Positions 1-64,000 of a stretch of DNA of 64,000 nucleotides are shown here, in pieces. The translations under genes and the position numbers were made by a program. The stretch covers positions 1-64,000 of the forward strand of contig CAYPGS010000018.1 of assembly GCA_964410395.1 (NCBI GenBank), given 5' to 3'. Source of the stretch: an uncultured bacterium. GTDB taxonomy: Bacteria > Krumholzibacteriota > Krumholzibacteriia > JACNKJ01. The notes under the pieces were generated by a model. That model did no database searches, had not been told where the DNA came from, and saw only the letters and a list, made by a program, of their open reading frames with translations. Within the stretch, counting starts at the first letter, position 1; each line of letters starts with the position of its first letter.

Positions 1-38
1 CCTGGATCGGAAGTCTACACCATGACCGTTTACACAGT

Positions 39-2042
39 TTAAATTACACTCTCGAGTGTGAAGGACCATTCCACGGTGTCGAGTAGAACCTGGTCACCCA
101 CCTGAGTGATGATTTCCTGAGAAGCCCTACACTCAAGATTCAAGAGCCTAGTCCCCGTCTCGTTCAGTGTACCGGCAAAGGTATAGTAGTAGTCCTCCGG
201 CCCACCCTCGTTGATTTCCGCCGTGAAACTCGTGCCGATGAAGTCCAGGTCGACGTAGATGCCGTCCCAGGGTGATCCGGGCATGGACACGATATTGCCA
301 TTGGGCAGGTTGTTCAGAGGCCCGATCGTGGAAGTACCATCATCGGGATGTACCCTCTGGAAATAGTGCTGCCCACCGATCAAGTTGGCGCTGTAGGAGA
401 TCCGATAACTCCTCTTCAGGGCGGATAGAATCGGGGTTCCCGGTCGGATCTTCATTTCCGTTGTGATCGTGCTGGCATCCACGTACTCATGCGCCTCGTC
501 CCTGGCATTTGACACTATGACGACGAGGTCCTCATCGGCATCCATGATCGACTTAATGCCCTCGACTCTCACCGTATTGGGATCGCTTCCGAGGAGGGCC
601 GCATTCCAAGTGGTCGAATACCGATAAACATTGATCGAACCCGGTCCCGGCCCCATGCGCGTGAAAACCGCTTCAGCGCCGGATTCCATTTCGGCATAGT
701 TCAGGAAAACATTGTAGATGCCGCCGCTCAGGGCCGGGAAGTCGTGCGTGAACTCCATGATCGTGTCGTCCACCGCCGCGACCACCCAGGAACCAAGGCT
801 GTTGGCCGTCATGATGGGAATCTCTTCAACACCATAGAGCTGTCCGAGAAAATACTCATCTAGGCATTTGTTCCACCAATTGCTGATGTCGTCGTCCGAG
901 CACACTTCCAGGGCACGCACGGGATGATCCCCGGCATCGATTCTCTGGTAGGCATAGAGCGTGGACTCATTCCCGTGCCAGTCGGCGAGATGTTTGATGA
1001 CCGCTGAGACGCCATATCCGTGCCAGTCTGGTTTGTCGCCCAATCCGGCCTGAAGCCCCTCATAGGGTTCCATAACGTTCCCGCTGCGCGAGCTGGAGAC
1101 ATAGTCGTCTTGAGTTGTGGCGAGGCCTTCACTCCAGACGGCCGTGGCTTCGTCGAGCCAGTAGTGGAGCGAGGCTTTGGTGGCTCTGTCCCAGCTGCTT
1201 CGTGGATCGTAGAATGCCTGTACGAGGTGGAAGAACTCGTGCCCCGCCGTGACGGCAATATCCTGGTAGGTATCGAATACTCGAGTGCTGATGACGATGT
1301 AGCCATAGTTGTCCCCGAAGATCGAACCGTAGGTTTCACCCTGGGTGTTCTCGTCCAGTGGCGAGATGTAGACGTGCACCGGCCATCGTGTCCGGTCCTC
1401 ATAGCTGAATCCGATTGCCGAGAACCTCAAGTAGGCGCTATCAAGTTCATTTCCAAGAGCCACGGCGTTGTTGACGGAACTGGATCCATTGTTATGAAAG
1501 TGGACTCTGAAGTATTCATGACCGCTCAACCGGCTGTCGTTGTGGTAGGACCTGATCGTCGTGGTGAAATCGGGGCGCGATCCTGTGTCGTAGATTGGAA
1601 TCGTGCCGACCACGAAGTCGCCGACTCTCTCCGCATCGATTGGCTGCCAACCGAGGGTGTTCTCCCCACGAGGCTTGCTGAAGGAATCGATACCGAGAAC
1701 CAACTCCGGGTCCAGATCCCCAGAGTAGTCGACGCCGACCTGAACCTCGAGCTCCTCACTTAGTACGGAGGGAAGACCCGAGAGTTCGAATACCCGACTC
1801 TGGCCTTCCGCATCCTCGAAGTTGTCCTCGTCCGAAAGACGAAGAACGAGATTCTGATCTCCCAGGAATGCTCCCGCGGGCACGTTGAGGATGAAGTCAT
1901 CGATCTCGAGGGTACCTCCCTCGGGGCCGATGGATACTTCGGCCAGGGGCGGTTCTGGTGGAGTCTCGACGGGATCGGTACCCCCGGAACAGGAAAGCAT
2001 GAAAACGATGGGGATAAGTGCCAGTAGCCAGAGCCGACTCAT
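39..2042 (-). CDS. Secreted lipoprotein, HExxH zinc-metallopeptidase-like
   Basis: 667-aa ORF. N-terminus MSRLWLLALIPIVFMLSCSGG is a signal peptide plus lipobox. AGHEFFHLVQ (HExxH) is followed by WLDEATAVWSE. GAGGAGG Shine-Dalgarno (SD) lies before the ATG at 2042. Confidence 0.6.
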   Translation of the reverse strand: MSRLWLLALIPIVFMLSCSGGTDPVETPPEPPLAEVSIGPEGGTLEIDDFILNVPAGAFLGDQNLVLRLSDEDNFEDAEGQSRVFELSGLPSVLSEELEVQVGVDYSGDLDPELVLGIDSFSKPRGENTLGWQPIDAERVGDFVVGTIPIYDTGSRPDFTTTIRSYHNDSRLSGHEYFRVHFHNNGSSSVNNAVALGNELDSAYLRFSAIGFSYEDRTRWPVHVYISPLDENTQGETYGSIFGDNYGYIVISTRVFDTYQDIAVTAGHEFFHLVQAFYDPRSSWDRATKASLHYWLDEATAVWSEGLATTQDDYVSSSRSGNVMEPYEGLQAGLGDKPDWHGYGVSAVIKHLADWHGNESTLYAYQRIDAGDHPVRALEVCSDDDISNWWNKCLDEYFLGQLYGVEEIPIMTANSLGSWVVAAVDDTIMEFTHDFPALSGGIYNVFLNYAEMESGAEAVFTRMGPGPGSINVYRYSTTWNAALLGSDPNTVRVEGIKSIMDADEDLVVIVSNARDEAHEYVDASTITTEMKIRPGTPILSALKRSYRISYSANLIGGQHYFQRVHPDDGTSTIGPLNNLPNGNIVSMPGSPWDGIYVDLDFIGTSFTAEINEGGPEDYYYTFAGTLNETGTRLLNLECRASQEIITQVGDQVLLDTVEWSFTLESVI

Positions 2043-2239
2043 GGGTCCTCCTCAGGAGAGCGTCGATCCAGTGGACTCCCGAGGGGAAGATTCTGGCAAG
2101 GTATTTCGGACAACCCGCTCTGAATAAGGTTCAGGCGCTTCGAATCGGACATCTACCTGGCTGGGAAGGCAAGTATCTAGCGACCGTCCAGGCCGAGACC
2201 TGCTCCGAGGGTCCGGCTTCATCCCTGCATGGCCTGCCT

Positions 2240-3535
2240 CTAGCGAAGTAGAATGATCTTCTGCGTCGCCACCGAGGATCCGTTGTGAAGTCGGGCGAAA
2301 TAGATTCCGGTGGGTAGCGCCTGCCCCGCAGAGTCGCGGCCGTTCCAGTCCAGATGGTAGTTTCCCGCTTCGCGGTGTCCGTCGAACAGTACAGCCACCG
2401 TTCTGCCCTGAACATCATGGATGCTCATGCGCAGATCCGAAACGCCATGCTGACTGAAGCTCAGGCGAGTGCCTCCACGCGCGGGATTTGGCGAGGACCT
2501 TAGAGAGAGGCCACCGGCCGGAATGCCGCCAACCGAGGTCGGCATGAGTGGATTGGCCGCGAGGACCACCTCGGTGAAGGCGCTCCCGTAGACGAAAGTC
2601 GAGCCGTCCTGGGAGAACTCGAGGTCGTAGGCCGAAGCCGAGTACCAGCGAACGAGGTCTCCGGAGGCCACGCTCCACATTCTGATATCGCCCTGGGATC
2701 CGTCACGCCCGGAGGACAGCAGGATGCCCCCGTCGGGCGCGAAGTCCAGCGCGTAGACCCAGTCGCCGTGTCCCTCGAAGGTGTTCAGCAATGTACCGTC
2801 GGCCACGCTCCAGAGCTTGATGCTGGAGTCATCGGTGCTGTCCCAACCTCCCGCACCGCTCGCCAGAATCGTGCCGTCGGGTGAGAAGGCCAGGGTGCTG
2901 ACGTCATCGTCGTGAGCCGCGATGCTTCGAATCAGGGTTCCGCTCTCCACGTCCCAGAACTTCACGGCGTTGTCTCCCCCGGCGCTGGCCACCATGCTGC
3001 CGTCGGGCGAGAAGGCCAGGTCATGGATGTAGGCGCCGGTGTAGATGGAGTGCAGCTCCTGGCCATCGGAGATGCGACAGATCCTGACGGAGCGATTGAC
3101 GCCCCCGCCGCCCGAGGCGAGCAGGGTGCCGTCGGGAGAAACGTCCACGTAGCAACCACCGGAAGTGAAGCGCTCCAGGCCGGTCTCGGTATCCCAGACC
3201 GCGGACACTCCGCCGGGAGGATAGCCGGTTACGACGTAGCCCACGGCCACGCAGGATGTGCCCGGCACATGGGCCACCGAAAGAACGGTATGGGGCGAGA
3301 GCGAGAACTCGCCGGCGGGGCTGCCGTCTTCGGCGGCCCAGAGCCGGAAGGTGCTGTCGCCGAGGTCAGCACCGGAGATGACCTGCTGGCCATCGGAGGT
3401 GAAGGTTACGCCCCGCACGCTGGAGACATGGTCGTCCCTTTGCCAGATGATGTCGGGCGAGCCCTGTGCCAGTGCGCTTGCGGCAGTCAGAAGCATCAGG
3501 CAGGTTCCCATTTTGATCATTCGCATCGGGTGCAT
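2240..3535 (-). CDS. WD40/beta-propeller repeat protein with FlgD-Ig/T9SS-type C-terminal domain
   Basis: Repeated blades (FSPDGSMVASAGGDNAVKFWDV, FSPDGTILASGA..IKLWSV, FAPDGGILLSSGRDG..IRMWSV). Signal peptide MGTCLMLLTAASALAQG. C-terminus is ...GIYFARLHNGSSVATQKIILLR. Start moved to ATG 3535, which has GGGAGGG 6 nt upstream. Confidence 0.75.
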   Translation of the reverse strand: MHPMRMIKMGTCLMLLTAASALAQGSPDIIWQRDDHVSSVRGVTFTSDGQQVISGADLGDSTFRLWAAEDGSPAGEFSLSPHTVLSVAHVPGTSCVAVGYVVTGYPPGGVSAVWDTETGLERFTSGGCYVDVSPDGTLLASGGGGVNRSVRICRISDGQELHSIYTGAYIHDLAFSPDGSMVASAGGDNAVKFWDVESGTLIRSIAAHDDDVSTLAFSPDGTILASGAGGWDSTDDSSIKLWSVADGTLLNTFEGHGDWVYALDFAPDGGILLSSGRDGSQGDIRMWSVASGDLVRWYSASAYDLEFSQDGSTFVYGSAFTEVVLAANPLMPTSVGGIPAGGLSLRSSPNPARGGTRLSFSQHGVSDLRMSIHDVQGRTVAVLFDGHREAGNYHLDWNGRDSAGQALPTGIYFARLHNGSSVATQKIILLR

Positions 3536-3686
3536 CTCTTGCCCTCCCATGGCGAGTTCGGAGTTGACCGACTGTCCCTAAGCATACACCCGCCCGCACC
3601 GATCGTGACGAAGATAGTTGCAGTTTCAAACCCTTGCAGGTGTCATTAGCGTGACCAAGTGCTATCGCATGCGTGGAAATAGAGAT

Positions 3687-3755
3687 CGGGGAGGGATGAG
3701 TCCCTCCCCGACTGACTTTCGAAGCGGAAGGAGGGGAGGGAGCTCATCCCTCCCC
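3687..3755 (-). repeat. Paired G4AG3 hairpin module (copy A), 5 nt downstream of the C25 gene stop
   Basis: Hairpin 1: CGGGGAGGGA-tgag-TCCCTCCCCG (3687..3710). A 22-nt spacer contains GAAGC. Hairpin 2: GGGGAGGGA-gctca-TCCCTCCCC (3733..3755). Probably doubles as a terminator. Confidence 0.6.
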
Positions 3756-3760
3756 AACCT

Positions 3761-6700
3761 CTATTTCAGTAGCACCATTTTCTGGTGCAGCTTGATCTCG
3801 CCCGCGCTCAGCTTGGCGAAGTAGACGCCCGAGGACACCTGCTCGCCGGCCTGGTCGCGGCCATCCCACTCGTAGGCGTGGATGCCCTCGTCCAGCGTAC
3901 CGTTCACGAGCACCCGCACCAAACGTCCGGCGGGGTCGTAGACGGCCAGTCGCGCCTTGCCCGTTTCGGGAAGGCCGAAGCTGATCGAGGTCTTCGGGTT
4001 GAAGGGGTTGGGATGGTTCCGCGAGAGGAAGACGCTCGCCGGAACCACTTCCACCTCGGTACCCGTCTCGTTGACGATGAGCGTCACCGGCACCGCGATG
4101 GAGGGACCCGCGTTGTTCACCACGAGGACCTCGGCCTCGTAGGTACCCTCCACCATGTCGGTGGCGTCGAGGGTCACGCGGATGTCGTCGGTCTCGCCGG
4201 CCTGGAGCTGTCCCTCGGTGATGTCCAGTGAGATCCAGTCCAGGGAGTTCTGGATGGTGAAGAAATCGTCGCTCTCATCGAAGACCGAAGGATCGCCGCT
4301 GTCGGCCACCTTCACCTTGCAGTTCATGTTGCCCGGCGCGTCGACGTTCCACTGGAAGCTGCCGTCATTCGCGTCCACATCGCTGGCGATGAGGTCCCAG
4401 TTGCCCAGGATGCCCCGGCGCAGGTAGATGTCCACCAGTCCCGAACCGCCGCCGGCCGAGAAGCTGATGGTCTGCTGCTCGCCGACGGTCCAGACCTCGC
4501 CGCCATTGGGCGCGAGAACGTTGACCGCGGGACCGTCCATGACAAGGGTGAAGTAGTCCTCGATGTAGTGGGGATCACCGCCGTAGATGTCGCCCTGGAT
4601 GCCGTAGAGCAGATCCAGGTCGCCGCTCACGTCGGGGAAGCTCACGTTGATGCTGGCCGTGGCGGTTTCACCGTCGTAGATGTTACCCCAGCCCCCATCG
4701 TGATCGAACCAGGTGATCAGAGCCCCGTCGCCCGTACCGCTGAAGGAGAGGCTGCCGCTCGGGCCGACGAGATCGGTACCGCTGTTGACCACGGCTCCGG
4801 GCGGGAAGTCAAGGGTGACCTCACTGAGCCACTCCACGTCCGAACTACCGTTGAAGACCGTGACGTTGAAATCCACCGTGGAGCCGACCACGTAGGTGGA
4901 AGGATCCAGCGACAGCCAGGAGCCGGCCACGCTGCGCGGCAGGTTCGGATCGATGATCTCAAGGGAATAGTTCAGAACGGATCCCTCTTCACCCTGATTG
5001 CTCACGTGGAGCATCTCCAGACTCGTGCCGTCCGGAGGCAGGATCTTGGAAATCGACTCGGGCGTCACGACGCAGCTTGGCAGAGGCACCGAGGCCACCG
5101 GCATGAAGGCGATGGCCCGGCCGGTGGTCAGGGTCGCCGCGCTGCTCGGGTAGGAGTTCCAGTAGGTATAGGTCAGGCCGTCGGTCCTGTCCTTGTTCTG
5201 GATGCCCACCGTGCCGTAGCCGTTGGTGCTGTCTGTGTTGTTCACGGTCTTGTACTGCATGAGCAGTATGCCGTCGCCCGTGCTCGTGGGATGGTAGGCC
5301 GGATCCAGAAGAATCAGCTCGAAGTCCTGGAAAGCGCTCGTGGCGCGGTTCTTCAGATTGTCCCACTGGATGATGTAGCGGTGGTTGGCCTCGTCGTACC
5401 AGGTGCTGACGATGTTCGAGGCCTGCTGGTAGAGGTCGTCCCAGAAGACGGCGATGAGATTGTCCGCGCCTCCCGCGCAGGGCAGGTTCCAGTTGCGGTA
5501 GAAGTTCATCTCGGTCTCGCCCATGGCCACCCAGCCATTGGAGCAGATGCTGATCTTGTTGTAGGGCTCGCCGTAGTAGCTGAACTCGAAAGGCAGTTCG
5601 ACGGTCTTGGTGTCGTCCTGTTCCCAACCGTAGTCGCCAAGTCCGAGATCCGTGCCCGGGCCGCCCTGGTTCGGGTTGACCTCCACCCAATCGTAGACCG
5701 GCGCGTACTCGTAGCCGGTGTCGGTGTTATCCACCGCGTAGTAACCATAGCTGTCCGGACCGGTGGGATCGCCCGCGCCGGCCGATCCCACTGTCAGCGA
5801 GAAGTTCACCACATCGGTGGCGCCACCGTTGAAGGTGAGATCCATGGTGAAGGCGGCCTGGTGTCCGGGAACGCAGTCGGAGGTCACGGTGATGCTGAAG
5901 GGGTCGGAGCTGTTCTCGCCGGAACCGCCCATGGGCAGGCTTCCGAAGCCGCCGCTGGGATCGTTGATGACGATCCAGGAGCTGCTGCTGCTGAGCTCGG
6001 CGCTGATGGCCGTTCCGGGAATATTCCCGTCGTTGCGGATCTGCACGCTCAGGGTGCCGGACTCGCCGGGCTCGGGATCGCCGCCGGCGAAGGTGAAGTC
6101 CTCGTAGGTGAAGGCCGCGCTCTGCACGTCGAGCTCCACCAGCGAGGTCCAGGACTGGAAGCCGTCGCTGGCGACCAGATCCAGTTCGATCGTGTGGCCG
6201 CCCGGCGCGTCGCTGGCGATGAGCACGTCGAAGTCCTCGGCGCACCAGACCTCGGCGCCGGAGGCTATGTTGCCGAAGGTCTCCGTGTCGTCCACCACCG
6301 TGACATAGGGATCGGCGCTGGAGAGGGTTGCGCTCACGTTGTTGGCGGTGCCGGTACCCAGATTGCGCAGCGACAGCGGCAGCTCGATGGCCTCGCCGGG
6401 ATTCACGCGATTGTCGCCGTTGCCCTGGCTGTCTCCGCTCATGTCGTCATCGATCTGAATGTTCTCCAGGGCCGCGTAGGCGCTCACGGAGCCGAGGGCC
6501 AGGGATCCCTGGTAGGGCATGTGATTGTGGGACATGACCGTCACGTAGAGCGTGCCGGAGCCGGCGGCCTCGATGGGCAGATTCACCTGTCCCGCCGCGT
6601 TCGTGTAGCCGGTCACACGGATGTCGCCGTCCTTGAAGAGAGCCACGCGCGCGCCTTCGAGAGGTCCGCCGGGATTGCTCACCGTCACGGGCACCGAGCC

Positions 6701-8464
6701 CGCCCCCGTGGGTAGGTTCGCAGGATGCACCACGGTGAGATCCTCGGGGTAGGCCGACCAGAGCTGCGTGACCGGATCGCCCATGAGGTTGTTCCACATG
6801 GACCAGATCTCCACCGTGTTCGGCTGCGAGATCTGGTAGTTGTGATAGAGCTCGTACTTGCCGCGGGTGTGGGCCGATCCGGTGCGGTGGTCCTCGCCGT
6901 TGATCGCGCCGTGCCAGGTGCCCATGTAGTAGCAGTTGTTGTAGCGGGTATGGGTGCCGATGGTGGCCGTGCCCACCGAGGCCACGCCGCCGCCGTTGGG
7001 CGCACGCAGGAAGGCCTCGGAGCGACAGTTCGAATCGCTGGCGAAGCTGCCCGTGTCGCAGGTCACGATGATGGAGAAGGGCAGTTCCTTCTGGTTGCCC
7101 AGGGCCATGATGTGGGCCGAACTCATGCCGCTCATGTGCCAGTAGCCGCGGTAGCCGAAGACGCTCAGGCCCTGGTTGATGCTGGCGGTCATGGCGCTGA
7201 GGAAGTTGCCGCTCCAGATGGTGTCGATCTGCGTGTAGTTGTGCTGCAGCAGCTGTTCCTTGAGCCACTGGTTCACGTAGATGGTGGTGATGCCCGAGCT
7301 GGACGGATCGCCCGTGAGCCCCGCGCGGGTGAACCAACCCGGATCGGTGATGGGAGGATCGGTCTCGTAGGTGACGATCTTGCTGACCACGTCCTCCAGC
7401 TCAGTGGTGCTGGTCACCGAGAGACGTCCGATGTGCACGTCGGCAAGCACATCGCCGCCCACGATGGTCGAGTAGTAGTGGTCGCCTTCGCCCCCGTAGC
7501 CGGAAACGCTCTCGAAGAAGCAGGGAACGGTGATGTAGCCGCTGGCGTCGCCGACCAGGGTGACATGCTCCAGAGGAGGATCGGCGGTGGCGTAGAAGTC
7601 GTCGATGTAGTCTTCCACCTGCCAGTTGTTGCTGCCGGTCTCGTCGGTGGAAACGGCCACCACATTGTAGCCCTGTTTCTCTCGCCATTCGATCAGGGGG
7701 CCCAGCCGGGACAACACGCCGCTGGTGTTGTCGTAGATCATCAGGTAGGAACCGGGCCCGACCTCGGTGACGCCCTCGCGGTAGTAGCCGGAGTCCTCGT
7801 AGTTCAGGACCATGTCCTTGTAGAGCAGGTGGAAGGACTCGGGAATGAACTCCGCGGGCTGAACCGTTTCGCTCGCGAACTCGATCTCGATCTCCATGCT
7901 GCTGGCCACCCGGACCTCCCTGCTCACCGGATCGTATCGCACGGGATTGATGCGCATGGCCGACACGCTCAGGCCGCGCATCATGCCGGGATCGCCGACC
8001 TCCACGTCGGGTGCGACATCGAGGCTGGGAGTCAGGTAGGCGCTTTCTTCCATGACGAAACGCTCGCCATCGTCGGGCTGCACGGGGAAGAGTCGCAGAT
8101 CTGTTAGCACCTGTTCGTTTCGCGACAGCACATTCACCCTGGCACCTGAACCTGCGGGCAAGGCGATGAGCTTGCTTATCACCGGCAGACCCGGATGTCC
8201 GTCGGCGCCGCGGATCCCGCCTCCGGGGATGCTGAGCGCGTCGAAGATCTCGCCGTCCGCCTCGAACTTCTCGAGGTTGAGCGCATCGAGTTCGAAGGAC
8301 ATCCGCAGTCCGTTTTCATCCTGCGACAGGATGCGGAACTCGGGTGCTGACGCAGCCGCGCCGCCTTCGACATCGAGCCGGTGGAGCTGCACTTCGGCGG
8401 CGGCACCAAGCGTGAACAGGCAAAGGGATACCATGGATAGAATCAGGGTGATCGGCGAACGCAT
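3761..8464 (-). CDS. Peptidase C25 (gingipain-like) giant secreted cysteine protease with FlgD-Ig/T9SS-type CTD
   Basis: 1567-aa ORF. Signal peptide MRSPITLILSMVSLCLFTLGAAAE. N-terminal region resembles the gingipain propeptide. Candidate catalytic His (GYRGYWHMSG) and Cys (IIVTCDTGSFAS). C-terminus is NPFNPKTSISFGLP...GVYFAKLSAGEIKLHQKMVLLK. GGAGG SD. Confidence 0.8.
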   Translation of the reverse strand: MRSPITLILSMVSLCLFTLGAAAEVQLHRLDVEGGAAASAPEFRILSQDENGLRMSFELDALNLEKFEADGEIFDALSIPGGGIRGADGHPGLPVISKLIALPAGSGARVNVLSRNEQVLTDLRLFPVQPDDGERFVMEESAYLTPSLDVAPDVEVGDPGMMRGLSVSAMRINPVRYDPVSREVRVASSMEIEIEFASETVQPAEFIPESFHLLYKDMVLNYEDSGYYREGVTEVGPGSYLMIYDNTSGVLSRLGPLIEWREKQGYNVVAVSTDETGSNNWQVEDYIDDFYATADPPLEHVTLVGDASGYITVPCFFESVSGYGGEGDHYYSTIVGGDVLADVHIGRLSVTSTTELEDVVSKIVTYETDPPITDPGWFTRAGLTGDPSSSGITTIYVNQWLKEQLLQHNYTQIDTIWSGNFLSAMTASINQGLSVFGYRGYWHMSGMSSAHIMALGNQKELPFSIIVTCDTGSFASDSNCRSEAFLRAPNGGGVASVGTATIGTHTRYNNCYYMGTWHGAINGEDHRTGSAHTRGKYELYHNYQISQPNTVEIWSMWNNLMGDPVTQLWSAYPEDLTVVHPANLPTGAGSVPVTVSNPGGPLEGARVALFKDGDIRVTGYTNAAGQVNLPIEAAGSGTLYVTVMSHNHMPYQGSLALGSVSAYAALENIQIDDDMSGDSQGNGDNRVNPGEAIELPLSLRNLGTGTANNVSATLSSADPYVTVVDDTETFGNIASGAEVWCAEDFDVLIASDAPGGHTIELDLVASDGFQSWTSLVELDVQSAAFTYEDFTFAGGDPEPGESGTLSVQIRNDGNIPGTAISAELSSSSSWIVINDPSGGFGSLPMGGSGENSSDPFSITVTSDCVPGHQAAFTMDLTFNGGATDVVNFSLTVGSAGAGDPTGPDSYGYYAVDNTDTGYEYAPVYDWVEVNPNQGGPGTDLGLGDYGWEQDDTKTVELPFEFSYYGEPYNKISICSNGWVAMGETEMNFYRNWNLPCAGGADNLIAVFWDDLYQQASNIVSTWYDEANHRYIIQWDNLKNRATSAFQDFELILLDPAYHPTSTGDGILLMQYKTVNNTDSTNGYGTVGIQNKDRTDGLTYTYWNSYPSSAATLTTGRAIAFMPVASVPLPSCVVTPESISKILPPDGTSLEMLHVSNQGEEGSVLNYSLEIIDPNLPRSVAGSWLSLDPSTYVVGSTVDFNVTVFNGSSDVEWLSEVTLDFPPGAVVNSGTDLVGPSGSLSFSGTGDGALITWFDHDGGWGNIYDGETATASINVSFPDVSGDLDLLYGIQGDIYGGDPHYIEDYFTLVMDGPAVNVLAPNGGEVWTVGEQQTISFSAGGGSGLVDIYLRRGILGNWDLIASDVDANDGSFQWNVDAPGNMNCKVKVADSGDPSVFDESDDFFTIQNSLDWISLDITEGQLQAGETDDIRVTLDATDMVEGTYEAEVLVVNNAGPSIAVPVTLIVNETGTEVEVVPASVFLSRNHPNPFNPKTSISFGLPETGKARLAVYDPAGRLVRVLVNGTLDEGIHAYEWDGRDQAGEQVSSGVYFAKLSAGEIKLHQKMVLLK

Positions 8465-8562
8465 GAAGGCCTCCGAGAAGGATGGGAACGAGGCCGCCCG
8501 AGCGGCGTGAAGGTCGTTAATTATACCAGATTCCGTGTATTGAGCCCAAGCCTTCGCGGCCC

Positions 8563-8590
8563 TTTACCTTGGGGAACAAGTTGCTATACT
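8563..8590 (+). promoter_or_regulatory. Possible sigma70-type promoter of the acyl-CoA dehydrogenase gene
   Basis: TTTACC (8563..8568), 16-nt spacer, TATACT (8585..8590), about 45 nt upstream of ATG 8634. Weak, pattern-only evidence. Confidence 0.3.
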
Positions 8591-8633
8591 GCCTCGGAAT
8601 ATCCCCTTTCTCAAAATGCCCTAGGAGTCCGAA

Positions 8634-9851
8634 ATGACGCCCTTTCTAACCGAAGAAAACCTGAAGTGGAGAGACAAGGCCCGCGAGATCGCCGAGAAGG
8701 TGGTCAGACCCCTGGCCGCGAAATATGACGAGAAGCAGGAGTATCCCTGGGAAGTGAAGGACGCCATGGCCGAGGCCGGACTCCTGGGCGTGTGGATTCC
8801 CAAGGAGTACGGCGGCGAGGGCGCCGGAGTGCTGGATCTCTGCCTGGTCACCGAGGAGCTCAGCAAGGCCTGCGGCGGCATCGGCGTGGCCTTCGCCGTG
8901 AACGCCCTGGGCAGCTTTCCGATCATCCTTTCGGGCACCGAGGAGCAGAAGCACCACTACCTGCCGCAGATCGCGCAGGGTGAGAAGCTCATCGCATTCG
9001 GGCTCAGCGAGAAGTTCGCTGGATCTGACGCGGGAAGCCTGCGCACGCGGGCGGAGAAGAGCGCTGGCGGCTGGACCATTAACGGTGAGAAAAAGTGGAC
9101 CACCAACGGCGGCATCGCCGAGATCTACACGGTCTTCGCGGTGACCGATCCGGAGAGCCAGCGCGCGCGCATCTCCGGATTCATCGTGGAGAAGGACGAT
9201 CCCGGTTTCTCCATCGCCAAGATCGAGGACAAGATGGGCATCCGCGCGGTGCCCGTGGTGGAACTCGATTTCGAGAACTGCGAGGTACCCGAGGATCGCC
9301 TGCTCGGCGGCAAGACCGGCCAGGGTTTCAAGCAGGCCATGATGACCCTCGACCGCGCCCGTCCCGGCGTGGCCGGCCAGGGCGTCGGACTCGCCCAGGG
9401 CGCGCTGGATTACGCCGCGGTCTACGCCAATCGTCGCAAGCAGTTCGGTAAGAGCATCGGCAGCTTCCAGATGATCCAGGGAATGCTCGCGGACATGAGC
9501 GCCCGGGTCGAGGCCGCCCGCTATCTGGTCTACGCCGCGGCGCGCAACATCGACATGGGCGCGAGCAACATCAGCGCGCTGGCTGCCCAGGCCAAACTCT
9601 TCGCCACCGACACGGCCATGAGCGTGAGTACCGACGCGGTGCAGATCTTCGGCGGCTACGGTTTCATGAAGGACTATCCCATCGAGAAGTACATGCGTGA
9701 CGCGAAGATCACCCAGATCTACGAGGGCACCAACCAGGTGCAGCGCATGGTCACGGCCCGCCACGTGCTCAAGGGCGCGCGGGACCTGAAGCACCTCGAG
9801 GAGTACATCCCCAACGAGGTGCAGCGCGAGGTGGATCTCGCTGAACTGTGA
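8634..9851 (+). CDS. Acyl-CoA dehydrogenase (short/butyryl-CoA type)
   Basis: 405 aa with the typical ACAD layout: ...AFGLSEKFAGSDAGSLRTRAEK..WTINGEKKWTTNGG...QIFGGYGFMKDYPIEKYMRDAKITQIYEGTNQVQ. AGGAG SD. Confidence 0.9.
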   Translation: MTPFLTEENLKWRDKAREIAEKVVRPLAAKYDEKQEYPWEVKDAMAEAGLLGVWIPKEYGGEGAGVLDLCLVTEELSKACGGIGVAFAVNALGSFPIILSGTEEQKHHYLPQIAQGEKLIAFGLSEKFAGSDAGSLRTRAEKSAGGWTINGEKKWTTNGGIAEIYTVFAVTDPESQRARISGFIVEKDDPGFSIAKIEDKMGIRAVPVVELDFENCEVPEDRLLGGKTGQGFKQAMMTLDRARPGVAGQGVGLAQGALDYAAVYANRRKQFGKSIGSFQMIQGMLADMSARVEAARYLVYAAARNIDMGASNISALAAQAKLFATDTAMSVSTDAVQIFGGYGFMKDYPIEKYMRDAKITQIYEGTNQVQRMVTARHVLKGARDLKHLEEYIPNEVQREVDLAEL

Positions 9852-9874
9852 ACTGAGGACTGAGGACTGAGAAC
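9844..9874 (+). repeat. Left arm of a perfect 31-bp inverted repeat (heptamer TGA ladder)
   Basis: AACTGTGAACTGAGGACTGAGGACTGAGAAC is the exact reverse complement of 10334..10364. TGA at 9849, 9854, 9861 and 9868 covers all three frames. The first TGA is the ACAD stop codon. Confidence 0.9.
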
Positions 9875-9879
9875 TCCGA

Positions 9880-10266
9880 TCAGGGAAAGGTAGGCTTTCG
9901 GTCCACCTTTCTTTTTGGCCGCAATGATTTATGCAAGCCGATGGTCTGCTTTCGAACCGAGACAAGAGCTTTTTCAACCTGGTCGACTCGGTCTTGATCC
10001 AGGAAGCAAAGCCTCTCCGCAAGCAGTACAAGGGTCTCAACTTCATTGACCGAACCCATCGCTATGTCGAGAAAGCGTCGAAACTCAGCTTCTGTATCGC
10101 GCCCGGCCCCTTCAGCGATATTCGAGGGAATTGATACTGCTGCTCTACGAATCTGATTTTGCATCCCGAATTTCTCGCTTCTTGGAAGTGCACTGCTAAC
10201 AGAGTAGACAACTTCAACGAGATCCATCGCCCTTTGCCAAACTGTATACTCTTTGTATTTCCTCAC
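9880..10266 (-). CDS. Four-helix-bundle protein (23S rRNA intervening-sequence protein / Avd family)
   Basis: 128 aa. YTVWQRAMDLVEVVYSVSSALPRSEKFGMQNQIRRAAVSIPSNIAEGAGRDTEAEFRRFLDIAMGSVNEVETLVLLAERL is the family signature. GTG start. Confidence 0.85.
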   Translation of the reverse strand: MRKYKEYTVWQRAMDLVEVVYSVSSALPRSEKFGMQNQIRRAAVSIPSNIAEGAGRDTEAEFRRFLDIAMGSVNEVETLVLLAERLCFLDQDRVDQVEKALVSVRKQTIGLHKSLRPKRKVDRKPTFP

Positions 10267-10333
10267 TTAGAGACCCCCCGCTAAGAACCCTTCAAGCTTG
10301 CGCCAGTATTGAACCATCTTTGATTTTGCCTTC

Positions 10334-10364
10334 GTTCTCAGTCCTCAGTCCTCAGTTCACAGTT
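10334..10364 (+). repeat. Right arm of the 31-bp inverted repeat
   Basis: GTTCTCAGTCCTCAGTCCTCAGTTCACAGTT is the reverse complement of 9844..9874. Confidence 0.9.
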
Positions 10365-10368
10365 GTTC

Positions 10369-10405
10369 TTGACACAGCCCAATTGAACTAGTAGACTAGT
10401 TCAAT
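10369..10405 (+). promoter_or_regulatory. Promoter with overlapping palindromic operator of the gntR-SPFH operon
   Basis: -35 TTGACA (10369..10374), 17-nt spacer, -10 TAGACT (10392..10397). The palindrome ATTGAACTAGT-ag-ACTAGTTCAAT (10382..10405) covers the -10. A further ACTAGT lies at 10411. Confidence 0.45.
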
Positions 10406-10433
10406 GTAACACTAGTACGGGAGGCATAAGCCC

Positions 10434-10838
10434 ATGAATCCCAAGGACAGCGCCACCCCTCAGCTCGATACCCGGAGCGGAGTGCCCATCTATCGTCAAA
10501 TCGTCGATTGGGTGAAGTTCCGGGTGGCCGCCGGCTTCCTTGAGCCCGGCGAGCAGTTGCCCACGGTGCGCCAACTTGCTGTGGATCTGGGGGTTAACGC
10601 GAATACCGTCTCCCGCGCCTATCTCGAACTGGAGCGTATGGACCTCGTGAACATGCTCCAGGGCAAGGGCACCTTCGTCGCGGAGAAGGAGGTGCCCATG
10701 GATCAGGTAGTCCGCGGGCTCAAGCTCAAGGAAATCGTCAGTGAGATGCTGTCTCGGGCCAGCGAGTTCGGCTTCAGTCCCGAGGAAGTCATCGACGAGA
10801 TGAACCACCGAATCTCCGTGACCAAGGAGGAATCATGA
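10434..10838 (+). CDS. GntR-family (YtrA-like) transcriptional regulator
   Basis: 134 aa. PIYRQIVDWVKFRVAAGFLEPGEQLPTVRQLAVDLGVNANTVSRAYLELERMDLV is a winged-helix GntR domain. GGGAGG SD. The stop overlaps the next start (ATGA). Confidence 0.85.
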   Translation: MNPKDSATPQLDTRSGVPIYRQIVDWVKFRVAAGFLEPGEQLPTVRQLAVDLGVNANTVSRAYLELERMDLVNMLQGKGTFVAEKEVPMDQVVRGLKLKEIVSEMLSRASEFGFSPEEVIDEMNHRISVTKEES

Positions 10839-11935
10839 ACGTGCCCAAACCCACACTGGACCTGCCCAAGGCCCCCAAGGCACCGGCCATTCGACCGGAT
10901 TTTCGCTTCGGTGCGATCAACTTCCTGATCATGGTCGCGCTGGCCAGCCTGGGCGGAGCGATTCAAAGCTCGCTAGGAGTTCCCGCTGGAACCGTATTGC
11001 CCATCGACCTCACCACCTTCGGCGTCATCGCCGGACTGGTCATGGGCGGCTCCCTCTACCTCTTCCCCAACTGGATGAAGGTCATCGCCCTGGGTGTGGC
11101 CTACTGGCTGGTGATCCACTTCGTCTTCCCGGATATCAACGCCTGGCCGCTCTATGTCGGCGGCTACCTGGGAATCTTCATCTCGTCCTCGGTTCAGATT
11201 GCCAAGCAGTGGGAGAAGGGCGTGGTGCTTCGCCTCGGCAAGTTCCGCGCGCTGAAGGGCCCCGGCAACTTCACCATCTTCCCCCTCATCGATCGGGTGG
11301 ACAAGCTCATCGACCACCGCGTGCGCGTCACCGACTTCCGCGCGGAGACCACGCTGACCCATGACACGGTGCCGGTGAACGTGGACGCCATCGCCTTCTG
11401 GCTGGTCTGGGACGCGAAGATGAGCGTGCTGGAGGTGGAGGACTTCGAGGCCGCGGTGGCCCTGAGCGCGCAGACCGCGCTGCGCGACGCCATCGGCCGT
11501 CACGACCTCGCTCAGCTTCTCAGCGAGCGCGAGCGCCTGGGCACGGAAATCCAGAAGGCCCTGGATCGGAAGACCGATCCCTGGGGCATTACCATTCAGG
11601 CCATCGAGATTCGAGACATCATCATTCCGCCCGGACTCGAGGACGCCATGAGCCGGCAGGCCCAGGCCGAACGCGAACGCCAGAGCCGCGTGATCCTCGG
11701 CACCGCCGAGACGGAGATCGCCGAGAAGTTCGCCAAGGCCAGCGAGTCTTATCGGGACAATCCCGTGGCGCTTCACCTGCGCGCCATGAACATGGTCTTC
11801 GAGGGTCTGAAGCAGAAGGGCAGCATGGTCATCGTGCCGTCCTCGGCCGTGGAGACCATGGGCCTCGGCCACCTCGGCGGCATGACCGCCCTGGGCATGC
11901 AGAAGGGTGGCGAGCTGCCGACGGTTGAGGACTAG
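10835..11935 (+). CDS. SPFH/band-7 (stomatin-like) membrane protein
   Basis: 366 aa. N-terminal TM segments are followed by GVVLRLGKFRALKGPGNFTIFPLIDRV...DPWGITIQAIEIRDIIIPPGLEDAMSRQAQAERERQ. Confidence 0.85.
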   Translation: MNVPKPTLDLPKAPKAPAIRPDFRFGAINFLIMVALASLGGAIQSSLGVPAGTVLPIDLTTFGVIAGLVMGGSLYLFPNWMKVIALGVAYWLVIHFVFPDINAWPLYVGGYLGIFISSSVQIAKQWEKGVVLRLGKFRALKGPGNFTIFPLIDRVDKLIDHRVRVTDFRAETTLTHDTVPVNVDAIAFWLVWDAKMSVLEVEDFEAAVALSAQTALRDAIGRHDLAQLLSERERLGTEIQKALDRKTDPWGITIQAIEIRDIIIPPGLEDAMSRQAQAERERQSRVILGTAETEIAEKFAKASESYRDNPVALHLRAMNMVFEGLKQKGSMVIVPSSAVETMGLGHLGGMTALGMQKGGELPTVED

Positions 11936-11946
11936 AGGTTCCGCCG

Positions 11947-11984
11947 ACACCCTCCCCGGCTTTCGGGGAGGGTGTTTCGTTTCG
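11947..11984 (+). terminator. Rho-independent terminator
   Basis: ACACCCTCCCC-ggctttc-GGGGAGGGTGT followed by TTTCGTTTCG. Confidence 0.7.
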
Positions 11985-12049
11985 CGCCAATAGTTTCCTG
12001 CCATCAGTTCCTTGAAGTAATTCCTCCGCCCCCATATCCTCTAGCGACC

Positions 12050-12937
12050 ATGTCCCAACCCATTTTCCTCATCGACGCCATGGCCTGGATCTTCCGCGCC
12101 TTCTATTCGGAGGACGAGCTCCACGCCCCCGACGGAACGCCCACCAACGCGAGCTTCGGCTTCCTGCACTTCCTGCTGCGATTCCTCTATCGCGAGAAGC
12201 CCGAGCGGGTGGCCGTGGTCTTCGACGCGGGGCCCAAGAGTTTCCGCAACGAGATCTATCCCGACTACAAGGCCAATCGGGGCGAGACGCCGCCAGAACT
12301 CCTGCCCCAGTTCGAACAGTGCGAGCGCATCGTGGACGCCCTCGGACTCGCGCGCTTCAAGGTGGAGAACCACGAGGCCGACGACATCATCGCCACCCTC
12401 GCCACGCAGGCCCGCGCAGAGGGGCTGGAGGTGACCATCCTCTCGGGCGACAAGGACCTGGCCCAACTCGTGGACGAAGGTTGCCGCGTCATCGATCCAT
12501 CGCGCAGCAAGCGTTTCACCGTGCGCACGGTGCCCAAGCACTTCGGCGTCGAGCCGAGGCAGATGGTCGACTATCTGGCCATGTGCGGCGACAGCAGCGA
12601 CAACATCCCGGGCATTCCGGGCGTCGGCCCCAAGACGGCCAGCGCCCTGCTGAACGAACTCGGCAGCCTGGACGGCATCTACGCCAGTCTCGACAAGGTC
12701 GCCGACCTTCCCATACGCGGAGCGAAGAAGCTCGGTGCGAAACTCGAGGAGCATCGGGAACTGGCCGAAACCTGTCGGGAACTCGTCTCATTGCGACGAG
12801 ACATGGACTTGAACGTGAACCTGAACGAACTGGGTTGGAAAGGCGCGAAGCGCGGCGACACCGAATCGCTGTTCGAGCAGCTGGGCTTCCAGCATTCGCT
12901 CACCGCCGTCCCCGCCTTCGCCGACGAGGAGAGTTGA
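12050..12937 (+). CDS. 5'-3' exonuclease / flap endonuclease (Pol I N-terminal-domain type)
   Basis: MSQPIFLIDAMAWIFRAFY...VVFDAGPKSFRNEIYPDYKANR...ENHEADDIIATLA...LSGDKDLAQLV...MCGDSSDNIPGIPGVGPKTA. Start set at ATG 12050 rather than the track's 11972. Confidence 0.85.
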   Translation: MSQPIFLIDAMAWIFRAFYSEDELHAPDGTPTNASFGFLHFLLRFLYREKPERVAVVFDAGPKSFRNEIYPDYKANRGETPPELLPQFEQCERIVDALGLARFKVENHEADDIIATLATQARAEGLEVTILSGDKDLAQLVDEGCRVIDPSRSKRFTVRTVPKHFGVEPRQMVDYLAMCGDSSDNIPGIPGVGPKTASALLNELGSLDGIYASLDKVADLPIRGAKKLGAKLEEHRELAETCRELVSLRRDMDLNVNLNELGWKGAKRGDTESLFEQLGFQHSLTAVPAFADEES

Positions 12938-13851
12938 TGAACTTCGGACTGGCGCTGGGAAGCGGCGGCGCCCGCGGGCTCGCCCATGTGGGAGTGTTGG
13001 AAGTCCTGGAAGAAGAGGGCCTGCGGCCCTGCTGCATCACCGGCACCAGCATGGGGTCCATCGTGGGCGCTCTCTACGCCAAGCACATCGACGCGGACGT
13101 CGTGGACGAGCGGCTTCGCAGCTACTGGGAGAACCCGGACTTCAAGGAAGTTTGGGCGCCCTTCGTCGAGGATGACGAGTTCGACGAGGACAGCAGCTTC
13201 TTCAAGGAATTCCGCCGATCCATCGAGAGGAAGGTCCTCACCTTCAAGACATTCACCTCGCCGGCCCAGCGGGGCTCGGACAAGCTCATGGAGCCCCTGG
13301 CCGAACTGCTGGGCGACACTCGCTTCGAGGAACTCGAGATTCCCTTCGCCTCCATCGCGGTCGACCTCATCAGCGGCGACCACGTGGTCTTCAAGGACGG
13401 GCCCCTCACCGAGGCCATCTACGCCAGCAGCGCCATCCCCGGCGTCTTCCCTCCCATCGCCCACGAGGGCAAGTTGCTCACCGACGGCGGCGGCAGCTAT
13501 CGCGTGCCGGTGAGCGACTGCCGCAACCTGGGTGCCGACTTCGTGCTGGCGGTGGACATCCCCACCTTCGAGAAGGATCTCGCGGGCTTCGACCGCGGCC
13601 TCGACATCGTCATGCGCAGCGACGCCATCGCGCGAAATCGCCTCAACAAGTTCGTGCTCAAGATGGCCGACTTCGTGATCACGCCCCAGGTCGGACAGTT
13701 CCACTGGGCCAACATGAGCGCGGCGCCTGAGATCCGCAAACAGGGCATTCTCGCCGCAAGGGAGGCCCTGCCCGAACTGCGGCGGGCCATGCGGCGGCAC
13801 AAGAGCATCGGTCAGCGATTCCGCCGGGCCATCCTCGGCAAGACCGCATGA
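12937..13851 (+). CDS. Patatin-like phospholipase
   Basis: MNFGLALGSGGARGLAHVGVLEVLEE (oxyanion GGxRG), GTSMG (GxSxG nucleophile), LTDGGG (DG dyad). ATG 12937 overlaps the upstream TGA. The track's 12319 start is an out-of-context Arg-rich extension. Confidence 0.85.
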   Translation: MNFGLALGSGGARGLAHVGVLEVLEEEGLRPCCITGTSMGSIVGALYAKHIDADVVDERLRSYWENPDFKEVWAPFVEDDEFDEDSSFFKEFRRSIERKVLTFKTFTSPAQRGSDKLMEPLAELLGDTRFEELEIPFASIAVDLISGDHVVFKDGPLTEAIYASSAIPGVFPPIAHEGKLLTDGGGSYRVPVSDCRNLGADFVLAVDIPTFEKDLAGFDRGLDIVMRSDAIARNRLNKFVLKMADFVITPQVGQFHWANMSAAPEIRKQGILAAREALPELRRAMRRHKSIGQRFRRAILGKTA

Positions 13852-14414
13852 CGGGCGTTCCGAGAATCGGGTGGAGCGATTTCGCTCGGGCACGCTGCGT
13901 GCCCGGACAGGGCCGCAGCTACTTTCGCGGTACCCACGAGGAACTCGTCGAACTCGTTCGCGAGAACTGGACGAGGCGACGCCCCGGCGCGGGCAGGGAA
14001 GACCTCGACAAGGTCGTACTGGTTACCTGCCCACCCGAGCGATTCGCCTGCGCAACCGTGCTCGTGAAGCGCAACACGCCGCTCTTCGCGCGTCTGGAAA
14101 ACCGGCAGGCCGGCGAGGACGCGCACATCCGCGTGACCGCCGGCGGCGAACCCGAGACCGCTCGCTTCGCCGATGTGGTCCTATATAGCGCGGCGGCGCT
14201 GCAGGAGAACGACGGCGAACGATCGGGCGATTTCGACTGGGAGATCGTGGCCATCGTGGCCGGCCCGGTGGAGGACGAGCCCATGAACCCCCTCACCATG
14301 GCTCGCAACTTTCTCGAGAAACCCGGGGGGACCTTCTGCGAGTACACGGCCCGGGAATTCGCCGAGGCCATCTACTACTGGAGCGGCCGGGCGGGCCAGG
14401 AGCCCGAGGAGTAG
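13848..14414 (+). CDS. Conserved hypothetical protein
   Basis: 188-aa ORF, ATGA-coupled to the patatin gene, with coding-like composition. I cannot assign a family with confidence (possibly a DUF). Confidence 0.55.
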   Translation: MTGVPRIGWSDFARARCVPGQGRSYFRGTHEELVELVRENWTRRRPGAGREDLDKVVLVTCPPERFACATVLVKRNTPLFARLENRQAGEDAHIRVTAGGEPETARFADVVLYSAAALQENDGERSGDFDWEIVAIVAGPVEDEPMNPLTMARNFLEKPGGTFCEYTAREFAEAIYYWSGRAGQEPEE

Positions 14415-14430
14415 TCGGCAGAGGAATGCC

Positions 14431-14817
14431 ATGCGCCCCCAACCCCTGATCGCCGTTCGCGACGTCGAAGTCAGCAGCCGCTGGTACCAGCAACTGCTCG
14501 GCTGCCGATCCGGCCACGGCGGGAGGGAGTACGAGCGCCTGTACTTCGGCGAGGAATTGATCCTTCAGTTGCACCACTGGAATGCCCACGAACATCCCCA
14601 CCTGGGCGACGAGCGGTCGAAGCCCCACGGGAACGGCGTGCTTCTCTGGTTCCAGATCGACGACTTCGATGCCGCCGTCGGCCGAATGATCGAGCTGGAT
14701 GCCGAAATTCTGCACGAGCCGCAGGTCAATCCGCGGGCCAATCATCGCGAGGTCTGGCTGCGCGATCCGGACGGCTATGTGGTGGTTCTTGCCGGCAATG
14801 CGGGTGATCTGGGATAG
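14431..14817 (+). CDS. VOC/glyoxalase-family protein
   Basis: 128 aa. IAVRDVEVSSRWYQQLLG...ILQLHHW...VLLWFQIDDFDAAV...EVWLRDPDGYVVVLAG is the typical betaalphabetabetabeta VOC pattern. Confidence 0.75.
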   Translation: MRPQPLIAVRDVEVSSRWYQQLLGCRSGHGGREYERLYFGEELILQLHHWNAHEHPHLGDERSKPHGNGVLLWFQIDDFDAAVGRMIELDAEILHEPQVNPRANHREVWLRDPDGYVVVLAGNAGDLG

Positions 14818-14890
14818 CTGCCTGGCCCGTTTGACGCGTCCGCCTTCGAGTGGTAAAATCGATGCCTATCACGAAAAGGGAGGCATCGAG

Positions 14891-17761
14891 ATGAGGCAGC
14901 TCGCAATCCTGGTATCGGTCATTCTGCTCGTCGCCGGTGGAACCGTCGCCGGCGAGATCCATCCAGCGCTGGAGGACCGGCTCGCCGAACTCGGCGAGGA
15001 CGACACCATCAAGGCCGTGGTCTTTATGGCCGAGCAGGCCCCCATCGCCGAGTTGAATCTCGAGCTGAAATCGCAGCAGGCCAAACTGCGCGACCGCCAT
15101 CGCGAGGTGGTCGAGGCGCTGAAGGATGCCGCCCGTTCCCAGTCGGACCTACTCGACTACCTCGATGAGCGCGACGGTGTGCGTGGATACACCAGCCACT
15201 GGATCGCCAACCTCATCGTCGTCGTGGCGACTCGCGCCGAGATCGAGGCCATCGCAGCCCGCGACGACGTGCTTCAGGTGGAGCCCGACTTCACACCCGA
15301 ACTCATCGCGCCAACGGGCGAGTTCCTTCCAGGCGGCGATCGCCAGATCGGCGTCACCGAGGGCCTGCGCGCCATCCGCGCGCCCGAGGTCTGGTACGAG
15401 CTAGGCTACAACGGTCTGACCACCCTGGTGGGCAGCTTCGACACGGGCGTGGACGGCAGCCATCCCGCCCTGGCCGAGCGTTGGCGCGGCAACCACGCGC
15501 CCTGGAACGAGTGCTGGCTGGATCAGGTGGACAGCGGCACCGACTATCCCTTGGACCTGGACGGCCATGGCACCCACACCTGCGGCACCATCGCTGGCGT
15601 GGCGCCGGACGATTCCATCGGCGTTGCCTGGGGCGCCGAGTGGATCGCCTGCAACGGCATCGATCAACCCGTGAGCGAGGATTTCGACAACGACGTCTTC
15701 GCCGCCCTCGAATGGTTCACCGATCCCGACGGCGACCCGGGAACCATCGACGACGTGCCCGACGTGGTGCAGAACTCCTGGGGCGTGGGCGAGCACCTGA
15801 GTTACCCGTCCTGCTACGACCTCTGGTGGACCACCATCGACAACTGCGAGGCGGCCGGCGTGGTGACGGTCTGGTCGGCCGGCAACCGCGGCCCCGACTC
15901 CCTGACCATCGGCTCTCCCGCCGATCGGGCGGCGAGTCTGACCAACTGCTTCTCGGTGGGCGCGGTGGACGCCACCAACTTCGACTGGCCCTATCCCATC
16001 ACCGACTTCTCCAGCCGCGGTCCGACGACCTGCGAGGTGGACCCGGGCCTGGAGATCAAGCCCGAGGTGGTCGCGCCCGGCGAGGACGTCTATTCCTCGC
16101 TACCCGGCGGAATCTACGGATACAACAGCGGCACCAGCATGTCCGGACCTCACGTGGCCGGCGTGGCCGCGCTCATGCGCCAGGCCGACCCCAACCTCGA
16201 CGTGGACACCATCAAGCAGATCATCATGGACACGGCCGTGGACCTGGGAGATCCGGGCGAGGAGAACACCTACGGCCACGGCCTCATCGACGCCTACGCG
16301 GCGGTGAGTGCGGTGATCGAGGGCTTCGGAACCGTGGAGGGCAGCGTGGTCAACGCGAGTTGGGGCAGCGTGCCGCTCCCCGGAGCGACGATCGAGCTCG
16401 TGGGCGACGGCTACACCTGGTTCACGGACGAGGCCGGCAATTACAGCGGGCTCGCTGCGCCCGGCGACTACACCCTGCGAGCATCGATGCCGGGCTTCGA
16501 GTCGCAGGAGATTCCCATCACCGTGATCGGCGACCTGGCCATCGAGTTCCACTTCGCGCTCACCGACATCGCCGGGCCCATCATCACCGAAGTGAGCGAA
16601 CCCATCACCCTGCCCGGCGGCGGACTCGCCGATCCCATCACCGCGGACATCCTCGACTACAGTACCGTGGCCTCCGCCACCCTGCACTTCCGACTCAACG
16701 GTGGCGACTGGAACCTGAGCTCCATGGTTCCCCGCAGCGGCATCTATGAAGGACTGCTGCCATCGGTGCCGCCCAACACGGCCATCGACTACTACGTGAG
16801 CGCTCTGGACGGCCTGGGTCAGGAGGGCCTGGCGCCCGACGGCGCTCCCGCCGAGTTCTACACCCTGCTCGCCACCGAGCAGGTCTACGCCTACGACGGC
16901 GAGGATCCGCCCGACTTCCAGTGGCGCCTGGGCATGCCCGGCGACGACGCCACCGGCGGACACTGGGTGCGCGTGGATCCCGTGGGCACCGAGCAGAGCG
17001 GCGCGCCGGTGAATCCCGAGGACGACCACACGCCCGACCCCGGCGTGAAGTGCTTCGTCACGGGCAGCGGCACGCCCGGCGAAAACGCCTTCGCCAACGA
17101 CGTGGACGACGGCTGTACCACCCTGCAGAGCCCGGTCTTCGACATCAGCGAGGCCGACGCCGCCTTCATCAGCTACTGGCGCTGGTTCGCCAACGTGCTG
17201 GTCACCGCCGACGACGAATTCGTGGCCGACATCAGCTCCGACGGCGGCGACACCTGGCTGCCGCTGGAGCGGCAGAGCGTCAACGAGAACTTCTGGAAGA
17301 AGACATTCGTGGACCTGGACGGGCTCATCCCCTTCACCGATCAGGTGGTGGTGCGCTACGTGATCTGCGACTACGGACTGCCATCGCTCCTGGACGCGGC
17401 CGTGGACGACTTCTCCGTGGAGACCTACCGGGCCACCAGCACGGGCGTGGCCGACTGGACGCCGGCCTCGGGACCGGCCCTGAGCCTGGCGGGCAGCCAT
17501 CCCAATCCCTGGCGGCCCGACGGGGGCGAATCGCTAATCGGCTTCAGCCTGAACCGCAAGGCGGAGATCAGCCTGCGCATCTACGACATCTCCGGACGCC
17601 TGGTCCGAAGCCTGGCCCGAGGTGATTTCCCCGCGGGAAGTTACGAGATCTCCTGGGACGGGCGTGACTCGCGGGGCCGCGAGGCCTCCTCGGGCATCTA
17701 CTTCTACCGCCTCCAGGGGGCCGGGCAGGAGCTGAGCAGCCGGATGGTGCTCATCCGCTGA
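14891..17761 (+). CDS. Subtilisin-like serine protease (S8) with FlgD-Ig/T9SS-type CTD
   Basis: Catalytic triad motifs FDTGVDGSHPAL (Asp), HGTHTCGTIAG (His), GTSMSGPHVAGVAAL (Ser). Signal peptide MRQLAILVSVILLVAGGTVAG after a GGGAGG SD. C-terminus is ...GIYFYRLQGAGQELSSRMVLIR. Confidence 0.85.
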   Translation: MRQLAILVSVILLVAGGTVAGEIHPALEDRLAELGEDDTIKAVVFMAEQAPIAELNLELKSQQAKLRDRHREVVEALKDAARSQSDLLDYLDERDGVRGYTSHWIANLIVVVATRAEIEAIAARDDVLQVEPDFTPELIAPTGEFLPGGDRQIGVTEGLRAIRAPEVWYELGYNGLTTLVGSFDTGVDGSHPALAERWRGNHAPWNECWLDQVDSGTDYPLDLDGHGTHTCGTIAGVAPDDSIGVAWGAEWIACNGIDQPVSEDFDNDVFAALEWFTDPDGDPGTIDDVPDVVQNSWGVGEHLSYPSCYDLWWTTIDNCEAAGVVTVWSAGNRGPDSLTIGSPADRAASLTNCFSVGAVDATNFDWPYPITDFSSRGPTTCEVDPGLEIKPEVVAPGEDVYSSLPGGIYGYNSGTSMSGPHVAGVAALMRQADPNLDVDTIKQIIMDTAVDLGDPGEENTYGHGLIDAYAAVSAVIEGFGTVEGSVVNASWGSVPLPGATIELVGDGYTWFTDEAGNYSGLAAPGDYTLRASMPGFESQEIPITVIGDLAIEFHFALTDIAGPIITEVSEPITLPGGGLADPITADILDYSTVASATLHFRLNGGDWNLSSMVPRSGIYEGLLPSVPPNTAIDYYVSALDGLGQEGLAPDGAPAEFYTLLATEQVYAYDGEDPPDFQWRLGMPGDDATGGHWVRVDPVGTEQSGAPVNPEDDHTPDPGVKCFVTGSGTPGENAFANDVDDGCTTLQSPVFDISEADAAFISYWRWFANVLVTADDEFVADISSDGGDTWLPLERQSVNENFWKKTFVDLDGLIPFTDQVVVRYVICDYGLPSLLDAAVDDFSVETYRATSTGVADWTPASGPALSLAGSHPNPWRPDGGESLIGFSLNRKAEISLRIYDISGRLVRSLARGDFPAGSYEISWDGRDSRGREASSGIYFYRLQGAGQELSSRMVLIR

Positions 17762-17948
17762 GGAGGGCCGATCGAGGACCTTCTTAACCCTTGACTTCGC
17801 GCCAGTTAGGGCTTTGATTGCCTGGGTCGCGGAGGGGGGGCGAGGCCGCCCATGCCGGTTGCATTCGGCGGGGGCCTACGCTAGACTGTCCCGGCTTTAT
17901 CATCCCCACCGGCATTTGATCAAAAGAGGCAAGGCGGAGGTGTGCCCG

Positions 17949-19178
17949 ATGGCCGATTCCCGGATCTGGGTCGAAGTTTATACCAACGGTGAGAACTACC
18001 AGGTGCGAGCGTCTTCGAAAGGCGCGAAGCTGTTCCGGGAGGGTCTCAACATCGACTCGGCCAAGGACGCCTTGGCTCGCATGGACGACTACGCCGACCT
18101 CCGCAACGACGACTACTTCACCGCGGCGAACGGCGACATCTGCTTCGCCTGCGGGTCCGGTCGGCTAGCCCTCATCGCCGAGCTGATGCGCGAGGAAGGC
18201 ATCAAGGTTCGCGAGGGCGAGAACCTTCTTCCGGACGAGGAAGAGACCAAGCGCATCCTCGAGCGCGAGGGCGCCTTCGGCGAAGAGCTCGCCCACCTGC
18301 TCGACCAGAACCTCCCCTTCTACAAGCGCGGACCCAAGGCTCTCATCGTGGGTACGGCCATGCGCCTGGGCATCCTCATCGTCATCCTGGTGGCGGCCCG
18401 AATCATCTCGCTGAGAAACTCCGACCACTACACCGCGCGCAGCTTCCCCGCGGTCCTTTCGACCCTCGACAGGGAATTCGAGCCCCAGACCTACTTCAGC
18501 TACTTCGCCAAGCCGGTTTACACCCATCGCTCCCTGCTCAAGGTGAAGAAACCCCTCTACATCCGCGGAAACAGGATGATTCTCGAAGGCGGCTACTTCG
18601 TCGAGATCGAAGGCGTTCAGAACCTGAAGGCTTCCATCGAGCGACGCGGCGGAGCGCCTCTGGAAATCCGTATCGACGCTCGCGAGGGCGAACTCAAGAT
18701 GACGAGCCTGCACGTGGGCGATGAGATCGTGGCCCACAAGGGCAAGGTGAACTTCCTCACCCGCATCCCGCTTTCGCCGCTTCCCCTGCGCATCGATCCC
18801 ACCAGCCAGCGCGTGGGCTACCGCAAGGTCAACGACGCCGATCCCCGCAACGAGGAAAGTTTCGAGTGGATGCTCGGCCAGAAGATCAGCATGATCTGCC
18901 GCGTCCAGAGCGACGGCGACCGCTTCCTGGCCTCGGGTTCGGACGGCGAGTTCAAGTTCGCCATCCCCAAGAGCGAGATCAAACCCGTAATCAACGACAT
19001 CCTGGAGATGGCCGTTGCGGCCGATGAGCGCGTCATCCTCGACATGCGCCTGGACGGCAACGCCTACCCGCTGCGCAACCGCCGCAATCCGCGCGAGCAG
19101 CGCCGCGATCTGAATCTGATCACTCGCGGCACTCTGCACTTCGCGCAGGTGCAGGGCGCGGTGATGAAGAACCTCTAG
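17949..19178 (+). CDS. Hypothetical single-pass membrane protein
   Basis: ATG 17949 with a GGCGGAGG SD. One TM segment (ALIVGTAMRLGILIVILVAARII). No recognisable family. Confidence 0.5.
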   Translation: MADSRIWVEVYTNGENYQVRASSKGAKLFREGLNIDSAKDALARMDDYADLRNDDYFTAANGDICFACGSGRLALIAELMREEGIKVREGENLLPDEEETKRILEREGAFGEELAHLLDQNLPFYKRGPKALIVGTAMRLGILIVILVAARIISLRNSDHYTARSFPAVLSTLDREFEPQTYFSYFAKPVYTHRSLLKVKKPLYIRGNRMILEGGYFVEIEGVQNLKASIERRGGAPLEIRIDAREGELKMTSLHVGDEIVAHKGKVNFLTRIPLSPLPLRIDPTSQRVGYRKVNDADPRNEESFEWMLGQKISMICRVQSDGDRFLASGSDGEFKFAIPKSEIKPVINDILEMAVAADERVILDMRLDGNAYPLRNRRNPREQRRDLNLITRGTLHFAQVQGAVMKNL

Positions 19179-19185
19179 GATTGCC

Positions 19186-19593
19186 ATGGGCGAATCCCCC
19201 GCACTGGCCATTCTCCTGACCAGCGGGACTCTCGACAAGATCGTTTCCGCATGCTACCTGGCGGCCAGCGGCATCGCCATGGGCCGCCGCGTTGACTTCT
19301 TCCTCTCCTGGGAACCCCTGCTCAGGCTCAACGAGGGCAGTCTCGGCGAAGCTCCCCTTCCCGAAACCACCATGCTGGAAGACGCCGCCGTGCGGGCGGC
19401 CATGGACGGGCAGCCCGGCCCCGACCAGCTGCTCGCCGACCTTCGCGCCTCGGGTCTGAAGATCTACGCCTGCACGGCCACCATGCAGATGCTCGGCCTC
19501 AGCGAGCGCGACCTGGAAGACAAGGTCGACGACTTCAGCGGCGCCACGGCCTTCCTGGCCATGGCAGGCGGCAGCCAGGTGGTCAACTTCTAG
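19186..19593 (+). CDS. DsrE/DsrF-like family protein
   Basis: 135 aa. LAILLTSGTLDKIVSACYLAASGIAMGRRVDFFLSWE...KIYACTATMQMLGL resembles DsrE_2/peroxiredoxin-like sulfur-relay fold proteins. Confidence 0.6.
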   Translation: MGESPALAILLTSGTLDKIVSACYLAASGIAMGRRVDFFLSWEPLLRLNEGSLGEAPLPETTMLEDAAVRAAMDGQPGPDQLLADLRASGLKIYACTATMQMLGLSERDLEDKVDDFSGATAFLAMAGGSQVVNF

Positions 19594-20540
19594 CTCGCGT
19601 GCTGTCGGCGGAAGTTGCCGGGCGAGACTCCCCACATTCGCTTGAACACCTTGCTGAACGCGGCTTCCGCCCCGTAGCCCACCCTGGCCGCGATTTCCCC
19701 CAGACTCAGCTTCTCGTTTCTGAGGTGATCGGCCGCAAGCTGCATCCTCCAGCGCGTGATGTACTTGAGGGGAGGCTCCCCGACGAGTTCGCTGAATCGA
19801 CCGGAGAATGCCGACCGACTCATTCCCACCCGCGTGGCGAGTGCATCCACGGTCCAGTTTTCCTGGGGTAGATGATGGATGTAACCCAAGGCTTCGCCGA
19901 TCTTGGGATCCTTGAGCCCCGCCAGCCAATTGGGACCGGTTTCGTCCGAGGCGGGATCGTCCAGGTAGCTGCGGATCACGCGGATGAAGAGGGTCTCGGT
20001 CAGGCGATCGATGAGCACCTCGCTACCGGGACGCGCCGCGCAGGATTCCTCGGCGATGAGGTTCAGCGTCGACTCGAGCCATGGCTGGGCGCGCCCGCCC
20101 TCACCCTTGAGCAGGATCATGGAGGGCAGCACCGCGAGAAGGGGATGCACCTGACTCGGGTCGAAGCGGAAATAGCCACAGATGAGGGTGCAGGCTTCAC
20201 CACCGCCGCCGAAGATCAGTGAGCAGGACTCGCCGCCAGACTGCATGTCCGCGAGCAGATCGCCCAGGGGCTGGGTTGGCGTGCTGGGGTCGTCCACCAG
20301 GTCGTGAGGGGAACCTCCGGGGAGCACGACCATGTCGCCGGCTTCCAGTAGCTGGGTCTCGCGGCCCTCGACCATCAGGTAGCATCGACCCCGGCGGATG
20401 ATGTGGAAGTGGGCAGAGTCGTGCTGAGGCACCTCCATGCCCCAGGGGGCACGGGGCTCGCTGCGACAGAAGAGGCTACCGCTCAGATGGACTGATCTCA
20501 GAACGTCCGATAGCGCATCCATTTGTCCGAATACCTCCAT
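19590..20540 (-). CDS. AraC-family transcriptional regulator with N-terminal cupin domain
   Basis: 316 aa. Cupin part HFHIIRRGRCYLMVEG..GDMVVLPGG. C-terminal HTH WTVDALATRVGMSRSAFSGRFSELVGEPPLKYITRWRMQLAADHL...IAARVGYGAEAAFSKVFKR. Confidence 0.85.
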   Translation of the reverse strand: MEVFGQMDALSDVLRSVHLSGSLFCRSEPRAPWGMEVPQHDSAHFHIIRRGRCYLMVEGRETQLLEAGDMVVLPGGSPHDLVDDPSTPTQPLGDLLADMQSGGESCSLIFGGGGEACTLICGYFRFDPSQVHPLLAVLPSMILLKGEGGRAQPWLESTLNLIAEESCAARPGSEVLIDRLTETLFIRVIRSYLDDPASDETGPNWLAGLKDPKIGEALGYIHHLPQENWTVDALATRVGMSRSAFSGRFSELVGEPPLKYITRWRMQLAADHLRNEKLSLGEIAARVGYGAEAAFSKVFKRMWGVSPGNFRRQHAS

Positions 20541-20645
20541 CTACATTGGATGATTGGACATGTATTATAGACGAATCACCATTGTTCCGCCAGGGGCTGC
20601 GACGCATATTGGGGAAGGAAATCGAACCCGAACCAAGGAGACACT

Positions 20646-21536
20646 ATGCGCATCGTCGTCACCACCCCCACCGGAAACATCGGATCGAAACTCAGCGAGC
20701 GCCTCCTCGAGGCCGGCCAGGACCTGGTGGTCGTGGCCCGCGACGCTGCCAAGGTCGCGGCCCTGGCCGAGCGTGGCGCAGAAGTCATCGTGGGCAGCCA
20801 CGCTGATCCCGAGATCATGAAGCTAGCGACCCAGGGCGCTGACGCCCTCTTCCTTGTCGCTCCGCCCAACATGGTCAGCGAAGACCTGGTCTCGGAGTAC
20901 AGGAACTACGCCGAAGCGGCGGCCGAGGCCATTCGCGCCAACAAGATCGACCACGTCGTCCACCTCTCCAGCGTTGGAGCGGAAAAGGACGGCGGTACGG
21001 GCCCCATTCTCGGCCTGCACCACAACGAGAAGATTCTGGCCGAGGTCGCCGAGAACATCGTGCAGCTGCGGCCCGGTTACTTCATGGAGAACACCCTCTG
21101 GCAGGCTCAGAGCATCCAGCAGGCGGGCTCCATGTTCACGAGCTTCCAGGATGATACGCCCATCCCCATGATCGCGACGGCCGACATCGCCGAGCGCGCG
21201 GCGGAGCTGCTGACGCGATCGGACTGGGAGGGTGAGAAGATCGTCGAGCTTCAGGGACCGGAAGACATTAGCTACGGCCAGATCGCCGGGATCCTGACCG
21301 AGGTGCTCGAGAAGCCTGTTGCTCACACTACGGTTAGCTCCGAGCAGCTGAAGGAGAGCCTGGCGCAGATGGGAGCGAGTGCGCATATCGGTGACCTGTT
21401 CGTGGAGCTGGCCGAAGGCGTCGAATCGAAGCACGTGGCCTTCCAAGAACCTCGCGGATCCGAGACCCGCACGCCCACGGACTATCGCCAGTTTGCGGAG
21501 ACTGTCTTCAAAATGGTCATGACCGCCAGCGCCTAA
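20646..21536 (+). CDS. NmrA-like NAD(P)-binding (atypical SDR) protein
   Basis: MRIVVTTPTGNIGSKLSERLLEAG Rossmann motif. Divergent from the AraC gene. Confidence 0.8.
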   Translation: MRIVVTTPTGNIGSKLSERLLEAGQDLVVVARDAAKVAALAERGAEVIVGSHADPEIMKLATQGADALFLVAPPNMVSEDLVSEYRNYAEAAAEAIRANKIDHVVHLSSVGAEKDGGTGPILGLHHNEKILAEVAENIVQLRPGYFMENTLWQAQSIQQAGSMFTSFQDDTPIPMIATADIAERAAELLTRSDWEGEKIVELQGPEDISYGQIAGILTEVLEKPVAHTTVSSEQLKESLAQMGASAHIGDLFVELAEGVESKHVAFQEPRGSETRTPTDYRQFAETVFKMVMTASA

Positions 21537-21555
21537 ACCGAATGGAGCCCGCCGC

Positions 21556-21580
21556 AAGGCGGGCTTTTTCATGTCTCGGC
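21556..21580 (+). terminator. Rho-independent terminator
   Basis: AGCCCGCC-gcaa-GGCGGGCT followed by TTTTTC. Confidence 0.75.
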
Positions 21581-21648
21581 GAAGCTCCCTCCAATATCGT
21601 GCTAGACTGATTGGGTAGACGATCCAGCACTGCAGCGGGGAGGAGGGG

Positions 21649-22647
21649 ATGATGCCGAGATTCGCCTTGCTTGCCCTTTTCGCAATGGCCAACGCCGTCG
21701 GTGTTTCTGCGGGGGATCTCTCGGGGGGACCGGTCCGGCAGGGCGGCGACACCATCGAACAGGCCACGATCATTCCCGGCCTGCCCTTCCACGCCACGGG
21801 CTCCACGGTGGGCTTCGAGAACGACTACGAAGAGGAATGTCCCTGGTCGGGCGGAACTGCGGCCGACGTGGTCTATGTCTATTCGCCCAGCGTGGACGTG
21901 ACCATCGACATCAGCAGCTGCGGCCCCCTCTACGACACCAAGCTCTACGTCTACGAAGATGAGTTCACGCCCGGCGCACCCCTGGCCTGCAATGACGATC
22001 TCGCCGGCTGCCCCGAGCAGCTCTACGTGGCCTGGATTCGCGGGGTCGGGCTAGTGGGCGGGCACGACTACTATATCGTCGTGGACGGCTGGGCGAATCA
22101 CTCGGGCGGCTACTGGCTCCACGTCGTCGAGTCGCCCGTCGGCGAGACCTGCGATCCGACGGACTATCCCGTGCTCCCCTTCTTCGAGGACGAGACGGAC
22201 TGTCACGACGACTACGTGGACGAGTTCAACAGCGGTTGCGAGAGCCCGCTCGAACCCTTCACCCATGTGCCGTCCACTGTGCTTATCGCGGGAAAGAGCG
22301 GAACCTTCAACGGAAACACGAGCATGGATAGCGACTGGTACCAGATCCTCGTCGAACACAGCTCCACCGTGACCTTCCTCGCCTGCGCGGGCTATCCCAT
22401 GACTGTTTGGCTCTTCGAGGGAGGGCCCTCCTGCCCGCCCACCGACGTGCTCAGCCAGGTTGGCGGCGATCCCTTCCTCGTGTTCGGGGATGGCGTCGAT
22501 GTCGAGCCGGGACCCTACTGGTTCGCGGTCCACCCCACCGAGCAATGGGGCACGCCCTGCGGCGCGGACTATCTGCTCTACATCGAGACCCACACTTCTG
22601 CATCCCGGTTGATGGACTGGGGAGCGCTGAAATCCATGTATCGGTAG
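21649..22647 (+). CDS. Secreted protein with two PPC (pre-peptidase C-terminal)-like domains and a ...DWGALKSMYR tail
   Basis: Signal peptide MMPRFALLALFAMANAVGVSA. Domain motifs are GDTIEQATII...YYIVVDGW and DSDWYQILVEHSSTVTF. GGAGGAGG SD. Confidence 0.7.
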   Translation: MMPRFALLALFAMANAVGVSAGDLSGGPVRQGGDTIEQATIIPGLPFHATGSTVGFENDYEEECPWSGGTAADVVYVYSPSVDVTIDISSCGPLYDTKLYVYEDEFTPGAPLACNDDLAGCPEQLYVAWIRGVGLVGGHDYYIVVDGWANHSGGYWLHVVESPVGETCDPTDYPVLPFFEDETDCHDDYVDEFNSGCESPLEPFTHVPSTVLIAGKSGTFNGNTSMDSDWYQILVEHSSTVTFLACAGYPMTVWLFEGGPSCPPTDVLSQVGGDPFLVFGDGVDVEPGPYWFAVHPTEQWGTPCGADYLLYIETHTSASRLMDWGALKSMYR

Positions 22648-22736
22648 CCTAAAGAATATTCGGTCAGGCAATTGCGCTCAAGCCGATCTCCCTGCTACAC
22701 TATTCAAGATTGTACACGTGTACAGGGAGGTGCGGA

Positions 22737-23416
22737 ATGCGGATCCGTTTCGCTGCCATCGGCTTGCTCATTCTTCTCGGCCCGGCCTGGGCCAGACCCT
22801 CACGAAAGATGGATTCATCAATCCCGGCTCGGGGGATCCAAATTGGCGAGATGTTCGAAGCCTGGTCAACGACGGAAGCTTCGAGTTCGGTGAGTGCGAG
22901 TCGGGAAGCGAGTGGACCTGCTGGAGCACAACTAGTTGCGAGTGGATCGTCAACCCGATCGATACGTGGGGTTATCCGGCCTACGATGGAATCAATGCCG
23001 CTTGGTTAGGAGGATTCTGCGATGGAAAGGCCAACAACAACTCCTATTGCCAGGAGTATTTTAACGCCTGCATGCATCTGAACTTCTATTTTTCAAGTTA
23101 CATAAACTCTGGATGCAGCCAGTTCACTATCACGATGCGCGGAAACACAGTCCATTCCAGGACAATGGAATTCGATGACCACAACTATGGAACTTGGGAG
23201 ACCGCGGCTTCCTACTGGGGACTAATCGATATATCAGCCTACATCGGCATGACCTCGGAACTGTGCTTTTTGTGGACCGCGTGCGGGGAAGACACAAACG
23301 GCGACGGCTACCCCGATGAGGACAATGACAACATACTCATCGATTGTATCTACGGTTCTGAGTGCCAGTTGCCAACCGAAGTCTACAGTTTCTCTTTAGT
23401 CAAAACCCTGTACTAA
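22737..23416 (+). pseudogene. Cys-rich secreted protein (paralogue of 23507..24145), -1 frameshifted after the signal peptide; tail ...FSLVKTLY
   Basis: AGGGAGG SD, ATG 22737 and signal peptide MRIRFAAIGLLILLGPAWA are in frame 3. The homologous mature domain (DGSFEFGECESGSEWTCW...) is in frame 2 (track ORF 22718..23416). Confidence 0.65.
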
Positions 23417-23506
23417 GATTATCACGATGGAAACCAGTTGTATGACTTCTACAGAGGAGACATCCCATACCATCGTGAAGACTCTGTACTAGTGTTGGGA
23501 GGAGCA

Positions 23507-24145
23507 ATGAATCCTTCAAAAGCGATTCTAATCCTACTAGTCGTCACGACTTTTCCTACGGCAGCCGCCTCGACTGTGCAACGAGACTGGACCGTCCCCG
23601 ACTACAGCTTCGAGAATGGTCTCTGCGGTGAAGGCAGCGACTGGACCTGCTGGAGCAGCACCGACTGCCAGTGGATCATCGACGCGGAAGATGTCTGGGG
23701 AGTGCCCGCGGTGCATGGCGAGAACGTCGCCTGGCTGGGCGCCTACTGCAACGGCCTCGCCAACAACAACTCCTTCTGCCAGACCCTGTTCATCCCATGC
23801 TTCCAATATGACTTTCACTGGATGGCCTACATCATGGCGGCCTGTGGCACTCTGACCATCACCCTGGACGGCGAGGTCCGTCTTCAGCACACGATGAACG
23901 AGTCCGACCACAGCTACGGCGAATGGCAGAAAGCTTCCGAGACCTGGGGCAGCATAGACACCTCCTACGAGTATGGAGGCTATGCCACCTTCTGCATCGA
24001 GTGGACCGCCTGCGGAGGAGATCTCGACGGCGACGGATGGCCCGACACCCTGAACGACAGCGTGATCATCGATGTGATCCAGGGCGATGGTTGTGAGGTG
24101 CCCGTCCAGACACTGAGCTTCTCGGCGGTCAAAAGCCTCTACTAG
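23507..24145 (+). CDS. Cys-rich secreted protein, tail ...FSAVKSLY
   Basis: GGGAGGAG SD and ATG 23507. Signal peptide MNPSKAILILLVVTTFPTAAA. Aligns along its whole length with 22737..23416 (DWTCWSSTDCQWII / EWTCWSTTSCEWIV; ANNNSFCQ / ANNNSYCQ). Confidence 0.75.
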   Translation: MNPSKAILILLVVTTFPTAAASTVQRDWTVPDYSFENGLCGEGSDWTCWSSTDCQWIIDAEDVWGVPAVHGENVAWLGAYCNGLANNNSFCQTLFIPCFQYDFHWMAYIMAACGTLTITLDGEVRLQHTMNESDHSYGEWQKASETWGSIDTSYEYGGYATFCIEWTACGGDLDGDGWPDTLNDSVIIDVIQGDGCEVPVQTLSFSAVKSLY

Positions 24146-24149
24146 CCAC

Positions 24150-24177
24150 AAAAAAAGCCCGCCGCTTCTGGCGGGCT
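24150..24177 (-). terminator. Rho-independent terminator (bidirectional hairpin between convergent genes)
   Basis: AAAAAA-AGCCCGCC-gcttct-GGCGGGCT. It reads as hairpin plus a U-run on the minus strand. Confidence 0.75.
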
Positions 24178-24198
24178 CCCGATTCGACTCAAACACAT

Positions 24199-24924
24199 CT
24201 AGCGATACAGCGCCTTGATGGTGCTCCAGTCGGTGCTCTCTGAGGCCGTGGCTTCCTCTTCCACCGAGAAAGCGTCCAGGTGGATCCAGGCCTCGTAGCC
24301 GTCGGCCACCCGCACGGTGAGATAGTCGCCGCCCACCGGCGCCACGAATCCACCGACCACGTGGGTCCAGCCGCCGGTGCCCGAGGCCGCGACGAAGGCC
24401 AGGGTTCCGAAGCTGGCGTCGCTGGCCGAGATGCCCACCTCGACCACGCCGACGTCGGGGTCAAAGTCCAGATTGGACTCGGCGTAGAACTCGATGGTGT
24501 AGGCGGTGCCCGCGACGATGGACGAGGACAGGCCGAAGGAGAAGGCGTCGGTCACGCCGCCCGTGACCGCAGTCCTATGGATGGAGATCTTCGACACGCC
24601 GCTGGCCGGCGCGCTGGCATAGCCGCAGCTGGTGCCGTCGTTCATGACGTCGATCTCGTCCGCGCCGCCGAAGGCGACGATGTCGGACATGCCTGCGGTC
24701 ACGGTCGCATTGGCCAGATTGAAGTTGCAGCCGGCGGCGATGGTGGTGGCTTCGAAGTCGCCGTTCAGGATGATGTTCGAGCGTTCGCTGGAGCTGGGGG
24801 GCGACTCCGCGGGAATCTCGATCTCGGTGCTCTCAAGCGGCGATGAAGTGCCCTCAAACGCGAAGGCCGAAGCGGTCAATCCGAAGAGTGAGAACATGGC
24901 AAACAATACGATCAGTTTCTTCAT
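24199..24924 (-). CDS. Secreted protein, tail ...DWSTIKALYR
   Basis: Start at ATG 24924. Signal peptide MKKLIVLFAMFSLFGLTASAFA. Beta-rich sequence. Confidence 0.7.
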   Translation of the reverse strand: MKKLIVLFAMFSLFGLTASAFAFEGTSSPLESTEIEIPAESPPSSSERSNIILNGDFEATTIAAGCNFNLANATVTAGMSDIVAFGGADEIDVMNDGTSCGYASAPASGVSKISIHRTAVTGGVTDAFSFGLSSSIVAGTAYTIEFYAESNLDFDPDVGVVEVGISASDASFGTLAFVAASGTGGWTHVVGGFVAPVGGDYLTVRVADGYEAWIHLDAFSVEEEATASESTDWSTIKALYR

Positions 24925-25125
24925 CTTGGACCATCCTTGTTGAGACGGGTGAGGGGAGGATGGTTTCATCCTCGCGAAACAAGGCTAGCAAGGCTATTCG
25001 AAAAGATGAAGAAAATTCGCCATACTTGATTATCGGGCCCATGGGATATCAAGGCCTGAGAAATGAAAGCCGGGCTAAGCCGTTTGAACCGAGGGAAATA
25101 CGTTCGACTCGGATGTGCAGTGGCC

Positions 25126-26010
25126 TCAGTCCACCTCTTCGGCGCCCTTCAGTTCGAAGTAGCGCCCTTCGAAGAAGTATCCCAGCTTGGGCGGACGCCC
25201 GTAGCGCGCCGCAGCGGAGTCGATGGCGCCGAGGATATCCCGCTTGAGATAGCGCCCCGACAGGTGCATGAGCACCAGGTGCTTCACGCCGGCCTCGGCG
25301 GCCGCGCGGAAACTGGCCTCGATGTGGCCGTGGCTCATGCGGCTCTCTTTCATCTCATCAGAGTTCAGAAAGGTCGAATCGATGAGCAGGGTCTCGGCGC
25401 CGCGCAGCTCGGTGACGTCCTCCACCGGCCGCGTGTCCCCGGTATAGACCAGCAGCGGATGCCAGACCGCTTCGAGGACGGCCTCCTTGCCCTTCTCCTG
25501 AACCAGGCGCCGGATCTCGTCGCCGTCCGCGCCCGCGAATTCGGTTTTGGGAGCGTGGCGCTTCTCCTCGATGCGCCAGCCCAGCGCCTGCCATCCCCGG
25601 GTGTGATCCACGGCGAAGGAACGTACGCGGGTGCGGCGTCGGGTGACCTCCACGTCCACCGTCGCCCCGGGGCCGACGGGATGCCAGTCCAGGTCGTAGC
25701 GCAGGCGATGCTTCTGTTTCTTGTCGAGGTACTCGCGGAGGTATCCGATGAAGGGATCGCCCTCGGGATAGTACACCGCGATGGGGATCTCGCGGTCGCC
25801 GTTGCTCAGGTTGCGCAGATTGACCACGCTGGGCAGCCCCGCGATGTGGTCCTCATGGCCATGGGTGAGGAAGACCTTTCGGATGCCGAAGATCTTCTTG
25901 CCCAGGGCCTGGGATATGCCCTCCCCCGCGTCCAGCATGAGCCGGGCGGGCTTGTAGTAGAACCAGGTGGAGTAGAGGGCCTTGGAGTAGCCGGTCAGCG
26001 TGTTCTGCAT
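25126..26010 (-). CDS. MBL-fold metallo-hydrolase (RNase Z/ElaC-like)
   Basis: 294 aa. LMLDAGEG...VFLTHGHEDHIAGLP (HxHxDH) and a C-terminal HLSGRY motif. Confidence 0.75.
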   Translation of the reverse strand: MQNTLTGYSKALYSTWFYYKPARLMLDAGEGISQALGKKIFGIRKVFLTHGHEDHIAGLPSVVNLRNLSNGDREIPIAVYYPEGDPFIGYLREYLDKKQKHRLRYDLDWHPVGPGATVDVEVTRRRTRVRSFAVDHTRGWQALGWRIEEKRHAPKTEFAGADGDEIRRLVQEKGKEAVLEAVWHPLLVYTGDTRPVEDVTELRGAETLLIDSTFLNSDEMKESRMSHGHIEASFRAAAEAGVKHLVLMHLSGRYLKRDILGAIDSAAARYGRPPKLGYFFEGRYFELKGAEEVD

Positions 26011-26217
26011 AGGGGCCTACCATAGTTTCCAGCCTACCGGGGCGCAAGGGTCCGACTTGAAGGATTCCGTTCCCTCGACTAAGCGGCAAAATTCAGAAAT
26101 CACAGATAACTCTTTTGTATTCAATCACTTAGGAAAAACTCCGGGTGCCCATGATCGAGCTTGTTTGGTATTATGAAGATTACTCACCCATAGACGATCC
26201 AGCACCATGGAGGCAAC

Positions 26218-26811
26218 ATGCGCACATTGCTCACGGCCCTAATCATCCTCGCCACAAGCAGCTTCGCCGCGGCCGTGGATATCACCATCACACCCCTGGA
26301 GTACGCTCCGGAAGGTCGTTGGTACGAAGGCCCCGAAAGCTTCGAGAACGCCTTCCCCCCTAGCGGGTGGCACCTGAACATCGAGAACTCGTCATACACC
26401 TGGTTCAAGGGCGGAGAGCCGGCCTTCGACGGCGTCCACAGCGCCACCATCTTCGGCGACACCCACGGCAGCTACTCGGACGAGTGGTTGGGCTTCAACT
26501 ACTCCTACACTGCCAACGAGATTCTCACCTTCGCCATGCGTGGCGACCGGACCCTCACCGGCACCTGTTACATGTACATCGGTGAAGATCTGATCCTCGA
26601 CTTCAGCGCAGATTGGCCCCTGAACTGGGACGAATGGGGACTGGTCACCGTGGACCTCGGAACCACGAACTACGTGGGCTTCCCCAACGTGGCATTCGAC
26701 TGGAACTACGTGGGCACCATGGGCCCTACCGTCCGCCTGGACATGGTCGAGATCACGCAGGGCGTCTCGACTGCGGTCGGCGATTGGAGCACGCTGAAGA
26801 CCCTCTACTAG
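26218..26811 (+). CDS. Secreted protein, tail ...DWSTLKTLY
   Basis: Signal peptide MRTLLTALIILATSSFAAA. GGAGG SD. 197 aa. Confidence 0.7.
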   Translation: MRTLLTALIILATSSFAAAVDITITPLEYAPEGRWYEGPESFENAFPPSGWHLNIENSSYTWFKGGEPAFDGVHSATIFGDTHGSYSDEWLGFNYSYTANEILTFAMRGDRTLTGTCYMYIGEDLILDFSADWPLNWDEWGLVTVDLGTTNYVGFPNVAFDWNYVGTMGPTVRLDMVEITQGVSTAVGDWSTLKTLY

Positions 26812-26832
26812 ACCGAGCGGGATTGACGCGCG

Positions 26833-26862
26833 AGGCCCCCGTCCCGGGCGGGGGCCTTTTTC
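26833..26862 (+). terminator. Rho-independent terminator
   Basis: AGGCCCCCG-tcccggg-CGGGGGCCT followed by TTTTT. Confidence 0.8.
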
Positions 26863-27005
26863 GTGGGCCTCGGGCGGCCTCCGGCCACCTTGACATTGGC
26901 CTAAGGCCTTGTATTATTTGACCCTATCCAAATAAGGATCAACTCACCCTAGCTCGGAGGAGTCCCCGTCCGCGGGTAGGACTCCGCCCCGATCAAGGAG
27001 CCGAA

Positions 27006-28424
27006 ATGGCGCGCAAGAGAATCGTCATCATGGGCGCGGCGGGCCGCGACTTCCACAACTTCAACGTCCTCTATCGCGACAACGAGGACTACGAAGTCGT
27101 CGCCTTCACCGCCACGCAGATTCCCGATATCGAAGGCCGCAAGTACCCGGCCGCCCTGGCGGGCGATCTTTATCCCAAGGGCATCCCCATTCTCGCCGAG
27201 GAGGACCTGGGCGACATCATCGTCGAGTACGGCGTGGACGAGGTCGTCTTCGCCTACAGCGACGTGACCCACGAGCATGTGATGCACGCCGCCAGCTTCG
27301 TGAACGCCATGGGCCCGGACTTCCGTCTCATCGGCACCAGCGACACGATGATCGAGAGCAGCAAGCCGGTCATCTCCATCTGCGCCACGCGCACCGGCTG
27401 CGGCAAGAGCCAGACCACCCGCGCGGTGGTCGACGTGCTCAAGAGCATGGGCCTGAAGGTCGTCTCGATCCGCCACCCGATGCCCTACGGCGATCTGGCC
27501 AAGCAGGCCGTGCAGCGTTTCGCCACCCTGGCCGACCTGAAGAAGCACAAGTGCACCATCGAGGAGATGGAGGAGTACGAGCCTCACATCGTCGACGGCA
27601 ACGTGATCTACGCGGGCGTGGACTACGAGGCCATCCTCCGCGAGGCCGAGAAGGAAGCGGACGTCATCCTCTGGGACGGCGGCAACAACGACACCAGCTT
27701 CTACCTTCCCGACCTGCTCATCACCGTGGTGGACCCGCTTCGCCCGGGCCATGAGATCGCCTACTACCCCGGCGAGACCAACCTGCTTCAGGCCGACGTG
27801 GTGGTCATCAACAAGATCGACAGCGCCAGCCTCGACGATATCGAGGACGTGCGCGACACGGTGCGCCAGCTGAATCCCCTGGCCGTGATCGTCGACGCCG
27901 CCAGCCCGGTGAGCGTGGAGGATCCCGAGGTCATCGAGGGCAAGCGCGTGCTCGTGGTCGAGGACGGTCCCACCCTGACCCACGGCGAGATGAAACTCGG
28001 CGCGGGCACCGTGGCCGCCCTCAAGCACGGCGCTCAGCCTGTGGATCCCCGCCCCTACCTGAAGGGCACGCTCATCGACACCTTCGAGAAGTACTCGGAG
28101 ATCGGCGTGCTGCTTCCGGCCATGGGATACGGCGGACAGCAGGTCAAAGACCTCGAGGCCACCATCAAGGCCACCGAGTGCGACGCCGTGGTCATCGGCA
28201 CGCCCATCGATCTGCGCCGCGTGGTGAAGATCGACAAGCCCAGCACCCGCGTGACCTATGAGCTGAACCCCATCGGCCGTCCGGATATCGAGGACGTGGT
28301 CGGCGCCTTCCTCCATCAGTACGCCGAGGAGCACGCTCCGAAGCCCAAGCCGAAGGCGAAGAAGAAGGCCGCCAAGAAAGCCACTAAGAAGACGGCCAAG
28401 AAGAAGACTTCGAAGAAGAAGTAG
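27006..28424 (+). CDS. COG2403-type P-loop protein (GTPase / cyclic 2,3-diphosphoglycerate-synthetase-like) with Lys/Ala-rich C-terminal tail
   Basis: MARKRIVIMGAAGRDFHNFNVLYRDNEDYEVVAFTATQIP... P-loop is CATRTGCGKSQTT. The last ~30 aa are PKPKPKAKKKAAKKATKKTAKKKTSKKK. Confidence 0.7.
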   Translation: MARKRIVIMGAAGRDFHNFNVLYRDNEDYEVVAFTATQIPDIEGRKYPAALAGDLYPKGIPILAEEDLGDIIVEYGVDEVVFAYSDVTHEHVMHAASFVNAMGPDFRLIGTSDTMIESSKPVISICATRTGCGKSQTTRAVVDVLKSMGLKVVSIRHPMPYGDLAKQAVQRFATLADLKKHKCTIEEMEEYEPHIVDGNVIYAGVDYEAILREAEKEADVILWDGGNNDTSFYLPDLLITVVDPLRPGHEIAYYPGETNLLQADVVVINKIDSASLDDIEDVRDTVRQLNPLAVIVDAASPVSVEDPEVIEGKRVLVVEDGPTLTHGEMKLGAGTVAALKHGAQPVDPRPYLKGTLIDTFEKYSEIGVLLPAMGYGGQQVKDLEATIKATECDAVVIGTPIDLRRVVKIDKPSTRVTYELNPIGRPDIEDVVGAFLHQYAEEHAPKPKPKAKKKAAKKATKKTAKKKTSKKK

Positions 28425-28459
28425 AACTTCGAACCTGAACTTGTACGTGAACCTGAACT

Positions 28460-28494
28460 CCCCCCACCCTGCCGGGCGGGGGGGGGTTTCTTTG
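28460..28494 (+). terminator. Rho-independent terminator
   Basis: CCCCCACCC-tgcc-GGGCGGGGG (one mismatch) followed by a G-run and TTTCTTTG. Confidence 0.55.
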
Positions 28495-28520
28495 TCCAAG
28501 TTCATGTCCACGTTCAATAG

Positions 28521-28551
28521 AAAAAGCCGGGACGCCACGCGTCGTCCCGGC
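28521..28551 (-). terminator. Rho-independent terminator of 28608..30050
   Basis: GCCGGGACG-ccacgcgt-CGTCCCGGC with AAAAA on the plus strand (a U-run on the minus strand). Confidence 0.6.
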
Positions 28552-28607
28552 CACCCTTTCCCGCCATCGAATCCACAGCTATTCGGCGGGACCCCCGAGT
28601 GAGAAAC

Positions 28608-30050
28608 CTAGAAGATCTTGCTCAGATCCATCCCCTTCCTGATCGAGGATCGCGTGGCATAGGTGCGGTCCTCCGCCTGCCCGAATATCCGGTAGAGGAA
28701 CCAGCCCGAGTGGATACCGAAGGCTTCCAGCAGCGCACGTTGGGCGTAGCGAAGGGCACCGCCCGCGCCGTGGCCGCGGAAGTACTGCTCGAAAAAAGCC
28801 ATGCGGAAGATGCGCGCCTCGCGGGCGTCGCGGAAGGCGGCCAGGGGCGATAGCACGCGGCGATAGCCGCGGGCAAGCAACCGACCCGCGAAGTCTTCGG
28901 CGTCCACGGGTTCTTCCCATTCGTTGGGCTTCTCCAGGAAGATCAGGTCGCCGCCCCCTTCGCCGTCTTCGCTAAGCAGCTTCTCCCAGGCCTCGATGCC
29001 TTCCGCGTAGAACACCGAATGGACGGACTCCGCGTCGCCATCCTCCACCAATTCGGCGCCGCCGCGATGGAGGAGATTGCGAAGCTCCTGATGAAGTCCG
29101 CTTCGACGTTCCTCTTCCGCGCGAACCTCGATGCGATAGGCCGCGTCGCCGGCCTGTGCACGTCCGCCCAGCACGTAGAAGCTCGAACCGCGAGGGAAGA
29201 TGAAGCGCTCGCCCAGGAAGGTGGAACCGTCCCGGAGCAGCTCCCATGGCAGACGCTGCAGAAGACCCGAACCGAGGACGCGAAGAATCCCCGGCAGGTC
29301 CTCCAGCTCCTCGCCCGGCTCCAGCGCGCCGGTGAAGGCCTTGGACATGGGTGCAGCCAGGAGCCCGAGGGCGTCGTCCAGGGGACGTCCGTCGCGATAG
29401 TCCTCGAGCAGCCTCTCCAGAGCCTGCTCCAGGTCCAGGCCCACGGGCAGCACCGGCCTCAGCGCCCCCTCCAGATTTCCCGCCGCGATCTCACGACCGG
29501 AATCGGGTCGAGGCGCGGCAGCGGCTCCCCGGCGCCGCTGCAGGAAACGCCGAAGATACTCGGCGCGGAGATCGTCTTCCTCCACCAGGAGGCGCAGTCG
29601 GATGCGGCCCTCGCCTTCCTCGTTCCAGCTCTCCCAAAGAGCCTCCACCAGCTCCGTGAAGTCCTCTCCCGCGTCGGCGAACTGGCCTATGGGGAACGCC
29701 AGGTCACGCAGGGCAAGGACACGCGCATGCCGGAAAGAGTCGCCCAGGCGCTTGCGTAGCAGCTTCCTGCTCGCTTCGCCCTGTGCGGGAAGGCTGAGAT
29801 GCAGAAGGAAACGCAGGGGCAGCATGCCGGCCGATGTCAGTCGGATGTCGCGATCCTCGGGATACTCCCTCAGCTGGGCGAGCACGCCGGGGGCGCCCTC
29901 TTCCAGCAAGGACGGCAGAACGCCTTCGTCTCCACGCCAGGGAAGGACGAGAGCGTCTGCAGACACTTCGCGCGGATCGCGCAGGGCGACTTCGACACCG
30001 GGTCGAGTTTTATCGAGGAGTTTCGGGCACATACGCCCGACGGAGAGCAA
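28608..30050 (-). CDS. Hypothetical protein: degenerate macro-like N-terminus plus CHAT-like C-terminus lacking an obvious catalytic Cys
   Basis: 480 aa. N-terminal pattern SADALVLP...IRLTSAGMLPLRFLLHLSLP...RDLAFPIGQF. C-terminal LQRLPWELL ... ALRYAQRALLEAFGIHSGWFLYRIFGQ resembles the end of a CHAT domain. Start uncertain (TTG 30050 or ATG 30032). Confidence 0.4.
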   Translation of the reverse strand: MLSVGRMCPKLLDKTRPGVEVALRDPREVSADALVLPWRGDEGVLPSLLEEGAPGVLAQLREYPEDRDIRLTSAGMLPLRFLLHLSLPAQGEASRKLLRKRLGDSFRHARVLALRDLAFPIGQFADAGEDFTELVEALWESWNEEGEGRIRLRLLVEEDDLRAEYLRRFLQRRRGAAAAPRPDSGREIAAGNLEGALRPVLPVGLDLEQALERLLEDYRDGRPLDDALGLLAAPMSKAFTGALEPGEELEDLPGILRVLGSGLLQRLPWELLRDGSTFLGERFIFPRGSSFYVLGGRAQAGDAAYRIEVRAEEERRSGLHQELRNLLHRGGAELVEDGDAESVHSVFYAEGIEAWEKLLSEDGEGGGDLIFLEKPNEWEEPVDAEDFAGRLLARGYRRVLSPLAAFRDAREARIFRMAFFEQYFRGHGAGGALRYAQRALLEAFGIHSGWFLYRIFGQAEDRTYATRSSIRKGMDLSKIF

Positions 30051-30256
30051 GGAAAGTGACAGGCCGCGTTCGGTTTATGGCAAGGATTCAGGACGCGGCG
30101 GTCCGCGCTGCGAGGACGATTGTCCCAAACGGAGACGGCTTCATCAGGATTGCCGCGACTTCCTCGACGGGCGGATTTCGACCAGTGACGACCTGCGAAA
30201 TCCCGCCGCAGCCAGAGGAGGGTTTCTAGGGAAAAGGAGCGCCGCTTGGCTCCGCG

Positions 30257-31066
30257 CTAGAATTCCTCTACCCGCGAAATTTCTTTGGCCGAACCGAACT
30301 CGAATCGCCGTTCACCGCAGATTTCCGAGCTCACGCGGCATCGGAAGCAGGCAGATTTTACATCGCAGATGGAAGAAAGTCCTATGCGCTCATCGCCGGT
30401 GGCGAAGATCTCGAGCAGGAAGTCCACTTCCTCCACGCTTCGTCCGGATGCGGCGGCCATGTCCACGATGGCCTTCTCGATTCCTTCGAGGTCGAGAGAT
30501 CCGTCGACGAGGTCATTCATCCGCGATACAACCCTTCGCACGGCGGGCTGGGAGCCGGGCTTGCGGCGGCCCATCTCGCGGGCGAACTCGCGGGTCGCAT
30601 CTTCGGAGAGATAGCTGAACATCTCTTCCATGCCCGCGGCGAGGTCTTCCTCGCTTTCGAAGGACTCGACGAGATCGGACAGGGAGCCGAAGTCACCCTG
30701 AAGCATCACGGCCGTGCGGGCGTTCTTGGCCACCGAGCGGATCTGCTGAAGGTTGAGTCCGAGGCTCTCGTCCGCGGCCATGACCTTCTTGTCCTTCTCC
30801 TCCATTTCCGCGAGCACCTGCAGATTTCCGAGCTTCTCCCGGATCATGGGCTGCATGGCGTGGGAATACTTGAAGCGATTGAAACCAAAGCGCAGCATCT
30901 GAAGTACGATGGACATCCAAATCTCATCGTCACTGGTCTTGGCCGCCTCCCAGCGAGCCACTTCGTCCTGCACGAAAGCCTGCGGATCGGGGGTCTCGTC
31001 GCCCAAGCTGTCTTCACGAAGGGTTTCGACGATCTCCTCATAGAGCTTCTTCAAGCGAGCATCCAT
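30257..31066 (-). CDS. Hypothetical acidic cytoplasmic protein
   Basis: Coding-like ORF. Start uncertain (ATG 31066 with a weak GGAG, or 31108). No family recognised. Confidence 0.45.
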   Translation of the reverse strand: MDARLKKLYEEIVETLREDSLGDETPDPQAFVQDEVARWEAAKTSDDEIWMSIVLQMLRFGFNRFKYSHAMQPMIREKLGNLQVLAEMEEKDKKVMAADESLGLNLQQIRSVAKNARTAVMLQGDFGSLSDLVESFESEEDLAAGMEEMFSYLSEDATREFAREMGRRKPGSQPAVRRVVSRMNDLVDGSLDLEGIEKAIVDMAAASGRSVEEVDFLLEIFATGDERIGLSSICDVKSACFRCRVSSEICGERRFEFGSAKEISRVEEF

Positions 31067-31239
31067 GACACACTCCGACATAGCGTCTTGGGTGAAAGCA
31101 AAATGCATTGGGAAATTGATGAACGGAAGGTGCGCATACTATAGGCAATTCCCCGGGCGGATGCCAGAGGAAAGCCACGGCCTTGCCAGGCCCCCTGGCC
31201 CATGCTAGATTCCGCGCGACCTTGTCCCAGAGGTGGAGA

Positions 31240-32256
31240 ATGAGCCTAAAAACGACCCTGGCCCTGCTGGTTCCACTCGCCCTGATGCTGACGGCCGGGC
31301 CCCTGGCGGCCGAGGGTAAGGTGGATGCCCACAGCCGTCTGCAGGAACTGGCCAAGAAGGCCAAGAAGAGCGGTGAGGAGGCCTCCGAGGCCCTCGAGGC
31401 CGTGGATCTGCCGGAGGGCGTGATCCGGTTCACCTCGAACTCGGCCCGCCAGTCCATGCCCGACTGGGACCCCAGCGGAGAGTGGATCTATTTCGCCGAA
31501 AAGGGCGGCGGACCCAGTCGCATCATGCGCCAGGCTCTGAGCGAGGCCGAAGCCGACACCGTAGTCGCCGCTTCCTATTTCAATTCCTCGCAGCCGGCCG
31601 TCTCCCCGGATGGCGAGTTTCTCGCCTACCAGACCCGCAAGCTCGACACGGCCAATTCGGTTTGGATCCGCCGTCTGGCGGACGGCGTCGAAGGCAAGCT
31701 CGTCGACGACCAGGAGACCATCGAGAGCGGACCGGCCTGGAACAAGCTGGGCGGGAAACTCTACTTCAACCGCAAGACCACGAACTCCGAGTATCATCGA
31801 GCCGTGAGCTGTCTCAAGAACGGTGACGCCCTCAAGGTCGTCGGTCGTGAGCAGGGCAGCTACTTCAATCCATCCGTGAACGAGGACGGCAGCGAGGTGG
31901 CCTGGCTGCACCGGCTGGGACGCGAATCGAAAATCGTGATCATGAACGTCGAACTGACCGCCCTCTCCCGCGAGGTGATCACTCCCGGCTACACGGTGGC
32001 CTCCATGGATTGGCTTCCCGATGGTCGCCGGATGGTCGTGTCCTACATGGACAACAGCAACCCCGATCACGGCTTCGACCTCGGCGTGCTGGATCTCGGT
32101 AGTGGAAGCATCGAGGCCCTGCTCGACCTCGGCCACTACGATTCGGATCCCTGCGTCTCGCCGGACGGCCGGAAGGTGGTATTCGTGGCGAATCCGAAGA
32201 AGCAGCAGGATCTCTACATTCTCAGCCTACCCGCGCAGTTCATTTCGGAGGACTAG
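31240..32256 (+). CDS. TolB-like periplasmic beta-propeller (PD40 repeats)
   Basis: AGGTGGAG SD and ATG 31240. Signal peptide [24 protein letters not shown]. Repeats [42 protein letters not shown]. Confidence 0.75.
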
Positions 32257-32257
32257 G

Positions 32258-33022
32258 GTGCCCGACTCGCAAAAAGTCATCGTGGTCATGCCGGCCTACA
32301 ACGCCGAGAGCACACTCGAGCGCACCCTGCGCGACATCCCCGCCGGCAGCGTGGACGAGGTCATCCTCGTGGACGACTGCAGCGCCGACAACACGGTGGA
32401 GCTGGCGAGAAGCCTCGGCATCACCGTCATCGAGCACGACGAGAACCGCGGCTACGGGGCCAACCAGAAGACCTGCTATCGCGAGGCCCTGGATCGTGGC
32501 GCGGACATCGTGGTGATGATCCATCCGGACTATCAGTATGACGCGAGCCTGGTGCCCGCCATCGTCGAACTGCTGCAGGGCGATCACTGCGACGTGATTC
32601 TCGGCAACCGGATCCGCTCCAGGCGGGAAGCTCTGGACGGCGGCATGCCCGTGTACAAGTATCTCGCCAATCGCCTGCTCACCATCGTCGAGAATCTCTG
32701 GACCGGCGAGAACCTGGGCGAGTGGCACTCGGGCCTGCGCGCCTACAAGCGCGAGGTCCTGGAGATGCTGCCCTGGGAGCTCAACAGCGACGACTTCGTC
32801 TTCGACAGTCAGTTCCTCGTGCAATGCGTGCACTTCGGTTTCCGCATCGGCGACCTGCCGGTGCCGGTGCGCTACATGCGCGAGGCCAGCAGCATCAACT
32901 TCACCCGCAGCATGGAATACGGAATGCTTACCCTCGAGGTCTTCGTGCGCTGGACCCTGCACAAGTGGAAATGGCGCAAGGACAGCCTCTTCACCGAGGA
33001 GGCGGCGAGCCCGCCGCTCTAG
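32258..33022 (+). CDS. Family-2 glycosyltransferase (polyprenol-phosphate sugar transferase-like)
   Basis: [23 protein letters not shown]...[15 protein letters not shown]...[12 protein letters not shown] 32258 lies directly after the upstream stop. Confidence 0.8.
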
Positions 33023-33045
33023 TTTCCTGCGATCGCGATAAATGT

Positions 33046-33051
33046 TATAAT
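33046..33051 (+). promoter_or_regulatory. Possible extended -10 promoter element (TGtTATAAT)
   Basis: aaaTGtTATAATcc lies 28 nt upstream of ATG 33079. The paralogue at 42670 also has TATAAT about 30 nt upstream and the same GGATGTGATG start context. Confidence 0.35.
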
Positions 33052-33078
33052 CCCCTCGCCCCGAGCGAGGAGGATGTG

Positions 33079-33660
33079 ATGAGGTATTTGGCGATTGCCT
33101 TCCTATTGATTCCCGCCGTCGTTCAGGCCAACTCCATCGGAGTCTACAACCTGGGCGGCCCCTACGATCCCGGCGGCGGCTGAGGCAGCGGTTGGCACTG
33201 CGGGACGGTCGTCCCCTACGTACCCACCGATCTGGTCGTCGTCGCGAATTTCACGCTTGAAGAGGGCATCACGGCCGCCGAGTTCAGAATCGACAATCTC
33301 CCCACCAATGACGGATATCCTTCCGGAACGGTCACCGTGAGCTCCACCTCCGACCTGGTCATCGGTGACTTGTGGTGGGATTTCTCCATCGCATGGTCCG
33401 AGCCCGTCGGGGCCGGCCTGGGCTACGCGGTCATCGCCGAGATCGAATTGCTCATGTTCGATCCGGCCTGGATCGGTTCGGACCGATGGCTCCAGGTTGC
33501 GCCGGGCTACGACTGCGACTGCCTGGTACTCGTCGACTCGATGTTCGATACCCATGATGCCTGGGGAGACACCATGATCCTGAACTGCAATGCCGATTGC
33601 TGGATGTGCCTGACGGCCACGGCGGAAAGCAGCTGGTCGGAAGTGAAGTTGCTCTACTAG
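33079..33660 (+). CDS. Secreted protein (paralogue of 42098..42670), interrupted by an in-frame TGA at 33181..33183; tail ...SSWSEVKLLY
   Basis: GAGGAGGA SD, ATG 33079 and signal peptide MRYLAIAFLLIPAVVQA are in the same frame as track ORF 33337..33660. A single TGA lies between them. Homology to the paralogue spans both sides of the TGA. Confidence 0.6.
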
Positions 33661-34133
33661 ATTCCGAACCAGTGTCCCATCAGAGGTGTGCCCGCGTAAC
33701 GCAGAATCAGCGTGACCAGGGCCATCGAGAAAGAGAATGGCGCGGTGAAGCGCATCAGGGGCATGAGCCGCGCCAATACCAGGGCCAGCACGAAGATCAG
33801 GATGATGGCCAGTGGCCCGACGAAGGCGCCCACCATGGCGATGAGGGCGTAGTCCTCGCCCAGCAGTTTCTCCTTTTCCGGCCGGTCCCCCGACAGTCCC
33901 CTCATGAGGCCCGGCACCAGGGCCAGGATTCCCGAGACCAGGTAGCCCGCCACGATTCCCAGGCCCGAGTGTGACCAGGCGAAATCCGGCGTACGGATCA
34001 GGTAGATGGTCGACAGCACGGCCAGCACCATGCCGAGATAGCTGATCCAGTAGGGCAGCCGCCCGCGTTTCCAGTCATTGGCCAGCAGGGCGCCCAGAAG
34101 GGCGAGGAAGACGATTTCGCGGACGAAAATCAT
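33657..34133 (-). CDS. A24-family (prepilin/preflagellin peptidase-like) membrane protein
   Basis: Polytopic membrane protein. First Asp context LANDWKRGRLPYW and second LLGEDYALIAMVGAFVG resemble the two catalytic-Asp motifs of A24 peptidases. Start ATG 34133 (GGAG SD) or GTG 34163. Confidence 0.5.
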   Translation of the reverse strand: MIFVREIVFLALLGALLANDWKRGRLPYWISYLGMVLAVLSTIYLIRTPDFAWSHSGLGIVAGYLVSGILALVPGLMRGLSGDRPEKEKLLGEDYALIAMVGAFVGPLAIILIFVLALVLARLMPLMRFTAPFSFSMALVTLILRYAGTPLMGHWFGI

Positions 34134-34313
34134 GACGGTCTCCAAGGGGGAGCAGCCAGCCACCAGCGGCCAGCTGCCAGCCAGATCATACTAAACCCAG
34201 GGATCTCGGCAATAGGGAAGACCAGTGCCCAGGAATCAAAAACCCCTTGCAGGATACGGGGCCCTCACCTAGTGTGCCGGAAGTTTAAGCGAACCCCACC
34301 CCGACTGGACTCG

Positions 34314-35429
34314 ATGCAGGCCACCATCGCTCTCGAAAACGGCCGCGTTTTCCGCGGTCGATTGCTGGGCGCGCCGCGCGAAGCGGGCGGGGAACTCGTT
34401 TTCCACACCGGGATGACCGGCTACCAGGAAATCCTCACCGATCCGAGCTACGCTGGCCAGATCGTCCTCTTCACCGCCTCCCACATCGGCAACTACGGCA
34501 TCCAGGCCGGGGATGACGAGTCCCGCCGCATCCAGCCCGCGGCCATGGTGGTGCGCGACTTCTGCCGCCGCAGCTTCCACCGACGTTCCGAGCGCGGGCT
34601 CGACGAGGTCTTGCGGCGCGCCGGCGTACCCGCCCTGTCCGACGTCGACACCCGCGCCCTGGTGCACCTCATCCGCGAGGAGGGCAACCTTCGCGCATGG
34701 ATCGGCCATGGGGATCCCGAGAATCTCGTCGAGAAAGCTCGGGCCCTGCCTCCCATGGGCGAGGTGGACTGGGTATCCCGAGTGACCAGCCGGGAGCCCT
34801 GGGCCCTGGAACCCGAGGGGGATACGTCCGAACCCTGGGAAGTGGCGGTGCTCGATCTGGGCGTGAAGAGGAGCATCCTCGACAGCCTTGCGGCGAGGGG
34901 ATGCCGCCTGCGGATCTATCCCGCCGGCACCGATATCGACTCATTGACGTCCCCTCCCACGGAGGGGATTTTCATTAGCAACGGTCCCGGCGATCCGGCT
35001 TCGCTGCCTTGGGTGGTGGCCAGCGTCGAGAAGCTCCTGGAGTCGGAACTGCCCCTCTTCGGCATCTGCCTGGGCCACCAGGTGCTCGCCCGCGCCCTGG
35101 GTGCCCGGACCGAGCGCCTGCCCTTCGGACACCATGGGGCAAATCATCCCGTGCAACGCCTGTCGGACGGACGGGTCGAGATCAGCAGCCAGAATCACAA
35201 TTACTGCGTGCCGCGAGAATCCCTGGTGGGCACCGGCGCCGAGGTGACCCACCTCAGCCTCAACGATCACAGCGTCGAGGGACTGGAACTGCCGGGCCGT
35301 CCGGTCTATTCGGTGCAGTATCACCCCGAAGCGGCTCCCGGACCCAGCGACAGCCTCTACCTCTTCGATCGATTCATCCGTGAGATGCGTGCGCGTAGGA
35401 ATGCGATTGCCCAAGGAAAGGGTGCCTGA
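34314..35429 (+). CDS. carA: Carbamoyl-phosphate synthase small (glutaminase) subunit
   Basis: [15 protein letters not shown]...[23 protein letters not shown]...[12 protein letters not shown] (catalytic Cys)...[11 protein letters not shown]. Confidence 0.95.
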
Positions 35430-38400
35430 TGCCCCGGCGTCACGATCTGAACTCCGTGCTGGTGCTGGGATCCGGTCCTATCGTGATCGGACAGGCCTGC
35501 GAGTTCGACTACTCGGGCACCCAGGCCCTCAAGGCCCTGCGCGGCGAAGGCTTGAGAACCATTCTGGTGAACAGCAATCCGGCCACCATCATGACCGACC
35601 CGGGCCTTGCCGACGCCACCTACCTTGAGCCGCTCTGTGCCTCGCGAGTCGCGAAGATCATCGAGCAGGAAAGGCCCGATGCCGTCCTGCCCACCGTGGG
35701 CGGGCAGACGGGTCTGAACCTCGGACTGGAGCTCGCGGAATCGGGTCTGCTCGAGAAGTTCGGCGTGGAGATGATCGGCGCGGGCGTCCGGAGCGTGCGT
35801 CTGGCCGAGGATCGGGAGCGCTTCAAGCAGGCCATGGAGGCCATCGGCCTGCGCACCCCGCGAAGTCTGCTCCTTCGCAGCCTGGACGAGGCCGAGGCGG
35901 CCATGGACCAGCTGGGCTTTCCCGCCATTCTGAGGGCCAGTTTCACCCTGGGCGGGTCCGGCAGCGGCATCGCCGAAAGCCGGGAGGAGTTTCTTGCCAT
36001 CCTGGCCGAGGGTCTCTCGCTTTCGCCCGTGGGAAGCGTGCTCGCGGAAGAGAGCGTGCTCGGCTGGAAGGAGTACGAACTCGAGGTGGTGCGCGACCGC
36101 GTCGGCAACGGCATCGTGGTCTGTTCCATCGAGAACTTCGACGCCATGGGCGTGCACACGGGCGACAGCATCACCGTCGCGCCAGCCCAGACCCTCAGCG
36201 ACCGCGAGTATCAGTTGCTGCGCGACGAGGCCCTCCGCGTGATGGACGCCGTGGGCGTGGCCACCGGCGGCTCCAACGTGCAGTTCGCCGTGGATCCCGA
36301 GAGCGGCGAGCACGTGGTCATCGAGATGAATCCGCGGGTGAGCCGGTCCAGCGCCCTGGCCAGCAAGGCCACGGGCTACCCCATCGCCAAGATCGCCACC
36401 CTGCTCGCCATCGGCTACACCCTCGACGAGCTTCCCAACGAGATCACGGGCCAAAGCTCGGCCTGCTTCGAACCGAGCATCGACTACACGGTGGTGAAGG
36501 TCCCCCGCTGGTCCTTCGAGAAGTTCCCCGGCACTCCAGACAGGTTGGGAACCAGCATGCAGTCGGTGGGCGAGGTCATGGCCATGGGCCGCAGTTTCCG
36601 CGAGGCCCTGCAGAAGGCCCTGCGCTCCCTGGAGCTGGGCCTGGACGGATGGTGCTCCACGGCCACCGGCCGCAGCGGCGAGGAACTGATGGCGGCCCTG
36701 GCCCGTCCTCATCCCGACCGGCTCCGCGACCTGCACGAGGCGCTCCGGCGCGGCTTCGGCACCGAGGAGATTCACCGGACCACGGGCATCGATCCCTGGT
36801 TCCTGGATAACCTCACCCGCCTGACCGAAGTGGAAGGCCGCCTCCGCAGCTTCAGCCTGGAGGAACTGCCCGAGGAGCTCCTTCGTGAGGCCAAGCGCGA
36901 GGGCTTCAGCGACCGGCGCATCGCCTCCCTGCTGCAGGGCGAGGCTCTCGCCGAAGATCTGCGGGCGAGGCGTGGTTCCCTCGGGCTCGAGCCCGTCTTC
37001 CGACGGGTGGACAGCTGCGCCGCGGAATTCCCCGCCGACACGCCCTATCTTTACTCCACCTGGGAGGACGGGCCCTGCGAGAGCCGACCCACGGATCGCC
37101 CCAAGGTGATCGTGCTGGGCAGCGGCCCCAATCGCATCGGCCAGGGCATCGAGTTCGACGCCTGCTGCTGTCACGCGGTGGAAGCCCTGCGGGAGGACGG
37201 CATCGAGGCCGTCATGATCAACTGCAATCCGGAAACCGTGAGCACGGACTACGACATCTCCGACCGGCTCTACTTCGAACCGCTGCGTTTCGAGGAGGTC
37301 ATGCAGATCGTCGAGATCGAGAAACCCCAGGGCGTGATCCCCACCCTCGGCGGACAGACGCCCCTGAAGCTGGCCGGCGAACTGGCGGCGGCGGGTGTTG
37401 CCCTGCTCGGCACCTCCGTGGAGGCCATCGACAGGGCGGAAGATCGCGATCGTTTCGGTGCGACCCTCGAGAAGCTCGACATTCCCGCCCCCGCCTTCGG
37501 CACGGCGCGATCCCCGGACGAGGCCCTGAGCGTCGCGGACAAACTCGGCTATCCGGTCATGATGCGTCCCAGCTTCGTGCTCGGTGGCCGCGCCATGCGA
37601 GTGGTCTACGATGACGCAGAACTTCGGGAGTTTTTCCACGAAGCCGCTCGGGTCTCGCCGGATCATCCCGTGCTCATCGACCAGTTCCTCGAAGGTGCGA
37701 CGGAGTACGATCTGGACGCCGTGGCCGACGGCGACCAGGTGCTCATCGGCGGCATCATGCAGCACATCGAGGAGGCGGGGATTCACAGCGGGGATAGCTT
37801 CGCCGTCTATCCGCCTCACGACTCCGGCGCCCAGGAGCTCAGGCTCATGGGCGAGTACGCGGAGCGCATCGCCGTGGAACTGGGCGTGCGGGGGCTGCTG
37901 AACATCCAGTTCGCGTGCCGGGGTGGCGAAGTCTTCGTGCTCGAGGTGAATCCGCGCGCCTCGCGCACCGTGCCCTTCCTCGAGAAGGCCACCGGCCTGC
38001 CCCTCAGCAAGATCGCCACGCGCTGCATGCTGGGACGGAGCCTCGCCGACCAGGGCGTCGCCGGGCCGCCGCCTCCCGATGGCTTCTACGTGAAGGCGCC
38101 GGTCTTCCCCTTCCGTCGATTCCCGAGGAGCGACCGGCTTCTGGGACCCGAGATGAAGAGTACGGGTGAGGTCATGGGCATGGGCCAGAGCTTCGCCGAA
38201 GCCTTCGCCAAGGCCCATCTCGCCACCGGACAGGGACTCCCCGACCAGGGTCGCGTCTTCCTCAGCGTGAACGATCTGGACAAGCCCGCGCTCTTCTCCA
38301 TCGCCCGTCAGCTGGACACCATGGGTTTCGCGCTGGTGGCCACCCGCGGCTGCGCGGCCTATCTGCGCGACCGGGGACTCGAGGTGGAAACTGTGGCCAA

Positions 38401-38668
38401 GGTCGGCGAGGGCAGCCCTCACGTGGCCGATCTCATTCGGGCCGGCCAGGTGCAGATGGTCATCAATACGCCCCTGGGACAGGCCAGTCGCTACGACGAG
38501 GTGCCCATCCGATCCAGCGCCACGGCCATGGACATTCCATGCATCACCACACTGGCCGGCGCCCGCGCCGCGGTGGACGGCATCCGCGCTCAGCGCGAGG
38601 GCCTAGGGGAAGCTCGTGGCCTTCCTTCGCGCTCCGGTTCGGGCGCTCGAGCGGCCAGCCATAGCTAA
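35429..38668 (+). CDS. carB: Carbamoyl-phosphate synthase large subunit
   Basis: 1079 aa. [33 protein letters not shown]..., duplicated ATP-grasp halves and a C-terminal MGS-like domain. The ATG overlaps the carA TGA. Confidence 0.95.
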
Positions 38669-38881
38669 GCCACAAGGCCGCCTCACAAGTCGCGTCTCAG
38701 GAAGCCACTGCGCTTCTTGTTCTGGGATTCCGTACCCGGGTGCAATCGCATAGGTGGATAGTCCACCCGGGTGGACAGAAACGAAGCGGTCCTTGCAGGG
38801 TGCGAAGCAGTACACGTGTACAGTCTCGCTCCGAAACGAAGGGGCTTTCTCCACTCGCTTCGCTTCGCAAAAATAGAAAAC

Positions 38882-38951
38882 GGGGGAGGCAGGATGCCTC
38901 CCCCGAACGATTTGCGAAGCTCTAGTGAGGGGGAGGCGTCCTGCCTCCCTC
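38882..38951 (-). repeat. Paired G4AG3 hairpin module (copy B), 5 nt downstream of the protease stop
   Basis: Hairpin 1: GGGGGAGGC-aggat-GCCTCCCCC (38882..38904). A 24-nt spacer contains GAAGC. Hairpin 2: GGGGGAGGC-gtcct-GCCTCCCTC (38929..38951). Confidence 0.6.
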
Positions 38952-38956
38952 GCTCT

Positions 38957-41839
38957 CTACTTGATGAGAACCATGGTCCGGCTCTTCACCTCTCCGTTCG
39001 CCGAGAGGCGATAGAGGTAGACGCCGCTGCCCACGGGGTTGCCCTTCTGATCGCGACCTTCCCAGATGACGCGGTGCTCGCCGGCGACCATCTGGTCGGC
39101 GATGAGGGTGCGCACCAGGCGGCCGTTGACGTCGAAGACCTTCAGATCCACGCGTCCGTCGGTCTCAAGAGCGAACTTGATCTCGGTGCGCGGGTTGAAG
39201 GGATTCGGATGGTTCTGCTCGAGGCGCAGGGGCACGCCGATGGTGAACTCGTCGTCCACGTTCGTGCCGCCGATGACCGCGTGGATCATGAGGTCATCCA
39301 GGGCGCCCTCGACCAAGGTCGGGATGGTGCCGTCCTTGACCTCGAACTTGAACTGAACCTGTCCGGGCTGTGCGAACAGATCGTGCAGGTAGAACTCGTT
39401 GTCCTTCCAATACGCTTCCATCGAACCGGTGTCGACATCCAGTTCGACCCAGTTGGACCCGCCGTCATTCGAGATGGACGCCGTCCAGGAATCACCCGTG
39501 CGACCGTAGTACCAGTACCAGTAGCTGATGTAAACCTCGCTGGCCTGGGTCAAGTCGTAGATGGGCGAAAGCAGCGTGACCGTACCGCCGGTGACGTCGT
39601 TGAAGTTGTCGGCCTCGCCGGGGGTGTGCTGACCGGTCACCCAACACAGGGTTCCGGGGTGGCTGATGTCGTCCTCGGGCTGTGCGGTGGTTCCGATGGG
39701 ATCCGCGCGCTCCCAGTGTCCCGTGCTGGCGGTGGCTTCGGTGCTCCAACCGGCGTCGATCTCCATGTCCTCGAGGCGCCAGGCCACGAAGAACTTGTGG
39801 AAGACGTTCGGAGCGCCCCAAGGCGAGGTTCCCGTGGTGCCCACGGTGTCCTCGGCGTAGATGTAGTAGTCCACCTGACCGGCCTGCTGCCCCGGAATCT
39901 GTCCGAAGAAGTAGGAACCGTTCATGGTATCCATATCCACGCTGTTCCAGCTGCCGCCGTTGTGGCGGTAGTAGATGGTGGCGGATTCGGGATCCAGCGG
40001 ACCCTCGGTGGACGAGATGGTCGCGCCCACGGTGTAGGGACCATCCATGTCGCCGGTGTCCGTCAGCGGAGTGTGCTCGAAGAGCACGCCCACGAGGATG
40101 GGCGGCACGTCGTAACCGTGATGCGTGGCCGCCGCGGAGAGAATGCTGTAGTGAGGCGTTCCATTGTCGAGGTCGCCGTCGTCGTCGTCGGCCATGAAGG
40201 TCCAGAAGACCTGGTCGGGCTGGTTGGTGGGATGCCCCATCAAACGCCCGTAGTGCCAGCGCTCGGCGGCCATGATGGTGCCCAACTCGTCACCGTAGTT
40301 GGACTGCATTCCCATCATGATGTCCCAGTGGAAGCCCGCGATGATCTGACCGTCGTGGTGGATCTGCCCGTTCATGTCTTCGGGGTAGATCAGGTCGTTG
40401 TCGGAGTTGCGGATTCCGTCGGTGCAGTTGCCCAGGTAGAAGCCGCGGCCGATGATGGACTCCTGCGTCATGAGGTTGGCCAGAACGTCGGAGTTACCTT
40501 CACCCAATCCCTGATCGCCCTGCCATCCGAGGATGGCGGCCTGCACGCCGTGACCGAACTCGTGATGCACCACTCCCTGGATCTCACCGGTGTTGGCGCA
40601 GCCGCCGCCTTCGGTGAAGAAGTTGATGCTGCCGTTCCAGTAGGCATTGCAGTTGTCGTTGAGGCTCACGTAAGCGTTCATCCGCTGGTTCGGCAGCGCG
40701 AACTCCGGAGCCCAGAGCTGGAAGAAGTCATGAATATCGTTGACGGCGTTGAAGACGTCGCGCTCGTCGTTCTGAGCGTTGAGGTCATCGTAAGAGATCG
40801 TCAGCGGAGTCCCTTCCCAGGCGGTTCCCGTGAATGTCGCCTCGGGGCCCCCCGAGTTCGTGATGTTGCAATAGGGACCATAGAGGTCGGCCGTGATCTG
40901 GGCCGTACCGCTGGGGCTGCTCCAATCACCATTCTCGTCGGTATAGACCGTTCCGCTGCCCGCAACCTGAACGCGCAGGTAGGGCACGGACTGATCATGG
41001 ATGCCGTTGCACCAGGTGTCCGGCTGCACTTCGGAGTTCGTGTCGCCTTCGATGAAGAAGTGCACATCGTTGTAGCGCCAGACGATCTCGCCGGTATGGG
41101 CGTCCACGTGGGTCACCCAGATACCGACCGGATCGGCCGTATGCACGCGCAGGCGCCAGACCAGGTGATACTCCACGCTCTCCTCGCTGAGGGGCACAGG
41201 GAGCACGACCAGTTCGGGCGCGGCTTCGACGCTGTCCTCGGCGGGATTGAAGCCGACATCCATGCGCGCGATCTGCTCAGCCTGATCGGCGGAGATGGCA
41301 GGCATGGCGGACAGATCGATATCGTTGTAGAGATCCGAGCCCGCAGCAATCAAGCGTCCATCTTCGGTGAAGGCGGCGAAGGCCTTGCCCTGCCAGACTT
41401 CGATTCCCTCGAAGGTCTGAGCGAGATGAGCGACCCACTTGCCCTTGTAGTTCACGCGATCGGTGATCTGCAACTCAACGCCGGCGGCACCGAGGTGCTC
41501 GGCCTGCTCGTCGAAGAGACGAAGCGTGGCGGCGTCAAGATCCACCGCGGAGCGCATGCCAGCGGTGTAGGCAGTGTTGCCGTAGACGATATGAGGCGTG
41601 CCGGCCTGGGAGTTCCAAGACCAGACATGCCAGTTGCCGCCCAGATCCTGGGCGAGTCCCTCTTCCACCGCGGCGCTAGCCTGGAGCGTCGCGAAGGATT
41701 CATAGATGTGGAGGTCGTAGGTGCCGAGAGGGATGGCGAAATCTTGCGAGTGTTCCGGTGCCTTGAACGCCTGGCTCGTGATGAGAACCAGCGCAAGACC
41801 GAGGGTGGTCAGAGCAAGGCTGAAGCGGGACTGCTTCAC
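38957..41839 (-). CDS. Thermolysin-clan (M36/M4-like) secreted zinc metalloprotease with FlgD-Ig/T9SS-type CTD
   Basis: VVHHEFGHGVQAAILG (HExxH) plus GLGEGNSDVLANL (EGxSD third-ligand motif). AGGAGG SD and GTG 41839. Signal peptide VKQSRFSLALTTLGLALVLITSQAFKA. C-terminus is NPFNPRTEIKFAL...GVYLYRLSANGEVKSRTMVLIK. Confidence 0.8.
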   Translation of the reverse strand: MKQSRFSLALTTLGLALVLITSQAFKAPEHSQDFAIPLGTYDLHIYESFATLQASAAVEEGLAQDLGGNWHVWSWNSQAGTPHIVYGNTAYTAGMRSAVDLDAATLRLFDEQAEHLGAAGVELQITDRVNYKGKWVAHLAQTFEGIEVWQGKAFAAFTEDGRLIAAGSDLYNDIDLSAMPAISADQAEQIARMDVGFNPAEDSVEAAPELVVLPVPLSEESVEYHLVWRLRVHTADPVGIWVTHVDAHTGEIVWRYNDVHFFIEGDTNSEVQPDTWCNGIHDQSVPYLRVQVAGSGTVYTDENGDWSSPSGTAQITADLYGPYCNITNSGGPEATFTGTAWEGTPLTISYDDLNAQNDERDVFNAVNDIHDFFQLWAPEFALPNQRMNAYVSLNDNCNAYWNGSINFFTEGGGCANTGEIQGVVHHEFGHGVQAAILGWQGDQGLGEGNSDVLANLMTQESIIGRGFYLGNCTDGIRNSDNDLIYPEDMNGQIHHDGQIIAGFHWDIMMGMQSNYGDELGTIMAAERWHYGRLMGHPTNQPDQVFWTFMADDDDGDLDNGTPHYSILSAAATHHGYDVPPILVGVLFEHTPLTDTGDMDGPYTVGATISSTEGPLDPESATIYYRHNGGSWNSVDMDTMNGSYFFGQIPGQQAGQVDYYIYAEDTVGTTGTSPWGAPNVFHKFFVAWRLEDMEIDAGWSTEATASTGHWERADPIGTTAQPEDDISHPGTLCWVTGQHTPGEADNFNDVTGGTVTLLSPIYDLTQASEVYISYWYWYYGRTGDSWTASISNDGGSNWVELDVDTGSMEAYWKDNEFYLHDLFAQPGQVQFKFEVKDGTIPTLVEGALDDLMIHAVIGGTNVDDEFTIGVPLRLEQNHPNPFNPRTEIKFALETDGRVDLKVFDVNGRLVRTLIADQMVAGEHRVIWEGRDQKGNPVGSGVYLYRLSANGEVKSRTMVLIK

Positions 41840-42097
41840 GGGGAGCCTCCTATATGGAAGGGGGACATGGGGATTGGATGAGGCGATAATTGTAAATTGT
41901 ACCACATATGAACGGAAATTGGGAACGGGGAAGGGGCCGTGCTGCGGTTCTATGGGGAAGATCGGGGCCCCAACCCCTCATCGAGGCTGACGCCCCGAAT
42001 TCAAGAAGGTGAAGATTTTCCAAGAAAATATAAACTTGCCAGGTCCGCAAGAGGCTAACAGCGTTACCCACCACTTCAAAAAACAGCCAGTTGTGGA

Positions 42098-42670
42098 TCA
42101 GAATAGCTGCTTAATGGCACTCCAGCTGGATTCATGGGTCGCTGTCGGGAACCAGGAACAGTAGCACCAGGATGGATCCGTGCAGTTGAAAGTAAACTGC
42201 CCTCCCATGACATCGACGATCTCGAAATCCGCGTCCACGACCACGAGGCACTCGCAGTCGGCTCCCTCTCCAACCGTCATGATCCAGTCATCGAGGATCC
42301 AGGTGGGATCGAACATCGTGAATTCGATGGATCCCAGGTGGATCAAGGGACCCGGCTGGGGCTCGGAGAAGGCGATGGAGAAGTCCCAGGTGATGTCGCC
42401 GATGATCAAATCGCTGTTCCAGTACTCGTAGGCAGATCCTATCGGATAACCTGGGTTACCCGGATAGTTGGCAATTCGGAATTCAGCGGCCGTGACTGCA
42501 TCGATATCCGGTACGACGGCCATCACATGCACCATCATGGGGACGTACTCTTCGATCGGAGCATGGCATTCGGAGCCCCAGACATCGTCGGCGAAGATTC
42601 CGATGAGACCCTGGGCAATGCCAGGACCGGCTACGGCGAGGCACAACATCACAAGCACGAGTTGGCGCAT
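42098..42670 (-). CDS. Secreted protein (paralogue of 33079..33660), tail ...SSWSAIKQLF
   Basis: GGGAGGG SD and ATG 42670. Signal peptide MRQLVLVMLCLAVAGPGIAQG. Lies between the two M36-like protease genes. Confidence 0.7.
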   Translation of the reverse strand: MRQLVLVMLCLAVAGPGIAQGLIGIFADDVWGSECHAPIEEYVPMMVHVMAVVPDIDAVTAAEFRIANYPGNPGYPIGSAYEYWNSDLIIGDITWDFSIAFSEPQPGPLIHLGSIEFTMFDPTWILDDWIMTVGEGADCECLVVVDADFEIVDVMGGQFTFNCTDPSWCYCSWFPTATHESSWSAIKQLF

Positions 42671-42764
42671 CACATCCCTCCCGTCGAATCGTGGAGCAGA
42701 ACAATTATACACAAATGCCCCATCCTATGGAAAGCGATGGGTAATCTATCGATGCAAATGGAAA

Positions 42765-42832
42765 GGGGAGGGCAGAGGCCCTCCCCGAGTGACATGTGAA
42801 GCTGGAACGAGGGGAGGGCCTCTGCCCTCCCC
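42765..42832 (-). repeat. Paired G4AG3 hairpin module (copy C), 5 nt downstream of the protease stop
   Basis: GGGGAGGGCAGAGGCCCTCCCC (42765..42786) and GGGGAGGGCCTCTGCCCTCCCC (42811..42832) are exact reverse complements. The 24-nt spacer contains GAAGC. Confidence 0.65.
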
Positions 42833-42837
42833 TATGC

Positions 42838-45765
42838 TTACTTGATCAGAACCATCCTCTTGCTCTGGGTGCCCTCTTCCGTGGCGAGTCGATAAAAGTA
42901 GACGCCGCTTCCCACGGGCTCGCCCTGCTCGTCGCGACCGTCCCAGATCACGCGATGCTCGCCGGCGTCCATGTTTCCGGCGGCGAGGTTCTTCACCATG
43001 CGGCCGGCCACATCGAAGACGCTCAGGTCCACGCGTCCGCTCGCCGGCAGCGAGAAGGTGATCTCCGTTCGCGGGTTGAAGGGATTGGGCGCGTTCTGCT
43101 CCAGACGCAGAGGCACGCTCACGGCGAAGTCCTCATCGAGATCGGTGCCGAAGAGCGCGGTGATGGACACGTCGTCGATGGCGGCCTCCACCAGCGAGTT
43201 GTCGCCGGAGTCGTCCGCCACGAACTTGAACTGCACCTGTCCGTACTCGGTCACCCAGTCGTTCAGATCGAAGATCACCGAGACCCAGGCGTTGGTGCTG
43301 GCAGTCGTGGACTCCAGGGCGGTCCAGCTGGAGCCGCCGTCATTGGAGAAGTAGCTGCGCCAGGTGTCCTCGCCCGGATTGGGACCCTTGTCGTTGGAGT
43401 ACCACTTCCAGTAGCGCACGTTCACGGAGCTGGCGCCGGTGAGGTCGTAGACGGGGCTGAAGAGCGTGGTCTTGCCGCCGTCCACGTCGTTGGCGCCGTC
43501 GCTGCTGCCCATGCGTCCGTCGGTGACCCAGCAATCGGTGCCCTCGCTGGTGTGATCGTCCTCGGGCTGAGCGCTGGTGCCGTCGGGATCCATGCGGTTC
43601 CACTCGCCGTCGTCGGCGGTGTCGAAGATGTCCCCCACCGTCCAGCCACCATCCTCCTCGGCCGGATCGATGGCCCAGGCCACCAGGAAACTGAAGGGCT
43701 CGCCCGGCGCGTCATCGGGATGATAGCCCACGGTACCCAGATCGTCCTCGGCGTAGAGGTAGTAATCGACCCGGCCGCCGGAGGTGGGCGGAATCGAGGC
43801 CTCGAACTGGCCGCCGCCCAGATCGCTCATGCCCGACTCGACCCAGAGGCCGCCCTCGTAGCGATAGCGCAGTTTCACGGTGGACGGGTCGATGTTGCCC
43901 TCCACGGACCAGATGGTCGCCTCGATGGGGTAAGCATTGTCGCTGTCGGTGGTGTCGTCCAGAGGCGCGTGCACGAAGACGATGCCCGCGGGAATCGGAC
44001 ACTCGAAGCAGTGGTTCTCGGCCGCCTCGCAGTAGATGTCGCCGTGGGGCGTGCCGTTGAGGATGTCATCGTCGTCGTCGTCGGCGATGAAGGTCCAGAG
44101 CACCTGGTCGGGCTGGTACTCGGGATGTCCGAGCACGCGGCCGTAGTGCCAGTTGCTCGCCGCCACGATCGTACCCGGCGAGTCCCAGGCGCTTTCGCCG
44201 CCGTCGTAGAGTTCCTGCAGCAAGACCATGGCGTCCCAGTTGAAGCCGGCGATGATCTGGCCATCATGGTGAACGCTGCCGTTGAGGTCGGAGGGATAGC
44301 AGAGATCGTTGTCCGAGTTCCGGATGCCGCTCACGCAGTTGCCCAGGTAGAAGCCCCGGCCGATCACCGAATCCTGGGTGATCAGGTTGCCGAGAATGTC
44401 GCTGTTGCCCTCGCCCAGGCCCTCTTCGCCCTGGTATCCCAGGATGGCCGCCTGCACGCCGTGACCGAACTCGTGGTGCACCACCTGCTGCAGCTCGCCC
44501 GTATTGGCGCAGCCGCCGGCGCTGTAGCAGAAGTTGATGGTGCCGTCCCACCAGGCGTTGCAGGGACAGTAGCCGTCGTCCCGGTTGATGGTCGCGTGGA
44601 TTTGCTGGTTGGCATAGGCGAACTCCGGCGCGAAGAGCTGGAAGAAATCGTGGATGTCGTTCACCGCGTCGAAGGTGTCCAGCTCGTCCTGGCGCGCGTT
44701 GCCGGAGTCGAAGTCGACGGTGAAGGGAACATCCTCGCTCACGACGCCGCTGAAGGAAGCTTCCTGCCCCTGGAAGTTGGTCACGTAGACATAGGGACCG
44801 TGAAGGTCGGCGCTGACGCTGCGATCGCCTCCGCTTCCCGCGATGGTCCAGTTGCCGTTCTCGTCGCTGGTCACCGTGCCGAGGCCGGCCACGTCAATGT
44901 CGAGGTAGGGAATCGTGGCCACGGTGATGCCGTCGCACCAGCCGTAGATCTGGGCGTCGATCTCCGTGTCGCCGCCGTAGGCAAAGTGGATGTCGTTTCG
45001 GCGCTGAAGGATCTCGCCGCTGTGGGCGTCCACGTCGGTGACCCAGATGCCCAGGGGCTCTTCGGTGCGCACCCGCACTCGCCAGACCAGGTGATGCTCC
45101 ACCTCTTCCTCATTCAGGGCAACCGGCAGCACATGGAGCACGCTCTCCCCGTCGAGGCGATCGGTGCTCGGGTCGAAGGGCAGATCGCCTCGGGCGATGT
45201 CCTCGGCCGCCAGGCGCGAGTAGGCGGGCAGGGTCGAGAGCTCGAGATCCGAGTAGACGTCCGATCCCATGAGCAGTAGTGAGCCGCTGTCGCTGAAGAG
45301 CACCACGGCCTTGCCGCCCTTGACCTCTACGCCTTCATGGACCTGCTGGAAGTGTACGGCCCACTTGCCCCTCGCATGTTCCACGGCCGCGAGGCGCAGG
45401 TTCTCACCGTTCGTGCCGAAGACCGAGGGGTGATCCGCGATGACCCGCCAGGCCGCGGCCTCGGCATCGGCCTCTCTGGACAGACTCGCGCCCATGGCGA
45501 TGGGCGAACCATAGACGTAGTGCGGCGTGCCGGTGCGCGCATTCCAGGACCAGACCTCCCAGTCCACGTCATGGCGCGCCTTGAGCTCGGATTTCAGCGA
45601 GCTCATGGCCTGCTCGACCGCAAAGGATCGGTACCCATGAAAATCGAACTCGGGAAAACGGATTTCATACTCGTCGTTCTGATCGACGGGCATGAAGGCG
45701 AAGCTGGCGGGCGCGAAGAGGGCCAGGATGGCCGCGATGAGACGTAAGGGGACGTTCGGGCGCAT
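42838..45765 (-). CDS. Thermolysin-clan (M36/M4-like) secreted zinc metalloprotease with FlgD-Ig/T9SS-type CTD (paralogue)
   Basis: VVHHEFGHGVQAAILG plus GLGEGNSDILGNL. Start at ATG 45765, with signal peptide MRPNVPLRLIAAILALFAPASFA. The track's 46095 start is an Arg-rich extension that overlaps the next gene. C-terminus is ...GVYFYRLATEEGTQSKRMVLIK. Confidence 0.8.
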   Translation of the reverse strand: MRPNVPLRLIAAILALFAPASFAFMPVDQNDEYEIRFPEFDFHGYRSFAVEQAMSSLKSELKARHDVDWEVWSWNARTGTPHYVYGSPIAMGASLSREADAEAAAWRVIADHPSVFGTNGENLRLAAVEHARGKWAVHFQQVHEGVEVKGGKAVVLFSDSGSLLLMGSDVYSDLELSTLPAYSRLAAEDIARGDLPFDPSTDRLDGESVLHVLPVALNEEEVEHHLVWRVRVRTEEPLGIWVTDVDAHSGEILQRRNDIHFAYGGDTEIDAQIYGWCDGITVATIPYLDIDVAGLGTVTSDENGNWTIAGSGGDRSVSADLHGPYVYVTNFQGQEASFSGVVSEDVPFTVDFDSGNARQDELDTFDAVNDIHDFFQLFAPEFAYANQQIHATINRDDGYCPCNAWWDGTINFCYSAGGCANTGELQQVVHHEFGHGVQAAILGYQGEEGLGEGNSDILGNLITQDSVIGRGFYLGNCVSGIRNSDNDLCYPSDLNGSVHHDGQIIAGFNWDAMVLLQELYDGGESAWDSPGTIVAASNWHYGRVLGHPEYQPDQVLWTFIADDDDDDILNGTPHGDIYCEAAENHCFECPIPAGIVFVHAPLDDTTDSDNAYPIEATIWSVEGNIDPSTVKLRYRYEGGLWVESGMSDLGGGQFEASIPPTSGGRVDYYLYAEDDLGTVGYHPDDAPGEPFSFLVAWAIDPAEEDGGWTVGDIFDTADDGEWNRMDPDGTSAQPEDDHTSEGTDCWVTDGRMGSSDGANDVDGGKTTLFSPVYDLTGASSVNVRYWKWYSNDKGPNPGEDTWRSYFSNDGGSSWTALESTTASTNAWVSVIFDLNDWVTEYGQVQFKFVADDSGDNSLVEAAIDDVSITALFGTDLDEDFAVSVPLRLEQNAPNPFNPRTEITFSLPASGRVDLSVFDVAGRMVKNLAAGNMDAGEHRVIWDGRDEQGEPVGSGVYFYRLATEEGTQSKRMVLIK

Positions 45766-45872
45766 GAACCGGAGACCTCCGATGGAGCGGGAATGGGATT
45801 CGGTGCAGGGTTTAAGTATACCGCTTCCGGCCCCCGCGACCAAGGCCGCCGGCCATCGAGGACTCCTGGATC

Positions 45873-46502
45873 CTAAAGCCCTCGCAGGAAGGGGTTTGAG
45901 GCGGCCTCCTCCACGAGACTGCTGTCGGGACCGTGTCCGCTGTGAAGAACCGTGGAAGGCGGCAGCGCATCGATGATGCGCTCCTTGATCGAGCGCATGA
46001 GCGTGTCGTAGTCGCCGCCCGGCAGGTCGGTGCGGCCGATGGATCCGGCGAAGAGGGTGTCGCCGGCGAAAAGATGACCGTTCAGGCTGAGACACACGCC
46101 CCCGGGACTGTGACCCGGCGTGTGGATGACGCGCACCTCCAGCTCCCCCACCGCGACGGTTTCGCCATCGCGAAGGGGCTCGTCCAGGCGAGGAGGCTTC
46201 GCGGGCTCGATGCCATAGAGGCCACAGATCTGCTCGAGGTTCTCGACCAGGAAGCGGTCGTCCTCATGCATGCGGAAGGGGATCTCGAGACGGCTCTGCA
46301 GCTCCGCCGCGCCCAGCACGTGGTCCACATGGCCGTGAGTGTTCAGGATGCTCTCGATCTGGAGTCCATGCTGCTCGGCGCGGGCGATGAGGGTCTCCAC
46401 CTCGCCGCCTGGATCCACCACGAAGGCCTTCTTCGTCGCGGGATCGCCCACGAGGAAGGTGTTCTCCTGGAATGCGCCCACGGTGAGCATCTCGACGATC
46501 AT
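45873..46502 (-). CDS. MBL-fold hydrolase (hydroxyacylglutathione hydrolase-like)
   Basis: 209 aa. ILNTHGHVDHVLG (HxHxDH) and VIHTPGHSPGG. Confidence 0.8.
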   Translation of the reverse strand: MIVEMLTVGAFQENTFLVGDPATKKAFVVDPGGEVETLIARAEQHGLQIESILNTHGHVDHVLGAAELQSRLEIPFRMHEDDRFLVENLEQICGLYGIEPAKPPRLDEPLRDGETVAVGELEVRVIHTPGHSPGGVCLSLNGHLFAGDTLFAGSIGRTDLPGGDYDTLMRSIKERIIDALPPSTVLHSGHGPDSSLVEEAASNPFLRGL

Positions 46503-47495
46503 CTATCCTCCGATACGGGCCAGGGAATGCAGTTCGCCGTCGTCACCGTCTTCGAGACGGTGCTTCTCGGGCTTGTGCAGGAGCGCGGCGCGGATGCCCT
46601 CCTCCAGCGCGCGCTCCCAGGCCTCGCCCTCGAGAAGATGGCGCAGGGAGAAATTCTGCGCGCCGAAGAGGCAGCCGCGCATCTCGCCGCGATGGGTCAG
46701 GCGCACGCGATTGCAGTTGTCGCAGAAGTTCTCGCCCAGGGGGTGGATGATCCCCACGCGCAGGCCGTCGGACTCGCGCCTGAACATGCGCGCCGGTCCG
46801 TCGGGACCGCGGCGTTCGAGCTCCGTCCAGTCGCCGTTCTCGCTCATCCGCGCGAGAATGTCCTCGCCGCTCATTCGCCTCGTCTCGAAGAGTTCGCGCG
46901 CCACGCCCACGGGCATCAATTCGATGAAGCGAAGTCGCAGACCGCGATCGGCGGACAGGTCCAGGAAGTCCGTGAGCTCTTCGTCGTTGATGCCGAGCAT
47001 GGGCACCACGTTGAGCTTGATGGGATCGAGCCCCGCCGAGAGGGCGGCGTCGATGCCCTCGATGACGCGGGCAAGTTCCCCGCGGCCGGAGATCTCGCGG
47101 AAGCGCTCGGCATCGAGGGTGTCCAGGCTCACGTTCACGCGGGACAGCCCCGCGCGGGCAAGATCATCGGCCAGGGGCGCTAGGTGCATGGCGTGTGTCG
47201 AAAGGCTCACCTCGCCGATGCCATCGATCTTCGTAAGCCGGCCCACGATTTCCACGAGATCTTTTCTGAGCGTGGGTTCGCCGCCCGAGAGGCGCACCTT
47301 TTCGACACCCAGGCGTGCGAAAAGGGTCACCAGTCTCTCCCATTCCAGTGGGCTCAGTTCTTCCCGCGGGCCCTCGGGCAGCACGGGGCCGCCGGGCTGG
47401 CAGTAGAGGCAGCGGAAGTTGCAATAGGGAGTCACCGAGATCCGCAGGTAGCGGATGGACCTGCCGAAAGGATCGATGAGGGGGGCCAGGGTCAC
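46503..47495 (-). CDS. moaA: GTP 3',8-cyclase (molybdenum cofactor biosynthesis protein A)
   Basis: LRISVTPYCNFRCLYCQP radical-SAM CxxxCxxC, a C-terminal CDNCNRVRLT second cluster, and a GG C-terminus. GTG start with GAGGAG SD. Confidence 0.9.
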   Translation of the reverse strand: MTLAPLIDPFGRSIRYLRISVTPYCNFRCLYCQPGGPVLPEGPREELSPLEWERLVTLFARLGVEKVRLSGGEPTLRKDLVEIVGRLTKIDGIGEVSLSTHAMHLAPLADDLARAGLSRVNVSLDTLDAERFREISGRGELARVIEGIDAALSAGLDPIKLNVVPMLGINDEELTDFLDLSADRGLRLRFIELMPVGVARELFETRRMSGEDILARMSENGDWTELERRGPDGPARMFRRESDGLRVGIIHPLGENFCDNCNRVRLTHRGEMRGCLFGAQNFSLRHLLEGEAWERALEEGIRAALLHKPEKHRLEDGDDGELHSLARIGG

Positions 47496-47532
47496 GGTGC
47501 TCCTCGGGTGGGAAGGGGTTCGGGCAGAATAG

Positions 47533-47565
47533 AAAAGGGGCCCGGCGCGGTCAAGCGCGGGCCCC
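47533..47565 (-). terminator. Rho-independent terminator of the YXWGXW lipoprotein gene
   Basis: AAAA-GGGGCCCG...CGGGCCCC. It reads as hairpin plus UUUU on the minus strand. Confidence 0.6.
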
Positions 47566-47585
47566 TCGGAGGCGTTGCCGGACAG

Positions 47586-47879
47586 CTATTTCCAGTGACC
47601 GGCCACCCAGACGTGTCCGCGGGCCGTTTTCTTCCAATGGCCCTTCACCCAGGTCTTGCCGGCCTTTCCCTTGACCCAATGGCCCTTCACCCAGACATAG
47701 CGGTGCCCGTTCCACTTCCAGTGGCCGTCCACCCAGATGTACTTGGGCCCAGGCTTGGCGGGACGCACCTCGCTCTTGGCCGGAGGCGGATCGGTGGGAA
47801 CGTAGGTCACGGTGGTGCAACCGGCGCTCAGGGCGGCCAGTGCGAAGGCGAGGATGAGGGTCTTCAATTGGCGTTTCAT
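47586..47879 (-). CDS. YXWGXW-repeat lipoprotein
   Basis: MKRQLKTLILAFALAALSAGC lipobox, then repeats YIWVDGHWKW, YVWVKGHWV, WVKGHWK, HVWVAGHWK. Confidence 0.8.
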   Translation of the reverse strand: MKRQLKTLILAFALAALSAGCTTVTYVPTDPPPAKSEVRPAKPGPKYIWVDGHWKWNGHRYVWVKGHWVKGKAGKTWVKGHWKKTARGHVWVAGHWK

Positions 47880-47951
47880 GATCGGCTCCTTGGCTGGAGA
47901 TTCGCTTCGTCCATCTCGACCCGGTCACTGCATCGTCCATGCCATATATCA

Positions 47952-49130
47952 CTAGAGCCGGCGCCAGCCCCTGGGCAGGCTCAGCTCCTTCGCGCCCAGG
48001 AATCCTGCCAGATCTCTCAACGATTCGCCCAGCGCTGATTTGAACCTGGCGTCGGCCGCAAACCCCTTCTCCAGATGGATGGCCTTGATCTCCAGCTCCT
48101 CACGGTCGCGATGGAACTTCGGGTCGAGCCGTCCCACCAGCCTTCCCTCATGGAGAATGGGCAGCACGTAGTAGCCGAACTCGCGCTTAGGCGCGGGCAC
48201 GTAGATCTCGATGCGGTAGCGGAAGTCGAGCAGTTCCTCCGCCCGTTCGCGCTGCCAGAGAAAGGAGTCGAAGGGACAGATCAGGGTCGTCCCGCGAGGC
48301 TTGGGTAGACGCCTCAGGGATTCGAGGGTTTCCGGAAGAGCGTAATAGGTGTCGGCATGGCCCGGCACCTCCACCTCCACGATGCGCTTCTTGCGGAGGT
48401 TGCGCGCGAGCACGGCCCTTCGCTCGGGAGCTTTGAGCCGGGGCGAGGTGAAGTAGAAGGACAGGTGCTTCTCGCTGGCGATGCCGTTGCCCGAAAGCCC
48501 CGTGAAGAGCCAACCGTCCTCGAATTCATGGCGTGTGGCGGCCGGTCCCTCGGGATACACGTGTTCGGCGAGATCGTAGACCCGGCGGAAGTGACGCCGG
48601 TCGGCGATGGCCAGCTCGCCCTTCCGCCAGAGGATCTCCAGGGCCATCTTCTCCTGCTTCCAGCCCCACCAGGGACCGGGACGACCCCGTGCGCTCTTGA
48701 AGTGCGCACTTTCCAGGGGCCCCTCTTCGCGGATGCGTCCGCGCACCTCGCGCATGACCCCCGCGGGCGGGCGGTGTTGTTTCCACCAGCTGCTGTGGAG
48801 GTGGAAGCTGCGAAAGCTGCGACGGCTGAGGGGCAGGTGGCGAGTAGGCAGCACGCAGGCCTCGTGTCCCCAGAACTCGTAGGCGAGCTTCTCCTCGTAG
48901 ATCCAGCGGCGGAGTTTGTCGCGGTCGAAGGCCCCGAAGCGGCTCCAGAGGGTCAGGTGATGGGCGCGGTCGATCACGTTGACGCTGTCCAGCTGCAGAC
49001 CGCCGGTCCTCTCGAGATGATCCACCAGCGCCTTGCGACTGAGCTTCACGCCGCGGGGCTTGTGCAGGCCCTGGTTGCGGAACCAGAGGCGGCGCACCTT
49101 CTCGGCATCCACGCGATAGGTCTTGGTCAT
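47952..49130 (-). CDS. Winged-helix DNA glycosylase-like protein (YcaQ/AlkZ family)
   Basis: Start at ATG 49130 (GGAGGA SD). MTKTYRVDAEKVRRLWFRNQGL...LQLDSVNVIDRAHHLTLWSRF...YEFWGHEACVLP. The track's longer N-terminus is Arg-rich non-coding read-through. Confidence 0.7.
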   Translation of the reverse strand: MTKTYRVDAEKVRRLWFRNQGLHKPRGVKLSRKALVDHLERTGGLQLDSVNVIDRAHHLTLWSRFGAFDRDKLRRWIYEEKLAYEFWGHEACVLPTRHLPLSRRSFRSFHLHSSWWKQHRPPAGVMREVRGRIREEGPLESAHFKSARGRPGPWWGWKQEKMALEILWRKGELAIADRRHFRRVYDLAEHVYPEGPAATRHEFEDGWLFTGLSGNGIASEKHLSFYFTSPRLKAPERRAVLARNLRKKRIVEVEVPGHADTYYALPETLESLRRLPKPRGTTLICPFDSFLWQRERAEELLDFRYRIEIYVPAPKREFGYYVLPILHEGRLVGRLDPKFHRDREELEIKAIHLEKGFAADARFKSALGESLRDLAGFLGAKELSLPRGWRRL

Positions 49131-49186
49131 GAAATCCTCCGGAGGCGAGGCTATCAGATCGTCGCTGGCTGTGCTAGCCTGGGGCC

Positions 49187-49906
49187 ATGAGCATCTATTC
49201 GGATCTCGCGCCCTGGTATGACCGCCTCTTCCCCGTGGGAACGGAGCAGGCAGAGCTTCTCGTGAATCGTCTGCGATCCGCCGAAGCGCGAAGCGTGCTC
49301 GACGCCGGTTGCGGCACGGGAAGGCACCTGGAAATCCTCGCCGATGCCGGCTTTGCTGTGGCCGGACTCGAACCCGAGGCCGACATGGCCGCCGAGGCCA
49401 ACCGGCGACTCGCCGAACGCGGGCGCGTGGAGGTGCTGAGCCTCGATCAGGCCGCGCAGGTTCCCGGCGCGCCCTTCGACGCGGCTCTCTGCCTCGGCAA
49501 CACCCTGGCACATCTGCTGGAAGAGGCCGATCTCTCGGCCGGATTGAAGGCCATCGCCTCGGTCCTGGGGCCCGGTGGACTCTTCATCGCGCAATTGGTG
49601 CACTTCGAGAAGGTGCTGCGCGAGGGCAAGGATCCTTTCGCCCCGAAGCGACTCGAGGACGGATCGCTCTTCCATCGAACCTACGACTTCTCCCGCGCTC
49701 CGGCTCGACTCGGCTTCGGCCTGCGTTTCGAGAGCGGCGATCTTCGCTTCGAGGAATCCTTCGACCTTCGCCCATGGACTCTCGCCGAACTTCGAGCCCA
49801 CTACTCGAGCGCGAATCTCGACATGGTCGAAGTTCTGGGGGACTGGCGGGGCGCGCCCCGCGGCGAGAAATCGCCGGCAACCATCATTCTGGCGAGTCGC
49901 CTCTAG
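49187..49906 (+). CDS. Class I SAM-dependent methyltransferase
   Basis: VLDAGCGTGRHLEILADAGFAVAGLEPEADM (motif I plus acidic loop). Confidence 0.8.
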   Translation: MSIYSDLAPWYDRLFPVGTEQAELLVNRLRSAEARSVLDAGCGTGRHLEILADAGFAVAGLEPEADMAAEANRRLAERGRVEVLSLDQAAQVPGAPFDAALCLGNTLAHLLEEADLSAGLKAIASVLGPGGLFIAQLVHFEKVLREGKDPFAPKRLEDGSLFHRTYDFSRAPARLGFGLRFESGDLRFEESFDLRPWTLAELRAHYSSANLDMVEVLGDWRGAPRGEKSPATIILASRL

Positions 49907-51438
49907 CGGAAGATGCGGCGCCCCATGGCGGCGTTGAGCCTCTCGGCTTCGGGTTCATCGAAGACGTGGAAGCGCCAGGCCAGCGCTCCGTAGACCGCGG
50001 CCCCCGCCAGGATGACCAGGAGCAGGGTCGGGATGCCTCCGATGAATCCGGAGAGCGGCCAGAGGGCCAGGGCCATGATCCCTCCGTAGAGCACCGTGCG
50101 CAGATTCGCGGCCCAGGGAATACGCACCCGTATGTGTCGCCTCAGCATCGCGAAGCTGAGAATGTATCCGAAGATCAGCGCGCTGCCCGTGGCGATGGCC
50201 GCGCCGTTGGCGCCGCCGAAGGGCCCGTCCAGGGGAATCAGGATGAAGTCCATGACGATGTTGTAGACCAGGAAGAGCCGGCTCCAGAGCGTGATCTCGG
50301 GCCGCTCGAGGATGAGCGGCAGGAAGCTCATGGTGTTCAGGAAGTGCGTGGCCACCATGGCCGCGAAGTAGATGCGGAAGGGAGAGACCGCGTCGATCCA
50401 CTTGGGGTCGTAGATGTGCACGATGAGCGGCTCGGCCAGGATCAGGGCTCCCACCAGGAGCGGAAACAGGAAGACCGTCACCACCTTGTTGTAGAAGCGG
50501 AAGACCTGGGCGAGCTGGGCCTTGTCCTTCTTCTCCGTGTACTCCTTCACGTAGACCGGCACGATCACCTTGAGCAGCAGGTGCATGGGCACCAGTGCGA
50601 TGAGCGCGGTGACGATCTGCGTGGCGATGCGATAGACCCCCGCCACGCTGGCCTGCTGGTAGTGGCTGATGATCCAGGTGTCGATGTCAGTGTAGAGCGC
50701 GATGAGGGTGAGGCTCGTGGCGTATTGCAGCAATCCGTAGCGCGCCATGCGCTTGACGGGAAGGGGTTCGTCGGCGCCGCCTTCGATCTTGCGGCTCAGG
50801 CCGAAGATGCGTCCGAGATAGGCGAGCAGGTAGACCGCGTTGCTCAGGGCCAGGAAGGTGAAGAGGTTCTCGAGAGTGCCCACGAGAGGAACATCGCCCT
50901 CGCTGGGCAGCCAGACGATGAAGAGCGTCAGTTTCATGGCCTGGAAACCCACGGTGGCCGCGTTGCGGAAGGCCTGGCTGCGGTGAGCCGTGAGCATCTC
51001 GTCGAAGACGGTGGCTTCGAATTTGAGAATGGTGAAGAGCGCGAAGTAGGGCAGCAGGCCGTTCCACTCGGACACGTTAAGCCAGCTGGAGAGCGCGTCG
51101 CGGAAGAACCAGGCCAGGAAGACGAGGATGCTTCCCCCGAGCAGATGCCCCAGTGCACCGATCATCTGCAGGCTGAGCGCGCCCCTGCGATTCTTCTTGC
51201 CCAGGAATTCGGGAAGGTAACGCTGGATGATGGGCGCGATACCGAGGGAAAGCGCCATGGCGCCCTGCATGTAACCACCCAGCATCACCGAGTAGACGCC
51301 GTAGTTGTGGTTGCTGAGCTTGCGCGCCAGCACGATGGAGATGATCAGCGACAGGAAATAGGTGGAGTAGGTTCCGAGCAACACGAAGATCGTGTCGCGG
51401 AACATCCCCTTCAGTTTGCCGCCGCCGGTCTCGCTCAT
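49903..51438 (-). CDS. Polysaccharide/oligosaccharide flippase (Wzx/MOP superfamily)
   Basis: 511 aa, about 12-14 TM segments, with a typical N-terminal LARKLSNHNYGVYSV region. Confidence 0.7.
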   Translation of the reverse strand: MSETGGGKLKGMFRDTIFVLLGTYSTYFLSLIISIVLARKLSNHNYGVYSVMLGGYMQGAMALSLGIAPIIQRYLPEFLGKKNRRGALSLQMIGALGHLLGGSILVFLAWFFRDALSSWLNVSEWNGLLPYFALFTILKFEATVFDEMLTAHRSQAFRNAATVGFQAMKLTLFIVWLPSEGDVPLVGTLENLFTFLALSNAVYLLAYLGRIFGLSRKIEGGADEPLPVKRMARYGLLQYATSLTLIALYTDIDTWIISHYQQASVAGVYRIATQIVTALIALVPMHLLLKVIVPVYVKEYTEKKDKAQLAQVFRFYNKVVTVFLFPLLVGALILAEPLIVHIYDPKWIDAVSPFRIYFAAMVATHFLNTMSFLPLILERPEITLWSRLFLVYNIVMDFILIPLDGPFGGANGAAIATGSALIFGYILSFAMLRRHIRVRIPWAANLRTVLYGGIMALALWPLSGFIGGIPTLLLVILAGAAVYGALAWRFHVFDEPEAERLNAAMGRRIFR

Positions 51439-51439
51439 G

Positions 51440-52141
51440 CTACCAGACCGTCACTGCGCCGACGGTCACATCGTAGCTGCGGTCCTCGCCCTCGGCCGGT
51501 TCCGGGCTGCGCAGCTCCAGGATGAGTTCGACTTCATTGGTGGAAGGCACGTTGAGGCCGATCGCCGTGGTGTTGTGCTCGAGCTCGTCGTCCACTTCGG
51601 CGAATCCCGCCTCCACGAAGAACTCCGCGATGCCGGCGACCGCGTACCATGCCCCGGCCGCGAGGGAAAGGGCGCTGTCTCCCTCGCCTTCGCCGTCGTG
51701 GAACCAGTTCAAGGCGGGACGTCCGTAGAGGCCGATGCCGTCCGCATCATAGTTGAGCTCAAGACCGGCCATCATGCCGCTCATGCCCAGCCCCGGTCCG
51801 AAGGCCGAGATGTCGAAATAGATGTCGAGCTTCAAGGGGGCGGTGAATCCACCGTAGAGATTCTTGAAGATGCCAAGACTCAGGAAGTCCACGCCACCCG
51901 GACCCATCTTGGGATGGCTGATGCCCGTGAAGAGATAGAGATGCGCGGTGTCATGGATGCCCCAGGCCGGTCCCAGCACGAGGCTCTTGGACCCCGCCGC
52001 GTCATCGTCGATGCCGATGCCGCTCTGGGTGAAGTAGAACTCGATGGCGCCGGGTCCCATGGGATAGGGCTCCCAGGTGTCCACGGCGAAGGCCGTCATG
52101 GGCAGGGCCAGGACCAGAAGTACGCTCGCGATGACGTTCAC
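51440..52141 (-). CDS. Putative outer-membrane beta-barrel protein
   Basis: Signal peptide MNVIASVLLVLALPMTAFA. Alternating beta-strand pattern with an aromatic C-terminus (...VGAVTVW). Stop lies 1 nt before the flippase start. Confidence 0.5.
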   Translation of the reverse strand: MNVIASVLLVLALPMTAFAVDTWEPYPMGPGAIEFYFTQSGIGIDDDAAGSKSLVLGPAWGIHDTAHLYLFTGISHPKMGPGGVDFLSLGIFKNLYGGFTAPLKLDIYFDISAFGPGLGMSGMMAGLELNYDADGIGLYGRPALNWFHDGEGEGDSALSLAAGAWYAVAGIAEFFVEAGFAEVDDELEHNTTAIGLNVPSTNEVELILELRSPEPAEGEDRSYDVTVGAVTVW

Positions 52142-52205
52142 GGATTGCCTCCCTGAAAAGGGTCGGGCGACCTGGCGGAGAGAATAGCTCCGGGGCCGTC
52201 GGGCG

Positions 52206-52997
52206 CTACATTAACGAGCGGGCCCGTCCGCCGTCCACCGTGAAAACCTGTCCCGTGATGAAGGATGCCCGCGCGCTGGCCAGGAAAACCGCCGCGGCGG
52301 CGATCTCCTCGGCCTCGCCCAGGCGATTCAGGGGAGTGGCCTCGCCCCAGCCCCGCATCACGGCATCTTCGCTCGCGCCGGAATCGGCCGACACCCGGGC
52401 GGCCAGCTCGCCGAGACGTTCGGTGCGCGTGTATCCCGGCGCCACCGAGTTTACGGTGATGCCGTAGGCACCCAGCTCGTTGGCCAGGGTGCGCGCGTAC
52501 CCTGTGACGCCCGCCCGCAGGGCATTACTGAGCAACAATCCGTCGATGGGCTCCCGAACGCTCACGGAAGTCAGGAAAAGGATGCGCCCCCAGGCCGCCT
52601 TCTTCATGGCGGGAATCACCGAATCGCTGAGCCCCACCGCGCCGTGCAGAATGAGATCGGCGGCCGAGCGCCAGGTTTCCTCGTCTAGCTGGTCGTGGGT
52701 ACCCGCCGGAGGTCCGCCGGAGTTCACGAATAGGATCTCCGCGTCTCCCAGGGCATCGCGGCAGGCGACGGTCCAGGCCTGCCGTGAGGTGGCCGAAGCC
52801 AGGTCCAGCTCATGGATGAAGGGGCGCCGTCCCGAGGCGGCTTCGATCCGGGCCGCCGCCTCATCGAGTTTCCGGGATGATCGCGACCCCATGGCCACCC
52901 TCGCGCCCTCCAGGGCGAGTTCCCTGGCCACCGCAAATCCGATGCCCGCCGATGCGCCGGCCACCCAGGCCACGCGATCCTTGATTCCAAGATCCAT
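52206..52997 (-). CDS. SDR-family oxidoreductase
   Basis: Start ATG 52997 (GGAGGAGG SD). VAWVAGASAGIGFAVARELALEGARV (TGxxxGxG-like) and NSVAPGYTRT. Confidence 0.8.
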   Translation of the reverse strand: MDLGIKDRVAWVAGASAGIGFAVARELALEGARVAMGSRSSRKLDEAAARIEAASGRRPFIHELDLASATSRQAWTVACRDALGDAEILFVNSGGPPAGTHDQLDEETWRSAADLILHGAVGLSDSVIPAMKKAAWGRILFLTSVSVREPIDGLLLSNALRAGVTGYARTLANELGAYGITVNSVAPGYTRTERLGELAARVSADSGASEDAVMRGWGEATPLNRLGEAEEIAAAAVFLASARASFITGQVFTVDGGRARSLM

Positions 52998-53044
52998 GTC
53001 CGCCTCCTCCTTGGCCTCAGTGTACACGGGTGGAGTCTTCCGGT

Positions 53045-53077
53045 AAAAAAGAAACCCCCGCCCATGGCAGGGGTTTC
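53045..53077 (-). terminator. Rho-independent terminator of the GRE/NifU operon
   Basis: AAAAAA-GAAACCCC-(11-nt loop)-GGGGTTTC. It reads as hairpin plus UUUUUU on the minus strand. Confidence 0.7.
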
Positions 53078-53108
53078 TGGCTGGTAGCTGGTAGCTTGTA
53101 GCTGGCGG

Positions 53109-53360
53109 CTAGAACATCACCGGGACGTTCTCGACCCGCGTCACTTCGGGCACCTGCTCCTTCAGCGTGGCTTCCACGCCGGCCTGCAGGGTGATGGCGG
53201 CCGAGGGGCAGCCCACGCAGGCGCCCTGAAGGCGCACGCGGACCACGCCGTCGTCGGTGACTTCCACCAGTTCGATGTCGCCGCCGTCCATGCGCAGGGC
53301 CGGACGGATCATGTCGAGGGCGCGCTCGACGCGCTGGGTGAGTTCCTGATTCACGCTCAC
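53109..53360 (-). CDS. NifU C-terminal-domain (Nfu-type) Fe-S scaffold protein
   Basis: 83 aa. IRPALRMDGGDIELVEV..VRVRLQGACVGCPSAAITLQ (CxxC). Confidence 0.85.
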   Translation of the reverse strand: MSVNQELTQRVERALDMIRPALRMDGGDIELVEVTDDGVVRVRLQGACVGCPSAAITLQAGVEATLKEQVPEVTRVENVPVMF

Positions 53361-53435
53361 GGCTCCTCCTCGGGGCCTGGGTACACCGCCAATCTAGCCG
53401 AGGGGAGCGGACTCTGCAAGGTCCCCGGATCGGGA

Positions 53436-55787
53436 TCAGGCACCCTCGTGGGCAGTACGGCGGATGATCTCGTCCTGCAGCTCCCGGCTGAGATCGCAGA
53501 AGTAGTCGCTGTAGCCGGCCACCCGCACGATGAGGTCGCCATGCTCCTCGGGCCTGGCCTGGGCGGCGCGGAGGGTGTCGGCGTCCACCACGTTGAGCTG
53601 CAGGTGATGGCCGTCCAGGCGGAAGTAGCCCCGCACGAGCATGGCCAGCTTCTCGATGCCGGCCCTCTCCTCGAGGAGCCGGGGCAGAAACTTCATGTTG
53701 AGTAGGGTGCCGCAGGTGCGGGCGTGGTCCATCTTGGCCGCCGACTTGAGTACGGCCGTCGGCCCCTGGCGGTCGGCGCCCTGAACCGGCGAGATGCCCT
53801 CGCTCACGGGAACTCCGGCGCCGCGTCCGTCGGGCGTGGCACCGAGTACGGAGCCGAAGTAGATGTGGCAGGTGGTGGGCAGCATGTCGAGGTGGTAGCG
53901 ACCGCCTCGCAGGTTCGGCCGCCCGTCCACCGCCTCGAAGAGCGCGTCGAAAACGGCGCGCATGATGTCGTCGGCCGCGTCTTCGTCGTTGCCGTAGCGA
54001 GGAGTGCGCTCGGCGAGCTCCTTGCGGCGGGCGGGCTCGCCCTCGAAATCGGAGGCGAGCAGCGAGAGCAACTCGTCCATGTCCAGCTCGCCCTCGAAGA
54101 CATGATGCTTGATGGCCGACAGGCTGTCGGTGATGGTCCCGATGCCCACGCCCTGGATGAAGCTCGTATTGTAGCGCGCGCCGCCCGCGTTGTAGTCCAG
54201 GCCCTTCTCGATGCAGTCGTCGATGAGCACCGACAGGAAGACCGCGGGCATCGCCTCGGCGTAGATGGCCTCGATGATGTCGTTGCCCCGAAGCTTGATC
54301 TCCACGAAGTGTTCGAGCTGCCGGCGGAAGGCCGAGAAGAACCCCTCGAAGGAAGTTAAGTTTCCGGGATCCCCCGTGGACAGCCCCACCCGCTCCCCCG
54401 TGCGCGGATCCATGCCATCGTGCAAGGTCACCTCGAGCACCTTGGGCGTGTTGAAGTAGCCCGTGAGGATGTAGGCCTCCTTGCCGAAGGCGCCGGTCTC
54501 CACGCATCCGCTGCTGCCGCCCTCCCGTGCATCGGCCAGGGTCTTGCCACAGCGCAGCATCTGCGTGACCACGCCGTCGGCATTGAAGATCGAGGGGTAG
54601 CCGTAGCCCTTGCGAAGTACGCGCAGGGCCGACTTGAGGAAAGCGTCGGGGCTCTTGCGGCTGAGCTGGATGTTCCCCTGGGGCTGCAGCAGATGGATGT
54701 CGTCCATCACCTCGAGGATGAGCTGGCTCAGCTCGCTCACGCCATCGGAACCGTCCGCCAGGATTCCGCCGAGGTTGATATTGGTGAAGTCGTTGTAGGT
54801 GCCGCTCTCTGCCGCCGTCACCCCGACCTTGGGCGGAGCCGGCTGGTTGTTGAACTTGATGAAGAAGCACTGAAGCAACTCGCGGGCATCCTCGCGGCTC
54901 AGGGTGCCCGCGGCGAGTTCGCGCTCGTAGAAGGGCAGCAGGTGGCGGTCGAGGTGGCCGGGATTCATGGCGTCCCAGCCGTTCAGTTCCGTGATGGTGC
55001 CCAGGTGCAGGAACCAGTACATCTGCAGGGCCTCGTGGAAATCGCGGGGAGGGTGAGCGGGCACTCGCCGACAGATTCCCGCGATGCGTAGGAGCTCTGC
55101 CTCGCGCTTCTCGTCCGGTTCGGACTCGGCCCGAGTCTCGGCCAGATCCGCGTGTCGCTCGGCGAAACGGATGGCCCCATCACAGGCCAGGTCCATGGCT
55201 CTCAGCTGCTCCCGGCGCAGATCATCCTCTTCGTCGCGTCTCAGGGAATCCAGGGCCGCGGCGATCTCGGCCTTGAAGTCGAGCAGACCCTTCTCGTAGG
55301 GCTTGCCGTCGAGGGTGGTGTGGCCCGGCGCACGCTGCTCCATGAACTCGGTGAACAGGCCCGCGGCGAAGGCCTTCTTCCAGTCCTCGGGCAGCTTCTC
55401 GAAGATGCGATCGCGCAGACTACGGCCATCCCAGAAGGGCTTCACCTCGCTCAGGTGGATGGCGATGTCCGCGTCGTTCACCGCGTAGGGAATCTTCTCC
55501 CGATCGCGGAGGATGCGAAGGTCTTCCTCGCTGTGGCAGGTGAGTTCGGGAAAGGTGGGTACGGCCCGCGGCGAAGGTCCGCGCTCTCCCACGATGAGCT
55601 CGCCCTCGCCCAGGTGGATGCTCTTGCGCTCGCAGAGATGCGCGAAGGCCCCCGCCCGCAGCATGGGAGTGGAAAGCTTCTCCTCGTTCTCACGGTAGAA
55701 TTCCGTGACCAGCAGGGCCCGCTCCATGGAGATGCTCACCGGCGTCTCGCGGCTTTCACGTCTCAGGGCTGCGACGCGTTCATTCAT
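53436..55787 (-). CDS. Glycyl radical enzyme, PFL2/1,2-eliminase clade (hydroxyproline/diol-dehydratase-like)
   Basis: 783 aa. C-terminal glycyl-radical motif LIVRVAGYSDYF, thiyl loop GGSSGCVETGAFGKE, and FTEFMEQRAPGHT and KFNNQPAPPKVG blocks. Confidence 0.85.
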   Translation of the reverse strand: MNERVAALRRESRETPVSISMERALLVTEFYRENEEKLSTPMLRAGAFAHLCERKSIHLGEGELIVGERGPSPRAVPTFPELTCHSEEDLRILRDREKIPYAVNDADIAIHLSEVKPFWDGRSLRDRIFEKLPEDWKKAFAAGLFTEFMEQRAPGHTTLDGKPYEKGLLDFKAEIAAALDSLRRDEEDDLRREQLRAMDLACDGAIRFAERHADLAETRAESEPDEKREAELLRIAGICRRVPAHPPRDFHEALQMYWFLHLGTITELNGWDAMNPGHLDRHLLPFYERELAAGTLSREDARELLQCFFIKFNNQPAPPKVGVTAAESGTYNDFTNINLGGILADGSDGVSELSQLILEVMDDIHLLQPQGNIQLSRKSPDAFLKSALRVLRKGYGYPSIFNADGVVTQMLRCGKTLADAREGGSSGCVETGAFGKEAYILTGYFNTPKVLEVTLHDGMDPRTGERVGLSTGDPGNLTSFEGFFSAFRRQLEHFVEIKLRGNDIIEAIYAEAMPAVFLSVLIDDCIEKGLDYNAGGARYNTSFIQGVGIGTITDSLSAIKHHVFEGELDMDELLSLLASDFEGEPARRKELAERTPRYGNDEDAADDIMRAVFDALFEAVDGRPNLRGGRYHLDMLPTTCHIYFGSVLGATPDGRGAGVPVSEGISPVQGADRQGPTAVLKSAAKMDHARTCGTLLNMKFLPRLLEERAGIEKLAMLVRGYFRLDGHHLQLNVVDADTLRAAQARPEEHGDLIVRVAGYSDYFCDLSRELQDEIIRRTAHEGA

Positions 55788-56697
55788 CCTTCTCGCCTCC
55801 GATGGTCACGGGCAGGCCCGCTTCCCGCAGAATCGTTGCCAGGGTTTCCAGACGTTCCGGCGAGGCCTTCATGTCCCCTGGCAGATTCCAGTCCATGCCG
55901 AATCGCGCATGCTTGTCGCGGGATCCGGCGTGGAAGGGCAGCAGGGTCACGCCGCTCAAGTTTAGCATGCCCGAAAGCCGCGCGGCAGTAGCCCGCATGT
56001 TTTCCGCGTCGTCGTTGACGCCGGGAATCACCGGCACACGCACCTCCAGGGAGCGTCCCATGCTCTCGAGCGTGTCGAGGTTCGATAGGAGCTGCCGGTT
56101 GCTCGACCCGGTGAAGCGCCGATGTCGTTGCTCGTCCATGAGCTTCAGGTCGAAAAGGATGAGCTCGGCCCGCTCGGCCACGGCCGCGAAGAGCTCGGGC
56201 TCGGCGTGGCCCGTGGTGTCCACGGCCCGATGCAGGTCGGCCTGGCCGCAGAGCTCCAGGGCTTCGATCAGGAACTCGGGCTGGGCCAGGGGCTCGCCAC
56301 CGGAGAAGGTCACGCCGCCGCCGGACTCCTCGTAGAAGACTCGATCCCGCTCGAGTTCCGCGAGCAATTCGGCCGTGTCCACCGAACGTCCCAACATCTC
56401 ACGAGCGTTTGTGGGACAGGCCGCAACGCATTCCCCCCGCAGACGACAGCCCGACTCGTCGGTAAGACTCTTGCCCGCCGCCAGCCTGATCGCCTCTTCG
56501 GGACATGCCTCGACGCATTTACCGCAGCCCAGGCAGAGTTCGGCGCGGAAGAGCAGCATGGCCTCGGCGGCCCGGCTCTCGGGATTGTGGCACCAGGGAC
56601 AGAGAAAGGGACAGCCCTTGAGGAAGACCGTGCTGCGGATTCCCGGACCGTCATGCACCGAGAACCGCTTCAGGTCGAAGATCAGGCCTCGGACCAT
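55780..56697 (-). CDS. Glycyl-radical-enzyme activating enzyme (radical SAM with ferredoxin-like insert)
   Basis: FSVHDGPGIRSTVFLKGCPFLCPWCHNPE (CxxxCxxC) plus CLGCGKCVEACP and CRLRGECVAACP auxiliary clusters. Overlaps the GRE start by 8 nt. Confidence 0.9.
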   Translation of the reverse strand: MVRGLIFDLKRFSVHDGPGIRSTVFLKGCPFLCPWCHNPESRAAEAMLLFRAELCLGCGKCVEACPEEAIRLAAGKSLTDESGCRLRGECVAACPTNAREMLGRSVDTAELLAELERDRVFYEESGGGVTFSGGEPLAQPEFLIEALELCGQADLHRAVDTTGHAEPELFAAVAERAELILFDLKLMDEQRHRRFTGSSNRQLLSNLDTLESMGRSLEVRVPVIPGVNDDAENMRATAARLSGMLNLSGVTLLPFHAGSRDKHARFGMDWNLPGDMKASPERLETLATILREAGLPVTIGGEKDE

Positions 56698-58562
56698 GGC
56701 GCCTGCGCCTTCTCCTGCTGCGAGAACTGCATCTCGTAGAGCTGGCGATAGAGTCCGCCGGCCGCCATGAGTTCCTCGTGCCGACCCTCCTGGACGAGGC
56801 GGCCACCCTCGATCACGGCGATGCGATCCGCGCCGCGAATGGTCGAGAGCCGGTGGGCGATGACCAGGGCCGTGCGGCCGGCCATGAGCCGGTCGATGGC
56901 CTCCTGCACCAGAAGCTCGCTCTCGGTGTCCAGAGCGCTGGTCGCTTCATCGAATATGAGGATCTCGGGATCCTTGAGCAGGGCCCGCGCGATGGCGAGC
57001 CGCTGCCGTTGCCCGCCCGATAGCTGAAGACCGCGTTCGCCGATGATGGTGTCGTAACCCTCGGGCGCCTCGAGGATGAAGTCGTGGGCCCGGGCCGCGC
57101 GCGCGGCCTCTTCCACCTGTTCGCGGGTCGCCGATGGACGTCCGTAGGCGATGTTGTTCAGGATACTGTCGTTGAAGAGCAGCACGTCCTGGGTGACGAT
57201 GCCGAACTTGTCGCGCCAGGCCGAGAGCGAGAACTCGCGCAGGTCCCGTCCGTCCATGGAAAGCCGTCCGCCGCCGGGCTCGTAGAAGCGCGCCAGCAGG
57301 TCGGCCAGGGTGCTCTTGCCACCGCCGCTGGGTCCGACCAGAGCCACCACCTGGCCCCTGGGAATGTCGAGATTCAGCTCGCGTATGACCGGCAGATCCT
57401 TGCGGTACTCGAAGTCCACCGACTCGAAACGGATGGCCTGCTCCAACGGACCCGGCGCATCACCCTTGTCGAGGCTTGTGCGCTCGGATTCCTCGTCGAG
57501 AATCTGGAAGATGCGCTCCCCTGCGGCCACGCCCTCCTGCACGATCTGGTTGAGCTCGGAGATGCGGCGCAGGGGACCCACGATGCTGAGCACCGCCACC
57601 ACGAAGAGCACGAGATGGCTCGCCTCCATGTGGCCCTGCAGAACCTGCACGCCGCCATACCCCACGATGATGACCACGGACAGGCTGCCAAGCATCTCCG
57701 AGAGCGGTGCGTTGAGGGCACCGAGGGCCCGCAGGCGCACGGAGCTCTTGAAGTAGTCCCAGTTGAAGTAGCCGAAGCGCTTGACCTCGTCGGCCTCCCG
57801 ACCGAAGGCCTTCACCACGCGGGCGCCGGTGACGGTCTCACCGATGGCGGCGGCCATGTCGCCCATGCGCACCTGGATGCGCGTGCTGTCCCGCTTGAGC
57901 AGTCGGCCGAGGGTGCGCAGCAGCAGGGCGTTCACCGGCACGATGAGGAAGGTGAGCAGGCTGAGCCGCCAGCTGATGGCGAAGATGATGACCAGGCCCA
58001 CCACCACCATGAGTCCGTTGCGGAAAAAGGAGGCCGTGGCGCCGACGATGGCGCCCTTGAGCGTATTCACGTCATTGACCACGCGGCTGATGAGCACGCC
58101 GGTCTGCTGCCCGTGGAAGAAGCCCAGCGGCAGGCGCTGGAGGTGCCCGTAGAGGTCGCGCCGGATATCGTAGAGGCTCTTCTGTTCCAGGAAATGAACC
58201 AGGTAAGCCTGGATGTAGTCGAAGAGGTTCTTCAGGAAATAGGCCAGCAAGATGACCAGCAGCCCGCGCAGCAACCGCTCGCGGCGCTCGCCTTGATCCA
58301 GCCAGCCGCGGGCGCTGGCGAGGGTGCGATCCTTCCAGGCGCCTGCCTTGTCCACGAAGTTCGGATCCACGGCCACCGGATCGCTCAGCTCGATCTGCAC
58401 GGGGCCGGGGGGTTCGTCCTTGAAGAGGTTGTCCAAGAAGGGGACGATGAGGGTGAGCGAGATGCCATTCATGGCCGCGAAGAGGAAGATCGCCGCCAGG
58501 GCCAGGATGCAGCGGCGCCAGTAGGGCCGCAGGTAGGACAGCAATCTCGACGTGGTGCTCAT
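56682..58562 (-). CDS. ABC transporter, fused permease/ATPase (MsbA-like exporter)
   Basis: 626 aa. Six N-terminal TM segments, Walker A GPSGGGKST, signature LSGGQRQR, Walker B ILIFDEATSALD. Overlaps the activase start by 16 nt. Confidence 0.85.
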   Translation of the reverse strand: MSTTSRLLSYLRPYWRRCILALAAIFLFAAMNGISLTLIVPFLDNLFKDEPPGPVQIELSDPVAVDPNFVDKAGAWKDRTLASARGWLDQGERRERLLRGLLVILLAYFLKNLFDYIQAYLVHFLEQKSLYDIRRDLYGHLQRLPLGFFHGQQTGVLISRVVNDVNTLKGAIVGATASFFRNGLMVVVGLVIIFAISWRLSLLTFLIVPVNALLLRTLGRLLKRDSTRIQVRMGDMAAAIGETVTGARVVKAFGREADEVKRFGYFNWDYFKSSVRLRALGALNAPLSEMLGSLSVVIIVGYGGVQVLQGHMEASHLVLFVVAVLSIVGPLRRISELNQIVQEGVAAGERIFQILDEESERTSLDKGDAPGPLEQAIRFESVDFEYRKDLPVIRELNLDIPRGQVVALVGPSGGGKSTLADLLARFYEPGGGRLSMDGRDLREFSLSAWRDKFGIVTQDVLLFNDSILNNIAYGRPSATREQVEEAARAARAHDFILEAPEGYDTIIGERGLQLSGGQRQRLAIARALLKDPEILIFDEATSALDTESELLVQEAIDRLMAGRTALVIAHRLSTIRGADRIAVIEGGRLVQEGRHEELMAAGGLYRQLYEMQFSQQEKAQAPWSEA

Positions 58563-58670
58563 GGCCGGGAATGTAGCAAATTGAGGTCGAAAACCGCCAG
58601 CCCTGTGCTAGGCTCTCACGGAAGGATGGAAATCGCCTAAGGTCCCGATTCAAGGGGAAAGGGAGGATCC

Positions 58671-58778
58671 ATGCATATTCTGGCCATTCTGGGACAGTTC
58701 TTCGTCGGCGTCCGGGTGTTGCTCATCGGCGTCGCGGCAATCTGGTTCGTGACCATGTACAACGAGAAGCAGGGCTAG
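58671..58778 (+). CDS. Possible 35-aa hydrophobic mini-protein
   Basis: Not in the track because it is under 60 aa. GGGAGGA SD lies 5 nt before ATG 58671. Product MHILAILGQFFVGVRVLLIGVAAIWFVTMYNEKQG has one TM segment. Confidence 0.35.
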   Translation: MHILAILGQFFVGVRVLLIGVAAIWFVTMYNEKQG

Positions 58779-58814
58779 AGCACTCGTCGGCAGCCGCCTC
58801 GAAAGGAATTCGCC

Positions 58815-59168
58815 TTGCCCGAGGACAGGAAGATCAACTATCTCGAGCTTCCGGCCGAGGATCTCGACGCGGTACAGAAGTTCTACGCGGCCGTCTTCGG
58901 GTGGACCTTCACGGACTACGGCCCAGACTACCGCGCCTTCAACGATGGCTTCATGGACGGCGGTTTCTATCGAGCACCGCTCTCCTCGAAGACGGGCGAC
59001 GGCGCCGCGCTCATCGTGCTCTATGCCGAGGAGTTGGAGAAGGTGCTGGCGGAGGTCCGGGCGGCGGGCGGATCCATCGTGAAAGAGATCTTCTCCTTTC
59101 CGGGCGGTCGGCGATTCCACTTCGCCGATCCCGCGGGCAACGAGTTGGCCGTCTGGACCGACCGGTAG
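58815..59168 (+). CDS. VOC/glyoxalase-family protein
   Basis: 117 aa. INYLELPAEDLDAVQKFYAAVFGWTF...RRFHFADPAGNELAVW. TTG start as given by the track, so the start is uncertain. Confidence 0.7.
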   Translation: MPEDRKINYLELPAEDLDAVQKFYAAVFGWTFTDYGPDYRAFNDGFMDGGFYRAPLSSKTGDGAALIVLYAEELEKVLAEVRAAGGSIVKEIFSFPGGRRFHFADPAGNELAVWTDR

Positions 59169-59430
59169 CCAACAGCCGTCTAAGTTGTTAATTTGTTAGG
59201 TATTGTGCCCAATCAGGATCCCTGCTCCTGCTTGCCCAGTCCGTGACTTGAGCTATACTTTTCTTACGGAATCGCCGAGTTGTCTGGATCGAGTGGTGTG
59301 GTGGATTCGGCCCATTCTGCAATCATGAATCACCTCATGTTTTCCGCTGCGCACTGATCCTGTTGATCTCATCATCGCCGACGATGGCCTCAGGGGCCGT
59401 TCGGTGATCCGATCCAATAGGAGGCGCCCG

Positions 59431-60374
59431 ATGCCCAGAACGCCGCACGTTTCGCTCGCACTCGCCCTCTTCCTGTTCCTCTCTGCCATGTCCGCGCTGG
59501 CCCACTGGGATCCTGGCGACGGGCACAGATGCACTTCCCCCAGCTTCCCTATGACCTGGTCTATCCCTCCGAATTCGGAATCGATGTGGCATTCGCGAAC
59601 ACGCGACTGGCCGATGATTGGGGCTGCATCGAGTCCGGTCCGGTCGACGAAATCCATGTCTGGGTATCCTGGCGCAACAATATCGTCATTCCAGTGGGCC
59701 TGATCGGGGTTAGAATCTGGTCCAATGATCCTGACGGGCCTGGAGGCTACCCCGTTCCTGGTCAGCTCCTGTGGGAACGCTTCTTCGACCCCTCGGAGTA
59801 CACCGTGCGGCCGATGGAAGACCATATACAGGGCTGGTTCGATTTCGTGGCCGGGAATTTCTGGGAGAACAATCACGAATCCTGGCATCAGATCAACATC
59901 GTCGACATCGTCGAGCCCTTCCATCAGGAGTATGCAACTCTGTACTGGCTCGAGCTCGAATTCGATCAGTCCGATTTCGCCATCGGCTGGAAGGTGGCGG
60001 GCGTCGCCGGCTTCCAGGGCACGGCCCTCTACTGGGACGGCGATTGGAAGGAGATGATCAATCCCCTCACCATGCAGCGGATCAGCCTGTCCTTCGTCAT
60101 CGACGGCGCCGCCCAGCCCGAGGGCTGCTGGCTCTGCTGTCCCCTGGAAGGCGACATCCTCGTGAGCACCACGGGGTCGGGCCGGACCACGCCTGACTTC
60201 AACGGAGACAAGGCTGTCACCATCGCCGACCTCGGGATCTTCGCCACCTGCCTCTTCGGCCCCTACGACCCCTGCTGCGATTTCGACTGCAACGGGGTCA
60301 CCGACATCGCCGACTTCGCCATCTTCGCCTCGCACTACTATCATAGCGGGAGCCACGAGTGCAGCTGCCCCTGA
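59431..60374 (+). pseudogene. Secreted protein with C-terminal dockerin-like repeats, -1 frameshifted after the signal peptide
   Basis: AGGAGG SD, ATG 59431 and signal peptide MPRTPHVSLALALFLFLSAMSALA are in frame 1. The domain (MHFPQLPYDL...LADDWGCIESGPVDEIHVWVSW...DFNGDKAVTIADLGIFA...DFDCNGVTDIADFAIFA) is in frame 3 (track ORF 59529..60374). Confidence 0.6.
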
Positions 60375-60393
60375 TCGCGTACTCAGACCCATG

Positions 60394-60423
60394 AAAAAAC
60401 CCCCGCCACATGGCGGGGGTTTC
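60394..60423 (-). terminator. Rho-independent terminator (bidirectional hairpin)
   Basis: AAAAAA-CCCCCGCC-acat-GGCGGGGG-TTT. On the minus strand it follows the peroxiredoxin stop. Confidence 0.8.
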
Positions 60424-60443
60424 GCATTGGGATGCTCGTATCG

Positions 60444-60914
60444 CTAGCCGACCAATTCCTTGGTCTTCGCGAGCAGTTCCATCGGCTGACGCGCGCCGTC
60501 GGGACCGACGGACTTGGACCAGAGGACCTTGCCATTCTTGTCGATCAGAATGGTGGCGCGGTCGGAGATGCCCGCTTCATCCAGCCACAGGCCGTAGGCC
60601 TTGGACACTTCGCCCTTGGGATGGAAGTCGGCCATCAGGGGAAACTTGATGCCGTCAAAGGTGCTCGCCCAGCCCTTGTGTGTGAACTTCGAATCCACGC
60701 TCATACCCAGAACCTGGGTATCGATGGCCTCGAACTCTTCGAGAAGAGCGTTGAGGCCAGGGATCTCGATGCTTCAAGTGGGCGTGAAGTCGAGGGGATA
60801 GGAAACGAAAAGCACATTCTTGGAGCCCTTGAAATCCGAGAGCTTGACGATCTCGTCCAAGTGGCTGTCCAGGCTGAAATCCGGAGCGTTCGCGCCGGCT
60901 TCGATCAGGGCCAT
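60444..60914 (-). CDS. AhpE/BCP-like 1-Cys peroxiredoxin with in-frame TGA (60774..60776) at the peroxidatic position: candidate selenoprotein
   Basis: Track ORFs 60774..61094 and 60444..60704 are in the same frame and are separated by one TGA. The joined product has YPLDFTPT-[TGA]-SIE, which matches PxxxTxxC, and the conserved Arg (DRATILID). GGAGG SD lies 7 nt before ATG 60914. Confidence 0.7.
60726..60758 (-). other. Candidate bacterial SECIS stem-loop
   Basis: The mRNA 15 nt 3' of the UGA reads GGCCUC-AACG-CUCUU-CUCG-AAGAG-UUC-GAGGCC. That is a 6-bp lower stem, an internal loop and a 5-bp upper stem. An alternative fold is CUCGAA-GAG-UUCGAG. Confidence 0.4.
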
Positions 60915-61080
60915 GGATTGCCTCCGTTTGAGGTGAAAGTGAATCGCTTGCTTGGCGACAATATCCCACAAGGCTTCGGCTTTCTCAACAGGCAGAGTGC
61001 ACTCAGGATTCCGCGATCCTGAACTCCGCATCTGAAGGGCCTTCGACGACGAATCGTGGCAGTGGGCCGGCGGCGGGCAT

Positions 61081-61116
61081 GAAAAATCCCCCACCTGCTG
61101 GCGGGGGGTTTTTTTA
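61081..61116 (-). terminator. Rho-independent terminator after the thioredoxin gene
   Basis: AAAAA-TCCCCCACC-tgct-GGCGGGGGG-TTTTTTT, flanked by runs on both sides. Confidence 0.7.
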
Positions 61117-61131
61117 TGGCTTTGGCCTTGT

Positions 61132-61500
61132 TTACAGGTGTTTTTCGAGCCGAGAGATCAAGCTGTATCGTGGTGGAACGCCGGCGATGGTGTCCACGGG
61201 GCGGCCTTTCTCGAAAACGAGCAGGGTCGGCAGGCTCTTAACCTCATAGCGAATGGCCAGGTCGCGGTCCTGGTCCACGTTGACCTTCGCGAAGCGGAGC
61301 TTACCGCCCATCAGCTCATTCATCTCCTCGAGCATGGGCTCCATGGACTTGCACGGCTGGCACCAATCTGCCCAAAAGTCAACAATGACAGGGGTTTCCG
61401 AGTCCGAGATGACTTCATCGAAGTTCTGGGCGTTCAGGGGCTGGAGCTTGTCCAAGTAAGGGTCCTCCTCAAGGGTACTCTGCGCGGCGAATGTCACCAT
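61132..61500 (-). CDS. Thioredoxin
   Basis: VIVDFWADWCQPCKSMEP (WCxPC) and ...VKSLPTLLVFEKG. Start ATG 61500 (GAGGG SD) or ATG 61521. Confidence 0.85.
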   Translation of the reverse strand: MVTFAAQSTLEEDPYLDKLQPLNAQNFDEVISDSETPVIVDFWADWCQPCKSMEPMLEEMNELMGGKLRFAKVNVDQDRDLAIRYEVKSLPTLLVFEKGRPVDTIAGVPPRYSLISRLEKHL

Positions 61501-61716
61501 AGCCCGGACCCTCAGGTCCATCACAAGGACTTTTTTGAAGAAAATTTGGGGCCTCCAGAATTAAGGTAAACGCGGAATGAAGTCGCCCAGTTTTCAAGAC
61601 TTGCGGGACCTATATCAATAAAGAGCAGGTTAGACAGATAACGGGTTGTCCACATAATCTAATAAAGATGCTCACTCGGCTCTTCGTTTCCGGCAAATCC
61701 TTTCTTCCCAACTTCT

Positions 61717-61745
61717 TGCCGAGCCCCTTTAGCTGTGCTATATCA
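61717..61745 (+). promoter_or_regulatory. Possible sigma70-type promoter of moxR
   Basis: TTGCCG (61717..61722), 17-nt spacer, TATATC (61740..61745), inside an AT-rich divergent intergenic region. Pattern-only evidence. Confidence 0.25.
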
Positions 61746-61843
61746 TGCCGGAACTTTCCCCTGCCCCCGGCGTAGATGCGCGCCCTTTCCCCAGCGGGGC
61801 AAACCCTTACAAACAGTAACCTTCAGGATCAGGGAGCCTTCCC

Positions 61844-62830
61844 ATGGAGACGAATTACGACATCGAGGTGCTCAACGAGCGGGTGGAGCGCGAGAGCCGT
61901 TTCGCGCGGGAGATCAGCGAGGAGGTTGGCAAGGTCATCGTGGGCCAGCGCTACCTGGTTGACCGCCTCCTCATCGGACTTCTCTGCGGCGGCCACGTGC
62001 TGCTGGAGGGACTGCCCGGCCTGGCCAAGACCCTGGCCGTCTCCAGCCTGGCCGGCGCCGTGAAGGCCGACTTCCGGCGCATCCAGTTCACTCCCGACCT
62101 GCTGCCGGCCGACCTGGTGGGCACGCAGATCTTCGATCCGGGCAGCGGCGACTTCCACACGCGCAAGGGCCCCATCTTCGCCAACTTCATCCTGGCCGAC
62201 GAGATCAACCGCGCGCCGGCCAAGGTGCAGAGCGCGCTTCTGGAATCCATGCAGGAACGGCAGGTCACCCTGGGCGGCGAGACCCATCCCCTTCCCGATC
62301 CCTTCCTGGTGCTCGCCACGCAGAATCCCATCGAGCAGGAGGGCACCTATCCCCTGCCCGAGGCCCAGGTGGACCGCTTCATGTTGAAGGTGAGGGTGGG
62401 ATACCCCAGCCGCGACGAGGAGAAGCAGATCCTCGGTCGCATGGGCGGATTGGATTCGCCCTCGGTGACCGCGGTGACCGATCCGGCGAAGATCGCCGAG
62501 GCGCGCAGGCTCATCCACGACATCTATATGGACGAGAAGGTGAAGGACTACATCATCGACCTCGTCTTCGCCACCCGCGAGCCGGCCAGCGTCGGACTCG
62601 GCGAGCTGATCACCTACGGCGCCAGCCCGCGTGCGACGCTCTACCTGGCCCAGGCGGCCCGGGCCCACGCCTTCCTGCGCGGGCGGGGTTACGTGACCCC
62701 CGAGGACGTGAAGAAGATCGGCCTGGACGTGCTGCGCCACCGCATCATCGTGAGCTATGAGGCCGAGGCGGAGGAAATGGACAGCGACGCGGTCATCGCG
62801 CGCCTCTTCGACGCGGTGGAAGTGCCCTAG
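61844..62830 (+). CDS. MoxR-family AAA+ ATPase
   Basis: 328 aa. VIVGQRYLVDRLLIGLLCGGHVLLEGLPGLAKT (Walker A), ILADEINRAPAKVQSALLE (Walker B), VLATQNPIEQEGTYPLPEAQ. Confidence 0.9.
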   Translation: METNYDIEVLNERVERESRFAREISEEVGKVIVGQRYLVDRLLIGLLCGGHVLLEGLPGLAKTLAVSSLAGAVKADFRRIQFTPDLLPADLVGTQIFDPGSGDFHTRKGPIFANFILADEINRAPAKVQSALLESMQERQVTLGGETHPLPDPFLVLATQNPIEQEGTYPLPEAQVDRFMLKVRVGYPSRDEEKQILGRMGGLDSPSVTAVTDPAKIAEARRLIHDIYMDEKVKDYIIDLVFATREPASVGLGELITYGASPRATLYLAQAARAHAFLRGRGYVTPEDVKKIGLDVLRHRIIVSYEAEAEEMDSDAVIARLFDAVEVP

Positions 62831-62833
62831 GCC

Positions 62834-64000
<1,167 letters not shown>

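Follow-up and report, generated by a model that had tools for sequence, protein, structure and literature searches.

The 64,000-nt stretch of DNA analysed here (referred to as the window) carries a small gene cassette between an acyl-CoA dehydrogenase (ACAD) gene and gntR, with the cassette gene lying antisense to both (Table 1). A repeat search and profile matches bore out the arrangement described in the first-pass annotation, i.e., a perfect inverted repeat of 7-nt units around a low-GC interior with a single 128-aa gene: both arms are 31 nt long, 100% complementary and spaced 459 nt apart, and both were recognized as period-7 arrays of 4.4–4.7 copies by Tandem Repeats Finder. The suspected difference in base composition proved significant, the interior (GC 0.488 vs. 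a window mean of 0.632, sd 0.039) falling in the lowest 0.5% of 459-nt windows, and the GC3 of the cassette gene was 0.48 vs. 0.87 for ACAD. The 22-mer core of the arms, not matched in any of 100 dinucleotide shuffles of the window, is confined within the 64 kb to these two arms. Likewise, no second copy of the cassette was found within the 64-kb window. A second low-GC patch (22.7–23.4 kb) was considered as another cassette and rejected, since it consists of two paralogous secreted-protein genes without arms.

Table 1. Features of the cassette and its immediate surroundings (positions in the window).
Feature	Position	Strand	Description
Left arm	9844..9874	.	AACTGTG-AACTGAG-GACTGAG-GACTGAG-AAC, 7-nt tandem array; within the ACAD 3′ UTR, ahead of the terminator-like hairpin
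Four-helix-bundle protein gene (PF05635 / TIGR02436)	9880..10266	-	128 aa, GTG start; sole gene of the cassette interior
Terminator-like hairpin	9885..9916	+	9885-9894 pairs with 9903-9911, 8-nt loop, then T5
Leader, right arm to GTG start	10267..10333	-	67 nt; unalignable with the L120 leader
Right arm	10334..10364	.	Exact reverse complement of the left arm
gntR promoter, outside the cassette	10369..10404	+	TTGACA 10369-10374, TAGACT 10392-10397
22-nt palindrome, outside the cassette	10383-10404	+	TTGAACTAGT-AG-ACTAGTTCAA

As had been pointed out from the letters alone, TGA occurs at 9849, 9854, 9861 and 9868, i.e., in all three frames, and the first of these triplets (9849-9851), supplied by the left arm, is the stop codon of the ACAD ORF (8634..9851). 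The ancestral ACAD C-terminus was overwritten by the array, reading ...AEL* in the window vs. ...AEVR* at the corresponding loci L128 and L129 of relatives. The terminator-like hairpin that follows has the orientation needed to end ACAD transcription and extends over the final codons of the minus-strand gene. The window's version is weak, visible in folds and uncalled by a consensus scan, whereas relatives have a strong one in this position, an equivalent hairpin with a T-run being present in L120, L128, L129 and L133 and absent from the L135 spacer. On the other side of the cassette, the TTGACA box indeed lies 4 nt past the right arm, but its presumed connection with the cassette did not hold, as this –35 box and the ACTAGT palindrome are kept in all relatives, occupied and empty, and are therefore gntR's. 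A promoter scan of the minus strand of the cassette revealed no sigma-70-like promoter.

The product of the cassette gene matched PF05635 (E 5.5e-35; 120.2 bits vs. a cut-off of 33.8; profile positions 1–104 of 106) and TIGR02436 (115.5 bits vs. a cut-off of 24), and retained R41, S45, N49 and E52 (the R-x3-S-x3-N-x2-E motif) along with all 15 invariant columns of the family (alignment A1). Its matches to solved pentameric four-helix-bundle structures (PDB 2GSC, i.e., XCC0516, E 4e-22; 2RLD, E 1.7e-5) strongly suggest that the protein is related to them. S23p/IVS four-helix-bundle proteins have been known from intervening sequences (IVSs) of 23S rRNA since the 1990s and two crystal structures exist, yet we know of no function for them. 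Among 5.8 billion proteins searched, the closest homolog (P0001, 67%) came from the closest relative. Weak matches to bAvd (PF22296, E 0.0023) and to DivGenRetAVD (NF033474, 23.5 bits) could be taken to mean that the protein is Avd, the accessory protein of a diversity-generating retroelement. Nevertheless, these scores are far below the respective cut-offs of 40 and 80 bits, and neither a reverse transcriptase nor a template/variable repeat was found nearby (checked for L120 within 6 kb with Pfam families), which makes this identity hardly credible.

No transposase or integrase was found among the window genes, no target-site duplication was present (any direct repeat shared by the cassette ends is ≤3 nt), no Rfam family matched anywhere in the 64 kb, and the PADLOC defence-system models returned 0 families at E up to 0.01. 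In silico folding, proposed earlier as a check, was applied to the minus-strand RNA and gave the 31-bp stem in the minimum-energy structure as well as in the centroid (z = -4.3). The cassette is not an assembly artefact, because independent assemblies of relatives have the same build. In Logan (k=31), all contigs carrying the window's GntR begin where the right arm begins (window position 10335), 99 nt ahead of gntR, as expected when a perfect inverted repeat of 31 nt meets k=31; these contig ends were considered as a sign of many copies and rejected as such on account of this collision. Perfect inverted arms of 31 nt thus interrupt de Bruijn assemblies with k=31 precisely at the edge of the cassette.

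Empty sites were sought via the GntR orthologs of relatives. The ACAD-gntR junction was occupied in the window, L120 and L128, carried a remnant in L133, and was empty in L129 and L135, so that comparing this junction among relatives, as the first-pass annotation had suggested, did yield empty sites. The spacers of the empty junctions measured 126 nt and 99 nt, the latter looking never occupied, and a profile (HMM) search of the empty spacers for a remnant of the gene returned nothing significant. The L133 remnant reached a local alignment score of 56 vs. a null of 25.8 ± 3.7 (0/300 shuffles reached it). The cassette has long resided in the ACAD-gntR spacer, where it is dispensable and turns over quickly. 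Its gain predates the branching-off of the lineage whose GntR is 87% identical; one lineage has lost it, and in another it has decayed.

A perfect 31-bp inverted repeat around ~460 bp also has the geometry of an inverton, and the cassette could thus be conceived of as an invertible (phase-variable) segment, flipped by an invertase or by RecA acting on the inverted repeats. However, the orientation relative to ACAD was the same in the window, in L120-L123 (four assemblies), in L128 and in the L133 remnant, with gene orientation and arm polarity identical in all four lineages that carry a cassette or remnant, and no invertase gene lies nearby. Inversion is therefore very improbable at this locus.

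The occupied junctions differed far more inside the cassette than around it. Between the window and L120, the flanking genes are 98–99% identical vs. 65% for the cassette gene, and dS amounts to 0.28 for ACAD, 0.14 for GntR and 1.5 for the cassette gene. Despite this excess divergence the cassette gene is under purifying selection (dN 0.24, dN/dS 0.16). Similarity between both loci falls off inside the arms, the leaders are unalignable, and the gene lengths differ. The empty, never-occupied-looking and remnant sites, together with this divergence of the interior and its significantly low GC, agree with the initial impression that the cassette gene is not an ordinary one. The three cassette genes (window, L120 and L128) share identities of 65%, 54% and 55%, and their tree has the shape of the flank tree. 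The ratio of cassette dN for window-L120 to that for window-L128 is 0.62, vs. 0.09–0.35 predicted from the flanks, which means that the window and L120 have diverged out of proportion.

One explanation of this pattern would be a resident gene that descended vertically from one ancient insertion, with an interior that mutates 5–10 times faster, e.g., through hairpin-induced replication errors or retro-conversion. The congruent tree shape leaves room for such uniform local acceleration, the best database match comes from the closest relative, and the dN/dS of 0.16 speaks for continued function. The excessive dN ratio, the unalignable leaders and the differing gene lengths nevertheless argue against it, and none of the genes called within 6 kb in L120 encodes a reverse transcriptase, so that we deem it unlikely. 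Replacement of one allele by another, with breakpoints in the arms, would most likely account for the divergence between the window and L120.

The arrangement seen in the window recurs throughout the PF05635 family. At least one 7-nt tandem array was found within 300 nt at 62 of 80 unrelated metagenomic PF05635 loci, the density of period-7 arrays being 2.36 per kb near the gene vs. 0.09 per kb farther off (27-fold), and the median arm length of 31–32 nt resembled that of the window. A flanking inverted repeat scoring ≥14 was present at 41/57 loci (vs. 9.4% of cross-locus controls). Moreover, the arms co-vary across the family, so that complementarity is kept: the upstream unit was the reverse complement of the downstream unit (≤1 mismatch) at 26 of the 30 two-arm loci (control 16%), with 36 distinct units involved. 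The GC content of the gene was below that of its flanks at 61/64 loci. We defined a class of heptamer-array-flanked PF05635 cassettes, with complementary ~31-nt arrays within ~100 nt of both gene ends, to which the window locus belongs. The same build occurs in a genuine rRNA gene, i.e., the 23S rRNA gene of Azospirillum lipoferum 4B (locus L220; Rfam LSU, 1130 bits), where a PF05635 ORF lies between 36-nt, 86% complementary and 7-nt-periodic arms. The likeness to 23S IVSs that had been noticed for the window is thus broader than originally claimed, inverted arrays being the norm for PF05635 genes and present in a real 23S IVS.

Two further properties of the arms were scored in this survey. 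The window and L120 have the ACT core on the 5′ arm and AGT on the 3′ arm, opposite to all 77 core-bearing survey arrays (AGT on the 5′ arm, ACT on the 3′ arm), and are the only 2 exceptions among core-bearing loci. This apparent reversal of polarity is not a clean anomaly, because the window does obey the rule of a G-rich 5′ arm (GC skew of +0.33, the arm being richer in G than in C), as do 94/103 survey arrays with a positive GC skew. Mismatches between arms comprised 42 G.U vs. 33 A.C (p = 0.36), i.e., no bias, and complementarity could therefore come from DNA-level gene conversion between the arms rather than from selection on an RNA stem.

Heptamer arrays are also abundant away from PF05635 genes. 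The arm 22-mer had >119 exact matches in MAGs of many phyla, and none of the 119 loci retrieved had a PF05635 ORF within 400 nt, so that it cannot be regarded as a private signature of PF05635 cassettes. Its occurrence in many phyla was not accepted as proof of horizontal transfer either, chance recurrence being expected because only ~256 sequences are available to units in which a 3-nt core is fixed. Bacterial heptamer tandem repeats further include the cyanobacterial STRR. Described examples are TAACTGA in Beggiatoaceae, Cyanobacteria and Bacteroidetes (PMC4679880), and GGGAATC in Xanthomonas and GGGGA(C/T)T in Nostoc (PMC4692102). Neither paper mentions PF05635 or S23 genes, and no prior link between PF05635 genes and heptamer repeats was found in the literature searched, although one may exist beyond it. 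An independent case is provided by Xanthomonas, in which a GGGAATC array, one of 186, overlaps the start of XCC0516 (PMC4692102 supplement).

In the case of (GGACTGA)n forward arrays elsewhere, 31% give the stop of an upstream ORF of ≥100 codons vs. 5% at random positions, and MacGregor has reported stop supply for upstream ORFs by TAACTGA arrays. Seen alongside the ACAD stop at the first TGA of the ladder, this might suggest that the arms are translational and transcriptional insulators that keep ribosomes and polymerases out of an ordinary small gene. However, stops are contained in only 32/77 forward and 37/77 reverse units across the family, which lends no support to the earlier notion of a designed insulator; the ladder of the window is incidental, because this particular unit contains CTGA. 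The 31% is, moreover, largely a survival effect, because stop-bearing arrays survive only at ORF ends, the end of ACAD is already marked by a stop codon with a terminator-like hairpin behind it, and insulation leaves the covariation of the arms unexplained. A role as insulator is therefore improbable.

With a probability of roughly 0.6, we interpret the cassette as an IVS-type stem-loop gene cassette outside rRNA, with the PF05635 gene in the loop and the inverted 7-nt arrays as the stem. A transcript spanning both arms would form a perfect 31-bp duplex that is long enough for RNase III, and cleavage by RNase III would separate the cassette RNA from the ACAD and gntR transcripts while leaving hairpin-protected ends. 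Within this proposed mechanism, such separation and protection mean that the insertion would cost the host little. The IVS of Coxiella offers a precedent, as it measures 428–444 nt, has a 28-bp terminal stem, an S23p ORF and a GC content lower than the genome's, and RNase III cleaves it in vitro (PMC4990558). On the other hand, no promoter was found that would put both arms in one minus-strand transcript, a plus-strand terminator-like hairpin sits between the arms, mismatches show no bias of G.U over A.C, and the ACT/AGT core lies on the opposite arms compared with the survey. In addition, the conclusion reached for Coxiella by the authors of that study was that S23p is unlikely to be produced in vivo (PMC4990558), which likewise counts against an IVS-type interpretation.

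Alternatively, the cassette might be mobile or exchangeable at the DNA level, with the arrays as recombination or landing sites, the gene being moved or swapped by homologous or site-specific recombination, and the RNA stem being irrelevant. Presence, absence and a remnant at one junction would be readily explained in this way, as would a cassette dS of 5–10 times that of the flanks with a similarity break inside the arms, and the occurrence of L128 (occupied, with different arms of 14-nt units and a different left junction) as the sister of empty L129. Low GC across the family, like arrays dispersed without a gene in many genomes, arm mismatches without G.U bias, and PF05635 genes reported to be wedged in cas operons and rRNA genes point in the same direction. 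Nevertheless, the locus lacks a transposase, an integrase and a target-site duplication, the 64 kb hold no second copy, and gene orientation and arm polarity are constant in all four carrier lineages. Furthermore, with P0001 as the closest among the 5.8 billion proteins no donor allele is known, and the sharing of the 22-mer between phyla would be expected by chance from its small sequence space. We consider this DNA-level explanation a serious possibility that falls short of being probable.

The cassette of the window led to a link between two decades-old puzzles, i.e., the role of S23p/IVS proteins and that of the abundant bacterial 7-nt tandem repeats. The statistical link is simple and strong: complementary heptamer arrays lie on both sides of most PF05635 genes, and arms of this kind also occur in a genuine rRNA IVS. 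More tentatively, and with considerable doubt, PF05635 proteins and heptamer repeats (STRR, TAACTGA, GGGAATC, GGACTGA and others) might together make up one widespread system, each contributing one half. In such a system, the pentameric protein would recognize the arrays (conserved AGT/ACT core, G-rich strand), the gene would travel or persist with its cognate arrays, and the hundreds of gene-less arrays and hairpins found across genomes (including those between tRNA genes) would be the dispersed partners, in a REPIN-RAYT-like manner; an rRNA IVS would be the particular case of such a cassette having landed in an rRNA helix. Both puzzles thereby become testable, via protein-array binding, RNase III action on array stems, and the match between dispersed and flanking units. 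Such cassettes would also explain PF05635 genes that are wedged in operons, e.g., in cas loci.

When compared with known systems, the protein shares a homologous four-helix-bundle fold with Avd of diversity-generating retroelements, as reflected in the weak PF22296 and NF033474 matches below cut-offs. With MITEs and insertion sequences, the cassette has terminal inverted repeats, presence/absence polymorphism and low GC in common, but it has no transposase or target-site duplication and its tandem-array arms differ in sequence between loci. REPIN-RAYT systems consist of a single-copy gene flanked by a palindromic repeat that is also dispersed through the genome, and the cassette is similar in placing a small gene between inverted copies of a repeat that is dispersed elsewhere without the gene, with a match of dispersed and gene-flanking units seen in one genome only. 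Unlike RAYTs, PF05635 proteins are not Y1 transposases and have no known catalytic activity, and the repeats are tandem arrays instead of single palindromes. Bacterial heptamer repeats resemble the window arms as intergenic 7-nt arrays of 3–20 units that often abut gene ends, contain all-frame stops in one orientation, occur in different phyla and are without established function. Convergent inverted pairs are frequent among them (70–75 pairs in Xanthomonas), but most dispersed arrays enclose nothing or a 16–125-nt loop, whereas the window arrays enclose a gene. Finally, the 23S IVSs of Coxiella burnetii, Leptospira and Azospirillum differ from the cassette in their location, the latter lying outside rRNA genes, and RNase III excision has been demonstrated for IVSs while we infer it for the cassette. 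They nevertheless share with it a ~120-aa PF05635 ORF, a loop of 400–460 nt, a GC content below that of the host, and terminal inverted repeats of 28–36 nt that form a long stem (31 bp in the cassette, 28 bp in Coxiella and 36 nt in Azospirillum).

The cassette at window positions 9844–10364 measured 521 nt in total, and a repeat search found its two 31-nt arms to be 100% complementary and 459 nt apart. Tandem Repeats Finder resolved both arms into period-7 arrays of 4.4–4.7 copies. None of 100 shuffles of the window reproduced the 22-mer arm core, which within the 64 kb was confined to the arms. Beyond the TGA that ends the acyl-CoA dehydrogenase (ACAD) gene, further TGAs at 9854, 9861 and 9868 covered the remaining frames. 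The interior was low in GC (0.488 vs. 0.632 ± 0.039, i.e., in the bottom 0.5% of 459-nt windows), as were the third codon positions of its only credible gene (GC3 of 0.48 vs. 0.87 for ACAD). The encoded protein scored 120 bits against PF05635 and 115.5 bits against TIGR02436 in profile searches, and was related to the pentameric four-helix-bundle structures 2GSC (E 4e-22) and 2RLD. Folding of the minus-strand RNA yielded a 31-bp stem enclosing the entire cassette in both the minimum-energy and centroid structures (z = –4.3). Every sequence element listed in the first-pass annotation (arms, heptamer arrays, TGAs, low GC, lone gene) was present, and the cassette is a genuine, non-chance feature.

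Features at and around the cassette (window coordinates)
Feature	Position	Strand	Remark
Peptidase gene	3761–8464	–	1567 aa, secreted; Propeptide_C25, Peptidase_C25 and C-terminal FlgD_ig-type domain; adjoins the locus
ACAD ORF	8634–9851		stop is the first TGA of the left array
Left arm	9844–9874		
Four-helix-bundle gene	9880–10266	–	128 aa, GTG start at homologs' start position
Terminator-like hairpin with T5 run	9885–9916	+	between the arms
Right arm	10334–10364		
Palindrome	10383–10404		22 nt, TTGAACTAGT-AG-ACTAGTTCAA, overlapping the gntR promoter –10
Second low-GC patch	22718–24145		GC down to 0.47

The 128-aa protein itself was missing among 5.8 billion proteins (best match 67%), while the adjoining GntR was found at 100%; the gene was probably left uncalled in the source assembly. 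All four Logan contigs shown with the window's GntR (L124–L127) began exactly 99 nt before gntR, where the right arm starts. Since perfect inverted repeats of 31 nt interrupt de Bruijn assemblies built with k=31, such cassettes will be systematically lost or split in them.

Metagenome contigs were scanned with an alignment of family members, yielding 80 loci with proteins 41–60% identical to that of the window. Flanking inverted repeats scored at least 14 in 41 of the 57 loci with enough flank vs. 9.4% of cross-locus controls (medians of 19 and 8), and in 62 of the 80 loci one or more period-7 arrays lay no farther than 300 nt from the gene (on both sides in 30), with array densities of 2.36 per kb near the gene vs. 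0.09 per kb in far flanks. Median arm length was 31–32 nt; the median gap was 40 nt for upstream arms and 23 nt for downstream ones. The unit varied by locus (36 distinct units), and the upstream unit was the exact reverse complement of the downstream one in 17 of 30 cases, or in 26 of 30 allowing one mismatch (controls 2.6% and 16%). An AGT core was invariant in 77 of 92 arrays, always marking the 5′ arm, which was G-rich in 94 of 103 arrays; the arms of the window's lineage are swapped by the AGT-core criterion and normal by G-richness. Gene GC was below flank GC in 61 of 64 loci, yet followed host GC (r = 0.89). The proposed three-frame TGA ladder did not extend to the family, as only 32 of 77 units held stops.

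The pattern recurred in cultured organisms. Arms with an 8-nt unit occur in Gemmatirosa, and the start of the crystallised family member XCC0516 of Xanthomonas is overlapped by a GGGAATC array (PMC4692102, supplement). On Pseudanabaena galeata plasmid pPg_01, a family gene between cas6 and cas4 (L221, 46268–46627) has a variant layout: ~17 AAAAGCT units precede it and ~10 AAAAGCC units follow it as direct rather than inverted repeats, and an inverted TTTTAGC array lies farther upstream. This layout may account for CRISPR surveys calling the family "cas-associated". PF05635 genes are thus linked family-wide to heptamer tandem arrays; we found no prior report of this link in the searchable literature, and exposing it is the main value of the cassette.

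The arm repeat also occurs without the gene. Exact matches to the 22-mer GAACTGAGGACTGAGGACTGAG numbered more than 119 and spanned Acidobacteriota, Chloroflexota, Verrucomicrobiota, Gemmatimonadota, Bacteroidota, Cyanobacteriota and other groups; some MAGs carried it many times over. All 119 fetched loci lacked a PF05635-like ORF up to 400 nt from the array. These gene-less arrays were solitary (3–19 units) or inverted pairs around 16–125 nt loops. In a Blastocatellia MAG (SSF51, JAIBAN010000092.1; locus L070, 2300–6600), many spacers of a 28-gene tRNA array held (GGACTGA)3–5, a 40–60 nt loop and (TCAGTCC)3–5, so that the tRNAs there are effectively flanked by complementary heptamer arrays. 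Published repeats of this class comprise TAACTGA (PMC4679880) as well as GGGAATC and GGGGA(C/T)T (PMC4692102); convergent pairs and all-frame stops are noted in that work, which neither assigns a function nor mentions PF05635.

The history of the ACAD-gntR junction was read along GntR orthologs of falling identity. Judging by the source names of the orthologs at 75% and 63% identity, the lineage lies near Candidatus Krumholzibacteria. Locus L120 (99%) was occupied by a 122-aa allele with 47-nt imperfect arms of GAACTGT/GAACTGA units, and L128 (93%, GCA_003934915.1) by a 106-aa allele with a different left junction and arms of a 14-nt unit, GGGAACTGCCGGCA. The L128 arms (3290–3450 and 3900–3950) comprise ~11 and ~2.5 copies of GGGAACT(A/G)(T/C)CGGCA, each able to self-fold through the palindrome TGCCGGCA. 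L129–L132 (90%) were empty, their 126-nt spacer containing a terminator and a pair of AGTCTCC units; L133 and L134 (87%) lacked the gene and contained three GAACT-type units together with a terminator and a significant minus-strand remnant of the gene's 3′ end (score 56 vs. 25.8 ± 3.7; 0 of 300 shuffles); and L135–L137 (75%) had a plain 99-nt spacer. As occupied L128 is the sister of empty L129 by ACAD protein identity (97%), these states indicate that the cassette is old here and was lost at least once.

In the window (9834–9851) and L120, ACAD ends in ...DLAEL, its final GAA-CTG-TGA codons being repeat-derived, vs. ...DPAEVR in L128 and L129; the array overwrote the 3′ end of the gene, and a stop inside the array is typical for this type of repeat. 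The neighbouring C25 peptidase gene was syntenic across all close relatives. On the other side, the TTGACA that adjoins the right arm belongs to gntR, since this –35 box, like the ACTAGT palindrome, is kept in every spacer state listed above. The palindrome, with another ACTAGT copy downstream, is probably a GntR autoregulatory operator. Elsewhere, the second low-GC patch had neither inverted arms nor heptamer arrays; it held two tandem paralogs of 232 and 235 aa, whose N-termini resemble signal peptides and which have WTCW...C.W and ANNNS.C motifs in common.

Between the window and L120, the cassette gene was far more diverged (65% identity, dS 1.5, dN 0.24, dN/dS 0.16) than ACAD (98.0%, 0.28, 0.013) or GntR (99.3%, 0.14, 0.003); the leaders were unalignable and similarity fell off within the arms. 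Uniform local acceleration would fit the three-taxon cassette-gene tree, which is shaped like the flank tree. However, the ratio of window-L120 to window-L128 dN for the cassette gene was 0.62, whereas the flanks predict 0.09–0.35, and we therefore prefer allele replacement, with putative breakpoints in the arms.

The analogy drawn earlier with 23S rRNA intervening sequences (IVSs) was correct. In Azospirillum lipoferum 4B, a family ORF lies within a genuine 23S rRNA gene (1130 bits against Rfam LSU), in an IVS with 36-nt, 86% complementary, 7-nt periodic arms (CAGAGGA and CGGAGGA units), and the Coxiella IVS (428–444 nt, 28-bp terminal stem, S23p ORF, GC under that of the genome) is cut in vitro by RNase III (PMC4990558). 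By analogy, RNase III would cut the arm duplex, a step whose precedent has experimental support, and so make the insertion harmless within rRNA or an operon. Three results count against this simple model here: no promoter was found that puts both arms on one minus-strand transcript, a terminator-like hairpin interrupts the plus strand between the arms (with strong equivalents at that position in L120, L128, L129 and L133), and arm mismatches showed no G·U bias (42 vs. 33). Because of these, DNA-level conversion could be what keeps the arms alike. At 521 nt and with a 31-bp stem, the cassette has the same build as the Azospirillum and Coxiella IVSs but is sited between protein-coding genes, and is an IVS-type PF05635 cassette outside rRNA.

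Follow-up and report, generated by a model that had tools for sequence, protein, structure and literature searches.

A short C-terminal tail shared by unrelated proteins is a candidate sorting or anchoring tag in Krumholzibacteriota and related uncultured bacteria

The same short C-terminal tail ends seven genes of the 64-kb window (the whole stretch of DNA that was analysed) and well over a hundred unrelated proteins of related uncultured bacteria. Judged from sequence, this tail probably serves as some form of sorting or anchoring tag. The evidence supports reading it as an undescribed, family-independent C-terminal retention or sorting tag, apart from the FlgD-Ig/T9SS domain that is the other C-terminal tag of the source genome. 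An earlier note on this DNA had put forward an undescribed sorting or anchoring tag as its central reading, which is supported by the confinement of the motif to the C-terminus, the signal peptides, the many bodies, the slot shared with known tags and the lack of any model match. We propose that the tag is in use among bacteria of the Krumholzibacteriota/Eisenbacteria type and in adjacent candidate phyla that belong to the Fibrobacterota-Chlorobiota-Bacteroidota (FCB) group.

Six-frame translation of the window gave seven matches of [WF][SG]x[ILV]Kx[LM][YF], each 0-1 residue before a stop codon. The chance expectation from six-frame residue frequencies was 0.01 matches, and 200 shuffles returned none. 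The six frames contained no eighth match, a looser regular expression returned the identical seven, and all the tails listed by the earlier note were recovered where it had placed them (Table 1). Codons of the tail differ between window copies (Ser as TCT, TCG, AGC or AGT; Lys as AAA or AAG; stops TAG, TAA and TGA), so that conservation lies at the peptide and not at the DNA level. When the tails were trimmed, BLAST among the seven genes linked only gene 2 with gene 3 (E 5e-59) and gene 6 with gene 7 (E 1e-32); there are therefore five sequence-unrelated bodies, where at least four unrelated folds had been proposed. Five consecutive tailed genes had also been described, and the five tails exist, but strict adjacency does not, since an RNase Z-like gene sits between the fourth and the fifth.

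Table 1. Tail-bearing genes, an intervening gene and genes with FlgD_ig/T9SS-type C-terminal domains in the window
Feature	Position	Strand	Tail	Tail position	Description
Gene 1	21649..22647	+	WGALKSMYR	22618-22644 (22647 with stop)	332 aa; signal peptide, then tandem PPC/collagen-binding-domain-like beta-sandwiches, a linker and the tail
Gene 2	22737..23416	+	FSLVKTLY	23390-23413 (23416 with stop)	Paralogue of gene 3 (48% identity); 680 nt, not a single ORF
Gene 3	23507..24145	+	FSAVKSLY	24119-24142 (24145 with stop)	212 aa; signal peptide, Cys-rich body of no recognised family
Gene 4	24199..24924	-	WSTIKALYR	24202-24228 (from 24199 with stop)	241 aa; signal peptide, jelly-roll body, acidic linker, tail
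RNase Z-like gene	25126..26010	-			Between gene 4 and gene 5
Gene 5	26218..26811	+	WSTLKTLY	26785-26808 (26811 with stop)	197 aa; signal peptide, body of no recognised family
Gene 6	33079..33660	+	WSEVKLLY	33634-33657 (33660 with stop)	Paralogue of gene 7; in-frame TGA at 33181-33183
Gene 7	42098..42670	-	WSAIKQLF	42101-42124 (from 42098 with stop)	190 aa; signal peptide, Cys-rich body of no recognised family
WD40 propeller protein	2240..3550	-			FlgD_ig C-terminal domain
Gingipain-like C25 peptidase	3761..8464	-			1567 aa; FlgD_ig / T9SS type A C-terminal domain; TIGR04183 27.8 bits, cut-off 23
S8 subtilase	14699..17761	+			FlgD_ig C-terminal domain
Metalloprotease (HExxH, PepSY propeptide)	38957..41905	-			T9SS type A C-terminal domain; adjoins gene 7
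Second metalloprotease (FTP propeptide)	42838..46095	-			FlgD_ig C-terminal domain

Species-representative genomes were scanned with a canonical-form DNA pattern, [ST]WGx[IL]KxLYR-stop, which occurred at 120 loci or more. All carriers were uncultured bacteria, several tails were found per genome, and the named records among the matches listed were almost all MAGs labelled Eisenbacteria (Candidatus), Krumholzibacteriota, Latescibacterota, Cloacimonadota, Zixibacteria or Gemmatimonadota. The 120 loci listed held at least 141 tail-ended ORFs of at least 60 aa, and the tail proteins were small (median 240 aa). A crude detector assigned signal peptides to 112 of 141 tail ORFs and to 85 of 290 controls in the listed loci; tail ORFs that failed it were mostly cut at the locus edge or had a non-ATG start, and nearly all complete ones carried a signal peptide. 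Equal occurrence of the motif in cytoplasmic proteins, named beforehand as a reason to abandon the tag, was not observed, no cytoplasmic-looking carriers being found. Of 19 motif occurrences in other genomes that were independent of the search pattern, 17 lay at most two residues from the stop, one lay three residues from it and one was internal; together with seven of seven in the window, this agrees with a motif fixed at the extreme C-terminus, as had been claimed. Independence of family was likewise confirmed among the matches listed: tail ORFs no shorter than 100 aa numbered 143, seven of them from the window and 136 from the 120 loci, and formed 77 BLAST clusters (52 singletons), and a Pfam search of 134 tail proteins returned 28 families, including beta-helix, LTD, NHL, MAM, Chlam_PMP, CBM20, TED, Cleaved_Adhesin and pectate lyase.

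The full module comprises ∼17 residues, P-[TV]-P-[VT]-E-x-x-[ST]-W-[GS]-x-[IVL]-K-[AS]-L-[YF]-(R). Because the pattern used to choose the canonical sample fixes W, G, K, Y and R, only the homology-retrieved set gives a fair measure of conservation. In the 101 tails retrieved by body homology, Lys was present in 99% and never replaced by Arg, Trp in 92%, Ser/Thr at -1 in 92% and Glu at -4 in 70%, while the last residue varied (R, D, E, N, Q or none); in wider sets, terminal Arg occurred in 62-96% of tails. Unrelated bodies also had genome-specific tail dialects in common, the evidence being drawn partly from recent paralogue arrays: W/F-S…L-Y(R) in the window and a relative and, in paralogue arrays, TTWSxVKALY[DER] in L124 and HSL[ST]x[VI]KxLF[NDR] in L125. 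At the level of sequence, this conservation would support a sequence-specific reading of the tail. By analogy with Braun lipoprotein, whose C-terminal …KYRK is linked to peptidoglycan by L,D-transpeptidases, the invariant Lys might be enzymatically cross-linked to peptidoglycan or another polymer. Its conservation (99-100%, never Arg) and its K-x-L-Y-R context at most 5 residues from the C-terminus are compatible with such a link, but the Lys is not terminal, a …YRK end occurred in only 3-4 of 137 canonical tails among the matches listed, and there was no linked transpeptidase gene, and we consider cross-linking very unlikely.

AlphaFold2 (AF2) models of two unrelated families agreed in placing a confident body before a low-confidence linker and an isolated short amphipathic helix. 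The gene 1 model (pLDDT 85 overall), whose fold matches the ColG tandem collagen-binding domains, has a linker at 317-323 and the tail helix at 324-330; in gene 4, whose body bears a weak likeness to choice-of-anchor C / CBM4_9, body pLDDT exceeds 93 and the tail is a helix at 233-240. Confidence in the tail helix was moderate (pLDDT 56-78), and the hydrophobic moment of the tail was greater at 100 degrees than at 170 degrees. The tail is thus predicted to be a free helix after a flexible linker and no strand of the body. The earlier note had pointed to a likeness with the outer-membrane beta-signal, and had allowed that the tail could be the last strand of a shared domain. A strand recognised by BAM would have in common with the tail its C-terminal position and an aromatic residue close to the end (the last residue in 4 of 7 window tails). 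This reading is already contradicted: the modelled bodies form soluble beta-sandwiches rather than barrels, a detached helix with no alternating hydrophobic pattern is predicted for the tail, PEP-CTERM homologues have the entire body without the tail, the last residue in the wider family is mostly Arg, and the bodies spread over 77 clusters. We regard it as extremely improbable.

A free helix could also insert in the membrane interface, or bind anionic lipid or LPS, by itself and with no dedicated reader. Precedents are the C-terminal amphipathic anchors of PBP5/PBP6 and the membrane-targeting sequences of MinD and FtsA, where a flexible linker likewise leads into a short amphipathic helix at the terminus that carries aromatic and basic residues; FtsA …GSWIKRLNSWLRKEF has an S-W-x-K-x-L flavour in common with the tail. 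In keeping with this, the predicted tail helix has W, I/V, L and Y on one face with K and R beside, its composition is Trp/Tyr plus Lys/Arg, the helical hydrophobic moment of R-terminated tails is 0.55-0.61, and no conserved neighbouring gene appeared in 811 kb of tail-adjacent DNA. On the other hand, 8-9 residues fall below the length of known autonomous anchors, the moment is low in some window tails (0.27 for WSEVKLLY, 0.39 for WSTLKTLY), and Asp or Glu is the last residue in ∼13% of the tails retrieved by homology. Moreover, generic lipid binding needs neither a Lys that never becomes Arg nor Gly/Ser, Ser/Thr and Glu positions kept across phyla. Amphipathic targeting helices are poorly conserved, longer or active in dimers, and those of MinD and FtsA are cytoplasmic, whereas a phylum-spanning invariant W, K, S/T and E are features of the tail. 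We judge autonomous membrane binding unlikely.

The slot occupied by the tail is shared with known sorting tags in two body families (gene 1 and gene 4). After the conserved body end …HIDNFSL, gene 4 homologues carry the tail, VPEP-TM-RRRR (PF07589), PF18962 or a dockerin-like end; 77 of 119 gene 1 homologues carry the tail, and others listed have T9SS domains, IPTL-like TM anchors or dockerin-like ends. The tail had no match among Pfam or NCBIfam models or PDB sequences, and no description of it was found in the searched literature, and the earlier note had not placed it among named signals either. Compared with the list for C-terminal sorting signals in 10.1101/2023.06.07.544157, it agreed with items 1, 2, 3, 6 and 7. 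The PEP-CTERM/exosortase signal (TIGR02595, PF07589; PMC1569441) resembles the tail in its extreme C-terminal position on signal-peptide proteins of many families, several per genome, in its slot after the same body domain and in its Pro/Glu start (VPEP in PEP-CTERM, P-[VT]-E(-P) in the tail). It differs in having a TM helix and an Arg cluster, whereas the tail, in which the earlier note had likewise seen neither a hydrophobic helix nor a basic cluster, consists of 8-9 amphipathic residues with at most one Arg and has no HMM match. Sorting signals with a known sortase-type enzyme are all defined by a TM segment plus an Arg cluster, both of which the tail lacks, and the predicted helix falls short of the length needed to cross a membrane, which makes an intramembrane exosortase-type reader unlikely.

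The T9SS type A domain (TIGR04183/PF18962/PF13860 FlgD_ig) is likewise a family-independent C-terminal tag, present in the same genomes and often in the same loci, and it alternates with the tail on the same body families; 49 of the 120 listed 8-kb loci also held a member of a large BLAST cluster dominated by proteins with this C-terminal domain (CTD). These facts, and extracellular-type bodies (pectate lyase, CBM20, adhesin repeats, thioester domains) with a Sec signal alone, would suit a minimal outer-membrane export signal read by T9SS-like or other secretion machinery and possibly removed later. We find this quite unlikely. The known signals of the T9SS take the form of a folded Ig-like domain, ∼70-100 aa in length (∼80 aa here, on large hydrolases), whereas the tail is helical, ∼17 aa long and borne by small proteins. 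It matched neither TIGR04183, PF18962 and PF13860 nor type B models and is unlike the …RKMVLLK end of local CTDs, which upholds the separation drawn earlier between the two tags. Finally, T9SS core genes were absent from the window and none stood out in the listed loci. BLAST clustering of all ORFs in the 811 kb found no reader of the tail, receptor or enzyme; the conserved non-tail neighbours were only CTD-bearing proteins, kinases/sigma-54 activators, ABC ATPases and response regulators.

From the evidence taken together, we infer a localisation role for the tail and, more weakly, non-covalent binding with a protein receptor, not lipid, as its reader. More specifically, we give about even weight to a portable address or anchor tag of ∼17 residues bound by one conserved envelope component, likely a protein receptor. 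Small, mostly non-catalytic proteins of binding or adhesin type would be exported via Sec with a type I signal peptide; a folded body, often closed by Cys, would be followed by the Pro/Thr/Val/Glu spacer P-[TV]-P-[VT]-E-x-x, and the chain would end in an amphipathic helix of two turns capped by Ser/Thr, W-[GS]-x-[IVL]-K-[AS]-L-[YF]-(R). The envelope component would bind this free helix non-covalently and so retain or position the protein in the cell envelope or on the surface, alongside the large hydrolases that the T9SS-type domain delivers. KDEL and PTS1 (-SKL) are also very short family-independent C-terminal peptides, read by a soluble or membrane receptor with no membrane-embedded protease; they belong to another domain of life and other compartments and have no homology to the tail, and we know of no bacterial envelope counterpart. 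Dockerins are C-terminal modules for docking a secreted protein non-covalently to a surface component, as the tail would be; dockerin-like ends occupy the same slot in homologues, and a report from Cloacimonadota describes dockerin-cohesin docking together with a CTD-anchored scaffoldin (PMC8542988). Dockerins measure ∼60-70 aa and are duplicated Ca-binding domains, whereas no such repeats occur in the tail, nor is a cohesin-like partner known for it.

Two of the seven window gene models are broken, one by a frameshift and one by a conserved in-frame TGA. Signal peptides, ascribed earlier to all seven proteins, are thus intact and in frame in five, and in genes 2 and 6 appear only across the frameshift or the TGA. 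In gene 2, the signal peptide MRIRFAAIGLLILLGPAWA (ATG at 22737) and the body (ORF 22718..23416) lie in different frames, so that 22737..23416 is not one ORF, as it had been taken to be; it is either a frameshifted pseudogene or an assembly error. In the close relative L121, gene 5 is missing at the syntenic locus, and the TGA of gene 6 recurs with near-invariant flanks.

The regular expression [WF][SG]x[ILV]Kx[LM][YF], applied to the six-frame translation of the 64-kb window, gave exactly seven matches, all of them ending 0-1 amino acids before a stop codon, and the spacer residue, where present, was Arg. From the six-frame residue frequencies 0.01 matches were expected, 200 shuffles gave none, and the probability that all seven matches fall within two positions of a stop codon is P ~2e-10. 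These figures confirm the position at the extreme C-terminus that an earlier note, made by a model from the sequence alone, had claimed for this tail. The codons of the seven tails vary and all three stop codons are used, which indicates that selection acts on the peptide. The same variation rules out a DNA-level cause, in which the peptide would be dictated by a terminator or an RNA motif; among the seven window genes, a terminator-like site within ~30 nt of the stop codon was found only for gene 5. When the tails were trimmed, the only BLAST links were those between genes 2 and 3 and between genes 6 and 7, leaving five unrelated bodies, in keeping with the four or more unrelated folds previously proposed. 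Other parts of the early description needed correction: the first five genes are not consecutive, since an RNase Z-like gene sits between genes 4 and 5, and the signal peptides assigned to all seven proteins stand except in gene 2, where the signal peptide is out of frame, and gene 6, which carries an in-frame TGA.

Location of the tail genes and of the other features discussed
Feature	Location	Strand	Remark
Gene 1	window 21649-22647
Gene 2	window 22737-23416
Gene 2, signal peptide	window 22737-22800		ATG at 22737
Gene 2, body ORF	window 22718-23416		frame differs from signal peptide
Gene 3	window 23507-24145		paralogue of gene 2, intact
Gene 4	window 24199-24924	-
Gene 5	window 26218-26811		no counterpart in L121
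Gene 6	window 33079-33660	+
Gene 6, in-frame TGA	window 33181-33183	+	after ...GGPYDPGGG
Gene 7	window 42098-42670	-
C25 peptidase	window 3761-8464	-	1567 aa
Metalloprotease	window 38957-41905
Gene 6 orthologue in L121	L121:2049-2636	-	TGA kept
Extra genes 6/7 paralogue in L121	L121:1454-2026		intact; tail DWSALKAMY
Gene 1 paralogue array	L124:1107-17385		contig_56187 of ERZ25039459
Tail match, viral-classed contig	L126:3152-3184
Tail match, viral-classed contig	L127:214-246
Tail match, viral-classed contig	L128:12449-12481

The canonical form of the tail, [ST]WGx[IL]KxLYR, was first seen in homologues of gene 4. One genome per species (596 Gb) was scanned with the DNA pattern of this form including the stop codon, for which we calculated a chance expectation of ~40 matches, assuming uniform base composition. 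At least 120 loci matched, a sample that is by construction pattern-selected. The named records among the matches listed comprised ~45 Eisenbacteria, ~8 Krumholzibacteriota, 4 Latescibacterota, 3 Cloacimonadota, 3 labelled Gemmatimonadota, 2 labelled Fibrobacteraceae and 1 Zixibacteria; the few oddly labelled records, on contigs of a few kb, are probably misbinned. Two matches without an ORF, in Lachnospiraceae and Mucilaginibacter, were evident chance matches among those listed. The 811 kb of listed loci contained at least 141 ORFs (≥60 aa) ending in the tail. Where the occurrence of the motif was not forced by the pattern (n = 19), it lay within two residues of the stop codon in 17 cases, three residues away in one and internally in one. 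Genomes carry several tails: 7 in the 64-kb window and at least 10 in 21 kb of L124, a locus with an array of paralogues, and several MAGs among the matches listed were matched in 2-3 separate loci.

The proteins ending in the tail are diverse and exported. BLAST clustering of the 143 tail ORFs with 100 aa or more (the seven of the window plus 136 from the matches listed) gave at least 77 clusters, 52 of them singletons, and 134 of these tail proteins, pooled, covered at least 28 Pfam families, all of extracellular type, including beta-helix, lamin-tail domain, NHL, MAM, Chlamydia PMP repeats, CBM20, thioester domain, cleaved-adhesin, pectate lyase and DNRLRE/CBM96. The co-occurrence with signal peptides extended beyond the window: 112 of the 141 tail ORFs in the matches listed had one, compared with 85 of 290 other conserved ORFs, according to a crude detector whose misses were mostly ORFs truncated at the locus edge or starting with GTG or TTG. 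Only two of these 141 ORFs were lipoprotein-like, and the tail proteins are short (median length 240 aa). The tail is thus a portable, peptide-level module at the extreme C-terminus of Sec-exported proteins of many families.

To describe the module free of the search pattern, we used 101 tails retrieved by body homology alone. In this set the Trp was present in 92% and a Ser or Thr at position -1 also in 92%; the residue after Trp was Gly (63%) or Ser (30%), followed by Val, Ile or Leu. Lys was found in 99% and was never replaced by Arg, the residue after it was Ala or Ser in 85%, Leu followed in 78% and the aromatic position was Tyr in 76% and Phe in 23% (99% together). The last residue was Arg in 62%, otherwise Asp, Glu, Asn, Gln, Lys or none. 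In the canonical, pattern-selected tails, the positions that the pattern left free were conserved as well, with Pro at -8, [TVS] at -7, Pro at -6, [VTA] at -5, Glu (or Arg/Lys) at -4 and [ST] at -2, so that the 8-9 residues originally reported are only the end of a longer module. In L001-L120, the loci of the genome scan, 62% of the tail proteins had a Cys at a distance of 6-14 residues before the Trp, where body composition predicts 19%; this Cys may form a disulfide closing the body before the tag, or be part of the signal.

Different genomes use different dialects. In the window W/F-S replaces W-G and the Arg is often missing (4 of the 7 tails), a dialect shared by L121, the locus of a close relative, while L124 uses TTWSxVKALY[DER] and L125, the second paralogue-array locus, HSL[ST]x[VI]KxLF[NDR]. 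Between 0 and 3 residues may follow the end of the motif. This speaks against a PDZ-like clamp that grips a carboxylate at one exact position.

Homologues of the tail proteins revealed what else can occupy the same slot. The body of gene 4 is weakly similar to choice-of-anchor C and has a conserved end, ...HIDNFSL. In ten relatives a short linker leads from this end to the tail; elsewhere the end is followed by VPEP, a hydrophobic helix and RRRR in ~16 (two of them, the homologues P0029 and P0032, flagged by PF07589), by a PF18962 T9SS domain in one and by a dockerin-like end in one. Similarly, 77 of the 119 gene 1 relatives carry the tail according to a strict regex, more carry variants of it, and others end in FlgD_ig/PF18962 domains, IPTL-CTERM-like transmembrane anchors or dockerin-like ends. 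Since homologues exchange the tail for PEP-CTERM, T9SS or dockerin-like ends, the body is complete without it, and the tail and recognised localisation modules can stand in for one another. We infer that it determines the place of the protein in the envelope. That the tail evolved from PEP-CTERM, given VPEP versus PVEP in the same slot, is speculation, and the MAFFT alignment of the two endings is loose. In five gene 1 homologues (P0138, P0153, P0155, P0158 and P0161) the tail is replaced by a second short ending, VPVELQSF[DSE][IV][DER]-COOH, with which it has the core PVExx[ST][WF] in common; P0155 lies on a 733-kb contig, and hence this ending is no truncation artefact. This second ending may be a tag in its own right or may be related to the tail.

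AlphaFold2 models, built with family alignments for proteins 1 and 4, gave confident bodies: a beta-sandwich resembling the tandem collagen-binding domains of ColG in protein 1 (mean pLDDT 85) and a jelly roll (>93) in protein 4 (mean pLDDT 84). Each is followed by a low-confidence linker of 7-9 residues and then by an isolated helical tail (residues 324-330 and 233-240, respectively), predicted with moderate confidence (pLDDT 56-78). A helical-wheel projection places W, I/V, L and Y on one face with K and R adjacent, and the two variable positions are small residues. The hydrophobic moment was computed for six window tails and for the canonical consensus; in 6 of these 7 sequences it was higher at 100 degrees (helix) than at 170 degrees (strand), the sole exception being WSEVKLLY. 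The likeness to an outer-membrane beta-signal suggested in the earlier note does not survive these models, in which the bodies are soluble beta-sandwiches and the tail is helical, nor the fact that most tails end in Arg. A tail representing the last strand of a shared domain is contradicted by the same models and by the tail-less homologues.

We then compared the tail with known systems. No Pfam or NCBIfam (release 20) model lies over the tail in the 7 window, 10 canonical or 134 pooled tail proteins, and a PDB sequence search with the canonical 27-residue end returned nothing. Searches with core strings, for Eisenbacteria C-termini and for type IX secretion in these phyla found no description of the tail in the literature outside subscription-only papers, bearing out the impression that no named sorting signal fits; its carriers are all uncultured, which may explain why it was overlooked. 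Haft lists seven criteria for C-terminal sorting signals (10.1101/2023.06.07.544157). Five of them describe the tail: it stands at the C-terminus, occurs several times in a genome, keeps its signature residues invariant, and is carried by proteins with signal peptides and from many families. The tail departs from criterion 4, a hydrophobic segment of transmembrane length, as only 8-9 residues including the invariant Lys follow the signature, and from criterion 5, a terminal cluster of 2-5 basic residues, as it has one Arg at most, replaced by Asp, Glu, Asn or Gln in variant tails. These two are the criteria that define the tripartite architecture. The PEP-CTERM model (TIGR02595 / PF07589) had no match at E≤1 in 17 tail proteins, and there was no exosortase (EpsH/XrtA) in the window and none standing out in the 811 kb of listed loci. 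A dockerin consists of duplicated Ca-binding F-hand repeats, whereas the tail has ~17 aa and no Pfam match.

The window also encodes proteins of the T9SS kind. Its C25 peptidase (gingipain-like), S8 subtilase, two metalloproteases and WD40 protein each end in a FlgD_ig domain; the two of these carriers scanned with NCBIfam, the C25 peptidase and one metalloprotease, pass its T9SS type A sorting-domain model. The organism would therefore use at least two different C-terminal tags. As first proposed, the tail is distinct from this domain: the type A models (TIGR04183 / PF18962 / PF13860; ~70-100 aa, Ig-like) match no scanned tail protein, whereas the large window proteases match, and the type B model (TIGR04131) had no NCBIfam match at E≤1 in tail proteins. 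That the tail is a minimal outer-membrane export signal tied to a T9SS-like system is accordingly improbable in our view, despite the presence of T9SS domains in the same window and in the same slot.

Two further readings concern attachment. The Braun lipoprotein tether has its Lys at the C-terminus, whereas that of the tail stands 4-5 residues from the end and only about 3 of 137 canonical tails end in ...YRK; covalent tethering via the Lys is very improbable. PBP5-like C-terminal amphipathic anchors, for which ~15-20 aa suffice for autonomous membrane binding, offer a parallel, the tail being likewise a predicted amphipathic helix at a free C-terminus. Its predicted helix, however, has only 8-9 aa. 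A direct in-plane lipid or LPS anchor is therefore unlikely, if somewhat more plausible than the T9SS-linked signal. The tail is not of the PEP-CTERM, T9SS type A or B, dockerin, beta-signal or Lpp-type tether classes; by analogy it would work most like a docking or retention peptide.

Our favoured reading is that the tail would be read non-covalently by one conserved envelope protein. The Lys that is never Arg, the Trp, Ser/Thr cap and Glu conserved across phyla, and the dialect shared by unrelated bodies within one genome favour such a protein reader, and none of these features is required by generic lipid binding. We tentatively propose, as a possibility held at less than even confidence, that the tail serves as the address label in a new envelope sorting or retention pathway dedicated to it, in which a receptor or enzyme reads the free C-terminal amphipathic helix with its invariant Lys, and that this pathway is common to the uncultured FCB-group phyla Krumholzibacteriota, Eisenbacteria, Latescibacterota, Zixibacteria and Cloacimonadota and runs parallel to the T9SS-type domain. 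As a bacterial signal the tail would then correspond to KDEL/PTS1-type signals and not to the tripartite signals of the sortase type. An all-vs-all BLAST of 3,915 ORFs from the 120 listed loci and the window revealed no candidate reader and no conserved neighbour in the sampled loci; the recurrent non-tail clusters were only CTD-bearing proteins, mixed kinase/sigma-54-activator/PD40 proteins, ABC ATPases, response regulators and antisense artefacts.

Each of the C-terminal sorting signals LPXTG, PEP-CTERM, GlyGly-CTERM and T9SS domains has opened the way to a machine for secretion or anchoring, and annotation pipelines predict surface proteins from such signals. The tail would be a differently built sorting signal, without a membrane-spanning segment, and is found on a large fraction of the small secreted proteins of binding or adhesin-like type in several phyla that, to our knowledge, are known only from soil, sediment, groundwater and wastewater metagenomes. 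An HMM of the tail would allow thousands of 'hypothetical proteins' to be annotated as envelope or surface proteins and provide a phylogenetic profile for seeking the reader of the tag. If the dedicated pathway exists, it would address hundreds to thousands of surface proteins. A tag of 17 residues is also appealing for use in display or anchoring. Should the tail be no more than a helix that binds lipid, the finding has less reach and is still of use for annotation.

Several observations concern individual genes. CarB of the window shares 72-75% identity with proteins named Krumholzibacteria, Eisenbacteria and Latescibacterota. Besides its gingipain-type propeptide and its C-terminal domain of type A, the C25 peptidase shows a weak, sub-threshold similarity to the T9SS sortase PorU (NF033707; 59.7 bits, cut-off 420), and it is a candidate processing protease for the secreted proteins of the organism. 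Gene 2, whose signal peptide is MRIRFAAIGLLILLGPAWA, is either a frameshifted pseudogene or an assembly error. The TGA of gene 6 is kept in L121, from a relative ~85-90% identical, with near-invariant flanks (~25 nt upstream, 60 nt downstream) in a gene otherwise ~80-85% identical. A GGGAC-GGUC-GUCCC hairpin lies ~19 nt downstream of it; around the TGA, no SECIS element was matched in Rfam, and shuffled sequences had fold energies at least as good. The codon could encode selenocysteine (U-x5-C) in a Sec-exported protein or be a conserved stop. In L121 the extra paralogue of genes 6 and 7 lies beside an A24 prepilin-peptidase-like gene; given the differing gene content of L121 and the window, tail-bearing genes seem to turn over quickly between close relatives. 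The L124 tandem array comprises at least 10 paralogues of gene 1, all with the dialect of that locus and several frameshifted, with one FG-GAP protein carrying FlgD_ig interspersed and a TonB-dependent receptor Plug gene at the edge of the locus. Finally, a scan of IMG/VR contigs classed as viral gave three matches, about the chance number. The ORFs end in TWG[GSR]IK[AT][FM]YR; upstream, all three show the [ST]-W-G context typical of the tail, which looks genuine, and one has a signal peptide or lipobox-like N-terminus. The contigs may be prophage or misclassified host DNA.

What the first reader, a model, noticed from the sequence alone, without database searches (positions are those of the whole stretch)
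33079..33660. Second in-frame TGA, 34 codons into a secreted-protein gene, followed by a GGUC-loop hairpin
SD GAGGAGGA, ATG 33079 and signal peptide MRYLAIAFLLIPAVVQA are in the same frame as track ORF 33337..33660. The only interruption is TGA 33181..33183. The paralogue 42098..42670 aligns on both sides of it: ITAAEFRIDNLP/VTAAEFRIANYP, DLWWDFSIAWSEP/DITWDFSIAFSEP, DCDCLVLVD/DCECLVVVD, SSWSEVKLLY/SSWSAIKQLF. Where this copy has GGG-TGA-GSGWHC the paralogue has VWGSEC, that is Trp, so a single TGG to TGA change would explain the stop. However, 18 nt downstream lies GGGAC-GGUC-GUCCC (33202..33215), a G/U-containing tetraloop of the kind used by the E. coli fdhF SECIS paradigm. The same window also holds a stronger Sec candidate. 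Three readings remain open: nonsense pseudogene, Sec insertion or read-through, or a base-call error.
Basis: partly seen in the sequence, partly recalled or inferred. Interest (0 to 1): 0.5.

Follow-up and report, generated by a model that had tools for sequence, protein, structure and literature searches.

The report
Conserved in-frame UGA: likely secreted selenoprotein
A small secreted protein gene carries a stop codon (UGA) 34 codons in; four related uncultured bacterial lineages keep it, along with an unchanging RNA hairpin just after it, so it is most likely read as selenocysteine and is neither a broken gene nor a sequencing error.

Summary
ATG 33079, a signal peptide, TGA 33181-33183 and the ORF ending at TAG 33658-33660 share one frame. 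GGGAC-GGUC-GUCCC lies at 33202-33215.

- **Not a base-call error.** The same TGA is in 14 contigs from at least 10 samples.
- **Not a pseudogene.** Four lineages keep the TGA at 69-76% nucleotide identity (dS about 1-2). dN/dS is about 0.1-0.5 on both sides of it.
- **RNA-level constraint.** Codons 33-47, covering the TGA and a 31-nt hairpin (33194-33224), are almost frozen at synonymous sites: dS 0.09-0.20 against 0.9-2.0 elsewhere, permutation p = 0.003. The two sites that vary among the three main species are unpaired.
- **SECIS match.** The hairpin meets all four published bacterial SECIS criteria, and its GGUC loop is that of E. coli fdhF. About 40% of random TGAs here also pass those criteria, so conservation carries the argument.
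- **TGA is a normal stop elsewhere.** In sister lineages it terminates this same gene.
- **Sec use in the lineage.** A peroxiredoxin with PxxxTxxU (60444-60914, minus strand) shows it indirectly.

Best reading: a new candidate selenoprotein (about 0.75). sel genes and selenium incorporation are untested.

The parts
33067..33074 (+). Shine-Dalgarno GAGGAGGA, 4 nt before the ATG
   Evidence: Read directly. GAGGAGGATGTGATG is identical in all three species aligned.
33079..33660 (+). Full coding sequence of the candidate selenoprotein: 193 sense codons plus UGA at codon 35, with terminator TAG 33658-33660
   Evidence: Translation. The family alignment covers both sides of the UGA. dN/dS is well below 1 on both sides.
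33079..33129 (+). Signal peptide MRYLAIAFLLIPAVVQA. Cleavage after VQA is inferred.
   Evidence: Hydrophobic N-terminus present in all family members. The cleavage site is an inference, not a prediction-tool result.
33181..33183 (+). In-frame UGA (codon 35), proposed selenocysteine codon within GGG-U-GSGWHC
   Evidence: Identical in 14 contigs of four lineages.
33194..33224 (+). SECIS-like imperfect hairpin, positions 14-44 counted from the U of UGA. The lower stem is G14-C44, G15-C43, A17-U41, C18-G40, U19-A38, G20-U37.
   Evidence: RNAalifold consensus of three species. The invariant nucleotide block ends exactly at its 3' end. The only two sites that vary among those three species (positions 12 and 42) are unpaired.
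33202..33215 (+). Upper stem GGGAC/GUCCC with apical tetraloop GGUC (33207-33210), 23 nt after the UGA
   Evidence: The loop sequence is the same as in the E. coli fdhF SECIS.
33184..33201 (+). Codons for GSGWHC. His40 and Cys41 follow the Sec, and Cys41 is the best counterpart of the family's nearly invariant N-terminal Cys.
   Evidence: Alignments. The family has 6 conserved Cys; this protein has 6 Cys plus U.
42098..42670 (-). Intact paralogue (190 aa) without UGA, insertion or hairpin
   Evidence: Its AlphaFold2 model has pLDDT 90.8 and a cohesin-like fold.
60444..60914 (-). Peroxiredoxin gene with in-frame TGA 60774-60776 at the peroxidatic position (PLDFTPT-U). This is indirect evidence that the organism decodes UGA as Sec.
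   Evidence: More than 100 close homologues are truncated at the same point. The same TGA is present in the sister species, on the same contig as its copy of the target gene. The PxxxTxxU motif is described in PMC13188914.

Best explanation
The gene 33079-33660 encodes one 193-residue secreted protein whose codon 35 (UGA) is recoded to selenocysteine.

**Proposed mechanism.**
- When the ribosome reaches UGA 33181-33183, the hairpin 33194-33224 lies just outside the mRNA channel. Its upper stem is GGGAC/GUCCC and its apical loop is GGUC.
- The hairpin acts as a bacterial SECIS. It tethers SelB-GTP-Sec-tRNA(Sec), which then outcompetes RF2.
- Translation continues into GSGWHCGTVVPYVP... and the rest of the domain.
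- The preprotein is exported through the Sec translocon and its 17-residue signal peptide is removed.
- The mature protein is a cohesin-like beta-sandwich of about 176 residues. It has a C-terminal SWSxVKLLY tail and carries Sec in a Gly-rich loop between the first two strands, six residues before the family's conserved Cys (U-GSGWH-C).
- Without selenium, translation would stop after 34 codons, so output of the full protein would depend on selenium.

**Shown here.** The UGA is real and conserved. Both flanks are under purifying selection as one reading frame. There is a nucleotide-level constraint centred on the UGA and hairpin. TGA is otherwise a stop. The fold is cohesin-like.

**Inferred.** That the inserted residue is Sec, that SelB binds the hairpin, the signal-peptide cleavage site, and any redox or metal role of the Sec/His/Cys loop.
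For: 1. **The TGA is real.** It is present in the window and in 13 further contigs from at least 10 samples.
2. **It is conserved across divergent lineages.**
   - Four lineages keep it: the window; L001/L007; L039/L044/L045; L043.
   - Gene-wide nucleotide identity is 69-76% between the three main species. CarA is 78-81% identical between them.
3. **Both flanks are translated.**
   - dN/dS is 0.18-0.46 for codons 1-34 and 0.08-0.33 for codons 36-85.
   - No start codon is conserved after the TGA. In the window the first is GTG 33337, which lies inside the conserved domain.
   - The homologous N-terminal strand IGxY lies upstream of the TGA, and the conserved Cys and YVP lie downstream.
4. **Synonymous sites are frozen around the TGA and hairpin.**
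   - Over codons 33-48, dS is 0.09-0.20, against 0.94-1.99 for the rest of the gene.
   - Only 1 of 13 informative codons in 33-47 varies, against 59% gene-wide. The pointwise p is 1.6e-4 and the scan-corrected permutation p is 0.0033.
   - The invariant block ends at the 3' end of the hairpin. Both sites that vary among the three main species are unpaired.
5. **The hairpin fits the published bSECIS model** (PMC13188914): loop 4 nt (allowed 3-9), stem 5 bp (at least 4), G in the first two loop positions (GG), spacing 23 nt (allowed 16-37), MFE -10.3 kcal/mol (at most -7.5). Its GGUC loop is the same as in E. coli fdhF.
6. **Decoding is local, not a code change.**
   - TGA terminates carA, an S8 peptidase, a PFL-like enzyme and other genes in the window.
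   - In L039, L043, L044 and L045 it also terminates this very gene.
7. **The lineage uses Sec.** The window and the sister species carry a peroxiredoxin with UGA at the peroxidatic position of PxxxTxxC/U, a known selenoprotein family.
Against: - No selA, selB, selD or tRNA-Sec lies in the 64-kb window or the fetched flanks. The rest of the genome could not be searched.
- No Cys-form orthologue of the insertion-bearing clade was found among 5.8 billion proteins or 1.84 billion cluster representatives. The usual Cys/Sec pair hallmark is therefore missing.
- The column alignment is ambiguous. MAFFT aligned a U-to-C version with the family Cys. Cysteine counting and the L008 comparison instead favour C41 as the family Cys.
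- The bSECIS rule set is unspecific here: 39.7% of all 1,696 TGA triplets in the window pass it. The hairpin is also no more stable than shuffled sequence.
- All orthologues are nearly identical across the hairpin, so there is no compensatory covariation.
- The peroxiredoxin's own hairpin has a CUCG loop with 30-nt spacing and does not resemble this one.
- In L043 the C18-G40 pair is broken (G to C). That copy also carries a TAA at codon 70.
- Rfam gave no hit. To my knowledge it has no bacterial SECIS family.
Confidence: 0.75

Rival explanations
1. Programmed, Sec-independent read-through. The UGA is decoded at some frequency by a near-cognate tRNA (for example Trp), possibly stimulated by the conserved downstream hairpin. 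The result is a mixture of a 34-residue product and the full-length protein.
For: - Everything that shows the UGA must be passed fits this reading equally well.
- Paralogue B has Trp four residues before its Cys (VWGSEC).
- No Cys-form orthologue exists.
- The hairpin rule match is unspecific.
Against: - These lineages carry a bona fide Sec-type peroxiredoxin gene, so the dedicated machinery is probably present.
- The hairpin has the spacing and the G[G/U] apical loop expected for SelB binding, identical to the fdhF loop.
- Retention of TGA instead of TGG over dS of about 1-2 would need a special regulatory benefit.
- No Trp is conserved in this column in the family.
- From my own knowledge, conserved hairpin-stimulated stop read-through is very rare in bacterial chromosomal genes.
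Confidence: 0.13
2. Two separate products. The 34-codon ORF makes a short secreted peptide, and the downstream part is translated independently by re-initiation.
For: Gene callers annotate it this way in every assembly: 34 aa plus 107, 112 or 142 aa.
Against: - The annotated downstream starts differ between species (GTG 33337 in the window; MVANF or MHVVANL elsewhere), and none is conserved.
- The 51 codons between the TGA and the window's first start are under strong purifying selection (dN/dS 0.08-0.33) and belong to the conserved fold.
- The downstream product would lack the signal peptide and the first beta-strand that all about 190-aa homologues have.
Confidence: 0.05
3. Nonsense pseudogene, from a single TGG-to-TGA or similar mutation.
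For: - The 'WGS' versus '*GS' match with paralogue B.
- One lineage (L043) does show decay, with TAA at codon 70.
Against: - The TGA is shared by four lineages at 69-76% nucleotide identity.
- There are no frameshifts or other stops in three of them.
- dN/dS is about 0.2 on both sides.
- The region around the TGA is the most conserved part of the gene at both protein and synonymous level.
Confidence: 0.02
4. Sequencing or assembly error, or genome-wide reassignment of UGA (code 4 or 25).
For: - The Gly-rich context (GGG-UGA-GSG) would read smoothly under code 25.
- Two database peroxiredoxin homologues show G or W at the U column.
Against: - The TGA is identical in at least 10 independent samples.
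- TGA ends many well-supported genes in the window.
- TGA ends this same gene in L039, L043, L044 and L045.
Confidence: 0.01

Closest known systems
Bacterial Sec-UGA/bSECIS recoding, with E. coli fdhF as the paradigm
   Same: - An in-frame UGA is followed within the coding sequence by a stem-loop.
- The apical tetraloop GGUC is identical to that of fdhF.
- All four constraints of the consensus bSECIS model are met.
- The mRNA is frozen at synonymous sites over the element.
   Different: - The loop lies 23 nt after the UGA, against 18 nt in fdhF.
- The upper stem is 5 bp of G-C-rich helix with no bulged U.
- There is no experimental evidence for SelB binding.
- Sec is not at a known catalytic Cys position, and no Cys-form orthologue exists.
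Cohesin modules (type I/II/III cellulosomal cohesins; C. perfringens GH33/GH84 cohesins; PDB 2vo8, 6kgc, 2w1n, 3ul4, 2xdh)
   Different: - Sequence identity is 7-19%, and there is no hit to any Pfam family, including cohesin, at E <= 1.
- The domain has six conserved Cys, and most single-domain members also have a C-terminal SW[SG]x[IV]KxL[YF] tail.
- No dockerin partner was identified.
- No known cohesin contains Sec.
Predicted exported, non-thioredoxin-fold bacterial selenoproteins, for example DUF1573 (UGC motif) and the UGSC-containing protein NF041046 listed in PMC13188914
   Same: These are small proteins of unknown function, predicted by comparative genomics only. In both, Sec is followed by Gly (U-G-S... 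here; UGSC or UGC there).
   Different: - There is no NCBIfam or Pfam match to those or any other family.
- The motif here is U-x5-C rather than UGSC or UxxC.
- Sec lies in a lineage-specific loop insertion.
Sec-containing peroxiredoxin (PF00578, PxxxTxxU)
   Same: This applies to the neighbouring gene 60444-60914(-), not to the finding itself. It has the motif PLDFTPT-U, with AhpC-TSA/Redoxin Pfam domains on the downstream fragment.
   Different: It is unrelated in sequence and fold to the target. Its downstream hairpin (CUCG loop, 30-nt spacing) differs from the target's.

Membership tests
Bacterial selenoprotein gene (Sec-UGA + bSECIS) | In-frame UGA conserved among orthologues, with coding conservation on both sides | tested here: met
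   Four lineages and 14 contigs keep the TGA. dN/dS is 0.18-0.46 upstream and 0.08-0.33 downstream.
Bacterial selenoprotein gene (Sec-UGA + bSECIS) | Stem-loop meeting the consensus bSECIS model: loop 3-9 nt, stem 4-16 bp, G in the first two loop positions, 16-37 nt from the UGA, MFE <= -7.5 kcal/mol | tested here: met
   Loop GGUC, 5-bp stem, 23 nt, -10.3 kcal/mol; criteria from PMC13188914. Specificity is low, since 39.7% of window TGAs also pass. Support comes from synonymous-site freezing, p = 0.0033.
Bacterial selenoprotein gene (Sec-UGA + bSECIS) | Cys-containing homologues with Cys aligned to Sec | tested here: inconclusive
   No Cys-form orthologue of the insertion clade was found. The family has a nearly invariant Cys close by, and one alignment pairs it with the UGA column. 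Cys counting (6 Cys + U) and the comparison with L008 favour C41 as its counterpart.
Bacterial selenoprotein gene (Sec-UGA + bSECIS) | Genome encodes selA, selB, selC (tRNA-Sec) and selD | not testable with these tools
   None is in the 64-kb window or the fetched flanks. Indirect support comes from the PxxxTxxU peroxiredoxin in the same window and in sister species.
Bacterial selenoprotein gene (Sec-UGA + bSECIS) | Selenium actually incorporated at the UGA position | not testable with these tools
   Requires 75Se labelling or mass spectrometry.
Cohesin domain | Nine-stranded jelly-roll beta-sandwich superposable on solved cohesins | tested here: met
Cohesin domain | Sequence membership (Pfam cohesin profile) and a dockerin partner | tested here: not met
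   No Pfam family at E <= 1. The dockerin partner was not searched for.
UGSC-containing selenoprotein (NF041046) and other NCBIfam-curated selenoprotein families | Match to the family HMM | tested here: not met
   NCBIfam scan of the read-through protein returned 0 families at E <= 1.
Nonsense pseudogene | Lineage-restricted stop with relaxed constraint, extra stops or frameshifts | tested here: not met
   Only L043 shows an additional TAA.
UGA reassignment (genetic codes 4 or 25) | TGA not used as a terminator; in-frame TGAs widespread | tested here: not met
   About 12 of roughly 51 GC3-supported ORFs in the window end in TGA, including carA. The target gene itself ends in TGA in L039 and L043-L045.

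The most novel reading that the evidence does not exclude
Sec here is not a replacement of a pre-existing catalytic Cys. It arose inside a lineage-specific Gly-rich loop insertion (GGPY..GGG-U-GSGWH) of a secreted cohesin-like domain. This would be a new extracellular selenoprotein family outside the thioredoxin-fold and oxidoreductase world. It would carry an unpaired selenol next to His and Cys, which could capture a metal or form a covalent Se-S tether to a partner. Its synthesis would be gated by selenium supply.
Probability: 0.55. Interest if true: 0.62.

Novelty: new member of a known kind. Interest (0 to 1): 0.55.

Why it matters
Almost all known bacterial selenoproteins are intracellular redox enzymes in which Sec replaces a catalytic Cys, and most prediction pipelines depend on that Cys/Sec pairing.

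A secreted cohesin-fold protein whose Sec sits in a newly inserted loop, with no Cys-form orthologue, would be missed by those pipelines. Every assembly examined here annotates the gene as two fragments.

If confirmed, it would extend the structural and functional range of selenoproteins and add Sec use to a poorly known candidate lineage (Krumholzibacteriota-like). It would also offer a small natural example of how a Sec codon and its SECIS can arise together inside a coding sequence.

On the practical side, this gene and the neighbouring peroxiredoxin should each be annotated as a single CDS with a transl_except for Sec.

Tried and rejected
- **Rfam.** A gathering-threshold scan of the whole window gave no hits. 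It is uninformative, because to my knowledge Rfam has no bacterial SECIS model.
- **Thermodynamic z-scores.** The hairpin scores +0.13 to -0.48. I rejected this as a test because authentic fdhF scores only -0.91.
- **My strict bSECIS scan** (contiguous stem, no dangles) missed even the target. The relaxed version passes 39.7% of all TGAs, so rule matching is only a necessary condition.
- **tRNA-Sec and sel genes.** ARAGORN on the window and 10 loci found nothing relevant. Pfam on about 40 window ORFs found no sel genes.
- **DsrE-like ORF 19168-19593.** Checked as another possible selenoprotein; it has no in-frame TGA.
- **Cys-form orthologue.** The word-index search, the profile search of 1.84 billion representatives, GTDB genomes and JGI metagenomes gave none. 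The nearest intact homologues (L008 at 55%, P0029 at 51%) lack the insertion.
- **Structure prediction of the target with U replaced by C.** The afdb50 fold library was unavailable.
- **Shared SelB-binding motif.** Comparing the target hairpin with the peroxiredoxin hairpin showed no obvious common loop. This is left unresolved.
- **Literature.** No paper links Krumholzibacteria with Sec use in a meaningful way. 'UGSC-containing protein' is a different family.

Full report
**1. The observation**

The region reads exactly as described.
- The SD GAGGAGGA is at 33067-33074 and the ATG at 33079.
- The N-terminus is hydrophobic: MRYLAIAFLLIPAVVQA.
- One in-frame TGA lies at 33181-33183 (codon 35). 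The same frame then runs on to TAG 33658-33660.
- GGGAC-GGUC-GUCCC occupies 33202-33215, starting 18 nt after the TGA.

The paralogue at 42098-42670 is on the minus strand. It aligns over its full length at 44% identity, on both sides of the TGA column.

**2. Not an error, not a pseudogene**

A homology search found only N-terminally truncated gene calls for the closest relatives: P0001 (107 aa) and P0002 (142 aa). Fetching their contigs showed why. Every assembly has a 34-codon ORF, a TGA, and then the rest of the gene in the same frame.

*Where the TGA is found*
- Three further SRA runs of the window's own species: L004-L006.
- A sister species, L001-L003 and L007, the latter from MAG CAYFNT01.
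- A third species, L039-L041, L044 and L045.
- A fourth lineage, L043, from GCA_003934915.1.
- In total the motif GGnGGCGGC-TGA-GGCAGCGGnTGGCACTGCGGGACGGTCGTCCCC occurs in 14 contigs from at least 10 samples.

*How diverged the carriers are*
- The three main species are 69-76% identical in DNA and 64-77% in protein across the gene.
- Their CarA proteins are 78-81% identical.
- Synteny is conserved in the three main species: GT2 glycosyltransferase, this gene, an A24-type peptidase on the other strand, then carA and carB. L043 keeps the GT2 gene and the opposite-strand neighbour, but a large MAM/FlgD_ig protein gene follows instead of carA.

*Selection*
- Nei-Gojobori estimates give dS of about 0.8-1.5 gene-wide.
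- dN/dS is 0.18-0.46 for codons 1-34.
- dN/dS is 0.08-0.33 for codons 36-85, the stretch between the TGA and the first possible restart codon in the window, GTG 33337.
- The family's first beta-strand (IGxY) is encoded upstream of the TGA. The conserved Cys and the YVP strand are encoded downstream.

The ribosome must therefore pass this UGA. There is also an internal contrast: L043 carries a true nonsense change at codon 70 (AAA to TAA) that no other lineage shares.

**3. Not a changed genetic code**

About 12 of roughly 51 ORFs with a coding GC3 signature end in TGA. Among them are carA (ATGA overlap with carB), an S8 peptidase, a PFL-like glycyl-radical enzyme, an ABC transporter and an acyl-CoA dehydrogenase, all supported by Pfam. 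In L039 and L043-L045 the target gene itself terminates with TGA. The same mRNA thus has one UGA that is read and one that stops, which points to a local recoding signal.

**4. The local signal**

Across the three main species the most conserved part of the gene, at both levels, surrounds the TGA.
- The longest run of invariant residues in the protein is codons 32-49.
- Nucleotide identity over that stretch is 93-96%, against 76% overall.
- From 6 nt before the TGA to 42 nt after it, only two positions vary among these three species.
  - One is the third base of Gly38 (U/G/A, position 12 counting the U of UGA as 1).
  - The other is position 42 (A/U/A).
- RNAalifold places a 31-nt imperfect hairpin at positions 14-44, window 33194-33224.
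  - The upper stem is G22-C35 to C26-G31, with the loop G27-G28-U29-C30.
  - Both variable positions are unpaired, and the invariant block ends exactly at the hairpin's 3' end.
- Of 13 informative codons in 33-47, only one has any synonymous change, against 59% gene-wide.
  - Pointwise binomial p = 1.6e-4; permutation p for any such run = 0.0033.
  - dS over codons 33-48 is 0.09-0.20, against 0.94-1.99 elsewhere.

The hairpin satisfies all four constraints of the consensus bacterial SECIS model, as stated in PMC13188914.

| Constraint | Model | This hairpin |
|---|---|---|
| Apical loop | 3-9 nt | 4 nt (GGUC) |
| Upper stem | 4-16 bp | 5 bp |
| G in first two loop positions | required | GG |
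| Spacing from UGA to loop | 16-37 nt | 23 nt |
| MFE | <= -7.5 kcal/mol | -10.3 kcal/mol |

I checked my recollection of the E. coli fdhF SECIS against 5,426 E. coli genomes. The 42-nt sequence is present under fdhF in 5,419 of them. It folds with the same GGUC apical loop, 18 nt after its UGA.

Two caveats apply.
- The rule set is unspecific in this G+C-rich DNA: 39.7% of all 1,696 TGA triplets in the window pass it.
- The hairpin is no more stable than shuffled sequence, although fdhF is not either (z = -0.91).

The weight therefore rests on conservation. Because the orthologues are almost identical here, there is no compensatory covariation.

**5. Does the organism use Sec?**

No sel gene or tRNA-Sec lies in the window or the fetched flanks. 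I could not search the rest of the genome.

- Its in-frame TGA at 60774-60776 falls exactly at the peroxidatic position of the universal motif: PLDFTPT-U, that is PxxxTxxU.
- This is an established selenoprotein family (PMC13188914).
- More than 100 close database homologues are truncated at the same point.
- The sister species has the same TGA on the same 118-kb contig as its copy of the target gene.
- The L043 lineage has the same truncated peroxiredoxin call on the same 70,209-bp contig as its copy of the target gene.
- Its downstream hairpin is strong (z = -3.55) but has a CUCG loop with 30-nt spacing, unlike the target's. I could not resolve that difference.

**6. What the protein is**

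Neither Pfam nor NCBIfam recognises it. That includes the curated selenoprotein families, such as the UGSC-containing protein NF041046.
- A profile search of 1.84 billion cluster representatives found 845 relatives at E <= 1e-3.
  - Most of the best 150 listed are secreted single-domain proteins of about 190 aa.
  - Others are 1,000-1,700-aa proteins with 3-4 copies of the domain.
  - Some are circularly permuted.
- Named genomes carrying the family include Krumholzibacteriota MAGs. CarA's nearest named relatives are also Krumholzibacteriota and Eisenbacteria, at 66-71%.
- Most single-domain members have six conserved Cys and a C-terminal SW[SG]x[IV]KxL[YF] tail.

The UGA-containing clade differs by an 8-10-residue Gly-rich insertion between strands 1 and 2: IGVY-NLGGPYDPGGG-U-GSGWH-C-GTVVPYVP. 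The nearest homologue without a UGA reads IGLY-ADEQPTNEN-C-DAAVVPYTP (L008, 55%).

The target has six Cys plus U, so Sec is most simply an extra, unpaired residue six positions before the conserved Cys. One alignment instead pairs the UGA column with that Cys, so the classical Cys/Sec test is inconclusive. The paralogue's Trp (VWGSEC) is not conserved in the family. It gives no support to a Trp ancestry for this codon.

**7. Mechanism and rivals**

| Reading | Confidence |
|---|---|
| SelB/SECIS-dependent Sec insertion at codon 35, giving a secreted cohesin-like selenoprotein whose synthesis depends on selenium | about 0.75 |
| Sec-independent programmed read-through | about 0.13 |
| Separate leader peptide plus re-initiation | about 0.05 |
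| Nonsense pseudogene | about 0.02 |
| Sequencing error or code change | about 0.01 |

- Read-through is not excluded by sequence alone. It is less parsimonious, given the Sec-type peroxiredoxin and the SelB-type loop.
- Re-initiation is contradicted by the lack of a conserved start and by selection on the intervening codons.

Any redox or metal role for the U/H/C loop is speculation.

**8. Novelty**

The recoding mechanism is the known one. The protein family, its cohesin fold, its extracellular location and the origin of Sec within a loop insertion without a Cys-form orthologue are not among the selenoprotein families listed in the 2026 review. I rate it a new member of a known kind and moderately interesting. 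It is a good candidate for experimental confirmation and for correcting the split-gene annotation.

Noticed in passing
window 60444-60914 (-), TGA 60774-60776: Peroxiredoxin gene split by an in-frame TGA at the peroxidatic position (PLDFTPT-U-SIE, i.e. PxxxTxxU). It is followed by a strong hairpin (z = -3.55). More than 100 close homologues are truncated at the same point. It should be annotated as one Sec-containing CDS.
   Followed up: partly
window 22615-22641 (+), 26782-26808 (+), 33631-33657 (+), 24205-24231 (-), 42101-42127 (-): Five ORFs end with the same C-terminal motif [STD]W[SG]x[IVL]Kx[LM][YF](R)-stop. Three of them have no Pfam match and are not obviously related to the cohesin-like family. 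It looks like an undescribed C-terminal sorting or anchoring tag of this lineage.
   Followed up: no
L043:758-1339 (GCA_003934915.1, RRYU01013805.1): In this fourth lineage the gene keeps TGA35 but has an extra TAA at codon 70 (AAA to TAA). It also has a G-to-C change that breaks the C18-G40 pair of the lower stem, and a raised nonsynonymous-to-synonymous ratio against L039 (27:22 codons). The copy is probably decaying, or the assembly has an error.
   Followed up: partly
proteins P0109, P0115, P0117, P0129, P0136, P0138, P0141, P0155; P0011-P0022: The cohesin-like family includes circularly permuted members, in which the 'IGxFxDxxxxxC' strand sits near the C-terminus instead of the N-terminus. 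It also includes giant proteins with 3-4 tandem copies of the domain.
   Followed up: no
window, whole: TAG is by far the commonest terminator: about 35 of roughly 51 GC3-supported ORFs, against about 12 TGA and 4 TAA. That is unusual for a 63% G+C genome.
   Followed up: no
window 38957-41905 (-) and 42838-46095 (-): Two paralogous secreted proteins of about 1,000 aa flank the intact cohesin-like paralogue. Both have an HEFGH zinc-protease-like motif and a C-terminal FlgD_ig domain, and neither has any other Pfam match. Many other large secreted proteins in the window (C25 and S8 peptidases, a WD40 protein) also end in FlgD_ig.
   Followed up: no
proteins P0158 and P0219: The only 'full-length' database homologues of the Sec-peroxiredoxin show Gly or Trp at the U column (DFTPTGSIE; DWTGTWSKE). 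These may be TGA codons translated under code 25 or code 4 by the annotating pipelines.
   Followed up: no
window 33074-33081: ATGTGATG: a two-codon ATG-TGA mini-ORF overlaps the start codon, and an in-frame GTG lies at 33076. The string GAGGAGGATGTGATG is identical in all three species.
   Followed up: no
L001:3452-4024: The sister species has an extra tandem paralogue of the cohesin-like gene immediately downstream of the UGA-containing copy. It is 190 aa, intact, and reads IGIYADETGTIRCADLVPYV. The window lacks it at that position.
   Followed up: no
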